A DNA stretch of 64,000 bases from Anaeramoeba ignava BMAN (Eukaryota > Protista > Anaeramoebae), in assembly GCA_028826165.1 (NCBI GenBank), contig JAPDFW010000080.1, positions 1 to 64,000 on the forward strand, in the 5' to 3' direction. Position numbers and translations under genes: made by a program. Positions 1 through 64,000 of the stretch are shown here, in pieces. The notes beneath the pieces are model-generated. The model was not told where the DNA came from. It was given only the letters and a program-made list of their open reading frames with translations, and did no database searches. How positions within the stretch are numbered: the first letter of the stretch is position 1; the number at the start of each line of letters is the position of its first letter.

Positions 1-2240
1 TGATTTATATTTGTTTCCTCTATTAATATCTAATTCTGCGAAATGAGAAATTTGATAATTCCCCCTTGAATTTTCATTTTGGATTCTCTTCACAAATTAA
101 ATGCAATAGACTTTCATTCTTGATTGTTTTTGGCATTAATATCTAATCCTTTTCAACAAGAAATTTGATAATTTCATTGAATTTTCATTTAGATTTCTGC
201 AAATTAAATGCAAAAGCTGTTTCATTATTGTTTGTTTTCATTAGCATCTGCTCCGTTTGAAACAAGAAATTTGATAATTTCAACTGAGTTGAGATTTTGC
301 AAATAAAATGTAATGGAGTTTCATTATTTTCCGTTCTTTTTCATTAACATCAGCTCCATTTTCAACAAGAAACTTAATAATTTCCGCTGAATTTTGTTTC
401 GATTTTACAAGCAAAAATGCAAAGGAGTCATATCACGAGATGTTTTATCATTAATGTTTGCTCCATTTGCAAACAAGAAATTTTGATAATTTTCATATAA
501 ATTTGAGTTTTTACTTTGGCAAATAAAAATGTAATGCTGTTTCATTATAATTTGTTTTATCATTCACATTTGCTCCTTTTTGAAACAAGAAGTTTGATCG
601 ACTCAAATAATTTAGGATTTTCATTTTCATTTTCATTTTCATTTTCATTTTGGAATGGAAACTCTAATTGATTTTGATATTGGCAAACTTATATGTAATG
701 GTGTTTGCTTTTACATGTTTTGCATTAACATCTGCTCCATTTTCAACTCAAGAAATTTTTGATCATCTCGACTTTTGTATTTGAACTTTGACAAACAAAA
801 TGTAATGGTGTTTGGTTATTGTTATGAGATTATATTAACATCTGCTCCGTTTTCAACAAGTAATTTGATAATTTCATTTGAATTTGATTTTTCACTTTGC
901 ACAAACAAAATGTAACGGTGTTTGATTTTGATTTGTTTTTCATTAACATCTAATCCTTGTGAAACAAGAAATTTTGATAATTTCTATTGAATTTGGATTT
1001 GAATTTTGACAAGCAAAATGTAATGGTGTTTCATTATTATTTGTTTTGGCATTAATATTTGCTCCTTTTGAAATGAGAAATTTGATAATTTCATTTGAAT
1101 TTGGATTTGGACTTTGACAAGCAAAATGTAATGGTGTTTCATTGTTATATGTTTTAGCATTGACATCTAATCCTTTTGAAACAAGAAATTTGATAATTTC
1201 AATCGAATTTGGATTTGAACTTTGACAAGCAAAATGTAATGGTGTTTCATTATTATTTGTTTTGGCATTAATATCTAATCCTTTTGAAACGAGAAGCTTG
1301 ATAATTTCTATTGAATTTGGATTTGGACTTTGACAAGCAAAATGTAATGCTGTGCAATTTCTATTTGTTTTATAACTAGAATCTAATCCTTTTTCAATAA
1401 GAAATTTGATAGTTTCAATTGAATTTGGATTTGAACTTTGACAAGCAAAATGTAATGGTGTTTCATTATTATTCGTTTTGGCATTAATATCTGCTCCGTT
1501 TTCAATAAGAAATTTAATAATTTCAAATGATTTTGGATTTGGATTTTGGCAAATTAAATGCAATGGTGTTTCATTTTGATTTGTTTTGGCATTAACATCT
1601 AATCCTTTTGAAACAAGAAATTTGATAATTTCAAATAAATCTGGGTTTTGATTTCGACAAGCAAAATGTAATGGTGTTTCATTATTATTTGTTTTGATTT
1701 TGACATTTTCTCCATTTGAAACAAGAAATTTGATAATTTCAAATGAATTTGGGTTTGGACTTTGACAAGCAAAATGTAATGATGTTTCATCTTCATAAGT
1801 TTTGGCATTAATATCTGCTCCGTTTTCAATAAGAAATTTGATAATTTCAAATGATTTTGGATTTGGACTTTGACAAATTAAATGTAGAATTGTTTCATTA
1901 TTTTGCATTTTGACATTAATATCTGCTCCTTTAGAAACAAAGGAATTTGATAATTTCATCTGAATTTTCACTTTAATTTTCGATTTTGACAAAACAAAAT
2001 GTAATGGTGTTTCATTATGATAAGTTTTGGCATTAATATCTGCTCCATTTGAAACAAGAAATTTGATAATTTCAAATGATTCTGGATTTATATTTTGGCA
2101 AATTAAATGTAATGGTGTTTCATTAAAATTATTGGAAATATTAACATTGATTCCTTTTTGAAATGTGAAATTTAACTGATTCAAATGAATTATGTTGACA
2201 TGCACTTAATAAATCTTGAAATAAAAACTTTTTGATTCAT
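1..2240 (-). CDS. Ankyrin-repeat protein (36-aa repeats); runs off the left window edge, frameshifted at both ends
   Basis: ORF 943-2205 has about 11 repeats of NAKTxxNETPLHFACQSPNPNSIEIIKFLVSKGxDx (TPLH ankyrin motif). The same repeats continue in broken frames over 1-943. The likely true ATG is at 2240 (MNQKVF...), with a frameshift before the ORF. Confidence 0.85.
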
Positions 2241-2706
2241 TTTTAAAGAAAAAAAATGAAATGAAAAAAAAATGAAAAAAAATATTTTTATTTTTATTTT
2301 TATTTTTCCTTTTTATTTAATTCTTATTTTTCCTTTTTTTGCTTTTTTTTTTTTTTATTCTCCTTTTTCTCCTTTTTATTTTGAATTTAAAATTTGAATT
2401 TGGATTTAATTGATAAAAATCTTTTAATTCTTTAAATTCTTCTTTTAATTCTTTTGAATTTCTTTTGTTTTATCAAATTCATCATGATAAAAAGAAATAT
2501 ATTAATTGATTTAATGTTGAAAATGATTTTCTTGAATAATCTTGAACTTGATCAATTGGATCTTTAATATTTAATTGAAACATTGTTTTAAATAATCCAC
2601 TTCTTATTATTAAAAAGAAAAATTAAAAGATCAAATTGATCAAAAAGGCAAATCTTTTTGATCTTTAAAAAAAAAATTTATTTTCTTTCTCAATTTTTGA
2701 TTAAAA

Positions 2707-5700
2707 ATGAAAATGATAATAATTTTAATTCTTTTATTATTGAAAGTTGAAAATCAAACATTTTTAAACAGATGGTTGTATTTCTTGAATTTTCACCAGA
2801 AAATGGATTTGGTTTCTCTCAAATTCAGAAATGCAAATAAACATTTCAATAAGTGAAAAATCAAAGTAAAATTTTTCCAAAAACAAAAACAAAAATAAAT
2901 TCAACAACTTAAAAATAATTTTTGATAAATAAATTGAAAAGAATTAAAACAGGAGCAGGTTTTTCAAATTTGAGTGATTATTCAAATGAAGATTCAAAAA
3001 TTTTTAACTGATTTACTTTTAGGGATTCCAGTTTTTATGCAGATCATTCGATTGTAAATTATTTTAATTAATTTTTGAATTAATTTTTGAATTAATTTTT
3101 GAATTAATTTTTGAATTAATTTTTAGTTTCTTTTGGATTTAAATTCATCTGAAATTATTGTTCCAAATGAAGCAACAAATTATGAAACAAATAATAAAAT
3201 TGGAGTTAAATTTATAAATTTAGAAATGAATCATTTATTTGAATTATTTACTTCTTTAAGGATTTTTGATTCTGAAACAACAAATCAACATCATTCAATT
3301 GAAGTAATTATAAAAAAAATTTTTTTTTATTCCACTTTTTTATTCCACTTTTTTTTATTTTTTTTTAAATTTTTTTTTAAATTTTTTTTTTAAATTTTTT
3401 GATTTTTCTAATTTAATAGTGGACAGGATTTATTCAATACTCAACTTTACCTCTTCTTTTAGATACTATTACTCAACCAAATCCTCCAAATTTCTGTTCA
3501 AAATTTACAGAATTAAATTTTACAATTCAAGACAAAAAACCAAAACAAAATTATGGATTACAAAAAATTAACGTAAATTATATAAATAATGAAGAATGGA
3601 TTTTAGAGATTACTGCAGATATTGATATTTCAGATTCATTTCCAACGGAAAAAAAGATTATCATTAAAAAATTTGAAGTAAATTCAGTAGAATATTCACT
3701 TGAAAATGAAATTAGTATGAATTTTTTGATAAATGGAGAAGCTGAAATAATAGTTCCAATTATGAAGGCAGGCGAGCATGAGAACTTAATTGAATACACA
3801 GAAGGAAATTCACCAGAAGGAGTAGAGACTATTCAACAAGAAATAACAGAAAAAAGAGCCGAAATGATATTTGATTTGCACAAAGAAGGATCATTTAATC
3901 TTGAGATTTTTGACATGAATCTTGGATATTTTCGACCTTTAGAAATTGGAGATCCTGAATCAGTTGAGGAGGTTTATCAAAGCGGAACTTACTGGCTGGG
4001 AAAATTCACAAACAAAACTGATAATGATTCGATAATTTATCTGAGTTTTTCGATCGGAGAATACAGATCAAACAAGAGTTGGTTTTATTACAAAGAACCC
4101 GAAGTCCATGGAGTGAATTGCCCGATGGGATCTTTAAGAAACATGATGTGTCCATTCTGCCAAAATGGACAACTTCATATGTTGGGAGTTGATTTGACAA
4201 CAATTTTTTCTTCTTATAATTTTTCTCTTCAAGATCGAATTGTTGATCAAAATAAATCAATTGATTTTTCAATCGGTTCACAATTCCTCCTCTTTCAATT
4301 TGTCTTCAGAACCGTTTTATCAAGATCAATATGAACATCTCTGTTTTGAATTTTGATGAAATTGTTCCTAATTTTTAAATCAATTCAAAATGATCGATTG
4401 TTTGTTGAAAAATTATGATCTTTATGATTCATGGATCGCAACAATTTATCCAGATGGCGGTTTGTGAACCAGCAGTATTTCAATGATTCACTTGATTCTA
4501 TTGGTGTTTTTAATGGATGTTTTTATTAATCAAAATGATTTTTGTATGCAAGAGCAAGGATCAGGGATTGAAATTTTCAGCTTCATATTTTGTTCATAAT
4601 AATTTTGATAACATCACAGTTAAAAATTGAGAATTTCAACACAAATCTTTGGAATAACAGTGTTGTTCAAAAGGATACGTTTTGGATCAGATAATCAATC
4701 ACTTGTTTTCCAGCCAGAAAAATGTTGGATCGATGTCATTACTCTTTGGTGTGAATTCTTCATTTCTTTCTTTTTGCCTCAAATTTCCAATTTCTCGAAG
4801 GAAAACTTCTCTTTAATAACTGATTCAAACAACTTTAAAAAAGCAACAATTGAGTTTCAAATTGAAAACAATGGCGAAGTTAGTGGGATGATTGTTGGAT
4901 ATTTGAGCTGCAATAATTCGGATTTGGTAATCAATCCTGACAATCCAAAGCAAATGAATATTTCCTCAAATAGTAAATCCAGTTTGGTTTTTGAAGTGGA
5001 TTATGAATCTAGTTTGGATGAAGATGCCAAAATTGAATGTGAATTGGATATAAGTCAAAATTCACTTCCTTTATGGAATATCACTTATGAAAATGAAACA
5101 GTAAACGGACTAATCATTCCTATTTATAATGGATGTTTGTTTCAACGCGCAGATCCCTATTTTCCTGTTGATGGTATTTCAGGAATTCAAGTTGATAATT
5201 TTGACACAAATCAAGAATCAAATGAAAATTCATTTCAACTTAAATTTCTTGTAAAAATCAACAATTCTCCAGTTAGTGCTGTTTTTAGTCTTGATTGCTT
5301 TATCAATTCTTCACTTATTCTCCACGAAACCAATTCAATTAATTTTTCTCAATCTGAAATCCAGAAATATGTTGATTGGATTGTTGTTTTTGAGTCATCT
5401 TTTGAATATCCATTTTCGATTCAATGTGAAATTGAAAGTGAAATTGAAATGGAATCATGTTGGTCAAATAACAGCAAATTTTCCAATTCTTCTTTTGATT
5501 TTCTCTTTCAAATTCAACAAGATCAAAAAGATTCAAGTGGTTTTTGGAATTCGAAGTTGGGATCTTTTCTTTATAAAATGGGGGGAGATTCTAAACTTGG
5601 GGGAGTTTTTTGTTTTATTTTCTTTCTTCTTCTTTTTCTTACTTTGTTGATTTTTGTTCCACTTTTTTTACTTTTTAAATCCAAAAAGAAAAAATTATTT

Positions 5701-5955
5701 CAAAATCAATCAAAAGATTTTGAATTGAAAAAAGTTAAAAATGAAAATTTACAAAAAGAATTTGAAATGGATCAAGTTGTTGAAAATCCTTTAAAGAAAA
5801 AAAGAGAGAAAATGAAAGATTTAGAAAAAAATGCAGATGAATTATTATCTCAAATTGGAATTGAAGAAGAAGAAAAAAAAAGAAATAAAAAAAGTGGATT
5901 AACTTTAAAAGAAAAAATGGAAAGAGATTTTGATTCAATAATAAATCAAAAATAA
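2707..5955 (+). CDS. HAP2: HAP2/GCS1-like (fusexin, class II) membrane fusogen, divergent; frameshifts at about 2770-2850 and 4290-4700
   Basis: Signal-like start MKMIIILILLLL at 2707. Probable introns at ~2866-2952, ~3054-3126 and 3304-3419. HAP2-like segments occur in the expected order: INGEAEIIVPI, EITEKRAEMIFDLHKEGSFN...RPLE, GVNCPMGSLRNMMCPFCQNGQLHMLGVD, and the HAP2-GCS1 signature reconstructed across 1-nt indels at 4491-4586 (DSIGVFNGCFINQNDFCMQEQGSGLKFQL vs IGVxYxAFxxQPxFCxxxxxSCLxNQL). These are followed by Ig-like ATIEFQIENNGEVSGMIVGYLSC, a single TM helix and a Lys-rich tail. Confidence 0.72.
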
Positions 5956-6056
5956 AAAAATTAAGGAAAAAAAAAAGTTCCATTTATTTTTGTGTTTCAA
6001 AAATCAAATTCAATCAAATCAAATGATTCTAAAGAATTTCTAAACCAAAATTTAAT

Positions 6057-9000
6057 TTAAATCAAAATTCCACTTTCTTTCTTTTTTTCATTTTCTTTTG
6101 GTTTTTCATCTGTAGGTTTTTTTTGTGCATTTTTCATTGCACCAAAATTGAGATGGTGTTTTTGTTGAAATTCCACAACTTCTTTTGATTTTAATTCTAA
6201 TTGTTTTTGGAGTGATTCTTTTGTTTTTTCCATCTAATTTTATAAATAATTTTATAAATAATTTTATATATAATTTTATAAATAAATTTATAAATAATTT
6301 TATAAATAATTTTATAAATAATTTTATATTTAATTTTATAAATAATTTTATAAATAATTTTATAAATAATTTTATAATTAATTTTATAATTAATTTTATA
6401 TTTAATTTTATATATAATTTTATAAATAATTTTATAAATAATTTTATAAATAATTTTATAAATAATTTTATATTTAATTTTATAATTAATTTTATATTTA
6501 ATTTTATAAATAATTTTATATATAATTTTATAAATAATTTTATAAATAATTTTATATTTAATTTTATATATAATTTTATATATAATTTTATAATTAATTT
6601 TATAAATAATTTTATATATAATTTTATAAATAATTTTATAAATAATTTTTAAATAATTTTATAAATAATTTTATAAATAATTTTATAAATAATTTTATAT
6701 TTAATTTTATATTTAATTTTATAAATAATTTTATAAATAATTTTATAATTAATTTTATAAATAATTTTATAATTAATTTTTATAATTAATTTTATAATTA
6801 ATTTTATAAATAATTTTATAAATAATTTTTATAAATAATTTTATAAATAATTTTATAAATAATTTTATATTTAATTTTATATTTAATTTTATATTTAATT
6901 TTATAATTAATTTTATATTTAATTTTATAAATAATTTTATATTTAATTTTTATAAATAATTTTATAAATAATTTAATAAATAATTTTATTAATAATTTTA
7001 TAAATAATTTTATATTTAATTTTATAAATAATTTTATTAATAATTTTATATTTAATTTTATAAATAATTTTATAAATAATTTTATAAATAATTTTTATAT
7101 TTAATTTAATAAATAATTTTATAAATAATTTTATATTTAATTTTATCAATAATTTTATATTTAATTTTATATTTAATTTTATAATTAATTTTATATTTAA
7201 TTTTATATATAATTTTTATAAATAATTTTATATTTAATTTTATAAATAATTTTATAAATAGTTTTATAAATAATTTTATATATAATTTTTATAAATAATT
7301 TTATAAATAATTTTTTAAATAATTTTATAAATAATTTTATAAATAATTTTATAAATAATTTTATAATTAATTTTATATTTAATTTTATAAATAATTTTAT
7401 AAATAATTTTATAATTAATTTTATAAATAATTTTATAATTAATTTTATAATTAATTTTATAATTAATTTTATATTTAATTTTATATTTAATTTTATAAAT
7501 AATTTTTATAAATAATTTTATAAATAATTTAATAAATAATTTAATAAATAATTTTATAAATAATTTTATAAATAATTTTATAAATAATTTATAAATAATT
7601 TATAAATAATTTTATATATAATTTTATAAATAATTTTATATATAATTTTATAAATAATTTAATAAATAATTATATAAATAATTTTATAAATAATTTTATA
7701 TTTAATTTTATAAATAATTTTATATATAATTTTATAAATAATTTTATAATTAATTTTATATTTAATTTTTATAAATAATTTTATATATAATTTTTATAAT
7801 TAATTTTATATTTAATTTTATAAATAATTTTATAAATAGTTTTTATAAATAGTTTTATAATTAATTTTATAATTAATTTTATAAATAATTTTATAAATAA
7901 TTTTATAATTAATTTTATAAATAATTTTATAAATAATTTTATAATTAATTTTTATAAATAATTTTATAATTAATTTTATAAATAATTTTATAAATAATTT
8001 TATAATTAATTTTATAAATAATTTTATAAATAATTTTATAATTAATTTTATATTTAATTTTATATTTAATTTTATAAATAATTTTATAAATAATTTTATA
8101 ATTAATTTTATAATTAATTTTATAAATAATTTTTAAATAATTTTATAAATAATTTTATAAATAATTTTATAATTAATTTTATAAATAATTTTATAAATAA
8201 TTTTATAAATAATTTTATAAATAATTTTATTAATAATTTTATAAATAATTTTATAAATAATTTTATAAATAATTTTATATTTAATTTTATAAATAATTTT
8301 ATATTTAATTTTATAAATAATTTTATAAATAATTTTATAAATAATTTTTATATTTAATTTTATAAATAGTTTAATATTTAATTTTATAAATAATTTTATA
8401 ATTAATTTTTATAAATAATTTTATATATAATTTTATAAATAATTTTATATTTAATTTTATAAATAATTTTATATTTAATTTTATAAATAATTTTATAATT
8501 AATTTTATAATTAATTTAATAAATAATTTTATAAATAATTTTATAATTAATTTTATAATTAATTTTATAATTAATTTTATAAATAATTTTATAAATAATT
8601 TTATAAATAATTTTATAAATAATTTTTATATTTAATTTTATAAATAATTTTATAAATAATTTTATAAATAATTTTATAAATAATTTTATAAAATAATTTT
8701 ATAATTAATTTTATATATAATTTTATAAATAATTTTATAAATAATTTTATATTTAATTTTATAAATAATTTTATAAATAATTTTATATTTAATTTTATAA
8801 ATAATTTTATATTTAATTTAATATTTAATTTTATATTTAATTTTATATTTAATTTTATAATTAATTTTATATTTAATTTTTATAAATAATTTTATAAATA
8901 ATTTTATATTTAATTTTATAAATAATTTTATAAATAATTTTATAAATAATTTTATAAATAATTTTATATTTAATTTTATAATTAATTTTATAATTAATTT

Positions 9001-10342
9001 TATAAATAATTTTATAAATAATTTTATATTTAATTTTATAATTAATTTTATAAATAATTTTATAAATAATTTTATATTTAATTTTATATTTAATTTTATA
9101 AATAATTTTTATATTTAATTTTATAAATAAATTTTATAAATAATTTTATATATAATTTTATAAATAATTTTATAATTAATTTTATATTTAATTTTATAAT
9201 TAATTTTATAAATAATTTTATATTTAATTTAATAAATAAATTTTATAATTAATTTTTATAAATAATTTTATAAATAATTTTTATATTTAATTTTATAATT
9301 AATTTTATAAATAATTTTATATTTAATTTTATAAATAATTTTATAAATAATTTTATAAATAATTTTATATTTAATTTTATAAATAATTTTATAAATAATT
9401 TTTATATTTAATTTTATAAATAATTTTATAAATAATTTTATATTTAATTTTATAAATAATTTTATAATTAATTTTATAAATAAATTTTATAAATAATTTT
9501 TATAAATAATTTTATAAATAATTTTATATTTAATTTTATAAATAAATTTTATAAATAATTTTATATATAATTTTATAAATAATTTTTATATTTAATTTTA
9601 TAAATAATTTTATAAATAATTTTATAAATAATTTTATATTTAATTTTATATTTAATTTTATAAATAATTTTATATTTAATTTTATAAATAAATTTTATAA
9701 ATAATTTTATATATAATTTTTATAAATAATTTTATAATTAATTTTATAAATAATTTTATAATTAATTTTATAAATAATTTTATATTTAATTTAATAAATA
9801 AATTTTATAATTAATTTTATAAATAATTTTTATAAATAATTTTATATTTAATTTTATAATTAATTTTATAAATAATTTTATATTTAATTTTATAAATAAT
9901 TTTATAAATAATTTTATAAATAATTTTATATTTAATTTTTATAAATAATTTTATAATTAATTTTATAATTAATTTTATAAATAATTTTATAAATAATTTT
10001 ATAAATAATTTTATAATTAATTTTATAAATAATTTTATAAATAATTTTATAAATAATTTTATAATTAATTTAATAAATAATTGTGTTTTGTAATTTGTAA
10101 TTTACATCAGCTAATTCTTTTTCAAGAATTGGAAGAACATCTCCTACTGTTTGTTCAACTAAAACATCATCAATTAATCGAAAACACTTTCTTGCTTTAT
10201 CAAGTGGAGTTAATGCTTTTACAACAACTTCATGTTCTCTTTTTTGTATTTCAGTATCATTAAAAAGATTAATTAAATTATCTTTTTCTTGAACAAGTTG
10301 ATTAAAATGTGTTGTAATTGCATTTTGTATTTGAGTTTGCAT
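6057..10342 (-). CDS. PFDN2: Prefoldin subunit 2 (beta-type); two exons, 10342-10106 and 6233-6057
   Basis: Exon 1 has EHEVVVKALTPLDKARKCFRLIDDVLVEQTVGDVLPIL, a PFDN2 signature. GT donor at 10105, AG acceptor at 6235-6234. Exon 2 continues in frame (MEKTKESLQKQLELKSKEVVEFQQKHHL...ESGILI*). Confidence 0.92.
6236..10078. repeat. ~3.85-kb 12-nt minisatellite (ATAAATAATTTT and variants) filling the prefoldin-2 intron
   Basis: Directly visible tandem array, almost free of G and C. Confidence 0.97.
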
Positions 10343-10509
10343 TTTAATTTAAATTAGAAAAGAAAAAAATGAAAAAAAAAAACTATAAAAAAATTTTCAT
10401 TTTTTCTTTTTTTTTTAATTTCATTTTTTTTTTCTCTTTTTTTTCTAATTTTTTTTTCCTCTTTTTTCCTTTATTTTTTTTTTATTGTAATTTAAAAATA
10501 ATTTAAAAA

Positions 10510-12588
10510 ATGGATTTGAATGCTCAATTTACAAAAAGAAAAACAGGTTTTAAAAAGAAAATTAATTTTGGTTACAGAAAAGATAAAAGAATGAAAATTG
10601 GACAAGAATTGAGCAAAAAAAAAAAAGAAAAACGATTAATGCAAAAAAGAAATTTAAAACTAAAATCAAAAGAAGATAACGTACATTTATTTTTAAAACA
10701 AAAACAATTAAAAATTTAACTAAAAATTTTAATTAATTTTTTTATTATTTATTAAGTCAATGGAATCTTTAATTCTTGATAGATTAAATGAAATTAATAT
10801 CAATGATATTCAATCAAATTTTCCTTTTTTAATTGATTCAAGAGATTCAATAAATTCTAAATGGTTTGAATCTTTATTTTCATTAGAAAATCCTGTTGAA
10901 ATGCTTGTTAATAGCTTTGAAAATGGTGATCAAATTCAACAAGTAAATTAAAAATTAAAATTTATTTATAAAATTAAAATTAAAATAAAAATTAAAATTA
11001 AAATTAAAATCAAAATCAAAATTAAAATTAAAATTAAAATTTAAAATTAAAATTAAAATAGCTTCAAGCAGGTTTAATTATTTCAATCGGAACTGGAAAA
11101 TATTTAAATAATGAAAATCAAATTGAAAATCAAAATCAAAATCAAAATCAAAATCAAATTCAAAATCAAACAAAATTTATTAACTCTTTAGAAGAAACTC
11201 AAATTTGTGCAGTTTCTATAAATCAATTAAACAATTCAGATGAAATGATTCAACAATCAGTATTTTTAAATGAATTATTTTATATTTATTTTTTTTTTGG
11301 ATTAATTATTATAAAATAATTCATTTTGAATAAAAAAAAATATTAAAGGCTATTACAATTCTTGGTAATCTTGCTCAAGAAAAAATCACTTTTAGAGATC
11401 AAATTATTGAACTTGGGTTTATTGAAGCAATAAAAAATATGGAATCTGCTCGAATTGAATTAGCACATGAATGTATTTGGGCTCTTTCTAGATGTTTTAT
11501 AAACAAAACTTATAATTTTCAAAATATTTCAAATGTAGAAATTGTTTTTTATTTTAAAATTAAAATCAAATTTAAATTTAAATTTAATTTTAATTTTAAA
11601 ATTATTTTTTATTAGTTACAATCAGTTATTTCCTTATTTTGTGGAAGTCTTTTATATGATGATACTCAAATTATCCAAGATTCAGCAATGGCTCTTGTTT
11701 ATTTATCTGATACTTCAGAAACAATACAATTTATTTTGAATGAAAATATTCTGAATAGACTTTTTGAATTGATAATGTAAAAAAATCTAATATTTATTTT
11801 TTCATTTTAATCAATAATTATTTTTTCTTATTTCTTATTTTTTTCTTTATTAGACATCCAGATTCAGAAATTCAAATTCCAATTTTAAGATTATTAGCAA
11901 ATATTTCAGTTGGTGAACAAGATCAAATACAAACTCTTATAAATATAAACATTCATGAAATTCTTGTTCAATTATTAGAAAATAATTTACAACAAATTCG
12001 GTAAAAAAAAAAAAAAAAATTTTTACTTTTAGGGAAAATTTTTTTATTAAAAAACAAAAACAAATTTTATAGGCAAATTTCTTGTTGTATTTTAGCAAAT
12101 ATTGTTGGAATTAATAGTGAAATTGTAGATTTTTTATTTCAATCAAATGCATTTGATTTTATTTATCAAATTATAGAAAAAGATGATCCACATGTTCAAA
12201 TTGAAGCAATTCCAATTGTGATTAATTCAATTTTGACAGGAACAAATGACCAAGTTTTGTAAGTTATTAATTGTCAAAAAAAAACAAAAACAAAAACAAA
12301 AACAAATGAAATTTATATTTTTTATTTTTTATTAGAAAAATTGCAAATAAAATCATTTTTGATTTCTTTGAAATTATTTTTTCAATTAAAGATTCTGGAA
12401 TTGCTTTAAATTTATTGTTTGCTTTAGAAAAAATTTTTGAAATTGATCCAAATAATATTTTATTATCAAAACCTCATTTTATTGATTTTTTAAATAATTT
12501 CTTGGAATTTAATGATATTGAAGTTGCTCGAAAAATTAGAGAATTAAAAATGAATTTTGTTGAGAAAAATATGAATCTTGAAAAATGA
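10510..12588 (+). CDS. Importin-alpha (karyopherin alpha), divergent; about 8 exons
   Basis: IBB-like N-terminus (RKTGFKKKINF...RKDKRMKIGQELSKKKKEKRLMQKRNL). ARM segments AITILGNLAQE..FRDQIIELG, DSAMALVYLSD and IQIPILRLLANISVGEQDQIQTLI. Stop TGA at 12586-12588. Confidence 0.8.
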
Positions 12589-12723
12589 ATAAAAAAAAAT
12601 AAAAGGATTTTCCTTTTAAATTTAAATTATTTTTTTTGTTTTTTTTATTTAATTTGTAAATGTCAAATTTATGTTTTTTTTCATTTTTTTTTCATTTTTT
12701 TTTTTTCATTTTTTTTTTCAAAA

Positions 12724-15700
12724 ATGGATCCAAAAATACAATCAAAAGTTGCTCATAAATGGGTTATTGAAAAGAAAATTGGAGCAGGATCTTTTGGAAT
12801 TATTTATCAAGCAAGAAATATATTTACACATGAACAAGTTGCAATAAAATTTGTAAAAAAAAAATTAAAAAAAAAAATTTTATAAAAATATCTTTTTTAA
12901 AAAAACTTAAATATAAATTCTTTCAAATATTTATATAGGAAAATATTAATACAAAACATCCACAATTAATATATGAAAGTAAAATATATCGTATTCTTTC
13001 TGGAGGAGTTGGGATTCCGTCTGTGAAATGGGTTGGAATTGATACAAGATATAATGTTATGGTTATGGATTTATTAGGTCCAAGTTTGGAAGATTTACTT
13101 AATTTTTGTTCTAGAAGATTTTCTCTTAAAACTGTTTTAATGATTGCAGATCAATTAGTAATATTTTTTTTTACAAATTTATAAATATGAATATAAATAT
13201 GAATATAAATATGAATATAAATATAAATATAAATATAAATATAAATATAAATATAAATATAAATCTGAATATAAATCTAAATATAAATCTAAATATAAAT
13301 ATAAATATAAATATAAATATAAATATAAATATAAATACAAATATAAATATAAATATAAATATTAATATAAATATAAATATAAATATAAATATAAATATAA
13401 ATATAATTAATATAAATATAAATCTAAATCTAAATATAAATATAAATATAAATATAAATATAAATAATATAAATATAAATACAAATATAAATATAAATAT
13501 AAATATAAATATAAATATAAATATAAATATAAATATAATTATAAATTATAAATATAAATATAAATATAAATATAAATATAAATATAAACATAAAATAAAC
13601 ATAAATATAACATAAATATAAATATAAATATAAAATATAAACATAAAATAAAATATAAACATAAAATATAAAAATAAAATAAAAACATAAAATATAAACA
13701 TAAATATAAATATAAATATAAATATAAATATAAATATAAATATAAACATAAAATAAAAATAAACATAAATATAAAAACATAAACATAAAATATAAACATA
13801 AATATAAAATATAAATATAAAATATAAAATATAACATAAATATAAATATAAATATAAATATAAATATAAATATAAATATAAATATAAATATAAATATAAA
13901 TATAAATATAAATATAAATATAAATATAAATATAAATTTAATTATAATTATAAATATAAATATAAATATAAATATAAATATAAACATAAATATAAATATT
14001 TGAAAATATAAACATAATTATAAATATAAATATAAAATATAAACATAAATATAAACATAAATATAAATATAAATATAAATATAAATATAAATATAAATAT
14101 AAATATAAATATAAATATAAATATAAATATAAATATAAATATAAATATAAATATAAATATAAATATAAATATAAATATAAATATAAATATAAATATAAAT
14201 ATAAATATAAATCTAAATATAAATATAAATATAAATATAAATATAAATATAAATATAATTATAAATATAAATATAAATATAAATATAAATATAAATATAA
14301 ATATAATTATAATTATAAATATAAATATAAATATAAATATAAATATAAATATAATTATAATTATAATTATAAATATAATTATAAATATAAATCTAAATAT
14401 AATTTAAATTCAAATCAAATTTAAAATTTAAAGCTTTGCAGAATTGAATATATTCACTCAAGAAGTTTTATTCATCGAGATATTAAACCTGAAAATTTTT
14501 TAATGGGAACTGGTAAAAAAGGAAATCAAATTAGTGTTATTGATTTTGGTTTAGCAAAGAAATTTAGAGATGCAAGAACTCATCAACATATTATATATAG
14601 AGATAATAAAAAATTAACAGGAACAGCAAGATATGCATCAGTTAATACACATTTAGGAATTGGTAAAATATAAATTCAAAATCAAAATCAAAATTAAAAT
14701 TAAAATTGAAATTAAAATTGAAATTAAAAATTGATTAATTTTTAGAACAAAGTCGAAGAGATGATTTAGAAAGTGTTGGATATGTTCTACTTTATCTTCT
14801 TCGTGGAAATTTACCTTGGCAAGGTCTTCCAGCAGGAAATCAAAAAGAAAAATATGATAGAATAATTGAAAAGAAAATATCAACAACAATAGAAGAATTA
14901 TGTGAAGGATATCCAGGTATTTTTCTTTAAAAATAGAAATGAAAGAAATTTTATAAAATAATATTTTAATTTATTTTTTAGTTGAATTTTCAACTTATTT
15001 AAAATATACAAGAGATTTAAATTTTAATGAATCACCTGATTATTCTTATTTAAGAAGCCTTTTTAGAGATCTTTTTATTCGTGAAGGATATGTTTATGAT
15101 TATTTTTATGATTGGACAATACAAGCAAAAGTAGATATTCTTTTATAAATTTTATATTAAATTTTATATTAAATTTTATATTAAATTTTATATTAAATAT
15201 TATATTAAATTTTATTATAAATTTTATATTAAATTTTATATTAAATATTATATTAAATTTTATATTAAATTTTATTTTAAATATTATTATAAATTTTATT
15301 ATAAATTATTATAAATTTTATTTTAAATATTACATTAAATATTATATTAAATTTTATATTAAATATTATATTAAATTTTATTTTAAATTTTATATTAAAT
15401 ATTATATTAAATTTTATATTAAATTTTATATTAAATTTTATTTTAAATTTTATTATAAATTTTATATTAAATATTATATTAAATTTTATATTAAATTTTA
15501 TTATAAATTTTATTATAAATTATTATAAATTTTATTTTAAATATTACATTAAATATTATATTAAATTTTATATTAAATATTATATTAAATTTTATATTAA
15601 ATTTTATATTAAATTTTATTTTAAATTTTATATTAAATTTTACATTAAATATTATATTAAATTTTATTATAAATTTTATTTTTAAATTTTATATTAAATA

Positions 15701-16687
15701 TTATATTAAATTTTATATTAAATTTTATTATAAATTATTATAAATTTTATTTTAAATATTATATTAAGTTTTATATTAAATATTATATTATATTTTATAT
15801 TAAATTTTATTTTAAATATTATATTAAATTTTATATTAAATATTATATTAAATTTTATTTTAAATTTTATATTAAATTTAATATTAAATTTTATATTAAA
15901 TTTTATATTAAATTTTATTATAAATTTTATATTAAATTTTATATTAAATTTTATTTTAAATTTTATATTAAATTTTATTTTAAATTTTATTATAAATTTT
16001 ATTATAAATATTATATTAAATTTTATATTAAATTTTATATTAAATTTTATTTTAAATTTTATATTAAATTTTATATTAAATTTTATTTTAAATTTTATTA
16101 TAAATTTTATATTAAATTCTTTAAAGATGGAAGAATCAAATTTAATCGAAAATATTATTAGAGATGATAACCAAAATGAAAATGAAAATGAAAATGAAAA
16201 TAGAGAAATTCAACAAGAAAAAGTTCGAAAAAGAATTACAAAACCAAATGTAAAACAATTTCTCGAAGAAAATTCACGAATTCGAGAAATACAAATTGAG
16301 AAGAAAAGAAATGCAAACAAAGCTTTATTTACAAATCATTTCCATGATTTAATTGATACTTTTGAATTTGATAATTTTGATAATCAAAAAATTTCAAATA
16401 CTTTTTTTTCAGCTTTTAATAACCCAAAAATTGAAATGGCAATTAATTCTAATTTAGAAAAAGAAAATAATCAATTAATTACACCTTCAAATGATCCAAA
16501 AAATTGGAATCAAGAAAAAATTCAAATTCAACCTTTTCAAAGATTTCCCAGAATTTCAATTGATTTTAAACCATCTAATATTGAAAAAAATACACAAAAA
16601 GAATATTTTATTGTAAATCAAGATGAAAAAAAGAAATCTAATGTATCTCGATATTTATCTCTTCCAAATCTTAAGAGTAAAATATAA
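12724..16687 (+). CDS. CK1: Casein kinase 1 (CK1 family); 6 exons
   Basis: [84 protein letters not shown]. Large introns at 13158-14433 and 15131-16126. Confidence 0.96.
13180..14400. repeat. (ATATAA)n microsatellite in CK1 intron 2
   Basis: Visible hexamer array with ATAAAC and ATCTAA variants. Confidence 0.95.
15140..16115. repeat. 12-nt minisatellite (TTTTATATTAAA) in the last CK1 intron
   Basis: Visible tandem array. Confidence 0.95.
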
Positions 16688-16992
16688 TTAATTAATTTTT
16701 TATTAAATTTTTTATTAATTATTAAATTTTTTAATTTTTTAGTTTCAAGAAAATAGGCTTTTAAATTATTTAGTTTCCATTTTTTTATCTTCCATTTTAT
16801 TTAAAAAAGAAAAAACAGAAAAAGTTTTAATTGTTTGTTCACAATTTTTTATTATTATTTTTAATTTAGTTTCAATTATTTTTGATTTTACTTTTGAAAA
16901 GAATTTGGAACAAAAAAAAATAAAAAATAAAAAAATAAAAATCATTTTTTTCCTTTTTCTTTTCTTTTAAATAAAAAAAATATAAAAAAAAA

Positions 16993-19900
16993 ATGAAATT
17001 TGAATTTTCAATTTCATTAAAATATTTTTTAATTTTAATAATAATTTTAAAATTTATAAACTCTTCGCATACAATTAATTTTGATGATGAAATTTATACC
17101 CAATATTCACCTTTTGCAGCTTTTAGAATTTTAGATAAAACAAGTATTTTTGGAACAACTTCACCTTTTAAACCTTCTTCGGGTCAACTTTATCTTGTAG
17201 AAACTGAAGCAGATCTTACAAAACTTTTAAATGATAATCCAAGTCATACACTTGTTGTGGTTATTGATACCGCTGTTTATAACAAGTAAATTTATTTTAT
17301 ATTTATTTACAAATTTTATTTTACATTTATAAACAAAATCTATTTTACATTTGTAAACAAATTTATTTACAATTTATAATTAAAATATTAAAATAAATAT
17401 TAAAATAAATATTAAAATAAATATTGAAATAAATATTGAAATAAATATTAAAATAAAAATTAAAATAAATATTAAAATAAATATTAAATTAAATATTAAA
17501 ATAAATATTAAAATATTAAAATAAATATTAAATTAAAATTAAATTAAAAATTAAATATTAATATAAATATTAAAATAAATATTAAAAATAAATATTAAAA
17601 TAAATATTAAATTTAATATTAAAATAAATATTAAAATAAAATTAAAATAAATATTAAAATAAATATTAAAATAAAATAAATATTAAAATTAAATATTAAA
17701 ATAAATATTAAAATAAATATTAAAATAAATGAAATAAATATTAAAATAAATATTAAAATAAATATTAAAATAAATATTAAATAAATATTAAAAATAAATA
17801 TTAAAATAAATATTAAAAATAAATATTAAATTAAATATTAAAATAAATATTAAAATAAATATTAAATTAAATATTAAAATAAATATTAAAAATAAATATT
17901 AAAATAAAATATTAAAATCAAAATATTAAAATAAATATTATTAAAATAAATATTAAAATAAATATTAAAATAAATATTAAAATAAATATTAAAATAAATA
18001 TTAAAATAAATATTAAAATAAATATTAAAATAAATATTAAATAAAATAAATATTAAAATAAAATATTAAAAATTAAAAATATTAAAATAAATATTAAAAA
18101 ATAAATAAATATTAAAATAAATATTTAAAATTAAAATATTAAAATAAATATTAAAAATAAATATTAAAATAAATATTAAATTAAATATTAAAATAAATAA
18201 AAAAAATATTAAAATTAAATATTAAAATAAAATTAAATATAAAATAAAATATTAAAATAAATATTAAAATAAATATTTAAAATTAAATATTAAAATAAAA
18301 TTATAAATATTAAAAATATTAAAAAAAATTAAAATAAAAATATTAAAATTCAAAAAAATATTTAAAAAATATAAAAAATATTAAAATAAATTAAATATTA
18401 AAATAAATATTAAATTAAATATTAAATTAAATATTAAAAATAAATATTAAAATAAATATTAAAATAAATATTAAAATAAATATTAAAATAAATATTAAAT
18501 AAAAAATAAATATTAAAATAAATAAAAAATTAAAAATTAAAATTAAATATTAAAAAATAAATATAAAAAAATAAAAATTAAATTAAAAATTAAATATTAA
18601 AATAAATATTAAAAATAAATATTAAAATTAAATATTAAAATAAATATTAAAATATTAAAATAAATATTAAAATAAATAAAATTAAAAAAATATTAAAATT
18701 AAATAAATATTAAAATAAATATTAAAATAAATATTTAAATAAATATTAAAATATATAAAATAAATAAAATAAATATTAAAATATTGAAATAAATATTAAA
18801 ATAAATATTAAATTAAATATTAAATTAAATATTAAATTAAATATTAAACTAAATATTAAAATAAATATTAAAATAAATATTAAAATAAATATTAAAATAA
18901 ATATTAAAATAAATATTAAAATAAATATTCATAAAAATATTAAAATATTAAAATCAAAATAAATATTAAAATATTAAAGAGATAATCTCGAAAAATTGGT
19001 GGATAAATTAAAACTGGCAGGAATAATCGTAATCGGGGGAACAATACCAGCAACAGGATTTTCACCAGAGAAGGTGTATCCCGATCGAGAAGCAGACATG
19101 TGCCTTCACCCCAACAGCGACTACATTTGGAATCCATATGGAACATCACTTTTATACGAACGATTCTACATTCCAATAGTATATTTACTATTAGAAACAG
19201 AAAGCGAGAAAATGCGCGAACTGGCAAGAGCCAACGTAGAATCAGACAAGTATCCGAAGAACGGAGCTGATTTCCAGATGTTTATGGAAGCCTCAATTGA
19301 CTCGAAAGTGTGTCTTCGAAGAGAAACATGCGATCCAATTGGCGGTGAAAGCGTATGGGGTTTTCTTGGTGGGGTACAGAACCAGTCAAGACCGTACATA
19401 TTACTTCAAACATCATTAGATTCTCGCTCTTTTTTCCCAGGGTTCTCGCCAGGTGGTGACTTCCCTTCATCGGGAATAGTTACCCTCATAGCCGCCTTAG
19501 ACGCTCTCCTCAAATTCGCTGCAAATGACACTGACGCCTTTTACCAATCGCTCCAGCGAGATATAATGTTTGCGTTTTGGGAGAGCGAGAGTTTCGGAAA
19601 AGTGGGTTCCAGAAAGTTCATTTCTGACGTGCTGTCGTTTACTTGCGACCAATGGACAAATGAATGGAAAACTCAATGTGATGATCCAAAACGATCCTCA
19701 ATGGCGTTCAAGTCGGTAAACCTCAGCAATATCGCTTTCATCGTCGAACTCGGACAGACAGGTCTCTACGACAACATATCTAATTATGCCTTCAAATCAA
19801 ATGGCTATCTCCACTACGAGTACGACAACCCAGAAAATGTTCCACTTTCTGATTCTTTTATAAATTTAACGGATTTTTCCAATTCTCAAGGTCTCAACAT

Positions 19901-20690
19901 CTCCCATCTCGAGAAATCCGACCCAGCCACACCAGGTCTCCCTCCATCTTCTGCTGAGACTTTCATCTCCTTACTCGGCACACAAATCCCTGCCATCCTC
20001 ATCTCAGATTTCAACCAAAATTACACTAACAAATACTACTCAAGTATTTTTGATAACGTCCAAAATTTGGATCTCGACCAACTCCAAGGAATCGCAACAG
20101 CAACTGCGAGAATCGCCTATGCAGAAGCCACACAAACACTTCCTGAGAACGTTCCACTTGAAATTGTTGCAGATCAAGCGCTCATTTCACAACTGGTTGA
20201 CTGTTTTGTCGGAACAACTTATTGTGATCTTTTCCAAAATTTTTTGGGATCAATTTCAGGAACTTATTTCTCTTCAAATTATCCCGGTATTTATGCAACA
20301 GACACCATATCAATCCACTCCAAATTCATCCGCGATTTCATCACAAACTCAACAAACTCAACTTGCGATCCAAATTACTGCACAACCGACGAGGATTGCA
20401 ACTCGGCTCTCCAAGTTTGTGTCAACTACGCTTGCCATTCAATAACTGCTTACTTCCATCCTGCTTATTCTAACGGTGTTGAATACGATCCTGATAACGA
20501 TAAGTTCAATATCGTCGATTTTGGTCTCGACCATCTTTGGACTGAAAGTCGTTGGGAAGGAATCGAATTGAGAAGCTTCCAAATCAATAATCCTTCTATT
20601 AATGCTGCAATGCTTGTTGGTGGTATCTTATTGTTTCTTTTATATTATTTTTTGATTTGGATCCAAAAAAAGAAATCTTTTTTTTTCTAA
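16993..20690 (+). CDS. NCSTN: Nicastrin (gamma-secretase subunit); exons 16993-17285 and 18980-20690, about 667 aa
   Basis: Signal peptide; WNPYGTSLLYERF; CLRRETCDPIGGESVW; LDSRSFFPGFSPGGD; ESESFGKVGSRKF (DYIGS-equivalent); PGLPPSS; NKYYSSIFDN; WTESRW; C-terminal TM helix. The splice at 17286(GT)-18979(AG) restores the frame. Confidence 0.93.
17380..18975. repeat. 12-nt minisatellite (AAATATTAAAAT) filling the 1.7-kb nicastrin intron
   Basis: Visible tandem array. The same unit recurs in the CstF-64, F-box and last myosin introns. Confidence 0.95.
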
Positions 20691-20826
20691 TTCTCTTTTT
20701 TTTTCTTTCTTTTCTTTTGAAATTTTGAAGAAATTTTGAAGAAATGGAACAATCAAATTTATTCAATTCACATTTTCATTTTCATTTTCATTTAATTTTC
20801 AATTAATTTTATTTTTGAATTTTAAG

Positions 20827-21348
<522 letters not shown>

Positions 21349-21502
21349 AATTCAAAATAAAATCTAAAATATAAAAATAATTTCGTTTTTGATTTTGATT
21401 TTGATTTTGATTTTATTGAAATTGTTTTGAAAGAAAAAGAAATCAAAAAGAAAATCAAAATGAAAATCAAAAAGAAAATCAAAAAGAAAAGGAAAAAGTG
21501 AT

Positions 21503-24500
21503 TCAATTTTTTTGTAATTTTTCTAAAGCCCATTTTCCTTTTTCTTGAATTTTTTGATTATTTGGGAAATTATTCATTGCTTTTTTGATAGATTCAATTC
21601 CATTAAAATTTCTTATTTCAATTTGGTTTTCTATTTTAATATTTTTATTTTTGAAAATAAATTTGAAATTGATTAATTTTTTTTTTGATTTTAATTAATA
21701 ATTAATAATTATTTATTTATTATTTTGTAAATTTATTTAATTTTGATTTATTTTTTGTAATTATTTTTTGGTATTTTTTGATTTAATTTTTAATTTTGAA
21801 TTTCAATAAAAAAAATGGAAAATAAATAATTTTAATTTTTATTTTTTAATTTTTTATTTACCATTATTATTAACAGCAATATTCCATAAAGCTCTACATC
21901 CTTTTTTTTGAATATTTTGATTATTTGGGAAATTATTCATTGCTTTAATAATAGGTTCAATTCCTTTTAAATTTCTTATTTCAATTTTGTTTTCTATTTT
22001 AATATTTTTATTTTTGAAAATAAATTTGAAATTGATTAATTTTTTTTTTTGATTTTAATTAATAATTAATAATTATTTATTTATTATTTTGTAAATTTAT
22101 TTAATTTTGATTTATTTTTTGTAATTATTTTTGGTATTTTTTGATTTAATTTTTAATTTTGAATTTCAATAAAAAAAATGGAAAATAATTTTTTTTATTT
22201 TTTATTTACCATTATTAACAGCAATATTCCATAAAGCTCCACATCCTTTATATTGAATATCTTGATTATTTTGGAAATTATTCATTGCTTTAATAATAGG
22301 TTCAATTCCTTTTAAATTTCTTATTTCAATTTTGTTTTCTATTTTAATATTTTTATTTTTGAAAATAAATTTGAAATTGATTAATTTTTGATTTTAATTA
22401 ATAATTAATAATTATTTATTTATTATTTTGTAAATTTATTTAATTTTGATTTATTTTTTGTAATTATTTTTGGTATTTTTTGATTTAATTTTTAATTTTG
22501 AATTTCAATAAAAAAAATGGAAAATAAATAATTTTATTTATTTTTTATTTTTATTTACCATTATTAACAGCAATATTCCATAAAGCTCCACATCCTTTAT
22601 ATTGAATATCTTGATTATTTGGGAAATTATTCATTGCTTTAATAATAGGTTCAATTCCTTTTAAATTTCTTATTTCAATTTTGTTTTCTATTTTAATATT
22701 TTTATTTTTGAAAATAAATTTGAAATTGATTAATTTTTTTTTTGATTTTAATTAATAATTAATAATTATTTATTTATTATTTTGTAAATTTATTTAATTT
22801 TGATTTATTTTTTGTAATTATTTTTTGGTATTTTTTGATTTAATTTTTGATTTTAAATTTCAATAAAAAAATGGAAAATAAATATTTATTATTTATTTTT
22901 TATTTTTTATTTACCATTATTAACAGCAATATTCCATAAAGCTCTACATCCTTTATATTGAATATCTTGATTATTTTGGAAATTATTCATTGCTTTAATA
23001 ATAGGTTCAATTCCTTTTAATTTTCTTATTTCAATTTTGTTTTCTATTTTAATATTTTTATTTTTGAAAATAAATTTGAAATTGATTAATTTTTTTTTTG
23101 ATTTTAATTAATAATTAATATTTATTTATTTATTATTTTGTAAATTTATTTAATTTTGATTTATTTTTTGTAATTATTTTTTGGTATTTTTTGATTTAAT
23201 TTTTAATTTTGAATTTCAATAAAAAAAATGGAAAATAAATAATATTTTTTATTTTTAATTTTATTTACCATTATTATTAGCAATATCCCCTAAAGCTCCA
23301 CATCCATTTTCTTGAATATCTTGATTATTTTGGAAATTATTCATTGCTTTAATAATAGGTTCAATTCCTTTTAAATTTCTTATTTCAATTTTGTTTTCTA
23401 TTTTAATATTTTTATTTTTGAAAATAAATTTGAAATTGATTAATTTTTTTTTTGATTTTAATTAATAATTAATAATTATTTATTTATTATTTTGTAAATT
23501 TATTTAATTTTGATTTATTTTTTGTAATTATTTTTGGTATTTTTTGATTTAATTTTTAATTTTAAATTTCAATAAAAAAAATGGAAAATAAATAATATTT
23601 TTTATTTTTAATTTTATTTACCATTATCATTGAAAGAAATAACCCATAAAGCTCTACATCCTTTATATTGAATATCTTGATTATTTTGGAAATTATTCAT
23701 TGCTTTAATAATATGTTCAATTCCTTTTAAATTTCTTATTTCAATTCTGTTTTCTATTTTAATATTTTTATTTTTGAAAATAAATTTGAAATTGATTAAT
23801 TTTTTTTTTGATTTTAATTAATAATTAATAATTATTTATTTATTATTTTGTAAATTTATTTAATTTTGATTTATTTTTTGTAATTATTTTTTGGTATTTT
23901 TTGATTTAATTTTTGATTAATGATTAATAAATAAAAATAGATTATTTTTTATTTTTTTATTTTTTATTTACCATCATTAACAGCAATAATCCATAAAGCT
24001 CCACATCCTTGATATTGAATATCTTGATTATTTTGGAAATTATTCATTGATTTAATAATAGGTTCAATTCCTTTTAAATTTCTTATTTCAATTTTGTTTT
24101 CTATTTTAATATTTTTATTTTTGAAATAAATTTGAAATTGATTAATTTTTTTTTTTGATTTTAATTAATAATTAATAATTATTTATTTATTATTTTGTAA
24201 ATTTATTTAATTTTGATTTATTTTTTGTAATTATTTTTGTATTTTTTGATTTAATTTTTAATTTTTAATTTTTAATTTCAAAAAAAAAATGGAAAATAAA
24301 TAATTATTTTTTATTTTTTATTTTTTATTTACCATCATTAACAGCAATATTCCTAAAGCTCCACATCCTTGTTTCTTGAATATCTTGATTATTTTGGAAA
24401 TTATTCATTGCTTTAATAATAGGTTCAATTCCTTTTAAATTTCTTATTTCAATTTTGTTTTCTATTTTAATATTTTTATTTTTGAAAATAAATTTGAAAT

Positions 24501-27235
24501 TGATTAATTTTTTTTTTGATTTTAATTAATAATTAATAATTATTTATTTATTATTTTGTAAATTTATTTAATTTTGATTTATTTTTTGTAATTATTTTTG
24601 GTATTTTTTGATTTAATTTTTGATTAATGATTAATAAATAAAAATAGAAAATAATATTTTTTATTTTTTATTTACCTTTATCATTATAAGCAATACTCCA
24701 TAAAGCTCCACATCCTTGTTTTTGAATATCTTGATTATTTTGGAAATTATTCATTGCTTTAATAATAGGTTCAATTCCTTTTAAATTTCTTATTTCAATT
24801 TCGGTTTTCTATTTTAATATTTTTATTTTTGAAAATAAATTTGAAATTGATTAATTTTTTTTTTGATTTTAATTAATAATTAATAATTATTTATTTATTA
24901 TTTTGTAAATTTATTTAATTTTGATTTATTTTTTGTAATTATTTTTGGTATTTTTTGATTTAATTTTTAATTTTGAATTTCAATAAAAAAAATGGAAAAT
25001 AAATAATATTTAATTTTTAATTTTTATTTTTTATTTACCATCATTAACAGCAATATTCCATAAAGCTCCACATCCTTGTTTTTGAATATCTTGATTATTT
25101 GGGAAATTATTCATTGATTTAATAATAGGTTCAATTCCTTTTAAATTTCTTATTTCAATTCGGTTTTCTATTTTAATATTTTTATTTTTGAAAATAAATT
25201 TGAAATTGATTAATTTTTTTTTTTGATTTTAATTAATAATTAATAATTATTTATTTATTATTTTGTAAATTTATTTAATTTTGATTTATTTTTTGTAATT
25301 ATTTTTGGTATTTTTTGATTTAATTTTTGATTAATGATTAATAAATAAATAGATTAAAATAATTTTTTTTAATTTTATTTACCATTATTATTAGCAGCAA
25401 TAATCCATAAAGCTCCACATCCATATTTTTGAATATCTTGATTATTTTGGAAATTATTCATTGCTTTAATAACACATTTTATTCCTTTTAAATTTCTGAG
25501 TTTATTTCGATTATCTTTAAGTATTGAGTTTTAATATTGATTTTGAATTTTTTTTTAGAATTAAAAATTAAAGCAAAAAAAAAGTAATTTTAATTTAAAT
25601 TTTAATTTTGGAAAATAATAAAAAGATATAAAATTTTTACCTTCATTTTCTCTGGCAAATTTTTGTAAAATAAAACATCCATTTTCTTGAATTTTTTGAT
25701 TATTTGGGTATTGTTTCATATATTTTATTGTTTCTTCAATAGAATCTTTTTTTAATTTTGTTTTTAAATTTGAATTTAAATTTCAAAATAATTTTTTAAT
25801 AATTTAAAATTTAAAACAATTTACTTTCATTTAAATTTGAAATTTTATTTATAAAATCTTCTAAAGTTTTGTGAGCCTTTATTTCTGATTCAAAAATTTC
25901 TAATTGTGGTTTGATTTCTTTGATCTTATTTTTTTGTTTTTGAATTTTGTTTTCTTTTTGTTGAATGGTTTGTTTAAGTTGATTAATTTCTTGATCTTTT
26001 TGTTGAATAGTTTGTTTAAGTTGATTAATTTCTTTATCTTTTTGTTGAATAGTTTATTTTGTCTTGTCTTTTATTTTTTTTTTTAAGTTTTTTTTTCTTG
26101 ATTTAATTTCTTGATTTTTGATTAATTAATTGAAGTTGATCAGTTGAAGGTAAAATTGGATTATTTTGAGTTCTTGAATAATTTGAAATAAATCCTTCAT
26201 TTTTAATATTATCAATAATTAAATGAAAATCTTGAATTTCATTATTGATTTCTTGAATTTGAATTGGATCAATATATTTTTCTTTATTTATTAAATTTTT
26301 ATTGCTTTGTTTGAATTTATTTTTCCAATCTTGAGCTAATTTCCAAATTAAATTTATTCTGTTTTCTTTTGGTGTTGATTGAATAATTTGAATAATTTCT
26401 GTTAATTCTTTATTATTAATTGATCCAATTTGTTTTTCTTCAATAATTTTATTAATATTTTCTTTAATAAAATTTTCACAAATATTGGAAAGATAATTTG
26501 ATTCAATGGAAATACTTTTGAAATAAATTGGAATAACATTTTTATTAATTTGTTCTGAAACTTCTTTTCAATTTTGATTGTTAAAGTTTGTTAATTTAAA
26601 ATCTTTTGAAAGTTGAAAATATTTTTCAAATTTGTTTAAATCAAATTTAAATTCTGAATCATAAAGAAATGAAATGATTGATTTAACAATATCATACTCA
26701 AATTGTGGAAGATATAATTCTTCAATTTCTGATTTTTCATGATGATTTTCATAAAAAAATCTTGATCTTGAATTAAGAATTGATTTATGACAAGGAATTT
26801 TTTGATTATTTTTTCCAGCATAAATTATAAAATCACAATTTTCTTCATTTTGAAACATTTTTTTATAATTTGAAAGAAGTTCACAAATTAAAAATTTATT
26901 AAGTTCTTGAGGAGGAAATTGATATAATTTTGATATTTGGATTTTTTGTGATTTTTCTTTTGAATAAATTTCTTGAAATGAAATTTTTTGGATTTGGTTT
27001 TCATTTTGATTTGATTTTGATTTAGATTTCTTTTTTGATTTTGATTTCTTATTTGATTTTTGGTTTGATTTTTATTTGATTTTTGATTGGATTTTTGATT
27101 GGATTTCTTATTAGATTTTTGATTGGATTTCTTATTTGATTTTTGATTGGATTTCTTATTAGATTTCTTATTTGATTTCTTATTGGATTTTTGATTTGAA
27201 TGATTTGAATCAATTTTTTTTGAAGAATCACTCAT
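21503..27235 (-). CDS. BTB/POZ-BACK-coiled-coil protein with an exon-per-repeat armadillo array (N-cap + 11 internal ARM exons + C-cap)
   Basis: ATG at 27235 followed by an SNQK/SNKK low-complexity tract. BTB: CDFIIYAGKNNQKIPCHKSILNSRSRFF...IISFLY. BACK-like: LSNICENFIKENINKII...LIWKLAQDW. Coiled coil: TIQQKDKEINQLKQ repeated. N-cap exon at ~25641-25765. ARM exons at 25383-25514, 25039-25167, 24676-24808, 24333-24461, 23972-24100, 23622-23753, 23269-23397, 22915-23043, 22559-22687, 22210-22338 and 21862-21993. Terminal exon 21503-21630 (...QEKGKWALEKLQKN*). Several homopolymer frameshifts in the 5' part. Confidence 0.85.
21631..25514 (-). repeat. Tandem array of 11 exon+intron units, 343-363 bp each
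   Basis: Near-identical ~220-nt introns (GTAAATAAAA...AAAATATTAAAATAG) alternate with 129/132-nt exons encoding ENKIEIRNLKGIEPIIKAMNNFQNNQDIQxxGCxALxxIxxN. Confidence 0.95.
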
Positions 27236-27669
27236 TTTTTTCTTTTTTTTAATTTTATTTTTTTTTAAAATAAAAAAAGGAAAATTTATTTTTTAATGGA
27301 ATAAATAAAATAAATATTTATGAAATAATAATAAATCAATAATAAAAATAATTTCTTTTTCATTTTCATTTTCAATTAAATTTTAATTTAAATTTTTTAT
27401 TGATAATTTTTTATTGATAATTTTTTTGTTAATAAAATTTAATTTAGAAATTTATTTTTCCTTTTTTTTTTGTTTATTGAAATAATAATAAATTAATAAG
27501 TAATTAACAATTATTTTGTTTTAATTCCATTTAAATTTTATATTTATATTATTTATTATTATTAAATTTTATTTTTATTTTTGTTTTTTGTTTTTAAAAT
27601 TTAAGAAAAAATATTTACTTAATTTTAAATTTTGTTTTTTTTTAAAAGAAAAAAATGAAAAAAAAATAA

Positions 27670-29050
27670 AAATGGAATAAAGAATATTAAATAATTAAAT
27701 TTGGAATCAATTCTTTTTATATATTTTATCAACATTTATTTTATTAATTACCAAAAAAAAAATTACAAAATATTAAAATAAAATTTAAAAATGGAATAAA
27801 GAAAATTAAATAATTAAATGGAAAAATTTTATATATTTTAATTAATTTATTTTAAAAATAATTACCAAAAATTAAATAAAATTGATATTTAAAAATGGAA
27901 TAAAGAAATTAAATAATTAAATTTGGAATTAATTCTATTTTATATATTTTATCAATATTTATTTATTCAAAATAATATAAAATAATTACCAATAATTAAA
28001 TAAAATTGATAAAATATTTTAATTAATTTATTTAAAAAATGGAATAAAGAAAATTAAATAATTAAATTTGGAATCAATTCTATTTTATATATTTTATCAA
28101 CATTTATTTATTCAGAATAATATAAAATAATTACCAAAAATTAAATAAAATTGATAAAATATTTTAATAAATTATTTAAAAAATGGAATAAAGAATATTA
28201 AATAATTAAATTTGGAATCGAATTCTATTTTATATATTTTATCAATATTTATTTATTCAAAATAATATAAAATAATTACCAAAAATTAAATAAAATTGAT
28301 AAAATATTTTAATTAATTTATTTAAAAAATGGAATAAAAGAAAATTAAATAATTAAATTTGGAATCAATTCTATTTTTATATATTTTATCAACATTTATT
28401 TATTCAAAATAATATAAAAATAATTTCCAAAAATTAAATAAAATTGATAAAATATTTTAATTAATTTATTTAAAAATGGAATAAAGAAAATTAAATAATT
28501 AAATTTGGAATAAATTCTTTTTAAACATTTTATTAATATTTATTTATTCAAAAATAATATAAAATAATTACCAAAAATTAAATAAAAATTGATAAAATAT
28601 TTTAATTAATTTATTTAAAAATGGAATAAAGAAAATTAAATAATTAAATTTGGAATCAATTCTATTTTATATATTTTATCAATATTTATTTATTCAGAAT
28701 AATATAAAATAATTACCAAAAATTAAATAAAATTGATAAAATATTTTAATTAATTTATTTCAAAAATGGAATAAAGAAAATTAAATAATTAAATTTGGAA
28801 TTAATTCTATTTTTATATTTTATCAACATTTATTTATTCAAAATAATATAAAATAATTACCAAAAATTAAATAAAATTGATAAAAATATTTTAATTAATT
28901 TATTTAAAAATGAATAAAGAAAATTAAATAATTAAATTTGGAATCAATTCTATTTTTATATATTTTATTAATATTTCTTTATTCAGAATAATATAAAATA
29001 ATTACCAAAAATTAAATAAAATTAACAAAATATTTTAATAAATTTATTTC
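27670..29050. repeat. ~145-bp satellite: 8 full units plus 2 short degenerate units
   Basis: ATGGAATAAAG anchors at 27895, 28039, 28183, 28329, 28476, 28621, 28766 and 28910 (spacing 144-147). Confidence 0.93.
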
Positions 29051-29117
29051 TTTTTTAATAATTTTTAATAAAAATAAAATTTGAATTCAATTTTATTTCA
29101 AGTTAAATAATCTTTTC

Positions 29118-29967
<850 letters not shown>

Positions 29968-30570
29968 TTAAGATTTAAATTTGATTTAATGTTGAAAATT
30001 AAATTTAAATTTAAATGAGAAAGGAAAAAAAAAGAAGAAAAAATTGTTTTTGTTTTATTTTTCTCCTTTTTTTTTCCTTTTTTTTTAAAATTAAATTAAA
30101 AAAAATGAGATGATGTGTAAAATTTTTGTTTTTGGTTTTTTTTTTTATTAAAACGGATCCTTTGAAAAATTTTAAAGAAGAACTTTTATTTGATTTAAAA
30201 AGATTAAAAAGATTAAATTTAAATTGATGAAAAAAAAACAAAAAATAGAAACAAATAAAATAAGTTTTGAATAGGATTCTTATTTTAATCTTGAAAGAAA
30301 AAAAATTTATACTTTGTTTTTCTTTTTATAATAATAAATTTTTTAAAAAGTTTTTGAAAAAAGAAACAAAAAAGAACTAAAAAAATTTTTTTTTTTAGAT
30401 TTTAATAAAAAACAAATAAGATCATTTTTCTTTTCTCTTCTTTTCTTTTCTTTTCTTTTCTTTTGTTTTCTTTTCAAAAAGTAAGAAAGATTTTTTCTTT
30501 TCAAATCAAAAAAAAACACAAAACTAATTGAAAAAATTTGCATTTTAGTTCAATCCAATAAAAAAAAAAA

Positions 30571-33363
30571 ATGAACTTAATTATTTTCCTTTTCATAATA
30601 ATTAACATTTTCTTAATTCAAAGCTTGCCCCCATCATTCCAAGAATCATTTCAAGAATCATTTCAAGAATCATTTCAAGAATCATTTCAAGAATCATTTC
30701 AAGAATCATTTCAAGAATCATTTCAAGAATCATTTCAAGAATCATTTCAAGAAACATGCAGATATTATTCTTCTCTGAATGAGGCTTGGGTTTGGAGTTT
30801 ATTAGATCAATTTAGTGAACCAGTTTCATTTTTCGGATCGTCTGTTTCAATTTATAAAGATGTTCTTGTTATTGGAGCGCAAGGATCCTCAGAGGCATAT
30901 ATTTACAGATATAATGGAACACATTTTGATCTTGAACAAACATTGAATCAACCAACATCAAATTTTGGATATTCTGTTTCTGTTTCCGAAAATGTTCTTT
31001 TTGTTATAGCTGATACTAGTGGAACGCAAGGATATGTTTACAGATATAATGGGACATATTGGAATCTTGAGCAAACATTCGATCACTCTGTGCCGTATTT
31101 AATTGTTAGTGGTTCGATTTATAAAAATTTAATTCTTCTTACTCCTGATTGCCAACAGAATCAAGTTTTTGCTTACAGATATAATGGATCAACTTGGATT
31201 CTTGAACAAACTTTCACTGGAGCTCACAATTTTGGATATTCTCTTGGAATTTATGAAGATGTTATTGTTATTGGATCTTGGAGTGGAGATCAAGCATTTG
31301 TTTACAGATATAATGGATCAGTTTGGAATCAAGAACAGATTTTGGACGAATACCTTTCATATTTTGGGTATTCTGTTGCTATTTATGAAGATATCATTGT
31401 AGTAGGTACTTTGAATATGAAACAAGTATTTATTTACAGATATAATGGGACATATTGGAATCTTGAACAAAATTTCGATGAGTATTTAATTTCAAGTCTT
31501 GGATCTACTATTTCAGTTTATAAAGATATTATTGTTGCTGGAGCAAATAGTGCCAATCAGGCATTGATTTACAGATATAATGGAACAATTTGGAATGAAG
31601 AACAAAATTACAATGGAACGGGAAATTTTGGAAAGTCTGTTTCAAATTATGGGAATGTTGTTGTTATTGGAACTTCTGATGCAAATCAAGCATTTGCTTA
31701 TAAAAACGATTTCATTCCTCAAGCTAATATTATTAATTGTTCATCTTTGTTTTCATCATTTGATTGTTATTGGTATAAAAGTGAGTTTTTAGGAACTTTG
31801 AAATATCAAATCAATTATGGATATGATTGGATTGATATTGATTCTCCAATTCTTGAAGATGGGAATGTTTATTATCAATTATTTAATTCTTCAATTTATG
31901 ATAATATTACTGGGAATGAATATTATTCAATTCAAATTCAAGCTTGCGATAATTCAATAATGAAATGTGGTGAACCTTCTTCTTTTATTAATTTAACAAC
32001 AAAAATTGATTCTGTAAAAGATTTCCAATTATTCAATCCTTCAAATTATTCAATTAATGCTACTTGGAACTATCCTAATGTTCAAATCAATGAAGGAATT
32101 GCTCATCTTGATCATTACAATCTTTCTTATTTCATTCAATCAGAACCTGATTTAATATCTTTCATTTCAGTTGATAATTCTTCACTTGATTATCTTTTGA
32201 ATAATTTAGAATGTGGAAATGATTATAATGTTTCAATTTGTGGATGTAGAACACAAGAATGTGAAGGAGATGACAAAGGAGAACTTGTTGAATCATCAAT
32301 TTCATTAATATTTGGAGAAGTTACAGATTTTTCATGTTCAATTTCATATTCAATAGATATTAATTGTAATTGGAATCAACCAATTAATTGTTCAATTCCA
32401 TTTTATTATAATTTTACTTATCAATCAATTTCTCAAAATGATTCTGGAAATTATCAACCAACATCATCAAATCAACAATTTACAGCTCAATTTCCAAATC
32501 AAGAATATCAAATCAATGTATCAGCATGCGATTCAAATGGAAAATGTGGATATATTTCATCAATTTCAATTACAACTGATAATTTACCAATAGCTCCAAC
32601 AATTTATGAAACAATTTCCAAAATTGAAGAAATTGAATTTAATTTTACAAAATTAACAAATGCAAATAATTATTCAATTTCACTTGATAATGGAACAAAT
32701 TGGCAAAAATTCACATCTCTTGATTTAAGTGGAAATGAAATAATTGGAACAATAAATGGAATATCAGGAAATATTGAATATAATATTTCAATTCGAGGAT
32801 GTGTTGATTTAAATTGTGAAACACCATATTTAGGAGAACCAAGTTCAATCATTTCAAAAGGAGCTAAATTAGGAAATATTACTTCATTAAATTGTACATC
32901 CTTGATTAATGGATTTATTTGTACTTGGCATCCATTAATTTTATCAAGTGGATTAAAAGCTTATTCATTTACTTTCAATTCAATCTCAATTTGTTTGCCC
33001 AGTTTCACCAATTATTATTCAATTTCAGGATTACAAGGAGGAGAATATTATGAAATTTCAGTTTATTCATCAGCTAATTCAAATTGTTTAGATAATGAAT
33101 ATTCAGGAATTAATTCAATAACATCAGTTACAACATTATCTCCAAACGATCCATGTGAACCATGCGAGCCATGCCAACAAACTGATAATTCAAACAATTC
33201 CAACACAACAACAATAACTGTTGGAATATTTGTTCCAATTATTGCTATTTTAATAGTTATTATTGCAATTCTTTTATATCAGAAAAAAAAGAAAAAAACA
33301 AAATCCAAAAATCTAAATCAAAAACAAGAAGAAAAAGAACTTCAAGCTGATTTGGATCTTTAA
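30571..33363 (+). CDS. Type I membrane protein: FG-GAP-like beta-propeller + fibronectin type III domains, 930 aa, intronless
   Basis: Signal peptide; (SFQE)n tract; about 7 repeats of FGYSVxIYEDxIVVG...AFxYRYNGTxWNLEQ; FN3-like units (W..P...Y..., Y.VSVSAC); TM ITVGIFVPIIAILIVIIAILLY followed by KKKKK. Confidence 0.85.
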   Translation: MNLIIFLFIIINIFLIQSLPPSFQESFQESFQESFQESFQESFQESFQESFQESFQESFQETCRYYSSLNEAWVWSLLDQFSEPVSFFGSSVSIYKDVLVIGAQGSSEAYIYRYNGTHFDLEQTLNQPTSNFGYSVSVSENVLFVIADTSGTQGYVYRYNGTYWNLEQTFDHSVPYLIVSGSIYKNLILLTPDCQQNQVFAYRYNGSTWILEQTFTGAHNFGYSLGIYEDVIVIGSWSGDQAFVYRYNGSVWNQEQILDEYLSYFGYSVAIYEDIIVVGTLNMKQVFIYRYNGTYWNLEQNFDEYLISSLGSTISVYKDIIVAGANSANQALIYRYNGTIWNEEQNYNGTGNFGKSVSNYGNVVVIGTSDANQAFAYKNDFIPQANIINCSSLFSSFDCYWYKSEFLGTLKYQINYGYDWIDIDSPILEDGNVYYQLFNSSIYDNITGNEYYSIQIQACDNSIMKCGEPSSFINLTTKIDSVKDFQLFNPSNYSINATWNYPNVQINEGIAHLDHYNLSYFIQSEPDLISFISVDNSSLDYLLNNLECGNDYNVSICGCRTQECEGDDKGELVESSISLIFGEVTDFSCSISYSIDINCNWNQPINCSIPFYYNFTYQSISQNDSGNYQPTSSNQQFTAQFPNQEYQINVSACDSNGKCGYISSISITTDNLPIAPTIYETISKIEEIEFNFTKLTNANNYSISLDNGTNWQKFTSLDLSGNEIIGTINGISGNIEYNISIRGCVDLNCETPYLGEPSSIISKGAKLGNITSLNCTSLINGFICTWHPLILSSGLKAYSFTFNSISICLPSFTNYYSISGLQGGEYYEISVYSSANSNCLDNEYSGINSITSVTTLSPNDPCEPCEPCQQTDNSNNSNTTTITVGIFVPIIAILIVIIAILLYQKKKKKTKSKNLNQKQEEKELQADLDL

Positions 33364-33562
33364 TTCCAATTTTCAATTTTCATTTTTCATTTTTCATTTT
33401 TTCATTTTTCCAATTTTTAAATTTTCAAATCAAAATTAAAACCAAAATCAAAATCAAAATTAAAATCAAAAATCAAAATTAAAATTAAAATTAAAATTTA
33501 TTTTTTCATTTTTCATTTTTCATTTTTCATTTTTTGATCATTTTTTTTATTTTAATTATATA

Positions 33563-36500
33563 ATGTCAATTCAATCACAAATTTCTCAAACTGAATTAAT
33601 AAAAAATTATGATTTGATCAATTTATCCAAAATTTCTGAAAATTCAATTACAGAATGTTTAAAAAAACGAATATATTCAGAAAATAATGAAGTAATTTTT
33701 CTTTTTATTATTTTTTCCACAAAAACAAAAACAAAATAAGAAAAACAAAATAAGAAAAATAAGAAATTGAAGATCTTATTAATAATAATAAATTTTTTTT
33801 TTTGCTTTTTTTTAAACAGCAGATTTATCTTGGATTTTCATTTGTGAAACTTAATAATTATTCAAAAAAGGAATTAAACAAAGAAAATGAATTTAAATTT
33901 TCAAAAGGAAAATTTTATCCACCAAATATTATTTCTTATACTGATTATATTTTCAATAGAATGATTCAAAAACAAGAATCACAAACAATTATTCTTTCGT
34001 AATTCTTTTACTTTTTTTTTTTATTAAATTCAAAATTAACGTTAAAAATTTTTTTTTTAATTAATAATTTATTTTGTAAAATTTTTTTTTAATTAATAAT
34101 TTTAGTGGACAAACTTGCTCAGGTAGAGATAATTTCCCATTAAAATTCTTTTATTTATTCTTTTAAATATCTTTTACAATGATTTAATTTTAAAACCTGT
34201 TTTATTTTTTGAATTTTAATTTTAATTTTAATTTTAATTTTAATATTAATTTTAATTTTAATTTTAATTTTAATATTAATTTTAATATTAATTTTAATTT
34301 TAATTTTAATTTTAATTTTAATTTTAATTTTAATTTTAATATTAATTTTAATTTTAATTTTTAAATGAATTTTTAATTTAAATTTTAATTTTTAATTTTA
34401 ATTTTAATTTTAATTTTAATTTAATTTTAATTTTAATTTTAATTTTAATATTTAATTTTAATTTTAATATTAATTTTAATATTAATTTTAATTTTAATTT
34501 TAATTTTAATTTTAATTTTAATTTTAATTTTAATTTTAATTTTAATTTTAATATTAATTTTAATTTTAATTTTAATTTTAATTTTAATTTTAATTTTTAA
34601 TTTTAATTTTAAATGAATTTTTAATATTAATTTTAATTTTAATTTTAATTTTAATTTTAATATTAATTTTAATTTTATAATTAATTTTAATTTTAATTTT
34701 AATTTTAATTTTAATTTTATAAATGAATATTAATTTAAATTTTATAAATGAATATTAATTTAAATTTTAAATTTAGGCAAAACAAAAACTTTAGATCAAA
34801 TTATGGAATTTTTATTAAATCAACCAACTTTCGATGAAACAAATACTTTAAAAAAAAAAATAAAAGCAAGTTTTAATATACTTTCAAGTTTTGGAAATGC
34901 AGCAACACAAGAAAATAATAATTCAACACGATGTGTTTGTGAAATTATTTTATAAAAATTCTTTTTAGAATAAAAATAACCAATTATTTAAATTTGATTT
35001 ATTTTATTTTCTTTTTTTAAAAAATTTAAAAGGCAATTCTTCCTCAAATTCAATTTAACAAATTTGGAAAATTAACTGGAGCTTTTTTTAATCATTATTT
35101 TTTAGAAACATCAAGAATTTATTCAAGATCACAAAATGAAAGAAATTTTCATATTCTTCATCAATTAGTTAATGGATTAAGTAGAGAAGAAACTGGTACA
35201 TTTTATTCTCATTCCAATTTAAATCAAAAATCAAAATCAAAATTAAAATCAAAATTAAAACTAAAATCAAATATTAAAATCAAAATTAAAATCAAAATTA
35301 AAATCAAAATCAAAATAAATATTGAAATAAATATTAAAATTGAAATAAATATTAAAATTAAAATTAAAATTAAAATTAAAATTAAAATTAAAATTAAAAT
35401 TAAAATTAAAATCAAATATTAAAATTAAAATTAAAATTAAAATCAAATTTAAAATAAATATTAAAATTAAAATTTGTGTAATTAGATGAACTTGGAATTT
35501 TAGGAAAAGAAGAATTTTTATTCTTAAATAATTCAAATCACGAAAATTTTAAGGAAATAAAAGATGCAGAAAATTTTCAAAAAACAAAAAAAGCATTATC
35601 AATACTTGGAATTTCAAAACAACAACAATTAGAAATTTTTCGATTACTTTTTGGATTATTATATTTAGGAAATATTGAATTTAGAAATGAAAATAGAATG
35701 GCAGTAATTTCAAATCAAAATTATGTATTATGGACTGCTTCTTTGTTGGGAATTCCACAAGAATCTTTAACTTCAGTGTTAATAAAAAGAACAATTACTT
35801 CTTCTGTTACTTCAAAAAGGGTTTCAGCTTATCAACTTCCATTAAATACTGATCAAGTTTGTCGACAACAAATTTAAAAATATTCAAATTAAAAAATATT
35901 TAATTTAAAAAATATTTAAATTCAAAAAATATTTAAATTCAAAAATATTTAAAATTAAAAAATATTTAAAATTAAAAAATATTTAAAATTAAAAAATATT
36001 TAAATTAAATAAATATTCAATTCAAAAAATATTTCAATTCAAAAAATATTTAAAATTAAAAAATATTTCAATTAAAAAATATTTCAATTAAAAAATATAT
36101 TTAAATTCAAAAATATTTCAATTAAAAAATTATTTAATTTAAAAATATTTAATTTAAAAATTTAGGCTATTCGCTCGCGTAATGAAATCGTTTCTGAAAT
36201 TTATTTTAGAATATTTGATACTCTCATTCAATTTATAAATCAATCAATCGGAAATAATCCTGATTCGTTTTCACTTAATATTCTTGATTTCCCAGGTTAT
36301 CAAGAAACAAACGGTGATTTAAATCAATTAGTTATCAATTATTTTAATGAAAAAATTCATGAAATAACTGTTCTTTCTGAAATAAATCATCAACAAAATG
36401 AATGTAAAAATGAATATTTAAAATTTCCACAAATTTCTTTGAGAGATCATCAATATTTTTGTGAACTTTATGAAGGAAAAAATCAAACAGGATTTGTGAA

Positions 36501-39500
36501 TACTTTGAATCAAGGTAAATTAATAAATTAATAAATTAATAAATTAATAAATAAATAAATTAATAAATTAATAAATTAATAAATTAATAAATTAATAAAT
36601 TAATAAATTAATAAATTAATAAATTAATAAATTAATAAATTAATAAATTAATAAATTAATTAATTAATAAATTAATAAATTAATAAATTAATAAATAAAT
36701 AAAATTAATAAATAAATTAATAAATTAATAAATAAATAAATAAATAATAAATTAGTAAATTAATAAATTAATAAATTAATAAATTAATAAATTAATAAAT
36801 TAATAAATTAATAAATTAATAAATTAATTAATAAATTAATAAATTAATAAATTAATAAATTAATAAATTAGTAAATTAATAAATTAATAAATTAATTAAT
36901 AAATAAATAAATGATTATAATTTAATTGTTTTTTATCAATTTCAAATTTAGTTAGTGAAATTCCTATTTCAGATCAAAATAAAAGGGAAGATGAATTATT
37001 GAAGAGAATTTTATTTGAAAATTTACAAAGAGTATTTAAATACTCACCAAAAAATCCAAATATTCTTAGTATTTCTCATTTCTTTGGAGATGTATTGATT
37101 TAAATTTTAAATTGATTTAAATTTTAAATTGAATTTTTAAATTGAAATTTTATTCAAAAATAAATATCAAGATTTCTTATGATATGAATAATTTATGCAA
37201 TAATAATGAAAGTACAGCCAATGCATATTTGATATACGCACTTAAATCAAGTTCTTTCCCATTCATTGCAAATTTATTTCCAGAAGAAATTAATAATATT
37301 CAAGAAAAAGTATCACAAACTGTACTCACAAAATTTCAAAATCAAGTTCAAGAATTACAAACAAAAATCAATCAAGTTCATCGGAATTCACTTTTTTCAA
37401 TTTTCTGTTTAAGTACAAATATGTTTCAGAAATCAGATCGATTTGAATCAAAGCATGTTTCTAAACAAGTTAAATCAATGCTTTTGTGTGAATTAAGTAA
37501 AAAAAAGGATGATTTAAATTTAATTTAATTTTGATTTAATTTTGATTTAATTTAATTTGATTTTAATTTAATTTTGATTTAATTTAATTTTGATTTAATT
37601 TTAATTTAATTTAATTTTAATTTAATTTTAATTTAATTTTATTTTAATTTAATTTTGATTTGAATTTAATTTTGATTTAATTTAATTTTGATTTAATTTT
37701 GATTTAATTTTAATTTAATTTAATTTAATTTAATTTTGATTTAATTTAATTTTGATTTGATTTTAATTTAATTTTAATTTAATTTAATTTTGATTTTAAT
37801 TTTGATTTAAATTGATTTGAATTTAATTTTAATTTGATTTAATTTTGATTTTGATTTAAATTTAATTTAATTTGATTTAATTTGATTTAATTTTAATTTA
37901 ATTTTAATTTAATTTTGATTTTAATTTAATTTAATTTAATTTTGATTTAATTTTGATTTAAATTTAATTTGATTTTGATTTAATTTTGATTTAGTTTTAA
38001 TTTAATTTTGATTTTAATTTTGATTTTATTTTTATTTAATTTGATTTAATTTTGATTTAAATTGATTTGAATTTAATTTTGATTTAATTTTAATTTTGAT
38101 TTGAATTTGATTTAATTTAATTTGAATTTTGATTTAAAATTCTTACAAAAAAAGCAAAAGCAAAAAAATACGGATTCAATTACGAAGAAATTTTTAATAA
38201 TTTTGTTGATTATTTTGGAATATTAAGCAAAAAAACATGGCCAAGATATCAAGGAAATCAAAAACAAGGAGCCAAAACAATATTAGAATACATACGATTG
38301 AACGAAAAGGAATGGTATATTGGGCAAACAAAGATTTATATCAAAAAACCAGAAACTTTAATCAATTTAGAAAAAATGAGAATGATTAGATATTCTGAAT
38401 CAGCTCTTAGAATTCAAAGAGCGTATAGACGATATAAAATGAAAAATCAAACAATTCAGCTGCAAAACCAAGCAGCAAATCTTATGAACACAAAAAAGCA
38501 AAGAAGACATTTCTCAATCAATATGAAATTTATGGGGGATAATTTAAGTTATTTTCTCAACCAACCCATTCTTGAATTAATGGCCAAAAATGGTCATGAT
38601 AAGGAAAAATTATTATATTCAAACAAAGTGCATACACTTCGTTTCTCGAAATTTCGCCACAAACCAAAACGCCAAGATAGAGACTTGATTTTGACACAAC
38701 AGGGGTTGTATTTGATTGGGGTTTTTCGGATCAAAACCAAAAAACGCAAAATATTTGCTCTAAAATTTGATAAACACACACCCCTTTCAAATATTAAATC
38801 TGTGCATCTTTCAAAACTGGCAGATTCTTTTGTTTTGTTTAAATTGATTGATGATGATATTTTGATTGAGGATGATAAGAAAACAGAGTTAATTTCGATT
38901 CTTGTTCAATTCCAACGTTTACAAGAAAATGATTTACAAGTTGTTTTTAATAATGAAATGGAATTGAATCAAAAATCTAAGCGAATTCGCAATATTAGAT
39001 TTGAAACAAATTCAAGATCAAATGTGATATTGCCTCTATTGAAAGTGAAAAATAAAGTATTAATTGTATCAGTTGGCTCAGGTTTAGATGCTCAAAAAAT
39101 TGTTAATAATCCAAATATTCAAGAATTATCGTTAGAAAATCAATCTGAATCAAATGTTCAAAATTTTAACCAAGCAATGAGTATTAAAGAGATTAAAAAT
39201 TTAACAAATATAAATAAGAATGAAATTTTAAATGAAATTATGAATGAGAATATAAATGAGGATATAAATGAAGATATAGATGAAAATATAAATCAAAATC
39301 CTATTCAAAATCAAAATCAATCACAAAATTCAAATGAAATTATAATTGAAGATGTATTTGAAAATCCAAATCAACTTCAATTCCCACCTAAACCTCAAAT
39401 TCAAATTCCACCTAAACCTCAAATTCAAATTCCACCTAAACCTAAGATTCAAAATCAAAATCAAAATCAAAATCAAAATCAAAATCCTATTCAAAATCAA

Positions 39501-41354
39501 TTACAAAATTCAAATGAAATTATAATTGAAGATGTATTTGAAAATCCAAATCAATTTCAACTCCCACCTAAACCTCAAATTCAAATTCCACCTAAACCTC
39601 AAATTCAGATACCACCTAAACCTCAAATTCAAATTCCACCTAAACCTAAGATTCAAAATCAAAATCAAAATCAAAATCAAAATCAAAATCAAAATCAAAA
39701 TCAAAATCAAAATCAAAATCAAAATCAAAATCTATTCAAAATCAAAATCAATTACAAAATTCAAATGAAATTATAATTGAAGATGTATTTGAAAATCCAA
39801 ATCAATTTCAACTCCCACCTAAACCTAAAATTCAAATACCACCTAAACCTCAAATTCAAATTCCACCTAAACCTAAGATTCAAAATCAAAATCAAAATCC
39901 AAATGAAATTATAATTGAAGATGTATTCGAAAATCCTAATCAAAATCAAAATCAAAATCCAAATGAAATTATAATTGAAGATGTATTCGAAAATCCTAAT
40001 CAAAATCAAAATCAAAATCAAAATCAAAATCAAAATCAAAATCAAAACCAAAATCAAAATCAAAATGAAAATCAAAATATAAAATCAAAATAATGAAAAT
40101 CAAAAATCAAAACATAAATCAAAAATTCAAATGAAAATATAAATCAAAAATAAACAAAATCAAAATCAAAATATAATTGAAATGAAAATCAAAATAAAAA
40201 TCAAAACCAACTTCAAAATCAAAATAAAATCAAATTCAAATTCAAAAATTCAAAATGAAAAAATATAAATCAAATTATCAAACAAACAAAAATCAAAATA
40301 TTCAAAAAAATGAAAATGAAATAATCAAAAGATGTATTTGAAAATCCTAATCAAAATCAAAATCAAAATCAAATTCAAAATATAAATCAAAATCAAAATA
40401 TAAATCAAAATAAAAATCAAATTCAAAATGAAAATCAAAATCAAAATATAAATCAAAATCAAAATATAAATCAAAATAAAAATCAAAATATAAATCAAAA
40501 TGAAATTCAAAATCAAAATCAAAATATAAATCAAAATATAAATCAAAATATAAATCAAAATCAAAATCAAAATATAAATCAAAATCAAAATATCAATCAA
40601 AATCAAAATATAAATCAAAATAAAAATCAAAATATAAATCAAAATGAAATTCAAAATCAAAATCAAAACATAAATCAAAATATAAATCAAAATAAAATTT
40701 TATCAACAAATCCTCATACAAAATCTTCAAAGTCAATAAAACCTTCTAGAAGAAGAGCTCCAAAGCCTCCTATTCCAAAAAAACCAATTGCATGTAAATG
40801 AAATATTTATTTTAATATTTATTTTAATATTTATTTTAATATTTATTTTAATATTTATTTTAATATTTTATTTTAATATTTATTTCAATATTTATTTCAA
40901 TATTTATTTTAATATTTATTTCAATATTTATTTCAATATTTATTTCAATATTTATTTTAATATTTATTTTAATATTTATTTTTAATATTTAAATTAATAT
41001 TTAAATTAATATTTAAATTAATATTTATATTAATATTTAAATTAATATTTATATTAATATTTAAATTAATATTTATTTTAATATTTAATTTTAATATTTT
41101 AATTTTTTTTAGTTACAAAACCAGAAATTAAACCATCTTTACCAACAAATTTACAAACAAAAAATATGATTAGAATGATTGCAATGTGTGATTATGAAGG
41201 AAAATCACAAGAAGAATTGAGTTTTAAAAAATATGATATAATTAGAATTGAAAAGAAAACTGAAAATGAAATTTTATTTGGAGAATTAAAAGGAAAAAAA
41301 GGAAAATTTAATCAAAATTTAACTTTTGAAATTATTCCAATTGTTAACAAATAA
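33563..41354 (+). CDS. Long-tailed class I myosin-like protein (motor-IQ-TH1-Pro/QN-rich-SH3) with degenerate catalytic motifs
   Basis: YDLINLSKISENSITECLKKR; QTIILSGQTCSGKT; SFGNAATQENNNSTR; YFLETSRI...NERNFHI; ILDFPGYQE...INYFNEKI; KTWPRYQG...WYIGQTKIYIKKPETL; IQ motif ALRIQRAYRRY; TH1 (RDLILTQQGLYLI, LSKLADSF); PPKPQIQ repeats; SH3 AMCDYEGKSQEELSFKKYDII. Multi-exon, with frameshifts in the QN-rich tail (~39730-40330). Confidence 0.88.
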
Positions 41355-41701
41355 ATAATCTTTAATTATTATTTTTATAATTAAAACAAAATAAAAATAA
41401 GAAAAAGAAGAAAAAGAAGAAAACTAAAATTTTTATTTGTCATTTTTAATTAAAAAAAAATCAAAAAAAAAATCAAAAAACGTTTTATTTTCTTTTAAAA
41501 AAAGTATTTTGAAAAATTAATTAAAAAAAAAATTAAAAATAAATTAAAAAAACTCAAAATCATTTTTTTTCTTTCTTTTTCTTTTAATTTCTTTTTTTTT
41601 CAACTTTTTCCTTTTTACTTTTTTTTTTCAATTCCTAAATTTTTTCTCTTTTATAAAACAAACAAAAATTAAAAAAAAAAAAATCAAAACAAATTTTAAC
41701 A

Positions 41702-43145
41702 ATGACAACTTATAATGAATATGATCATTTATTTAAAATCTTACTAATTGGAGATTCTGGTAACAAAAAAAAAATTCAAAAAAAAATGAATAAAAAAAAT
41801 TTTTTAATGAAAATTCCAATTCATTTTAATTTTAATTCATTTAATTACAAAAAAATTCAATTAAAAAATATCAAGGTGTTGGTAAAAGTTGTATGCTTCT
41901 CCGTTTTTCTGTATGTTTATTTTTGTAGAATTTATTTAAATTGTTTTTATTTATTTTATTTTTTTTTTTAAAAAAAAAAAGGATAATACATTTATGGATT
42001 CTTATATTAGTACAATTGGCGTTGATTTCGTAAATTGCAAATTCACAACTCCAATTAAAATTTATTTCAAAATAAAATTACAATTAAAATTAAAATTAAA
42101 ATTAAAAAAATTAAAAATAAAATTAAAATTAAAATTAAAATTAAAATTTAAAATTAAAATTAAAATTAAAATTAAAATTAAAATCAAAATTAAAATCAAA
42201 ATTAAAATCAAAAATTAAAATTAAAATTCATTTATAATATTAAAATTCATTTATAAAATTAAAATTAAAATTAAAATTAAAATTCATTTATAAAATTCAT
42301 TTCAAAATTCATTTCAAAATTAAAATTAAAATCAAAATTAAAATCAAAATTAATATTAAAATTAAAATTAAAATTAAAATTAATATTAAAATTAAAATTA
42401 AAATTAAAATTAAAATTAGAATTAAAATTAAAATTAAAATTAATATTAATATTAATATTAAAATTAAAATTAAAAATTAAAATTAAAATTAAAATTAAAA
42501 TTGAAAATTGTTTAGAAAATTCGAATGATCGAACTTGATGGAAAGAAAATCAAAATGCAAATTGTAAATAAAATTAAAATTCATTTCAAATTTAAAATTA
42601 AAATTAAAATTAAAATTCATTTCAAAATTAAAATTAAAAGTGGGATACAGCAGGACAAGAAAGATTTAGAACAATTACAAGTAGTTATTATCGGTAAAAA
42701 AAGAAAATAAAAGAAATTATTAAAAAGAATATTAATTGAAAAAAAAAAATATCAAAATAATAATAAATACAGTGGATCACATGGAATTATAATTGTTTAT
42801 GATGTAACAAATCAAGAATCATTTGATAACTTGCAAATGTGGATTCAAGAAATTCAAAAATACGGAGAAAAAAACGTTGCCAAATTAATAGTTGGAAATA
42901 AAGCAGATCTTGTTGATAAAAAAGTAATTTCAACCGAAAAAGCAAAATCAGTTGCAGATTCTTTTGGAATTCCTTGGCTTGAAACTTCAGCTAAAAATTC
43001 AACTGGAATTGAACAAGCTTTTCTTAAACTTGCTGAAACTATCAAAGAAACTCAAGATATTTCAAAACCAAAACAAACTAAACCTTCAATTTCTGTTGTT
43101 GGAACTGGAAAACCCAAAAAGAAATCAAAATGTGTCAATTTTTAA
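41702..43145 (+). CDS. RAB1: Rab1/Ypt1-like small GTPase; 6 exons
   Basis: EYDHLFKILLIGDSG|VGKSCMLLRFS|DNTFMDSYISTIGVDF|KIRMIELDGKKIKMQI|WDTAGQERFRTITSSYYR|GSHGIIIVYDVT...GNKAD...ETSAKNS; ends KKKSKCVNF. Confidence 0.9.
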
Positions 43146-43445
43146 CTTCCCTTTCATTTAAATTCTCATCTAGCAAAAAATAATTCTCATTTCAAAATTT
43201 ATTCCTCTTTTTTTTTTTTTGCTTCCTTTTCTCTTTTCTTTTTTTTTTTCATTCTTGTTTTTGCTTTTTTTTTTTTGGAAGCAAATTTTTTTTTGCTTTT
43301 TTTCCTTTTTTCTTTTTTCCTTTCTTCAGTTTTCAAATCAATTTGGTTCTGTTTTTCAAACTAAAATTCAAAAAATCCAAAAATCTAAAAAAAAATAAAA
43401 AAAGAAAAATTAATTTTCCATTTAATTTTCTATTTATTTTTCTAT

Positions 43446-44111
43446 TTATTTTTTTTGATTAAAATTTCTTTTTCTTCTTTTATTTTTTGGATTAACTTTT
43501 TTTTTCGTTTCAAATTCTTTTTTTTCATTTAAATTTTCATTATTTAAACTTAATTCAATTAATTTTTCAGAATTTTCTATTTTTTCTCCTTCTTTTGAAA
43601 CAAAAATTAAACTTGGATTAGCAGAAGAAAGAATAAATAAAGAAAAACTTAAAGAATAACATTCTTGGAATAAAGTCAGTAAATCATTTTGATTTAAATT
43701 TTGATCGATTGAATTAACTTGAAAAAAATGTTCAATTAAATTTTCAATTTCTGTTGAATTTCTTTCCAAAGAAGAAAAAGAACGAAGAATAAATCCATTT
43801 AAATCAAGAAGTTGTGAACATTTTTCACAAACAAATCGTGGTTCAATAAATTTATATTGTGATTTTTTCCAATCAATTTCAAAAATCAGTTGAATTTTTA
43901 ATTCATTAAATTCTTCTTCAATATTTTCTTTTTTTTCACAATAAAAACATTTAAAATTTGTTTTTGATTTTTTTGATTTTGTTTTAATTTTTTCGAAAAT
44001 TTCATCTTTAATTTTTTCTGAAATTGTAAATTGTTTTGGAATAATTAATGGTGATAATTTTGGCGCAATTTTTTTAACTCTTTGATTCATTTGAAAACAT
44101 TTTAAATTCAT
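43446..44111 (-). CDS. Hypothetical 221-aa protein with two CxxC pairs (Zn-binding, possibly degenerate HNH-like) and a basic C-terminus
   Basis: Intact intronless ORF; CFYC...FVCEKC; KNKRRKRNF NLS-like tail. Confidence 0.6.
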   Translation of the reverse strand: MNLKCFQMNQRVKKIAPKLSPLIIPKQFTISEKIKDEIFEKIKTKSKKSKTNFKCFYCEKKENIEEEFNELKIQLIFEIDWKKSQYKFIEPRFVCEKCSQLLDLNGFILRSFSSLERNSTEIENLIEHFFQVNSIDQNLNQNDLLTLFQECYSLSFSLFILSSANPSLIFVSKEGEKIENSEKLIELSLNNENLNEKKEFETKKKVNPKNKRRKRNFNQKK

Positions 44112-44270
44112 TTTTAAAAAATGAAAAATGAAAAATGAAAAATGAAAAATGAAAAAATTTTTTTTCTAATTTTAATTTTTATTATTTTTTTTTTTGGAAT
44201 TTAAAAGAAAATTGATTTGTTTTTTTTTTGAATTAAAAATAAAAATAAAAGTTATTTAATTGATTATAAA

Positions 44271-46996
44271 TTATTTTCTTTGTTGATACAATTGAATCAA
44301 CGTTTGAATTTTAGATTTTTGTTCATCATTTAATTTTTCGAATTCTTCAGAAGTTAAAGATTTTAATTTTGAAATCAACCATTGAAACTCAGCATTTTGA
44401 GGGTCATTTTCATTAATAGGATTTTGATTTAAATTTTGGATTGAATTTTGGATTGAATTTTGATTTAAATTTTGAATTGGATTTTGAATTGGATTTTGAT
44501 TTAAATTTTGAATTAAATTTTGATTTGGATTTTGAATTGGATTTTGAATTAAATTTTGATTTGGATTTTGATTTGGATTTTGGATCATAGGATTAAAATA
44601 TGGTGGCAACACAGGATTTGTTGGATTTAAAGGAAAATGCATTAATGGATTTGGAATATTTAAAGGTTGATTTATTTCTGAAAATTGAGGTTTATTTAAA
44701 GTTGGTAAAATATTTGGATTAATTGTTCCTAATATTAATTGTGCATGAAATAATCCATGTGCTAATTGTGGATAACGAACTAAAAGTTTGTTTGCTTGTT
44801 CAAGGTTTTGTTGTATTAATTGTTTCATTTCTATCATAATTGAACATATTTCTTCTATAGTCATTGATGATATTGTTGATACTATTGCTTCAATTCCCTT
44901 TAAATTTTATAAATGAATTTTTTAATGAATTTTATAAATGAATTTTTAAATGAATTTTTAATGAATTTTTAAATGAATTTTTTAATGAATTTTTAAATGA
45001 ATTTTTAATTGAATTTTTAAATGAATTTTAATTACATTATCAGGACCTTGTGAAATTTGATCTGGTTTTTGAAAATTAGGAGGGATATTATTAGGAAAAA
45101 AAGGAATATTTTGACCATTTAAAGGATTAGATATTTTAGGAGGAATATTTGGGTTTAATTGAGGAATTTTTTTGTCATTTGGATCACTAAATAAATATTA
45201 AATTAATAAATAAATATTAAATTAAATATTAAATTAAATATTAAATTAATATTAAAATAAATATTGAAATAAATATTAAAATAAATATTAAAATAAATAT
45301 TAAATTAAATATTAAAATAAATATTAAATTAAATATTAAAATAAATATTAAATTAAATATTAAATTAAATATTAAATAAATATTAAAATAAATATTGAAA
45401 TAAATATTAAAATAAATATTAAATTAAATATTAAATAAAATATTAAAATAAATATTAAAATAAATATTAAATTAAATATTAAAATAAATATTAAAATAAA
45501 TATTAAAATAATAAATATTGAAATAAATATTAAAATAAATATTAAATTAAATATTAAATTAAATATTAAAATAAATATTAAATTAAATATTAAAATAAAT
45601 ATTGTAAATTAAATATTAAAATAAATATTAAATTAAATATTAAAAATAAATATTAAAATAAATATTATAATAAATATTAAAATAAATATTAAATTAAATA
45701 TTAAAATAAATATTAAATTAAATATTAAAATAAATATTAAAATAAATATTAAAATAAAAATAAAATTAAATATTAAAATAAATATTAAATTAAATATTAA
45801 AATAAATATTAAATTAAATATTAAATTAAATATTAAAATAAATATTAAATTAAATATTAAATTAAATTTTTAAAATAAATATTTAAATAAATATTAAAAT
45901 AAATTTTAAATTAAATATTAAAATAAATTTTAAATTAAATATTAAAATAAATATTAAAAATAAATATTAAAAATAAATTTTTAAAATAAATATTAAAATA
46001 AATATTAAAATAAATATTAAAAATAAATATTAAATTAAATATTAAATTAAATATTAAAATAAATATTAAAATAAATATTGAAATAAATATTATAATAAAT
46101 ATTTAAAATTAAAATATTAAAATAAATATTAAATTAAATATTAAATTAAATATTAAATTAAATATTAAAATAAATATTAAAATAAATATTGTAATAAATA
46201 TTGAAATAAATATTTAAATAAATATTAAAATAAATATTAAAATAAATATTAAATTAAATATTAAATTAAAATTAAAAAAAAAATATTAAAATAAATATTA
46301 AAAATAAATATTAAAATAAATATTGAAATAAATATTAAAATAAATATTAAATTAAATTTTAAAATAAATATTAAAAATAAATATTAAAATAAATATTAAA
46401 AATAAATAATAAAATAAATATTAAAATTTTAAATTAAATATTAAATTAAATATTAAAATAAATATTAAAATAAATATTAAAATAAATATTAAAATAAATA
46501 TTATAATAAATATTATAATAAATATTAAAATAAATATTAAAATAAATATTAAAATAAATATTAAAATAAATATTAAAATAAATATTAAAATAAATATTAA
46601 AATAAATATTAAAATAAATATTAAAATAAATATTAAAATAAATATTAAAATAAATATTGAAATAAATATTAAATAGAAAAATAACTTTTGTTCTAAAAAA
46701 GGATTTAAAGATCTTGAATCTTCAATTTCATGAATATTATCATTTGTAACATGTTCTAATTTCAAAACTCTCTTTTTAATTTCTAGATGGGTTAAATTTC
46801 TAATAGCACTATTTGCAGTCTCAGGATCATGAAATTCACAGTAACCCATTCCTTTAGATCTTCCTGATTTGTCAAAAACAAGATGAAATGATCTTACTGG
46901 CCCAACTCGCTCACTGAAAATTTGTTTAAGTTCTTCTTCAGTCGTTTCAGTTGATATATTTGATACTAAAATAAATCTTGAATAATTTTTTATCAT
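44271..46996 (-). CDS. CSTF2: Cleavage stimulation factor 64-kDa subunit (CstF-64/Rna15); exons 46996-46686, 45186-45036, 44897-44271
   Basis: RRM (VGPVRSFHLVFDKSGRSKGMGYCEFHDPETANSAIRNL); hinge (MIEMKQLIQQNLEQANKLLVRYPQLAHGLFHAQLILG); C-terminal LTSEEFEKLNDEQKSKIQTL. Splice phases are consistent. Confidence 0.92.
45190..46672. repeat. 12-nt AAATATTAAAAT minisatellite in CstF-64 intron 1
   Basis: Visible tandem array, about 1.5 kb. Confidence 0.95.
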
Positions 46997-47069
46997 TTTC
47001 TTTTATTTTGGAAATTAAAAAAAATGAAAAATGAAAAATGAAAAATGAAATTTTAAAAAATGGAAAATC

Positions 47070-48200
47070 ATTTTAATATTTAAATTTAAAACATTAAATT
47101 ATTATTTTAAACATAGAATTTAATATAAATCATATTTTTAAATTAATTTATAAATTGAATATTAAATTAATTCTGTTCTTATTTTTGATATTTTTATGTT
47201 AAAAATTTAAATAAGAAAATATTTAAATCTAAAACATTAAATTATTATTTTTTTAATAATGGAATTAAATAATAAATTATATTTTTAAATTAATTTATAA
47301 ATTAAATATTAAATTAATTCTATTCTTATTTTTTATATTTATATGTTAAATATTTAAATAATAAAATATTTAAATCTAAAACATTAAATTATTATTTTTA
47401 ATAATAAAATTTAGTATTAAATTATATTTTTAAATTAATTTATAAATTAAATATTAAATTAATTCTATTCTCATTTTTTATATTTTATATGTTAAATATT
47501 TAAATAATAAAAATATTTAAATCTAAAACAATAAATTATTATTTTAAACATAGAATTTAATATAAATTATATTTTTAAATTAATTTATAAATTAAATATT
47601 AAATTAATTCTATTCTTATTTTTATATTTATATGTTAAATATTTAAATAATAAAATATTTAAATCTAAAACAATAAATTATTATTTTAATAATAAAATTT
47701 AGTTTAAAATTATATTTTCAAATTAATTTATAAATTAAATATTAAATTAAACTTATTCCCATTTTTTATATTTATATGTTAAATATTTAAATAATAAAAT
47801 ATTTAAATCTAAAACATTAAATTATTATTTTAATAATAAAATTTAGTTTAAAATTATATTTTCAAATTAATTTCTAAATTAAATATTAAATTAATTCTAT
47901 TCTTATTTTTTTATATTTATATGTTAAATATTTAAATAATAAAATATTTAAATCTAAAACAATAAATTATTATTTTAATAATAAAATTTAGTTTAAAATT
48001 ATATTTTTAAATTAATTTATAAATTAAATATTAAATTAATTCTATTCTTATTTTTATATTTTTATGTTAAATATTTAAATAATAAAATATTTAAATCTAA
48101 AACATTAAATTATTATTTTAATAATAAAATTTAGTTTAAAATTATATTTTTAAATTAATTTATAAATTAAATATTAAATTAATTCTATTTATTTTATTTA
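47070..48200. repeat. ~145-bp satellite, about 8 units, between divergent genes
   Basis: AAATCTAAAAC anchors near 47228, 47375, 47522, 47664, 47808, 47953 and 48096 (spacing 142-147). Confidence 0.93.
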
Positions 48201-48521
48201 ATTTTGTTAATGATTTAAAAAAAGAGAAAAAATGAGTAATTTTATAATAAAAATTAATAATTTTGATTTATGATTATTTAAATAAGAAAAAAAAAAATAA
48301 AAAAAATTTTTATCATTTTTTTTTTCATTTTTTTTCTTTAGCAAATTCAAATTTAAAAACAAATTAAAAATTATTAATTAATAAGTAAGATAAAAACAAA
48401 AAGCAAAAAAAAAATAAAAAAAGCAAAAGCAAAAACAAATTAAAAATTAAAAATAATAAAAAAAAATTTTTTTTTAAAAATTAAAAATAAAAATTAAAAT
48501 TAAAATTAAAATAAAAATAGC

Positions 48522-49972
48522 ATGTCAAAACCAAGAGTTTTAATTTTAGGAGGGACTGGATTCATTGGAAGAAATTTAGTAAAGTATTTAGTAGAGAATG
48601 ATTTATGTTCAAAAATTCGAGTTATTGATAAAGTGTTACCAGTGACAGCATATTTTTCAAAAGAAATTGAAGAGGCATTTCAAAAAGTTGAATACAAACA
48701 AGGAAATCTTGGAAATGAAGCTTCAATCAAGAAATGCTTTGATGATCCTGATGGTAAATTCCAAATCGTTTTTAATCTTGCTGCTGAAACTAAATATGGA
48801 CAAAGTGAAGATGTTTATCAAGAAAAAGTTCTTGATGTTGCTAAGAAATGTGCTGCTCAAGCAAAAGAAGTTGGTGTTGAAAGATATATTGAAGTTTCAA
48901 CCGCTCAAATTTATGAGTCATCCAAAGTAAGTGTCTTTTTAATTAAAATTTAAACAACAAAAAAAATTTTTTATCGTTTAAATTTTTTTTTCCTTTTTCT
49001 TTTTCAGAAACCTTCAGATGAAAATGCAAAACTTAAACCTTGGACTCATTTGGCAAAATACAAACTTCAAGCAGAAGAAGCATTAAAACAAATGCAAGTT
49101 CCTGGACTTATTATTGTAAGACCTGCAATTGTTTATGGACCAGGAGATATTCAAGGAATTTGTAAGAAATTTTGTTCATTTCTTTTTTTAATCTAAATAA
49201 TTTTTATTAATTTTTTATTTTAAATTTAAAAAGCACCAAGAATTATTACTGCTGCTGTTTACAAACAACTTAAAGAAAAGATGAAATTTTTATGGTCAGG
49301 TGATTTGAGAATGAATACTGTTCATGTTTATGATGTTTGTGCTGCTTTATGGTTGATTTCACAAAAAGGAAAAGTTGGTTCAATTTACAATCTTGCTGAC
49401 AAAAACGAAACAAGTAAAAAATCAAAAATTTTAAAAAAAAAATGAAAATGGAAATGAAAATTTAAAAAAAAATGAAAATGAAAATGAAAATGAAAATGAA
49501 AATGAAAATGAAAATGAAAAATTTCCACGAACATGAAATTTAATAAAAAATTAAAAATAATTTCCACAAACATGAAACTTATATTTCAATTCAATTTTAT
49601 TTGTAATTTTTAGATCAAAAAGCTGTTAATGTAATCCTTGAACAAATTTTCGGAATTGAAACTGGTTTTGCTGGAAACATGGCATCCACTTTTGCTAAGA
49701 TGAACATGAAAAGTGTTACTGAAGATGTGAATGAAAAACATTTAACACCATGGGCAGAATTATGCAAACAACATGGAATTTTATCAACACCTTTAACTCC
49801 TTATTTGGATCAAGAATTGTTATACAAAAATTCCCATTGTATTGATGGATCTAAGGTTGAGAAAGAATTGGGATTCCAATACAAATATCCAAAAATGACT
49901 AAGGAATTAGTTCAGGAACAACTTGATTACTTCTTGAAACTTAATCTCTTCCCTGATTTGTGGAAGAAATAG
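48522..49972 (+). CDS. NAD-dependent epimerase/dehydratase (extended SDR); 4 exons
   Basis: VLILGGTGFIGRNLV Rossmann motif; FNLAAET; VSTAQIY; LAKYKLQAEE; IVRPAIVYGPGD; TVHVYDVC. Confidence 0.9.
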
Positions 49973-50260
49973 ATCCAATAATGTTCTTCTTCTTCTTCTT
50001 CTTTCTTTTTTTCTTTCTTCTTCTTCTTCTTCCTTCATCATTTGATTCTTCTTTTCTCAATCTTAATTTTCCATTTGCTCTTTTTTTTTTTTTCCAATTC
50101 AAAATTCTAATTCGAAAATCAATTCTTTTTTGCTTTTCTTTCTTTTTTTTTTTTTCTAACTCTTTTTTTTACTAATAAAGCAAAAAAAAATATCAAAAAC
50201 AAAAACAAAAATTAATTTTCATTTTTAATTTTTAATTTTTCATTTTCATTTTTAAAATAA

Positions 50261-51889
50261 ATGGATTTTGATCAATTAAAATTTAATAAAATTTTACAAA
50301 AACAAACAACATTCGAAATAACAGAAAATCAAAAAAAAACAGCAGAAGAAAATGGTTTTAATTTACTTCCAAATGAACGTAAAAAGGATTATTAATATAA
50401 AATTGAAAATAAAATTTAAATTTAAATTTAAATTGAAAAATTTTCTGTTTTCTGTTTTTTTTTGATCATTTTAGTTCTTCTTGAAATTTTTCAATATTTG
50501 GGTATTAGAGAACTTTTAATGCTTTCTCTTGTTAATTCTCAACTTTCTTATGTTTCAGATGATTTAATTTTATGGAGAGATTTAATTCATCAAAATGTTG
50601 GAATTTTAGATTTTGATGAATTAAGTACTAATTCATCTGAAATTAAAATTGCAAAAAAAATTGGATTACAAGAAATTTTCGAACAAGAAAAAACAGATTC
50701 TTATGATTCTATTCCAACAAATAAATTAACACCAAAAAATCCAAAAAAAGAAGAAATTTATAATTTTCCAAAAAGGTTTTTTTTGGAACAAGTGAAAAAA
50801 GTGAAAAAAGCAGAAAAACAAATTCAACAGAATTTAAACCGTCAAAACAGAATTACAAAAATGGGCAAATTTATTGACAAATATATCAATTCATTTGTAA
50901 TTGGAGGATCAATTTTTTGCATGTTTTTATATCCTTCTTTAATGATTACTTTAAGAGCTGATGAAAGTTATAAATCAACTTGGATTGTTCCATTTCTATC
51001 ACTTATTTTATTATCAATAATATATGCAATTTGGACAATATTTGCAATTTGGACAATTGATCATAGAGAAAACAATGAAGATTATTATATGTTCTGGGCA
51101 ATTTTTTTTGCTTCTCTTATTACTTGTGCTTTTTTGTTTGTTTTAGCTCTTTATTTGGATGGAAAAATTACAATTTCTTTATCAAGAGTTTTAGTCATGT
51201 TTCATGTTGCGACAGGAATTTTTCAATTATTTTCAATTGTTGGATTTATTTCGATTGCCATTCGTAGATTTTTAACATTTAAAATATTAAATTAAATATT
51301 AAAATATTAAATTAAATTAAATATTAAATTAAATATTAAAATAAATATTAAAATAAATATTAAAATATTAAAATAAACATTAAAATAAATATTAAAATAA
51401 ATATTAAATTAAATATTAAAATATTAAATTAAATATTAAAATATTAAATTAAATATTAAAATATTAAAATAAAAAGGGAATCGATCTCGCCTTTTAGAAT
51501 ATATTCTCTTAATGGAAATTTTTGCTTTGGGATTAATTGTTTTAGATATTAGTGCAAGTTTAACAGAGAAAAAAATTAATGGAGCAGATTTTTCTTGGTC
51601 ATTAGTTTTACTTCCAGAATTTTGTTATAATTTTCTAATTTTGGTTGGATTAATTGTATTTGCATTATATCAAAAAATTCATGAGGGAAGTTATTCAACA
51701 ATGCTAGCAATTTTACCTTTTATTCTTATTCTAATTCTTTTTACTTTATCAGAAATTTTTATTGCTTTAAAACTTGATAATAATTTTAATAAGTCTTGGA
51801 TTGTTATTTCATTACCTATTTTAATCCCATCCTTTTTATTATCAATTATCACAGGAAAATTAGGTTGGAGTAATTATAAACAAAATTAA
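50261..51889 (+). CDS. F-box + multi-pass TMEM185/TMEM60-like membrane protein; 3 exons
   Basis: F-box spans intron 1: FNLLPNE|LLLEIFQYLGIRELLMLSLVNSQL...DLILWRDL. About 8 TM helices with repeated ITLRADE..STWIVPF, LALYLDGKITIS and IALKLDNNFNKSWIVISLPI motifs. Confidence 0.78.
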
Positions 51890-51914
51890 TCAATTTTAAT
51901 TTTTTTTTGAGTAA

Positions 51915-53795
51915 TTTATTTCCATTTTTTAATAAATTTATTCCATTTTTATTTTATTAAATTTATTTCCATTTTTTAATAAATTTGTTCCACTTTTTTG
52001 TTATTAAATTTATTTCAATTTATTTTATTAAATTTATTTTATTTTATTTTATTAAATTTATTCCATTTTTTTGTTATTAAATTTATTCCAATTTATTTTA
52101 TTAGATTTATTCCACTTTATTTTATTAAATTTATTTTATTAAATTTATTTTATTAAATTTATTCCATTTTATTTTATTAAATTTATTTCAATTTATTTTA
52201 TTAAATTTATTTTATTAAATTTATTTTATTTTATTTTATTAAATTTATTTTATTTTATTTTATTAAATTTGTTCCACTTTTTGTTATTAAATTTATTCCA
52301 CTTTTTGTTATTAAATTTATTCCACTTTTTGTTATTAAATTTATTCGATTTATTTTATTAAATTTATTTCATTTTATTTTATTAAATTTATTTCAATTTA
52401 TTTTATTAAATTTATTCCATTTTTATTTTATTAAATTTATTTCATTTTATTTTTATTAAATTTATTTTATTTTATTAAATTTATTTCATTTTATTTTATT
52501 AAATTTATTCCATTTTATTTTATTAAATTTATTCCAATTTATTTTATTAAATTTATTTCATTTTATTTTATTTTATTTTTATTAAATTTATTTTATTAGA
52601 TTTATTTTATTTTATTAAATTTATTTTATTAAATTTATTTCATTTTATTTTATTAAATTTATTTTTATTTTTATTAAATTTATTTTATTTTAATTTATTT
52701 TATTAAATTTATTTCATTTTATTTTATTAAATTTATTTCATTTTATTTTATTAGATTTATTTCATTTTATTTTATTAAATTTATTCCATTTTATTTTATT
52801 AAATTTATTCCATTTTATGTTATTAAATTTATTCCATTTTATTTTTATTAAATTTATTTTATTTTATTTTATTAAATTTATTTTTATTTTATTTTATTAA
52901 ATTTATTTTTATTTTATTTTATTAAATTTATTTTATTTTATTTTTATTAAATTTATTTCCATTTTTTAATAAATTTGTTCCACTTTTTGTTATTAAATTT
53001 GTTTCAATTTATTTTTAATAAATTTATTCCACTTTTTTTTATTAAATTTGTTCCATTTTTAATAAATTTATTTTATTTTTATTTTATTAAATTTATTTCC
53101 ATTTTATTTTATTAAATTTATTCCACTTTATTTTATTAAATTTATTTTATTTATTTTATTAGATTTATTCCATTTTATTTTATTAGATTTATTCCATTTT
53201 ATTTTAATAAATTTATTCTATTTTATTTTTATTAAATTTATTCCATTTTTTTGTTATTAAATTTATTTTATTTTTATTTTATTAAATTTATTCCATTTTA
53301 TTTTATTAAATTTATTCCATTTTATTTTATTAAATTTATTCCATTTTATTTTATTAAATTTATTCCAATTTATTTTATTTTATTAAATTTATTCCATTTT
53401 ATTTTATTAAATTTATTCCAATTTATTTTATTTTATTAAATTTATTCCAATTTATTTTATTAAATTTATTCCAATTTATTTTATTAAATTTGTTTCAATT
53501 TATTTTTATTAAATTTATTCCAATTTATTTTATTAAATTTATTTTATTTTATTTTATTTTATTAAATTTATTTTATTAAATTTATTCCAATTTATTTTAT
53601 TAAATTTATTTCATTTTTTAATAAATTTGTTCCACTTTTTTGTTATTAAATTTGTTTCAATTTATTTTATTAAATTTATTCCACTTTTTTGTTATTAAAT
53701 TTATTTTATTTTATTTTATTAAATTTATTTTATTTTATTTTATTAAATTTATGTTATTAAATTTATTTCATTTATTTTATTAAATTTATTCCAAT
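51915..53795. repeat. Intergenic ~20-25-nt minisatellite (TTATTAAATTTATTCCATTTTATT)
   Basis: Visible degenerate tandem array, about 1.9 kb. Confidence 0.93.
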
Positions 53796-53846
53796 TTTTT
53801 TTTTTTTCATTTTTTTATCATTTTTTTCTCATTTTTTTTTTGAGGG

Positions 53847-55800
53847 ATGAAAACTTTTTCAAATAAAAAACAACAAAATAATTACATAAAACAACTTCAT
53901 TTATCAGAAAAATCATTAATTCTTTTAAATCAAAATCGACAAATAATTGAAATAAATGAAAATGCAATTAAATTATTTGGATTTGAAGATATAAATAATT
54001 TACAAAATTCAAGACTAAGTAATTTTTGTCCTAGATTTCAAAATCATATGGAAATGCTCAGTGAAGTTGCTTTAATTATGATTACTACAAAAAGTTTTGA
54101 GTAAATTCCTTTTAAAACATTTTTTCACAAAGAAATAAAATAATTTTTTTTTTTGAATTATTTTAAATGGTAATTTTTAACTTATTTTTTTTTTTCAATC
54201 AAAAAAAAGACCTCCAAATGAATGCGATTTTCAATTTCAATTTATTCGTTCTGGAAATAGTAAATTTTGGGCTCAAGTTCATGTATATTTTTTACTTTCC
54301 AAATTTCCCAAAATTAAAATTAAAATTAAAATTCATTTATAAAATTCATTTCAAAATTCATTTCAAAATTAAAATTTAAAATTAAAATTAAAATTAAAAT
54401 TAAAATTAAAATTAAAATTAATATTAAAATTAAAATTAAAATAATAATTAAAATTCATTTATAAAATTAAAATTCAAATTAAAATTAAAATTAAAATTAA
54501 AATTAAAATTAAAATTATAATTATAATTAAAATTAAAATTATAAAGTTATGTCCACTAAAAATTCTTGAAGAAAATTTTGTTGAATTACAAATTCAAGAA
54601 ATACAACCATTAGAAAAATTTGCACAAGAAACAAATTCTGATTGGAGTGAAGCTGTGGATATTTTATCAACTTCATCAACACTTTTGGGTCAAATTGAAA
54701 AATTCATTTCTTCTGATGATGATATGCGAAATTTTCCACAAGAAAAATTTACACAATCAATCAAATCTTCAAGTCCATTTGAAAAAGAAAACCAAATCAA
54801 TTCCAAAAAAGAAAATCAAGAACAATTTCCTCTTGAATTTTTTGAAGAAAAACAAGAAAATATTTTACAAAATGATTCAGAAAATTTATTAAAACAAGAA
54901 GCATTATTTAATTTAGATAATTCTGAAGAATTTAATGAAAATCAAGAAAATTTTGAAAAAAATAATTCAAAAAACAATGTTATCAATAATATCAATAATA
55001 ATAATAAGAGTAATGAAAATGTTAATAATACCAACACTGAAAATATACAAATATCTCCAAATCAACCAAACCAAAACGAACTTTTTAAACCAACTACATT
55101 TACAAATGAAAATTTTGATAATTTTGAAAATTTCGGAAATTTTCCAAATTATTTACTCAATTTACAAAACAGCGTAAATTTACATTCATTTCCATCAACA
55201 TTAACATCATCTGCTTTAAAATATCTAGTGCATTCAATATCGGATAAAAATATATTGTTTGAAAATATGCAAAATTATCCAAGTTTTTTGCAACATTCAT
55301 TCCAAAAATCATATTCAGAAAATTCTGTTTTAAATAAAAATGAAAATCCATCATTTATTTTCCAAAAAATGGATCAACATCCATTATTGAATACAAAATT
55401 GATTGATTCAAAGCATCAACAAATTATTGATTTAATTCAAGATTTGGAAAAGCAATCCAAATTTTTCCCTCAAGAACAACAAGAAATGATTCATAATTAT
55501 TTGCAAGCAATTGCTGATTCTTCTTTATTTTCTTTTCAAGAAATTAAGAATCAAATTATTTTATTGATTGACCAAATTAATAGCAATAGAAAATATAATC
55601 AACAAGAATATTCAACTCTTAAAGGAATTGTTTCTCAAAATTCTCAAAGTGTAAAAAATAATCAAGATTTATTGAAAAAATTAGAAGAAGAAAATTTATT
55701 TCTCAAAAATCAACTCAAACAAATTCTTTTAATTGGAAAAAAAGCAACAGATATTAACAAAAAGATTATTGAAGAAATGAATCATTTGAAAAAGATTTAA
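53847..55800 (+). CDS. PAS-domain protein with N-rich linker and C-terminal coiled coil; 3 exons
   Basis: SLILLNQNRQIIEINENAIKLFGF...LSNFCP, then spliced DFQFQFIRSGNSKFWAQVH|LCPLKI...VELQIQEI, which fits the PAS/PAC pattern. The last exon includes ORF 54655-55800. Confidence 0.7.
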
Positions 55801-57750
55801 TTTGAAAAAGATTTAATTTAAAAAAGATTTAATTTAAAAAAGATTTGATTTAAAAAAGATTTAATTTAAAAAAGAATTAATTTAAAAAAGAATTAATTTA
55901 AAAAAGAATTAATTTAAAAAAGAATTAATTTGAAAAAGATTTATTTAAAAAAGAATTAATTTAAAAAAGATTTAATTTAAAAAAGAATTAATTTGAAAAA
56001 GATTTAATTTAAAAAAGAATTAATTTAAAAAAAGATTTAATTTAAAAAAGAATTGATTTGAAAAAAGATTTAATTTAAAAAAGAATTAATTTAAAAAAGA
56101 ATTAATTTAAAAAAGAATTAATTTGAAAAAGAATTAATTTTAAAAAGATTTAATTTAAAAAAGATTTAATTTTAAAAAAGAATTAATTTAAAAAAAGATT
56201 TAATTTAAAAAAGATTTAATTTAAAAAAGATTTGATTTAAAAAAGAATTAATTTAAAAAAGATTTGATTTGAAAAAGATTTAATTTAAAAAAGAATTAAT
56301 TTAAAAAAGATTTAATTTGAAAAAGATTTAATTTAAAAAAGAATTAATTTAAAAAAGATTTAATTTAAAAAAAGATTTAATTTAAAAAAGATTTAATTTA
56401 AAAAAAGATTTAATTTGAAAAAGATTTAATTTAAAAAAGAATTAATTTGAAAAAGATTTAATTTAAAAAAGAATTAATTTAAAAAAGAATTAATTTGAAA
56501 AAGATTTAATTTAAAAAAAGATTTAATTTAAAAAAGAATTAATTTAAAAAAGATTTGATTTAAAAAAGAATTAATTTAAAAAAGATTTAATTTAAAAAAG
56601 ATTTAATTTAAAAAAAGAATTAATTTAAAAAAGATTTAATTTAAAAAAGAATTAATTTAAAAAAAGAATTAATTTGAAAAAAGAATTAATTTGAAAAAGA
56701 ATTAATTTGAAAAAGATTTGATTTAAAAAAAGATTTAATTTAAAAAAGATTTGATTTAAAAAAAGATTTAAATTGAAAAAGATTTGATTTAAAAAAGATT
56801 TAATTTAAAAAAGATTTAATTTAAAAAAGAATTAATTTGAAAAAGATTTGATTTAAAAAAAGATTTGATTTGAAAAAGATTTAATTTTAAAAAGATTTAA
56901 TTTGAAAAAGAATTAATTTAAAAAAGAATTAATTTGAAAAAGAATTAATTTAAAAAAGAATTAATTTAAAAAAGATTTGATTTAAAAAAGAATTAATTTA
57001 AAAAAGATTTAATTTAAAAAAGATTTAATTTGAAAAAGAATTAATTTAAAAAAGATTTAATTTAAAAAAGAATTAATTTAAAAAAAGAATTAATTTGAAA
57101 AAGAATTAATTTGAAAAAGAATTAATTTGAAAAAGATTTGATTTAAAAAAAGATTTAATTTAAAAAAGATTTGATTTAAAAAAAGATTTAATTTAAAAAA
57201 GATTTGATTTAAAAAAAGATTTGATTTAAAAAAGAATTAATTTGAAAAAGATTTGATTTGAAAAAGATTTAATTTAAAAAAGAATTAATTTAAAAAAGAA
57301 TTAATTTGAAAAAGATTTAATTTAAAAAAGAATTAATTTAAAAAAGATTTAATTTAAAAAAGAATTAATTTAAAAAAGATTTAATTTAAAAAAGAATTAA
57401 TTTAAAAAAGATTTGATTTAAAAAAGAATTAATTTGAAAAAGATTTAATTTAAAAAAGAATTAATTTAAAAAAGATTTAATTTAAAAAAGAATTGATTTA
57501 AAAAAGATTTAATTTAAAAAAAGATTTAATTTGAAAAAGATTTAATTTAAAAAAGAATTGATTTAAAAAAGATTTAATTTGAAAAAGATTTAATTTGAAA
57601 AAAGAATTAATTTAAAAAAGAATTAATTTGAAAAAGATTTAATTTGAAAAAGATTTAATTTAAAAAAGATTTAATTTGAAAAAGAATTAATTTAAAAAAG
57701 ATTTAATTTAAAAAAAGATTTAATTTGAAAAAGATTTGATTTGAAAAAGA
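55785..57750. repeat. 16-nt minisatellite (GATTTAATTTAAAAAA) between convergent genes
   Basis: Visible array of about 2 kb. It begins inside the last codons of the PAS gene (TTGAAAAAGATTTAA). Confidence 0.95.
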
Positions 57751-57940
57751 AAGTTTTTATTTTTTTTCTCTTTCTTTCTTGTAAATAACTTTTAGTTTGG
57801 AAAATGAAAATTAAAATTAAAATTAAAATTAAAATTAAAATTAAAATTTATTAATAATTTTTATTGATCAAAAAAATCTAAATCTAAATCTAAATCTAAA
57901 TCAAAAGAAAGAAAAAAATTCAATTTTCAATTTTCAATTC

Positions 57941-59213
57941 TCAATTTGAATTTGAATCTGAATCTGAATCTGAATTTGAATTTGAACTTTCATCATTTGA
58001 AGGAAGAAAATCATCAACAACATTAATTTTTTTTGACCAAAATCTCAAATTATCTCTTAATAATTGAAGAATTAAATTAGAATCATTATAAAATTTTTTA
58101 GACAAGGAATCCATTTGAATAACTGCTTCATCAAATGCTTTTTTTGCAATTTGTTGTGCTTGATCAGGATGATTTAATATTTCATAACAAAATACTGAAT
58201 AATTTAATGCTAAACTTAATCTTGTTGGATGTGATGTATGAAGTACTTGTTCTGCAATTTCTCGTGCTTTTTCATATGATTTTAATCCTAATTCACTTGC
58301 TTGTTTTCTTTCTTCTTCTCTTAAAAATTCTGCTTTATATCGATAAAAATCTCCTTTTCTAAAATTAAATATAAAATTCAATATAAAATTAAAATTTAAA
58401 TTCAATATAAAATTCATTATAAAATTAAAATTAAAATTCAATATAAAATTAAAATTAAAATTAAAATTCATTATAAAATTCATTATAAAATTCATTTATA
58501 AAATTAAATATAAAATTCATTTATAAAATTAAATATAAAATTCATTTATAAAATTAAAATTAAAATTCAAATTAAAATTAAAATTAAAATTAAAATTAAA
58601 ATTAAAATTAAAATTAAAATTAAATTAAAATTCATTTATAAAATTAAAATTAAAAATAAAATTAAAATTAAAATTAAAATTAAATTAAAATTAAAATTAA
58701 AATTCATTTATAAAATTAAAATTAAAATTCATTTATAAAATTCATTATAAAATTCTCTTACAATTTTAAATAAAAAACTCGTGATTCCTCAAGAATTGAA
58801 TTAGGAATCAAATAATTATCTAAAATTCCAAAAATTTCATTTATAATTTCAGAAAGTTCTTTTTCAATTTTAACTCTCAATTCTTGAACTAATTTAACTT
58901 TTTCAAAATTTCCTAAATTTAATTCATTTTGTTCAATTTCAGAAACAATTTGCCATGAATTTCTTCTTGTATTAATTAAATTCTTCCAATTATCAAAAAG
59001 AAGATCTCTTTCTTCAACTGAAAATTGAATTGAATTGTCTTTTAAAATTAATTCTTTCATAATTTTTACTGTTTCTATTTTATTTTAATAAAATTTAATT
59101 ATAAAAATATTTTTGATGATTTTTTCCTTTTTTTTTTTTTTACCTTCAAAAGAATTTGCTTTTACACAAATTTTTGCTAAATTAATTTGGATTTGTTTTT
59201 CATATTTTTGCAT
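57941..59213 (-). CDS. 14-3-3 protein, divergent; exons 59213-59144, 59074-58762, 58358-57941
   Basis: FSVEERDLL...KNLINTRRNSWQIVSEIEQ; ESRVFYLKL|KGDFYRYKAEF; HPTRLSLALNYSVFCYEILN; YNDSNLILQLLRDNLRFW. Confidence 0.93.
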
Positions 59214-59296
59214 TTTTATTTTTATTTAAAAATTAAAAGAAAAAAATGAATAAAAGAAAAATCAAAAAAAAAATTTTTTTTATTTAATTTTCTCTT

Positions 59297-61851
59297 TTAA
59301 TCTGTTTTTTCAAATAATAAACAGAAAGAATCAAATTCATTTTCTTTTTCGTTTTTAATTATATTAATCGTTTTTTCTCGATCTTGAATTGCTTTTGGAA
59401 TTTCAATTTCTTCCCATTTATCAATTTGAATTTGTTTAAAATTATTCTCAATTTGAAAAATAAAAGATTCATCTAATTCTAATTTTTTTGGATCAAAATT
59501 GTGAATTAAATCTTTTTTAGAATAATAAATAATTGCTTGATTGTAAAAAAGTTCCAAATCTTTAGGAAAAATTTTTTCTTGATCAAATCTTTTTATTTTT
59601 AAAAAGAAAAAAAAAAGGAAATTTAGATAAAATTTAAATAAATTGGAATTTAAATTTGATTTTTTTTTTACTCATCAATTCCATAATTAGTTAGCAGTTT
59701 ATGAACTTGAAATAAATTCAATGATTTACAAACAGAAAAGCAAGATGAAAAAGATAAAGTATCCATTAATAAAAGTTTATTAGCTAAAACACAATCAATA
59801 ATTTCTTTAATAGAATCTAAATTTTCCCTAATTTTGTTTTTATTTTAAAAAAAAAAAAGCAAAAAATTTTTCAGTTTTTTTTTTTTTTGAAAATAAAAAT
59901 TACTTCAAATTGGAAAAACTTGAAGATTCGAACCAATCAAATAATGCGGATAAAGTTAATTTGAAATCCATTGCAAATCCATATCGACAAATTGATTTAT
60001 TATTAAGAAAAGAATTTAATATTATAGAACGAATAAAGTAAATAATTTGGGAAAAAATAGAATTAATCAGATCAAGAGGAAAAGAATTTTTTTGGAAAAT
60101 TTGGTTCAATTGATCAAAATAATTCACTAAAATTTGAGGATTATAATAACTTTCATCTGGCAATTTTCGAATAGGGTTATTGGATTTAGAACTTTTTTGT
60201 GATAAAATTTTCAGAATCATTGTGCTTATTCTTTTTCGTATTTTCTCGATTATTAAATTATAAATGACTGAGAAAAGTCGATCAATTTCTGAAATGAGTT
60301 TTAATATCTTCTCATTTTGATTGTTATTTTTTGGAAGGAATGAATGTTGCAAGAAATTAGAATATTCTTCATTTGGGTTTTGTTGCTGTCTTGTTTTTGA
60401 TAAAAATATTTTATGGAATAAATGTTTGAAATAAATTGTGTTTGAAAGTAACCAATAAATCTTGTTTGTGTTTTTTTTCTCAAATTTTTTCAGAAGCATT
60501 TCAAACGATTCAATGAGAACACGACTGATCGGTTCATTACTGTTGTTTCCATCCAAATATCCATTATTGCAAAAGAACTGGGTGACCAAAGAAGCTGAAA
60601 CAGGAATTCCGTTCGAATAAATTTGCTCTGAAACAAAAAAGCATCTTTTGATGATCCAGTTTTCCTTTTGAATATTATTTAATTTTCTGATATAATTTTT
60701 AAGTGAGATGAGAATTTTATTTTGAATTATATTTTCTTCCGTTTTCTTTTCCAATTCTTTTTGGAGTAATCCAAATTCTTGATTTTTTGATTCCAATAAT
60801 TTATCTAAATGATTTTTTTTTTGATTAAGTTCATCTTGTTTCAAATCAGTTTCTGATTTAAGTTTTTCCATTTGGATTGAATGTAATTCCTTAATATTTT
60901 GTTGATCTTGTTGATATTTTTTTATTGATTCAGACAATTCTTCATTTTCTTTTTTCAATTCTTTTTGTGATTTATCAAGTGAGCTATTTTGTATTTTCAA
61001 ATTTTCAATTTGACTTTCCATTTTTGCCATTTCTCTTTTATTTTCCATCAACTCATTCTGCATTTTTTTTGATTCATTGATTTTTTGCAATAAACTTTCA
61101 TTATTTTTTTTCATTTCCTCATTTTTGCTCTCAAATTCTTTCTTCATTTGATCCATTTTATCCTTTTTGATTGAATATTTAGAAACATAATTTCGAATTT
61201 GGTTCATTAATTTTTGGTTCTTCTTTTTTTCGATTGAAATTTGAACTTTTTGATCTAAAATTTCTTGTTCTAAATTTTTTTTTGGAATTTTTTTTTGATT
61301 AAATTTGTTTTCTTCTTTATAAAAATTTGAATTTTGATTATTTTGATCCAATTCTAATTTTAAAAGGAAAGTAATTTGTTCTCCTTTTTCTTTTTTTTCT
61401 TTTAAATTGATTAAATTAAGAGAAATTTTTTTTTGTTCAAAAAGTTCATTTGGATTAAATTTGGACAGATCAAAATTTACAAAAGTAATTTTTTTATAAT
61501 CATTTTGAATTTGGGGGATTTTCTAAAAGCAAAAGAAAAAGGAAAAGCAAAATTAAAGAAAAAAAAAATTTTTTTTTTCAGTTTTTTTTTTGTTACAAAA
61601 TAAGTTTCAAATTTAAATATTTGATTTGAAAAATCATTATTTTTTATATTGGAAAGTGGAAATGAAAACTTTTGTTTTAGAATTGCTTTTCCATTTGAAT
61701 CAATATTAATTTCTTTTGTTTGGAATTTGTTTGAATTTTTTCTTAATGATATTATAATTGAAGAAAGTGGTTTAAATTCTTGGAGAGAAGTTATAACAAA
61801 ATTAACTTTAAAATTTAATTTTTTGGATTCTTGGAATAGATTTTGATTCAT
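59297..61851 (-). CDS. NT-C2-like + coiled-coil + Dilute (DIL) domain protein; about 4 exons
   Basis: N-terminal beta-rich C2-like segment (KFQTKEINIDSNGKAILKQKFSF...|KITFVNFDLSKF); long coiled coil; IYWLLSNT; IFSQIIYFIRSIILNSFLNNKSICRYGFAMDFKLTLSALFDWF (DIL, myosin-V cargo domain type). Confidence 0.75.
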
Positions 61852-62061
61852 TTTTAAAAATAAGAAAAGAATAACAAAAAAAAAAAATGAAAAAAATGAA
61901 AAGCCAAAAAAAAAAGCCAAAAAAAAAGCAAAAAAAGAATTTTAAAAAAAGGATTTTAAAAAAAGAAATTGACTTAATGAAAGGGGAAAAAGTAATTTTT
62001 ATTTAAATCTTATTTTGATCATTTAAATCTTATTTTGATCATTTAAATCTTATTTAATAAT

Positions 62062-64000
62062 TTAAATCTTATTTTGATCATTTTCATTTTCACTTTTGTA
62101 TTCAATATTATTTTCACTTTTGTATTCAATATTATTTTCACTTTTGTATTCAATATTATTTTCATTTTTGTATTCAATATTATTTTCACTTTTGTATTCA
62201 ATATCATTTTCATTTTTGTATTCAATATTATTTTCACTTTTGTATTCAATATCATTTTCATTTTCATTTTCAATATCATTTTCACTTTTGTATTCAATAT
62301 TATTTTCACTTTTGTATTCAATATCATTTTCATTTTTGTATTCAATATCATTTTCACTTTTGTATTCAATATTATTTTCATTTTTGTATTCAATATTATT
62401 TTCACTTTTGTATTCAATATTATTTTCACTTTTGTATTCAATATCATTTTCACTTTTGTATTCAATATTATTTTCATTTTTGTATTCAATATTATTTTCA
62501 ATTTCGTATTCAATATCATTTTCACTTTTGTATTCAATATTATTTTCATTTTTAATATCATTTTCATTTTTGTATTCAATATCATTTTCACTTTTGTATT
62601 CAATATTATTTTCATTTTTGTATTCAATATCATTTTCACTTTTGTATTCAATATTATTTTCACTTTTGTATTCAATATCATTTTCATTTTCATTTTCAAT
62701 ATTATTTTCATTTTTGTATTCAATATTATTTTCATTTTTGTATTCAATATTATTTTCATTTTTGTATTCAATATCATTTTCACTTTTGTATTCAATATTA
62801 TTTTCATTTTTGTATTCAATATTATTTTCATTTTTGTATTCAATATCATTTTCACTTTTGTATTCAATATCATTTTCACTTTTGTATTCAATATTATTTT
62901 CAATTTCATTTTCAATATTATTTTCATTTTTGTATTCAATATCATTTTCACTTTTGTATTCAATATTATTTTCATTTTTAATATCATTTTCACTTTTGTA
63001 TTCAATATTATTTTCATTTTCAATATTATTTTCACTTTTGTATTCAATATTATTTTCATTTTCAATATTATTTTCATTTTCAATATTATTTTCACTTTTG
63101 TATTCAATATCATTTTCATTTTTGTATTCAATATTATTTTCACTTTTGTATTCAATATCATTTTCATTTTGATTTTGATTTTGATTTTGATTTTCATCTT
63201 CAATTTCATCATCTTCAATTTCATCATCTTCAATTTTGTTTTCAATTTCTTCAATTTCAATCCCTATTTCATATTCGTTTTTGTATTCAATATCATTTTT
63301 ATTTTGATTTTGATTTTGATTTTGATTTTGATTTTCATTTTCATTTTGATTTTGATTTTGATTTTGATTTTCATTTTGATTTTGATTTTCATTTTGATTT
63401 TGATTTTGATTTTGATTTTCAATTTCATTTTCATTTTGATTTTCATTTTGATTTTGATTTTGATTTTGATTTTGATTTTGATTTTGATTTTGATTTTGAT
63501 TTTGATTTTCATTTTGATTTTGATTTTGATTTTGATTTTGATTTTGATTTTGATTTTCATTTAGATTTTGATTTTGATTTTGATTTTGATTTTCATTTTG
63601 ATTTTCATTTTGATTTTGATTTTCATTTTCATTTTCATTTTCAATTTCAATTTCATCATTTTCAATTTCATCATCTTCAATTTCATCATCTTCAATTTCA
63701 TCATCTTCAATTTTGTTTTCAATTTCTTCAATTTCAATCCCTATTTCATATTCGTTTTTGTATTCAATATCATTTTCATTTTGATTTTGATTTTGATTTT
63801 GATTTTGATTTTGATTTTGATTTTGATTTTGATTTTGATTTTCATTTTGATTTTCATTTTGATTTTCATTTTCACTTTGATTTTGATTTTGATTTTCATT
63901 TTCATTTTGATTTTCATTTTGATTTTGATTTTGATTTTCATTTTCACTTTGATTTTGATTTTGATTTTCATTTTCAATTTCATTTTCATTTTGATTTTGA
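62062..64000 (-). CDS. 3' part of a highly acidic low-complexity protein ((QN)n, EIEDD, then ENNIEYKS octapeptide repeats); start lies outside the window
   Basis: The frame GAA AAT AAT ATT GAA TAC AAA AGT shows no stop on manual reading from the window end to TAA at 62062-62064. All unit-length variants are multiples of 3. It is absent from the ORF track, presumably for lack of an in-frame start. Confidence 0.6.
   Translation of the reverse strand, partial: QNQNENEIENENQNQNQSENENQNQNQNENQNENENQNQNQSENENQNENQNENQNQNQNQNQNQNQNQNQNQNENDIEYKNEYEIGIEIEEIENKIEDDEIEDDEIEDDEIENDEIEIENENENENQNQNENQNENQNQNQNQNLNENQNQNQNQNQNQNQNENQNQNQNQNQNQNQNQNQNQNENQNENEIENQNQNQNQNENQNQNENQNQNQNQNENENQNQNQNQNQNKNDIEYKNEYEIGIEIEEIENKIEDDEIEDDEIEDENQNQNQNQNENDIEYKSENNIEYKNENDIEYKSENNIENENNIENENNIEYKSENNIENENNIEYKSENDIKNENNIEYKSENDIEYKNENNIENEIENNIEYKSENDIEYKSENDIEYKNENNIEYKNENNIEYKSENDIEYKNENNIEYKNENNIEYKNENNIENENENDIEYKSENNIEYKSENDIEYKNENNIEYKSENDIEYKNENDIKNENNIEYKSENDIEYEIENNIEYKNENNIEYKSENDIEYKSENNIEYKSENNIEYKNENNIEYKSENDIEYKNENDIEYKSENNIEYKSENDIENENENDIEYKSENNIEYKNENDIEYKSENNIEYKNENNIEYKSENNIEYKSENNIEYKSENENDQNKI

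Follow-up and report, generated by a model that had tools for sequence, protein, structure and literature searches.

The gene at positions 2707-5955 (forward strand) of the window analysed here, a stretch of 64,000 nucleotides at the start of contig JAPDFW010000080.1 (C81) of the anaerobic amoeba Anaeramoeba ignava BMAN, is by its sequence an unannotated and very divergent relative of HAP2/GCS1, the third HAP2-like gene of this organism. As the analyses described below support, its product is a type I membrane protein whose homology to HAP2/GCS1 covers the signature region of domain II as well as domain III. The apparent frameshifts in this gene are most likely errors of the assembly, made where a contig end is redundant, and not a sign of gene decay, and the real gene is most likely intact. 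To our knowledge, HAP2 is the sole gamete fusogen widely conserved across eukaryotes. In protists that have never been observed to have sex, its presence is used to indicate a capacity for it. Arabidopsis HAP2 has been expressed in a heterologous cell-cell fusion assay (PMC5350521).

The assembly would contain a single four-exon gene in two copies, one at the window locus and the other in contig C134. The predicted product, a type I protein of ~995 residues, begins with a signal peptide, continues in a large ectodomain and a single transmembrane helix, and ends in a charged tail. The following features are given in window coordinates:

2707..2865, + strand: exon 1, ATG followed by a hydrophobic signal-peptide-like N-terminus (~2707-2754) and by the first ectodomain residues.
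2941..3053, + strand: exon 2, predicted by transfer from the C134 copy to the window, with a phase-2 acceptor after ...gaaaag and a GTAAAT donor.
3127..3303, + strand: exon 3 (predicted), an open frame of 59 codons with GT..AG boundaries and both ends in phase 0.
3420..5955, + strand: exon 4, assigned from the ORFs and coding for the remaining ectodomain, transmembrane helix and cytoplasmic tail, with a TAA stop.
4110..4190, + strand: cysteine motif C-P-x-G-S-x-R-N-x-x-C-P-x-C followed by a conserved His, from phmmer alignments to proteins P0001-P0003 (see below).
4287..4767, + strand: indel zone with 11 indel differences relative to C134, mostly in homopolymer length; the frame is broken in the window.
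4455..4575, + strand: HAP2/GCS1 signature-like segment with two frameshifts in the window; its intact reading comes from L012:3424-4824:-.
4813..5142, + strand: domain III-like beta sandwich with an N-x-G motif and two conserved cysteines.
5143..5598, + strand: extra membrane-proximal region in which a cysteine pattern like that of domain III recurs, with weak BLASTP likeness to the fourth domain of the C98 protein (see below).
5605..5676, + strand: single transmembrane helix of 24 hydrophobic residues, read directly from the translation.
5677-5952, + strand: Lys-rich, charged cytoplasmic tail, read from the translation.

Inspection of the translations by eye thus identified a hydrophobic N-terminus, a large ectodomain and one C-terminal helix, as found in type I membrane proteins. 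The predicted introns flanking exon 3 (3054-3126 and 3304-3419) are composed of A and T only. Exon 1 of the C134 copy is an open frame from the ATG to a GTAAAA donor. Pairwise alignment with the window revealed three indel differences in this exon (2766, 2784, 2815-2816), and the read contig covering it (X2, contig 9) agrees in length and gap count with the C134 version. Two further indel differences are found in exon 2 (2996, 3032). PolyA RNA-seq of this strain is mentioned in PMC11550330. Among the listed sequencing runs holding the gene there is none on record as RNA; the three short, low-depth contigs found on the exon in run X5, whose kind is not recorded, were not counted as expression.

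As stated in the original prediction, the ORFs of the gene are fragmented in the window: the frame shifts repeatedly at ~4287-4767, and exons 1 and 2 contain further shifts. The signature region is represented by SIGVFNGCFY followed by a stop in one frame, by INQNDFCMQEQGSG in a second frame and by LKFSAS in the third, while a single frame of the C134 copy reads SIGVLMDVFINQNDFCMQEQGSGLKFSAS through this region. The composite signature string initially assembled across the indels has no support in the reads; its "FNGCF" and final "QL" are absent from the C134 frame and came from shift points picked by eye. Sequence assembled from the reads argues against the gene itself being split. Logan contigs of three runs (X1-X3) carry the C134 version wherever they cover the ten indel sites listed in the read table (4286-4718; X3 does not cover 4564, and the difference near 4767 lies outside the listed rows). 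No frameshift or stop in the DNA of the organism was found at these ten sites in contigs of the three runs, which lose minor variants, so that a rarer frameshifted allele could go unseen. Record 8 of X1 and record 16 of X2 span 3409-5849 with 2446 letters versus 2441 in the window and 17 gap letters. The net gain of five letters renders exon 4 a multiple of three, its 2533 nt plus stop in the window becoming 2538 nt (846 codons). This length arithmetic points to an intact ORF, whose frame would be restored by a 4-letter insertion deduced from the lengths and gap counts of the read contigs. The tail of the 467-aa frame of C134 past position 4718 still aligns with the homologs.

Window positions 1-18973 are the reverse complement of C134:234-21245, an overlap of contig ends left unmerged in the assembly, which was built from Nanopore R9.4/9.5 reads using ABruijn, Racon, Nanopolish and two Pilon rounds (PMC11550330). 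The window frameshifts would be uncorrected Nanopore consensus errors in the terminal 19 kb of C81 that overlap the C134 end. A rather improbable alternative is that the window copy, an allele or a recent duplicate, is a truly decaying pseudogene with genuine indels, found beside a functional or near-functional C134 copy. The reads do contain both SNP alleles (at 3688 and 5527, the window base is found in the X1 contig and the C134 base in X2), showing that the culture holds two sequence versions. Yet although X1 agrees with the window at two of the four SNPs, none of the ten listed window indel states occurs in any read contig. The packing of 11 indel events into 480 nt, with none in the flanking 2 kb of the exon, is odd for random consensus error, and a frame-breaking length persists in C134 itself (+6 versus the +4 deduced from reads). 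However, most of the indels alter the length of a homopolymer, as is typical of a Nanopore consensus, and the affected copy sits within the contig-end overlap. The exon also features only 6 substitutions for the 11 indel events, whereas substitutions would outnumber indels in case of real decay. Consensus error at the contig end remains our preferred explanation.

Sequence searches were carried out with single open frames, exon by exon, and not with one joined protein. When a library of 1.84 billion proteins was searched exhaustively by phmmer with the open frame of 467 aa from C134, only three proteins were found at E <= 1e-3 (7e-9, 2e-7 and 2.8e-4):

P0001: an ORF of Logan SRR15116022 (3872 aa).
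P0002: ANDGO_02890 of the jakobid Andalucia godoyi (3314 aa), with HAP2-like modules.
P0003: gene15259 of the dictyostelid Synstelium polycarpum (2110 aa).

The three proteins score 69.4, 68.6 and 32.7 bits with the Pfam HAP2-GCS1 model (gathering score of 27.4 bits), and their segments aligned to the window gene yield on their own 33.4, 33.6 and 23.7 bits at profile positions 157-304. The signature segment of the window gene aligns through P0001 to profile positions ~255-294. Comparison by hhalign of the single sequence with a profile of five HAP2 proteins, which includes the canonical A. ignava HAP2 and is dominated by the three divergent relatives, gave a match of 97.9% probability (E 4.3e-13, 168 columns) with ~19% identity in the aligned core. 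The best local BLASTP match to the canonical A. ignava HAP2 is exactly at the signature (E 0.004). Reverse searches of the A. ignava genome with the HAP2 modules of P0001 and P0003 found the window gene as best match (1.1e-11 and 7.9e-9), and the search with P0001 ranked it above the C98 gene. Significant homology to bona fide HAP2-domain proteins therefore spans the domain II signature region, and the signature likeness first recognized by eye is beyond chance in BLASTP, phmmer and hhalign.

The Pfam HAP2-GCS1 model (PF10699), proposed at the outset as a check, did not detect the gene directly: there was no match at E <= 10 in the window pieces, in the 467-aa and 421-aa frames of C134 or in a six-frame scan of the genome, a scan that did find the canonical gene on C137 and the one on C98. 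Assignment of the window gene to HAP2 rests consequently on transitive and profile evidence. No match at E <= 10 was obtained in a sequence search of the PDB. Word-indexed protein searches with the 467-aa frame and with alignment A1 returned none among proteins of 0.55-1.75x the query length, and the same type of search with the canonical HAP2 exon returned that protein alone, yielding no deep HAP2 alignment. The language-model atlas had no usable match for the window gene or P0003, and noise was all that was obtained when the window pieces were compared by tblastn with the C137 and C98 loci. The gene had rightly been described as hidden, two large protein searches returning no protein model for it from a collection that holds the annotated A. 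ignava HAP2.

One may ask if the HAP2 likeness is an effect of chance or composition in an AT-rich genome, the locus coding for an unrelated, lineage-specific membrane protein. The lack of a direct Pfam match, the marginal BLASTP values to the paralogs (E 0.004 for C137, 0.015-0.38 for C98) and the atlas result would fit this explanation, which we consider very unlikely. The top phmmer match reaches its 7e-9 library-wide with a bias of 0.0, and the partners belong to organisms of different composition. All three phmmer matches (3/3) are HAP2-domain proteins whose aligned segments themselves carry the Pfam match, two separate regions align colinearly, and the window gene is the top match in the reverse search.

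The canonical cysteine pattern (C-x2-[IL]G[VI]...F-C...G-x-C-L plus CCxC) is not conserved in the window gene, which keeps the middle signature cysteine alone. The first cysteine is replaced by Leu and the third by Gly, a situation found also in P0003, while C...C-P-x-C is found instead of CCxC. The hhalign comparison places the cysteine motif at 4110..4190 opposite to the CCxC...AHCLR fusion-loop region of canonical HAP2, which this short motif replaces; alignment A1 has C234, S238 and R240 as invariant columns. Some likenesses to HAP2 domains I/II proposed upstream of the signature found no support: GEAEIIVPI and EITEKRAEMIFDL are outside all significant alignments. NGQLHMLGV does belong to the aligned region but pairs with the AHCLRF segment of HAP2, ~9 residues before the partner that had been named for it.

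The domain III piece (4813..5142) gives a second match to the same HAP2 profile, colinear with the first (hhalign E 5.5e-5). The Asn, the Gly and two Cys are invariant in alignment A4, which includes canonical HAP2. AF2 modelled residues 19-96 of this piece at pLDDT 72-84, and the best Foldseek matches of the model were domain 3 of Plasmodium berghei HAP2 (7lr3_D, 1.1e-4; 7lr4_C, 3.8e-4), matches that are not distinct from those to generic sandwiches. Taken together, hhalign, A4, AF2 and Foldseek point to an Ig-like domain with a conserved disulfide after domain II. The predicted likeness of IENNGEVSG...LSC to domain III is accordingly retained, less firmly than that of the signature. Models of other regions were not informative: the domain I/II frame with a 6-sequence alignment had a mean pLDDT of 35.6, was unusable and was not used in the fold search, and the membrane-proximal region (5143..5598) did not fold (pLDDT < 50). 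Solved ectodomain structures are available for HAP2 and Fsx1 (5ow3, 6dbs, 7p4l). The ectodomain of the window gene product would keep a domain II core around the signature, followed ~115 residues downstream by the domain III beta sandwich and then by the membrane-proximal region.

The canonical A. ignava HAP2 ("protein hapless 2", P0004, encoded in C137, 761 aa) has the same type I topology as the window gene product, with domain III at equal distance and the same N-x-G and two-cysteine pattern. It differs by a score of 441 bits in Pfam, where the window gene has no match, and by the absence of the extra membrane-proximal region. The C98 gene (1186-aa ORF), also a divergent HAP2-like gene of this genome, likewise codes for an extra domain beside the membrane. 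It shows weak similarity to the window gene in domain III/IV (BLASTP E 0.015 at C98 residues 749-791, and 0.086) and in the signature, with no BLASTP similarity detectable in domains I/II. C98 passes the Pfam HAP2-GCS1 model (66.9 bits) and keeps the signature cysteines, two of which were lost in the window gene. P0001-P0003 are the only significant sequence relatives of the window gene, with which they share the motif C-P-x-G-S-x-R-N as well as the signature segment and a domain III marked by P-L-W and N-G. They reach the Pfam cut-off, unlike the window gene, and are two to four times longer than its product, which has one module. Three separate matches to the query occur in P0002, suggesting repeated HAP2-like modules, and P0003 has additional Arm-like and laminin-G-like matches. 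The window gene would belong to a divergent branch whose other known members are all giant proteins: that of Andalucia godoyi, with repeated modules, that of the dictyostelid and P0001.

We regard as probable that the window gene is a very divergent but intact member of the HAP2/GCS1 (fusexin) family, its frameshifts being assembly errors, with a role at the cell surface in fusion or between gametes that is assigned by homology. Its product would most likely act in membrane fusion or gamete interaction. It is possible, if doubtful, that the protein derives from HAP2 but no longer fuses membranes, in which case it would serve at the surface in adhesion or recognition, or as an accessory subunit, with nothing but the signature core and the Ig-like domains retained. 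Loss of two signature cysteines and of the CCxC motif, the much shorter segment facing the canonical fusion-loop region (hhalign) and a sequence below Pfam detection are compatible with such a role, as are the giant relatives, one with repeated modules and one with Arm-like/laminin-G-like matches, which are unlike any known fusogen. On the other hand, domain order and membrane topology fit a fusexin, and the motif region is conserved across Metamonada, Discoba and Amoebozoa, which argues for a constrained function tied to the motif.

A precedent for a non-canonical role is HgrB of Dictyostelium discoideum (DDB_G0281923), a distant homolog of HAP2 carrying a signal peptide as well as a C-terminal transmembrane segment, whose likeness to HAP2 is confined to the motif region and whose knockout demonstrated that it is needed for gamete fusion (PMC4910948). 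It coexists with the canonical HAP2 HgrA and cannot replace it, its own role being unresolved, and was reported to be restricted to dictyostelids (PMC4910948). HgrB and the window gene, compared here by description and not by sequence, share motif-region likeness and coexistence with a canonical HAP2, and one of the three relatives of the window gene (P0003) is from a dictyostelid. By analogy, the window gene product might be a further fusogen, next to canonical HAP2, or an accessory protein of the latter, as HgrB is of HgrA. We tentatively put forward, as an idea less likely to be right than wrong, that the window gene, the giant Andalucia protein, the Logan ORF and the dictyostelid protein (possibly of the HgrB lineage) make up a second family of HAP2 paralogs that is of ancient origin. 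It would date from near the last eukaryotic common ancestor, span Metamonada, Discoba and Amoebozoa, and work with canonical HAP2 in gamete fusion; such a family would have been missed so far because it lies at or below Pfam detection.

The proposal that the locus is evidence for cryptic sex gains little from the window gene, because the canonical HAP2 (C137), on which the case for sex in A. ignava rests, was already annotated. The clustered frameshifts found here warn that redundant Nanopore contig ends in the A. ignava assembly can mask intact genes. A. ignava has three HAP2-like genes, one of which escapes both the standard Pfam model and annotation, and censuses of HAP2 may for this reason undercount divergent paralogs. 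If the link to HgrB is true, an accessory protein of gamete fusion that was regarded as specific to dictyostelids would turn out to be ancient and widespread.

The window is extremely AT-rich, with a GC content of 0-28% per 2 kb, and its introns are short, AT-only and bounded by GT..AG. The fragments of a HAP2-like locus named in the original prediction are present in its frames between positions 2707 and 5955:

within 2707-5955, + strand: ATG followed by a hydrophobic N-terminus
3420-4331, + strand: open frame of 304 codons, one of several open pieces
4627-5955, + strand: ORF of 442 codons
within 2707-5955, + strand: 24-residue hydrophobic helix and Lys-rich tail

The coding frame shifts repeatedly from about 4287 to 4767, and the composite signature string formerly read across these shifts is obtained only with three hand-picked ones. 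A six-frame genome search identified one other copy of the gene, on contig C134 (99% protein identity). This copy has a single frame of 467 codons that runs from the start of exon 4 through the signature to about window position 4810 and overlaps a 421-codon frame open to the stop. Its mapping to the window gave four predicted exons:

2707-2865, + strand: exon 1
2941-3053, + strand: exon 2
3127-3303, + strand: exon 3
3420-5955, + strand: exon 4

Every exon junction is GT..AG with consistent phases, and the gene would encode about 995 residues. Window 1-18973 matches the reverse complement of C134:234-21245; the ends of C134 and of the contig that begins with the window (C81) thus overlap end to end. 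The overlap has 85-95% identity with many indels, and the genes of this 19-kb stretch have two assembled versions each, with unequal error loads. Upstream of the gene lies a 420-codon ORF (943-2205, - strand) with about twelve ankyrin-like repeats of 33 residues (NNNETPLHFACQ...IEIIKFL), whose syntenic part in C134 shows offsets between internal repeats that are about 80% identical. Downstream, from 6226 to beyond 8000, is a long tandem array of the 12-nt unit aattttataaat and variants, in which GC drops from 3% to 0.1%; low GC continues to about 10000. C134 also carries this array, differing in register and length.

The two copies of the gene differ over 3.4 kb by six substitutions and many indels. 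The 11 indel events of exon 4 all lie inside 4287-4767, and the majority are homopolymer length differences. Logan short-read contigs from four public runs were compared with window 2650-6000; among the listed runs that contain this stretch, none is recorded as RNA. At ten tabulated indel sites (4286 to 4718) all covering contigs of three runs, X1, X2 and X3 (the latter without coverage at 4564), carry the C134 state and none the window state, so that the gene does not appear split by frameshifts as previously proposed. Record 8 of X1 and record 16 of X2 span 3409-5849 with 2446 letters versus 2441 in the window and 17 gap letters. The tabulated indels explain 13 of these (net +1); the other four (net +4) fit the remaining inter-copy difference near 4767, where C134 has +6. 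By this length arithmetic we infer an exon 4 of 2538 nt (846 codons). The implied frame change near 4767 falls where both C134 frames stay open. Independent support for this reading is that the portion of the 467-codon frame past 4718 aligns with homologs. The X1 contig agrees with the window at two of the four SNPs and at none of the ten indels, which argues against the indels being real alleles; a rare frameshifted allele could nevertheless have been missed, as Logan contigs drop minor variants. The frameshifts of the window copy are most likely assembly artefacts. Leftover indels at a redundant contig end fit the assembly history (Nanopore R9.4/9.5 reads, ABruijn, Racon, Nanopolish and two Pilon rounds; PMC11550330).

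The gene is best read as a very divergent member of the HAP2 family; it is the third HAP2-like gene of the A. ignava genome. Single open frames were the queries in all protein searches. The Pfam HAP2-GCS1 profile gave no match at the locus in a genome scan, and none when run on its pieces or the 467-aa frame, which is intact; the genome scan detected the canonical gene on contig C137 (181 + 181 + 41 bits by exon) and the divergent gene on contig C98 (66.9 bits). When phmmer was run exhaustively with the 467-aa frame against 1.84 billion representatives, three relatives emerged (E 7e-9, 2e-7 and 2.8e-4), from a Logan assembly (P0001, SRR15116022), Andalucia godoyi (P0002, ANDGO_02890) and the dictyostelid Synstelium polycarpum (P0003). 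All three pass the Pfam HAP2-GCS1 profile (69.4, 68.6 and 32.7 bits), and the exact segments aligned to the gene carry the match (33.4, 33.6 and 23.7 bits; profile positions 157-304). In these alignments a C-P-x-G-S-x-R-N-x-x-C-P-x-C motif and, after it, the segment around SIGV...FC...GSGL pair with the relatives' HAP2 signature. The likeness to the signature is upheld, also by BLASTP, whose best local match to the canonical A. ignava protein ("protein hapless 2") lies on the signature (E 0.004), and by hhalign, which aligned the single sequence to a profile of five HAP2 proteins (97.9% probability, E 4.3e-13). A likeness to domain III downstream, as had been proposed, is supported by a match of that piece to the corresponding columns of the five-HAP2 profile, in the correct order (E 5.5e-5); the upstream likenesses to domains I and II lie outside every significant alignment. 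In the reverse search, this gene was the best match in the A. ignava genome for the HAP2 modules from both P0001 and P0003.

P0001 (3872 aa) and P0002 (3314 aa) are giants with HAP2-like modules; the query aligns to P0002 in three separate places, and P0001 is a single unbroken 11.6-kb ORF (L023:354-11972) with a C-terminal transmembrane segment. We know of no described fusexin with such an architecture. At the canonical locus on C137 (L013:3905-5079, - strand), a long (ATT/CTT)-type repeat after the first exon, presumably an intron, is read as (LI)n and yields a spurious 284-codon ORF.

Unlike canonical HAP2, the gene has the first and third cysteines of the signature replaced, as in P0003, a much shorter cysteine motif in place of the CCxC...AHCLR region, and an additional membrane-proximal region. 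This extra region shows the cysteine pattern of domain III a second time, and it has weak similarity to domain four of the C98 protein (E 0.015). Structure prediction, suggested for comparison with HAP2 and Fsx1, gave no fold for the domain I/II frame (pLDDT 35.6, from six sequences). For the C-terminal ectodomain piece, the model is confident at residues 19-96 alone (pLDDT 72-84), where it predicts a seven-strand sandwich. Its top Foldseek matches among 350,542 PDB chains are domain 3 of P. berghei HAP2 (7lr3_D, 1.1e-4; 7lr4_C, 3.8e-4), with archaeal Fsx1 at rank 26; the sandwich is consistent with domain III but non-discriminating.

Neither protein search returned a self-match, although the searched collection includes the A. 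ignava HAP2, so the gene seems to have escaped annotation. Homology and topology make a cell-surface role in membrane fusion or gamete interaction most likely. In function, the nearest precedent comes from Dictyostelium: HgrB, a distant homolog that is HAP2-like in motif only, is essential for gamete fusion and cannot be exchanged with the canonical HgrA (PMC4910948). Cryptic sex in A. ignava, previously deduced from the divergent gene, is better founded on the annotated canonical HAP2 (441 bits, Pfam HAP2-GCS1).

What the first reader, a model, noticed from the sequence alone, without database searches (positions are those of the whole stretch)
21503..27235. BTB-BACK-CC-ARM gene whose exon-per-repeat ARM array is hypervariable on the ligand-binding helix: candidate modular immune-like recognition/ubiquitination system
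Seen: 11 tandem exon+intron units with nearly identical introns. Exon differences are almost all non-synonymous and cluster in one segment. After the (D/N)IQ anchor the repeats read, 5' to 3': KY-GCG-AL-WI-IAANNN, KQ-GCG-AL-WN-IAVND, KQ-GCG-AL-WS-IAYNDK, EQ-GCG-AL-GN-IAVND (indel-corrected, uncertain), YQ-GCG-AL-WI-IAVND, YK-GCR-AL-WV-ISFNDN, EN-GCG-AL-GD-IANNN, YK-GCR-AL-WN-IAVNN, YK-GCG-AL-WN-IAVNN (twice), KK-GCR-AL-WN-IAVNNN. Scaffold residues (GC, AL, I) are fixed, and distinct N-cap and C-cap exons flank the array. Established: IQxxGCxALxNIA aligns to armadillo helix 3, whose exposed positions line the peptide-binding groove (the positions randomised in designed ARM binders), and BTB-BACK proteins are Cullin-3 substrate adaptors. 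Inference: a diversifying intracellular receptor that targets variable foreign proteins (virus or symbiont) for ubiquitination. This parallels the exon-per-repeat LRR/TPR shuffling reported in Ectocarpus, but with an ARM/BTB architecture.
Basis: partly seen in the sequence, partly recalled or inferred. Interest (0 to 1): 0.92.

Follow-up and report, generated by a model that had tools for sequence, protein, structure and literature searches.

The report
Hypervariable one-exon armadillo ubiquitin-adaptor gene
A gene of the anaerobic amoeba Anaeramoeba ignava joins a conserved ubiquitin-ligase adaptor domain to eleven interchangeable one-exon armadillo repeats that differ mostly on their binding face; it belongs to a large, apparently undescribed family that may let the cell evolve new protein-recognition specificities quickly, but no target or within-cell variation has been shown.

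Summary
On the minus strand, a BTB-BACK-like/coiled-coil exon, an N-cap exon, 11 phase-1 exons of 129/132 nt (one ARM repeat each) and a C-cap exon form one gene of Anaeramoeba ignava. It belongs to a family with at least 507 repeat exons and at least 38 loci. Variation concentrates on one face of ARM helix 3: 133 different 7-residue groove strings in 154 repeats, omega about 3-5 there, against pN/pS 0.35 in the BTB head. A 94%-identical ARM module also sits on RING-kinase-SH3 heads. Best reading: ubiquitin-ligase substrate receptors diversified by unequal crossing-over, gene conversion and selection. An immune or symbiont target and Cul3 binding are inferred, not shown. Recombination and AT bias inflate omega; the recombination-free estimate is only 1.4-1.6. 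This copy has several frame-breaking indels (Nanopore error or decay). It works like Ectocarpus and Tetrahymena exon-per-repeat arrays and nematode MATH-BTB adaptors, but I found no paper on an ARM version. The scan already found this family several times on other DNA of this genome.

The parts
25825..27235 (-). Exon 1 (1411 nt): low-complexity N-terminus, BTB, BACK-like region, coiled coil; broken by several indels as assembled
   Evidence: ATG at 27235 and donor after 25825; 96-98% identical over aligned columns to exon 1 of paralogs L012, L014 (open frames) and L016
26583..26864 (-). BTB/POZ domain
   Evidence: PF00651 E=6e-14; 0-4 non-synonymous differences from three sister loci over 122 codons, pooled pN/pS 0.35 in six loci
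26388..26510 (-). BACK-like region
   Evidence: PF07707 E=0.012, under cut-off; relative P0001 aligns through BTB and BACK to KBTBD2, A55 and KLHL11
25830..26053 (-). Coiled coil with a 42-bp repeat
   Evidence: Weak coiled-coil Pfam hits; TRF period 42
25641..25745 (-). N-cap ARM exon, 105 nt, phase 1-1
   Evidence: motif found at 38 places in the genome, 0 in control
25383..25514 (-). Repeat exon R1 (132 nt, divergent helix 1)
   Evidence: same exon used in annotated paralogs P0003 and P0154
25039..25167 (-). Repeat exon R2 (129 nt)
24676..24808 (-). Repeat exon R3 (133 nt as assembled; one extra A, out of frame)
24333..24461 (-). Repeat exon R4 (129 nt; compensating +1/-1 in homopolymers garbles helix 3)
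21862..24100 (-). Repeat exons R5-R11: 24100-23972, 23753-23622, 23397-23269, 23043-22915, 22687-22559, 22338-22210, 21993-21862, with 216-227-nt introns
   Evidence: Pfam Arm E=0.003 and ARM_LRRK2 E=0.004 for one exon
21503..21630 (-). C-cap exon ending in TGA
   Evidence: similar terminal exon in most paralogs

Best explanation
A member of a young, expanding A. ignava family of intracellular recognition proteins built from a constant effector head and a variable ARM solenoid. Shown in sequence: each repeat is one symmetric phase-1 exon, so exon-plus-intron units can be gained, lost or overwritten without breaking the frame; the scaffold and the 3' intron are homogenised while the exposed face of helix 3 diversifies. 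Inferred: unequal crossing-over and gene conversion in the inherited genome reshuffle the units, selection favours new groove residues, the BTB-BACK head docks on Cullin-3, and bound proteins are ubiquitinated. Least certain: the targets are variable foreign proteins (symbiont or pathogen effectors, viruses, engulfed prey).
For: Structure of paralog P0002: three helices per 43 residues, pLDDT above 90 in the repeats, Foldseek hits to beta-catenin, Vac8 and designed ARM proteins; P0003 repeats match Vac8 at E=6e-23. On a helical wheel the variable positions 29, 30, 33, 36, 37, 40 lie in a 120-degree arc and the conserved ones on the opposite side. Entropy over 170 exons peaks at 29, 30, 33, 36, 40 (2.2-2.9 bits; core mostly under 0.5). 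ML omega for the groove 3.0-6.4 under three codon models, 2dL 16-47 against omega=1 with its own dS. Recombination-free allele count: 63 N/9 S in the groove against 65/29 elsewhere, Fisher P=0.005. BTB pN/pS 0.35. 133 groove strings in 154 units; helix-3 Fst-like 0.18 against 0.41-0.57 for introns and scaffold; weak linkage between variable sites. Detected in-frame repeat exons range from 3 to 23 per fetched locus. The same module is fused to RING-kinase-SH3 (94% identical from 25953 to 25395). NCBI models of two paralogs join 10 of 11 predicted exons as predicted. Eight cullin C-termini in the genome. Precedent for adaptors with selected substrate domains: PMC4334554.
Against: Recombination inflates tree-based omega: the scaffold also reads 0.5-1.6, and two-state scaffold sites 2, 17 and 26 score 3-6. 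The recombination-free ratio is only 1.4-1.6, though saturation lowers it. No RNA run holds this locus. This copy has frame-breaking lesions. No binding, Cul3 or target data. The same ARM subtype varies at the same positions in intronless genes of other eukaryotes, so some variability is generic to the fold. The splice support from NCBI models is annotation, not reads.
Confidence: 0.58

Rival explanations
1. Relaxed tandem turnover. The exon-intron unit copies itself like a minisatellite, and the groove is simply the part of the fold that tolerates change; there is no selection for new specificities.
For: The genome is full of tandem repeats. Scaffold pN/pS within loci is near 1 by simple counting (0.061/0.066). 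Many copies carry lesions. Recombination-free ratio is modest.
Against: Groove pN (0.345) is five times scaffold pS (0.066) within loci. Other exposed positions on helices 1-2 stay nearly fixed. Multi-base codon changes give up to 14 residues at a site. BTB is under purifying selection.
Confidence: 0.17
2. Diversified adaptors for the cell's own proteins, for example quality control or membrane traffic of the symbiosome, rather than for foreign proteins.
For: Other ARM fusions in the species carry RCC1, kinase and SH3 domains typical of signalling. Anaeramoeba has expanded trafficking regulators (PMC11550330).
Against: Self targets rarely drive continuing diversification with near-unique groove strings per repeat (general knowledge).
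Confidence: 0.15
3. A within-cell diversifying system: exon skipping or programmed recombination among the symmetric exons makes many receptors from each gene.
For: All exons are phase 1-1 with near-identical splice sites, so any skip stays in frame. Alternative splicing of such exons is reported in brown algal ROCO genes (PMC11378527).
Against: No transcript or read evidence. No recombinase gene among the nine further window ORFs scanned. I saw no exon library on the opposite strand in the 20 loci read. Duplicated blocks of neighbouring units fit ordinary unequal crossing-over (L029).
Confidence: 0.1

Closest known systems
Ectocarpus ROCO-LRR and NB-ARC-TPR genes (PMC3341825; PMC11378527)
   Same: One repeat per exon, exon shuffling, positive selection on the ligand-binding face, gene birth and death, proposed immune role.
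   Different: ARM rather than LRR or TPR; heads are BTB-BACK or RING-kinase-SH3 rather than ROC-COR or NB-ARC; introns are homogenised too; no reverse-strand intronic exons seen in 20 loci.
[quoted passage not shown]
   Same: Tandem fixed-length exons with one intron phase, variable repeat number, recombination within and between genes.
   Different: 129/132-nt phase-1 ARM exons; no germline/soma split known; no retrotransposon link tested; diversity focused on one helix face.
Nematode F-box and MATH-BTB adaptors (as cited in PMC4334554)
   Same: Cullin-binding part conserved, substrate-binding part under positive selection, fast birth and death, proposed to degrade foreign proteins.
   Different: The substrate domain here is a modular repeat array that changes by exon units, not a single MATH or FTH domain.
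BTB-BACK-Kelch Cul3 adaptors (KBTBD2, KLHL11, vaccinia A55)
   Same: Best solved relatives of the head; alignment runs through BTB into BACK.
   Different: Coiled coil and ARM array replace Kelch; similarity is weak (E about 6e-5).
LRRK2/ZER1-like ARM subtype in other protists (S. rosetta PTSG_10776; U-box-kinase-ARM proteins); NCBI label 'aardvark'
   Same: Same 43-residue repeat with the GCxAL motif, variable at the same helix-3 positions.
   Different: PTSG_10776 is intronless and its repeats are more diverged. 'Aardvark' is an automatic best-hit name; orthology to Dictyostelium Aardvark was not tested.

Membership tests
Armadillo repeat proteins | Tandem repeats of about 42 residues with three helices, forming an ARM solenoid | tested here: met
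   AlphaFold model of paralog P0002 and Foldseek; Pfam Arm and ARM_LRRK2 above cut-off for whole paralog proteins; single window exon under cut-off
Armadillo repeat proteins | Asn ladder on helix 3 for extended-peptide binding | tested here: inconclusive
   Asn in 132 of 170 exons at position 37, replaced by S, I, D, V, A or F in the rest; role of the ladder from PMC6838082
BTB-BACK Cullin-3 adaptors | BTB domain | tested here: met
   PF00651 52.5 bits, cut-off 20.5
BTB-BACK Cullin-3 adaptors | 3-box/BACK after the BTB | tested here: inconclusive
   PF07707 E=0.012, under cut-off; alignment of a relative to KBTBD2 continues into BACK
BTB-BACK Cullin-3 adaptors | Binds Cul3 and promotes substrate ubiquitination | not testable with these tools
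   Only the presence of 8 cullin C-termini was shown; they were not typed
Exon-per-repeat shuffled solenoid arrays (Ectocarpus, Tetrahymena type) | One repeat per fixed-length exon, single intron phase | tested here: met
Exon-per-repeat shuffled solenoid arrays (Ectocarpus, Tetrahymena type) | Variable repeat number and mosaic repeats among paralogs | tested here: met
   3-23 in-frame repeat exons per locus; low linkage; about half of nearest neighbours in another locus
Exon-per-repeat shuffled solenoid arrays (Ectocarpus, Tetrahymena type) | Positive selection on the binding face | tested here: met
   the size of omega is uncertain because of recombination
Exon-per-repeat shuffled solenoid arrays (Ectocarpus, Tetrahymena type) | LRR or TPR repeat with ROC-COR or NB-ARC | tested here: not met
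   ARM with BTB or RING-kinase heads; so it works like these families but is not a member
Somatically diversified receptors (VLR, DSCAM type) | Variation generated within a cell or clone | not tested

The most novel reading that the evidence does not exclude
The arrays form an antibody-like intracellular repertoire: each cell or clone produces many ARM binders by exon skipping or directed conversion, and routes bound symbiont, bacterial or viral proteins to ubiquitination through swappable BTB or RING heads.
Probability: 0.1. Interest if true: 0.92.

Novelty: new variant of a known kind. Interest (0 to 1): 0.64.

Why it matters
It extends exon-per-repeat receptor diversification from LRR and TPR to armadillo repeats, in a metamonad amoeba that lives with intracellular-like symbionts, and couples it to ubiquitin-ligase heads. 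That makes protist innate immunity and symbiont control testable with a defined gene family. It is also a natural counterpart of designed ARM binder libraries: one constant scaffold with more than 130 natural groove variants.

Tried and rejected
Later searches used database proteins and other loci, which are similar paralogs. The joined spliced model was not searched or folded; exons were searched apart and a database paralog was folded. IQ-TREE codon partitions crashed; I wrote a fixed-tree codon model with few optimisation steps, so its values are approximate. Thomas 2006 was not held and is cited second-hand. The residue numbers randomised in designed ARM libraries could not be confirmed from a paper; only the role of helix 3 and the Asn ladder were.
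Full report
Observation. The gene lies on the minus strand from ATG 27235 to TGA 21503. Exon 1 (27235-25825) encodes a low-complexity N-terminus, a BTB domain (PF00651, E=6e-14), a weak BACK match (E=0.012) and a coiled coil. It is followed by a 105-nt N-cap exon, eleven repeat exons of 129 or 132 nt and a C-cap exon. All repeat exons start and end in phase 1, with GT..AG introns of 214-232 nt. TRF reports 11.2 copies of 356 bp at 92%. Among the eight clean exons of the main type, 14 codons vary and each changes the residue; 11 of 20 segregating bases fall in seven helix-3 codons. The 3' 150 columns of the introns differ by 0.001, the 5' part by about 0.15, with two haplotypes.

State of this copy. 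As assembled it is not an open gene. Exon 1 has indels near 27071, 26589/26568 and 26119-26055, R3 has an extra A, and R4 has a compensating pair. Most lie in A or G runs. Sister loci L012 and L014 have an open exon 1. The published assembly was built from Nanopore reads with Pilon polishing (PMC11550330), and short reads map poorly in such repeats (my inference). The joined spliced model was left out of all searches.

Organism and family. Protein hits are Anaeramoeba ignava, and the lengths of contigs C68, C110 and C60 match those of NCBI records. A strict helix-3 pattern has 507 matches in the 42.8-Mb genome and none in the control. The N-cap motif occurs 38 times. Both are lower bounds. In 20 fetched loci plus the window I found 172 in-frame repeat exons, 3 to 23 per locus. 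NCBI models KAJ5075045.1 (P0003, locus L013) and M0811_11943 (P0154, locus L011) join 10 of 11 of my predicted exons unchanged; this is annotation, not read evidence. A more diverged BTB-ARM protein comes from an A. ignava transcriptome (P0041). No RNA run was listed for this locus.

Fold and position of the variable sites. AlphaFold of the paralog P0002 array gives three helices per 43 residues, with helix 3 covering positions 26-39. Foldseek returns engineered ARM-type proteins, beta-catenin, Vac8 and designed ARM proteins. P0003 repeats match Vac8 at E=6e-23 and LRRK2 at 1e-10. Over 170 exons, entropy is 2.2-2.9 bits at positions 29, 30, 33, 36 and 40, and 1.3-1.7 at 26, 37, 39, 41 and 42; position 2 is also variable (1.8); core positions are mostly under 0.5. 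Positions 29, 30, 33, 36, 37 and 40 share a 120-degree arc of the helix and the conserved ones face the other way. Helix 3 forms the peptide pockets in designed ARM proteins (PMC11228518), and a conserved Asn ladder holds the backbone (PMC6838082). That designed libraries randomise these same residue numbers is from my memory and unverified. Position 37, the ladder Asn, is replaced in about a fifth of repeats.

Selection. Within loci, groove pN is 0.345 and pS 0.174; elsewhere pN is 0.061 and pS 0.066. A fixed-tree codon model gives groove omega 3.5-6.4 with shared dS and 3.0-5.1 with its own dS (2dL 16-47 against 1); the scaffold reads 0.5-1.6. Recombination and GC3 near 0.1 inflate these values. 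A count of distinct alleles, which recombination between codons cannot inflate, gives 63 non-synonymous to 9 synonymous steps in the groove and 65 to 29 elsewhere (Fisher P=0.005; ratio 1.4-1.6 against 0.5-0.6). The BTB head of six close paralogs has pN/pS 0.35, and the window's BTB is identical in protein to that of L016. The contrast is firm; the exact omega is not.

Reshuffling. There are 133 distinct seven-residue groove strings in 154 units. Helix 3 is far less locus-specific (Fst-like 0.18) than the upstream intron (0.57), scaffold (0.44) or downstream intron (0.41), and linkage between variable sites is weak except for adjacent ones. One 45-nt helix-3 haplotype is identical between the window and C33 although the flanking introns differ by 22-32%. 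This fits conversion and unequal crossing-over, or repeated selection of the same codons.

Head swapping. Locus L011 is 94% identical to the window from 25953 to 25395 (end of coiled coil, two introns, N-cap, R1) but carries a RING-kinase-SH3 head; L013 is similar. Other A. ignava proteins are ARM-RCC1-BTB. The ARM module therefore moved recently between heads, and both BTB and RING are ubiquitin-ligase parts by established knowledge. The best solved relatives of the BTB head are KBTBD2, A55 and KLHL11, and the genome has eight cullin C-termini.

Mechanism. Shown: architecture, family size, focused amino-acid diversity, conserved head, mosaic repeats, head swap. Inferred: recombination in the inherited genome plus selection, Cul3 recruitment, ubiquitination of bound proteins. 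Speculative: foreign targets, and variation within a cell.

Comparison. [quoted passage not shown] The ARM subtype is widespread (3871 hits at E up to 0.001); the one outside relative I checked, S. rosetta PTSG_10776, is intronless. The main text of the A. ignava genome paper does not mention armadillo, BTB or ubiquitin (supplements not read), and my searches found no paper on such a family. Many subscription papers are not covered.

Verdict. Real, and a new variant of a known kind. The scan has already reported the family from other loci of this genome. This locus adds a young subfamily with near-identical BTB heads, different grooves and a recent swap to a RING-kinase head. Interest 0.64.

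Noticed in passing
L011:2186-6730 (G000:C110) and L013:177-4750 (G000:C68): RING-kinase-SH3 genes carry nearly the same ARM module as the window gene (94% and 93% identical), a recent head swap; on C68 one lies just downstream of a BTB-ARM gene.
   Followed up: yes
window 27886-29049: Eight copies of a 145-bp AT-rich unit (94% identical) about 650 bp upstream of the start codon; purpose unknown.
   Followed up: no
window 693-2205 (-): Intronless ankyrin array, 13 copies of 108 bp at about 80% identity, apparently frameshifted at its 3' end.
   Followed up: partly
window 18996-20690 (+): Nicastrin coding stretch with 44% GC and GC3 0.40 in a window of about 17% GC; codon composition differs strongly from the ARM gene (GC3 0.06-0.10).
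   Followed up: partly
window 30571-33363 (+): 930-aa ORF with FG-GAP repeats, a fibronectin III domain and a probable C-terminal membrane helix: a surface protein.
   Followed up: partly
window 38298-39776 (+), 50462-51295 (+), 59900-61351 (-): Myosin I tail (TH1), an F-box-like protein and a DIL-domain protein.
   Followed up: partly
L015:5370-5500 and L016:6910-7040: A second, decayed C-cap-like copy lies downstream of the terminal exon in two sister loci.
   Followed up: no
L020 (G000:C61:558000-567000): Long ARM array in which many exons are out of frame, either a poorly polished stretch or a decaying gene.
   Followed up: no
P0012, P0007, P0155, P0156: Other eukaryotes have the same ARM subtype with helix-3 variation, fused to ADP-ribosyltransferase, DUF4062 or U-box-kinase domains; P0012 has near-identical repeats, gene structure unknown.
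   Followed up: partly
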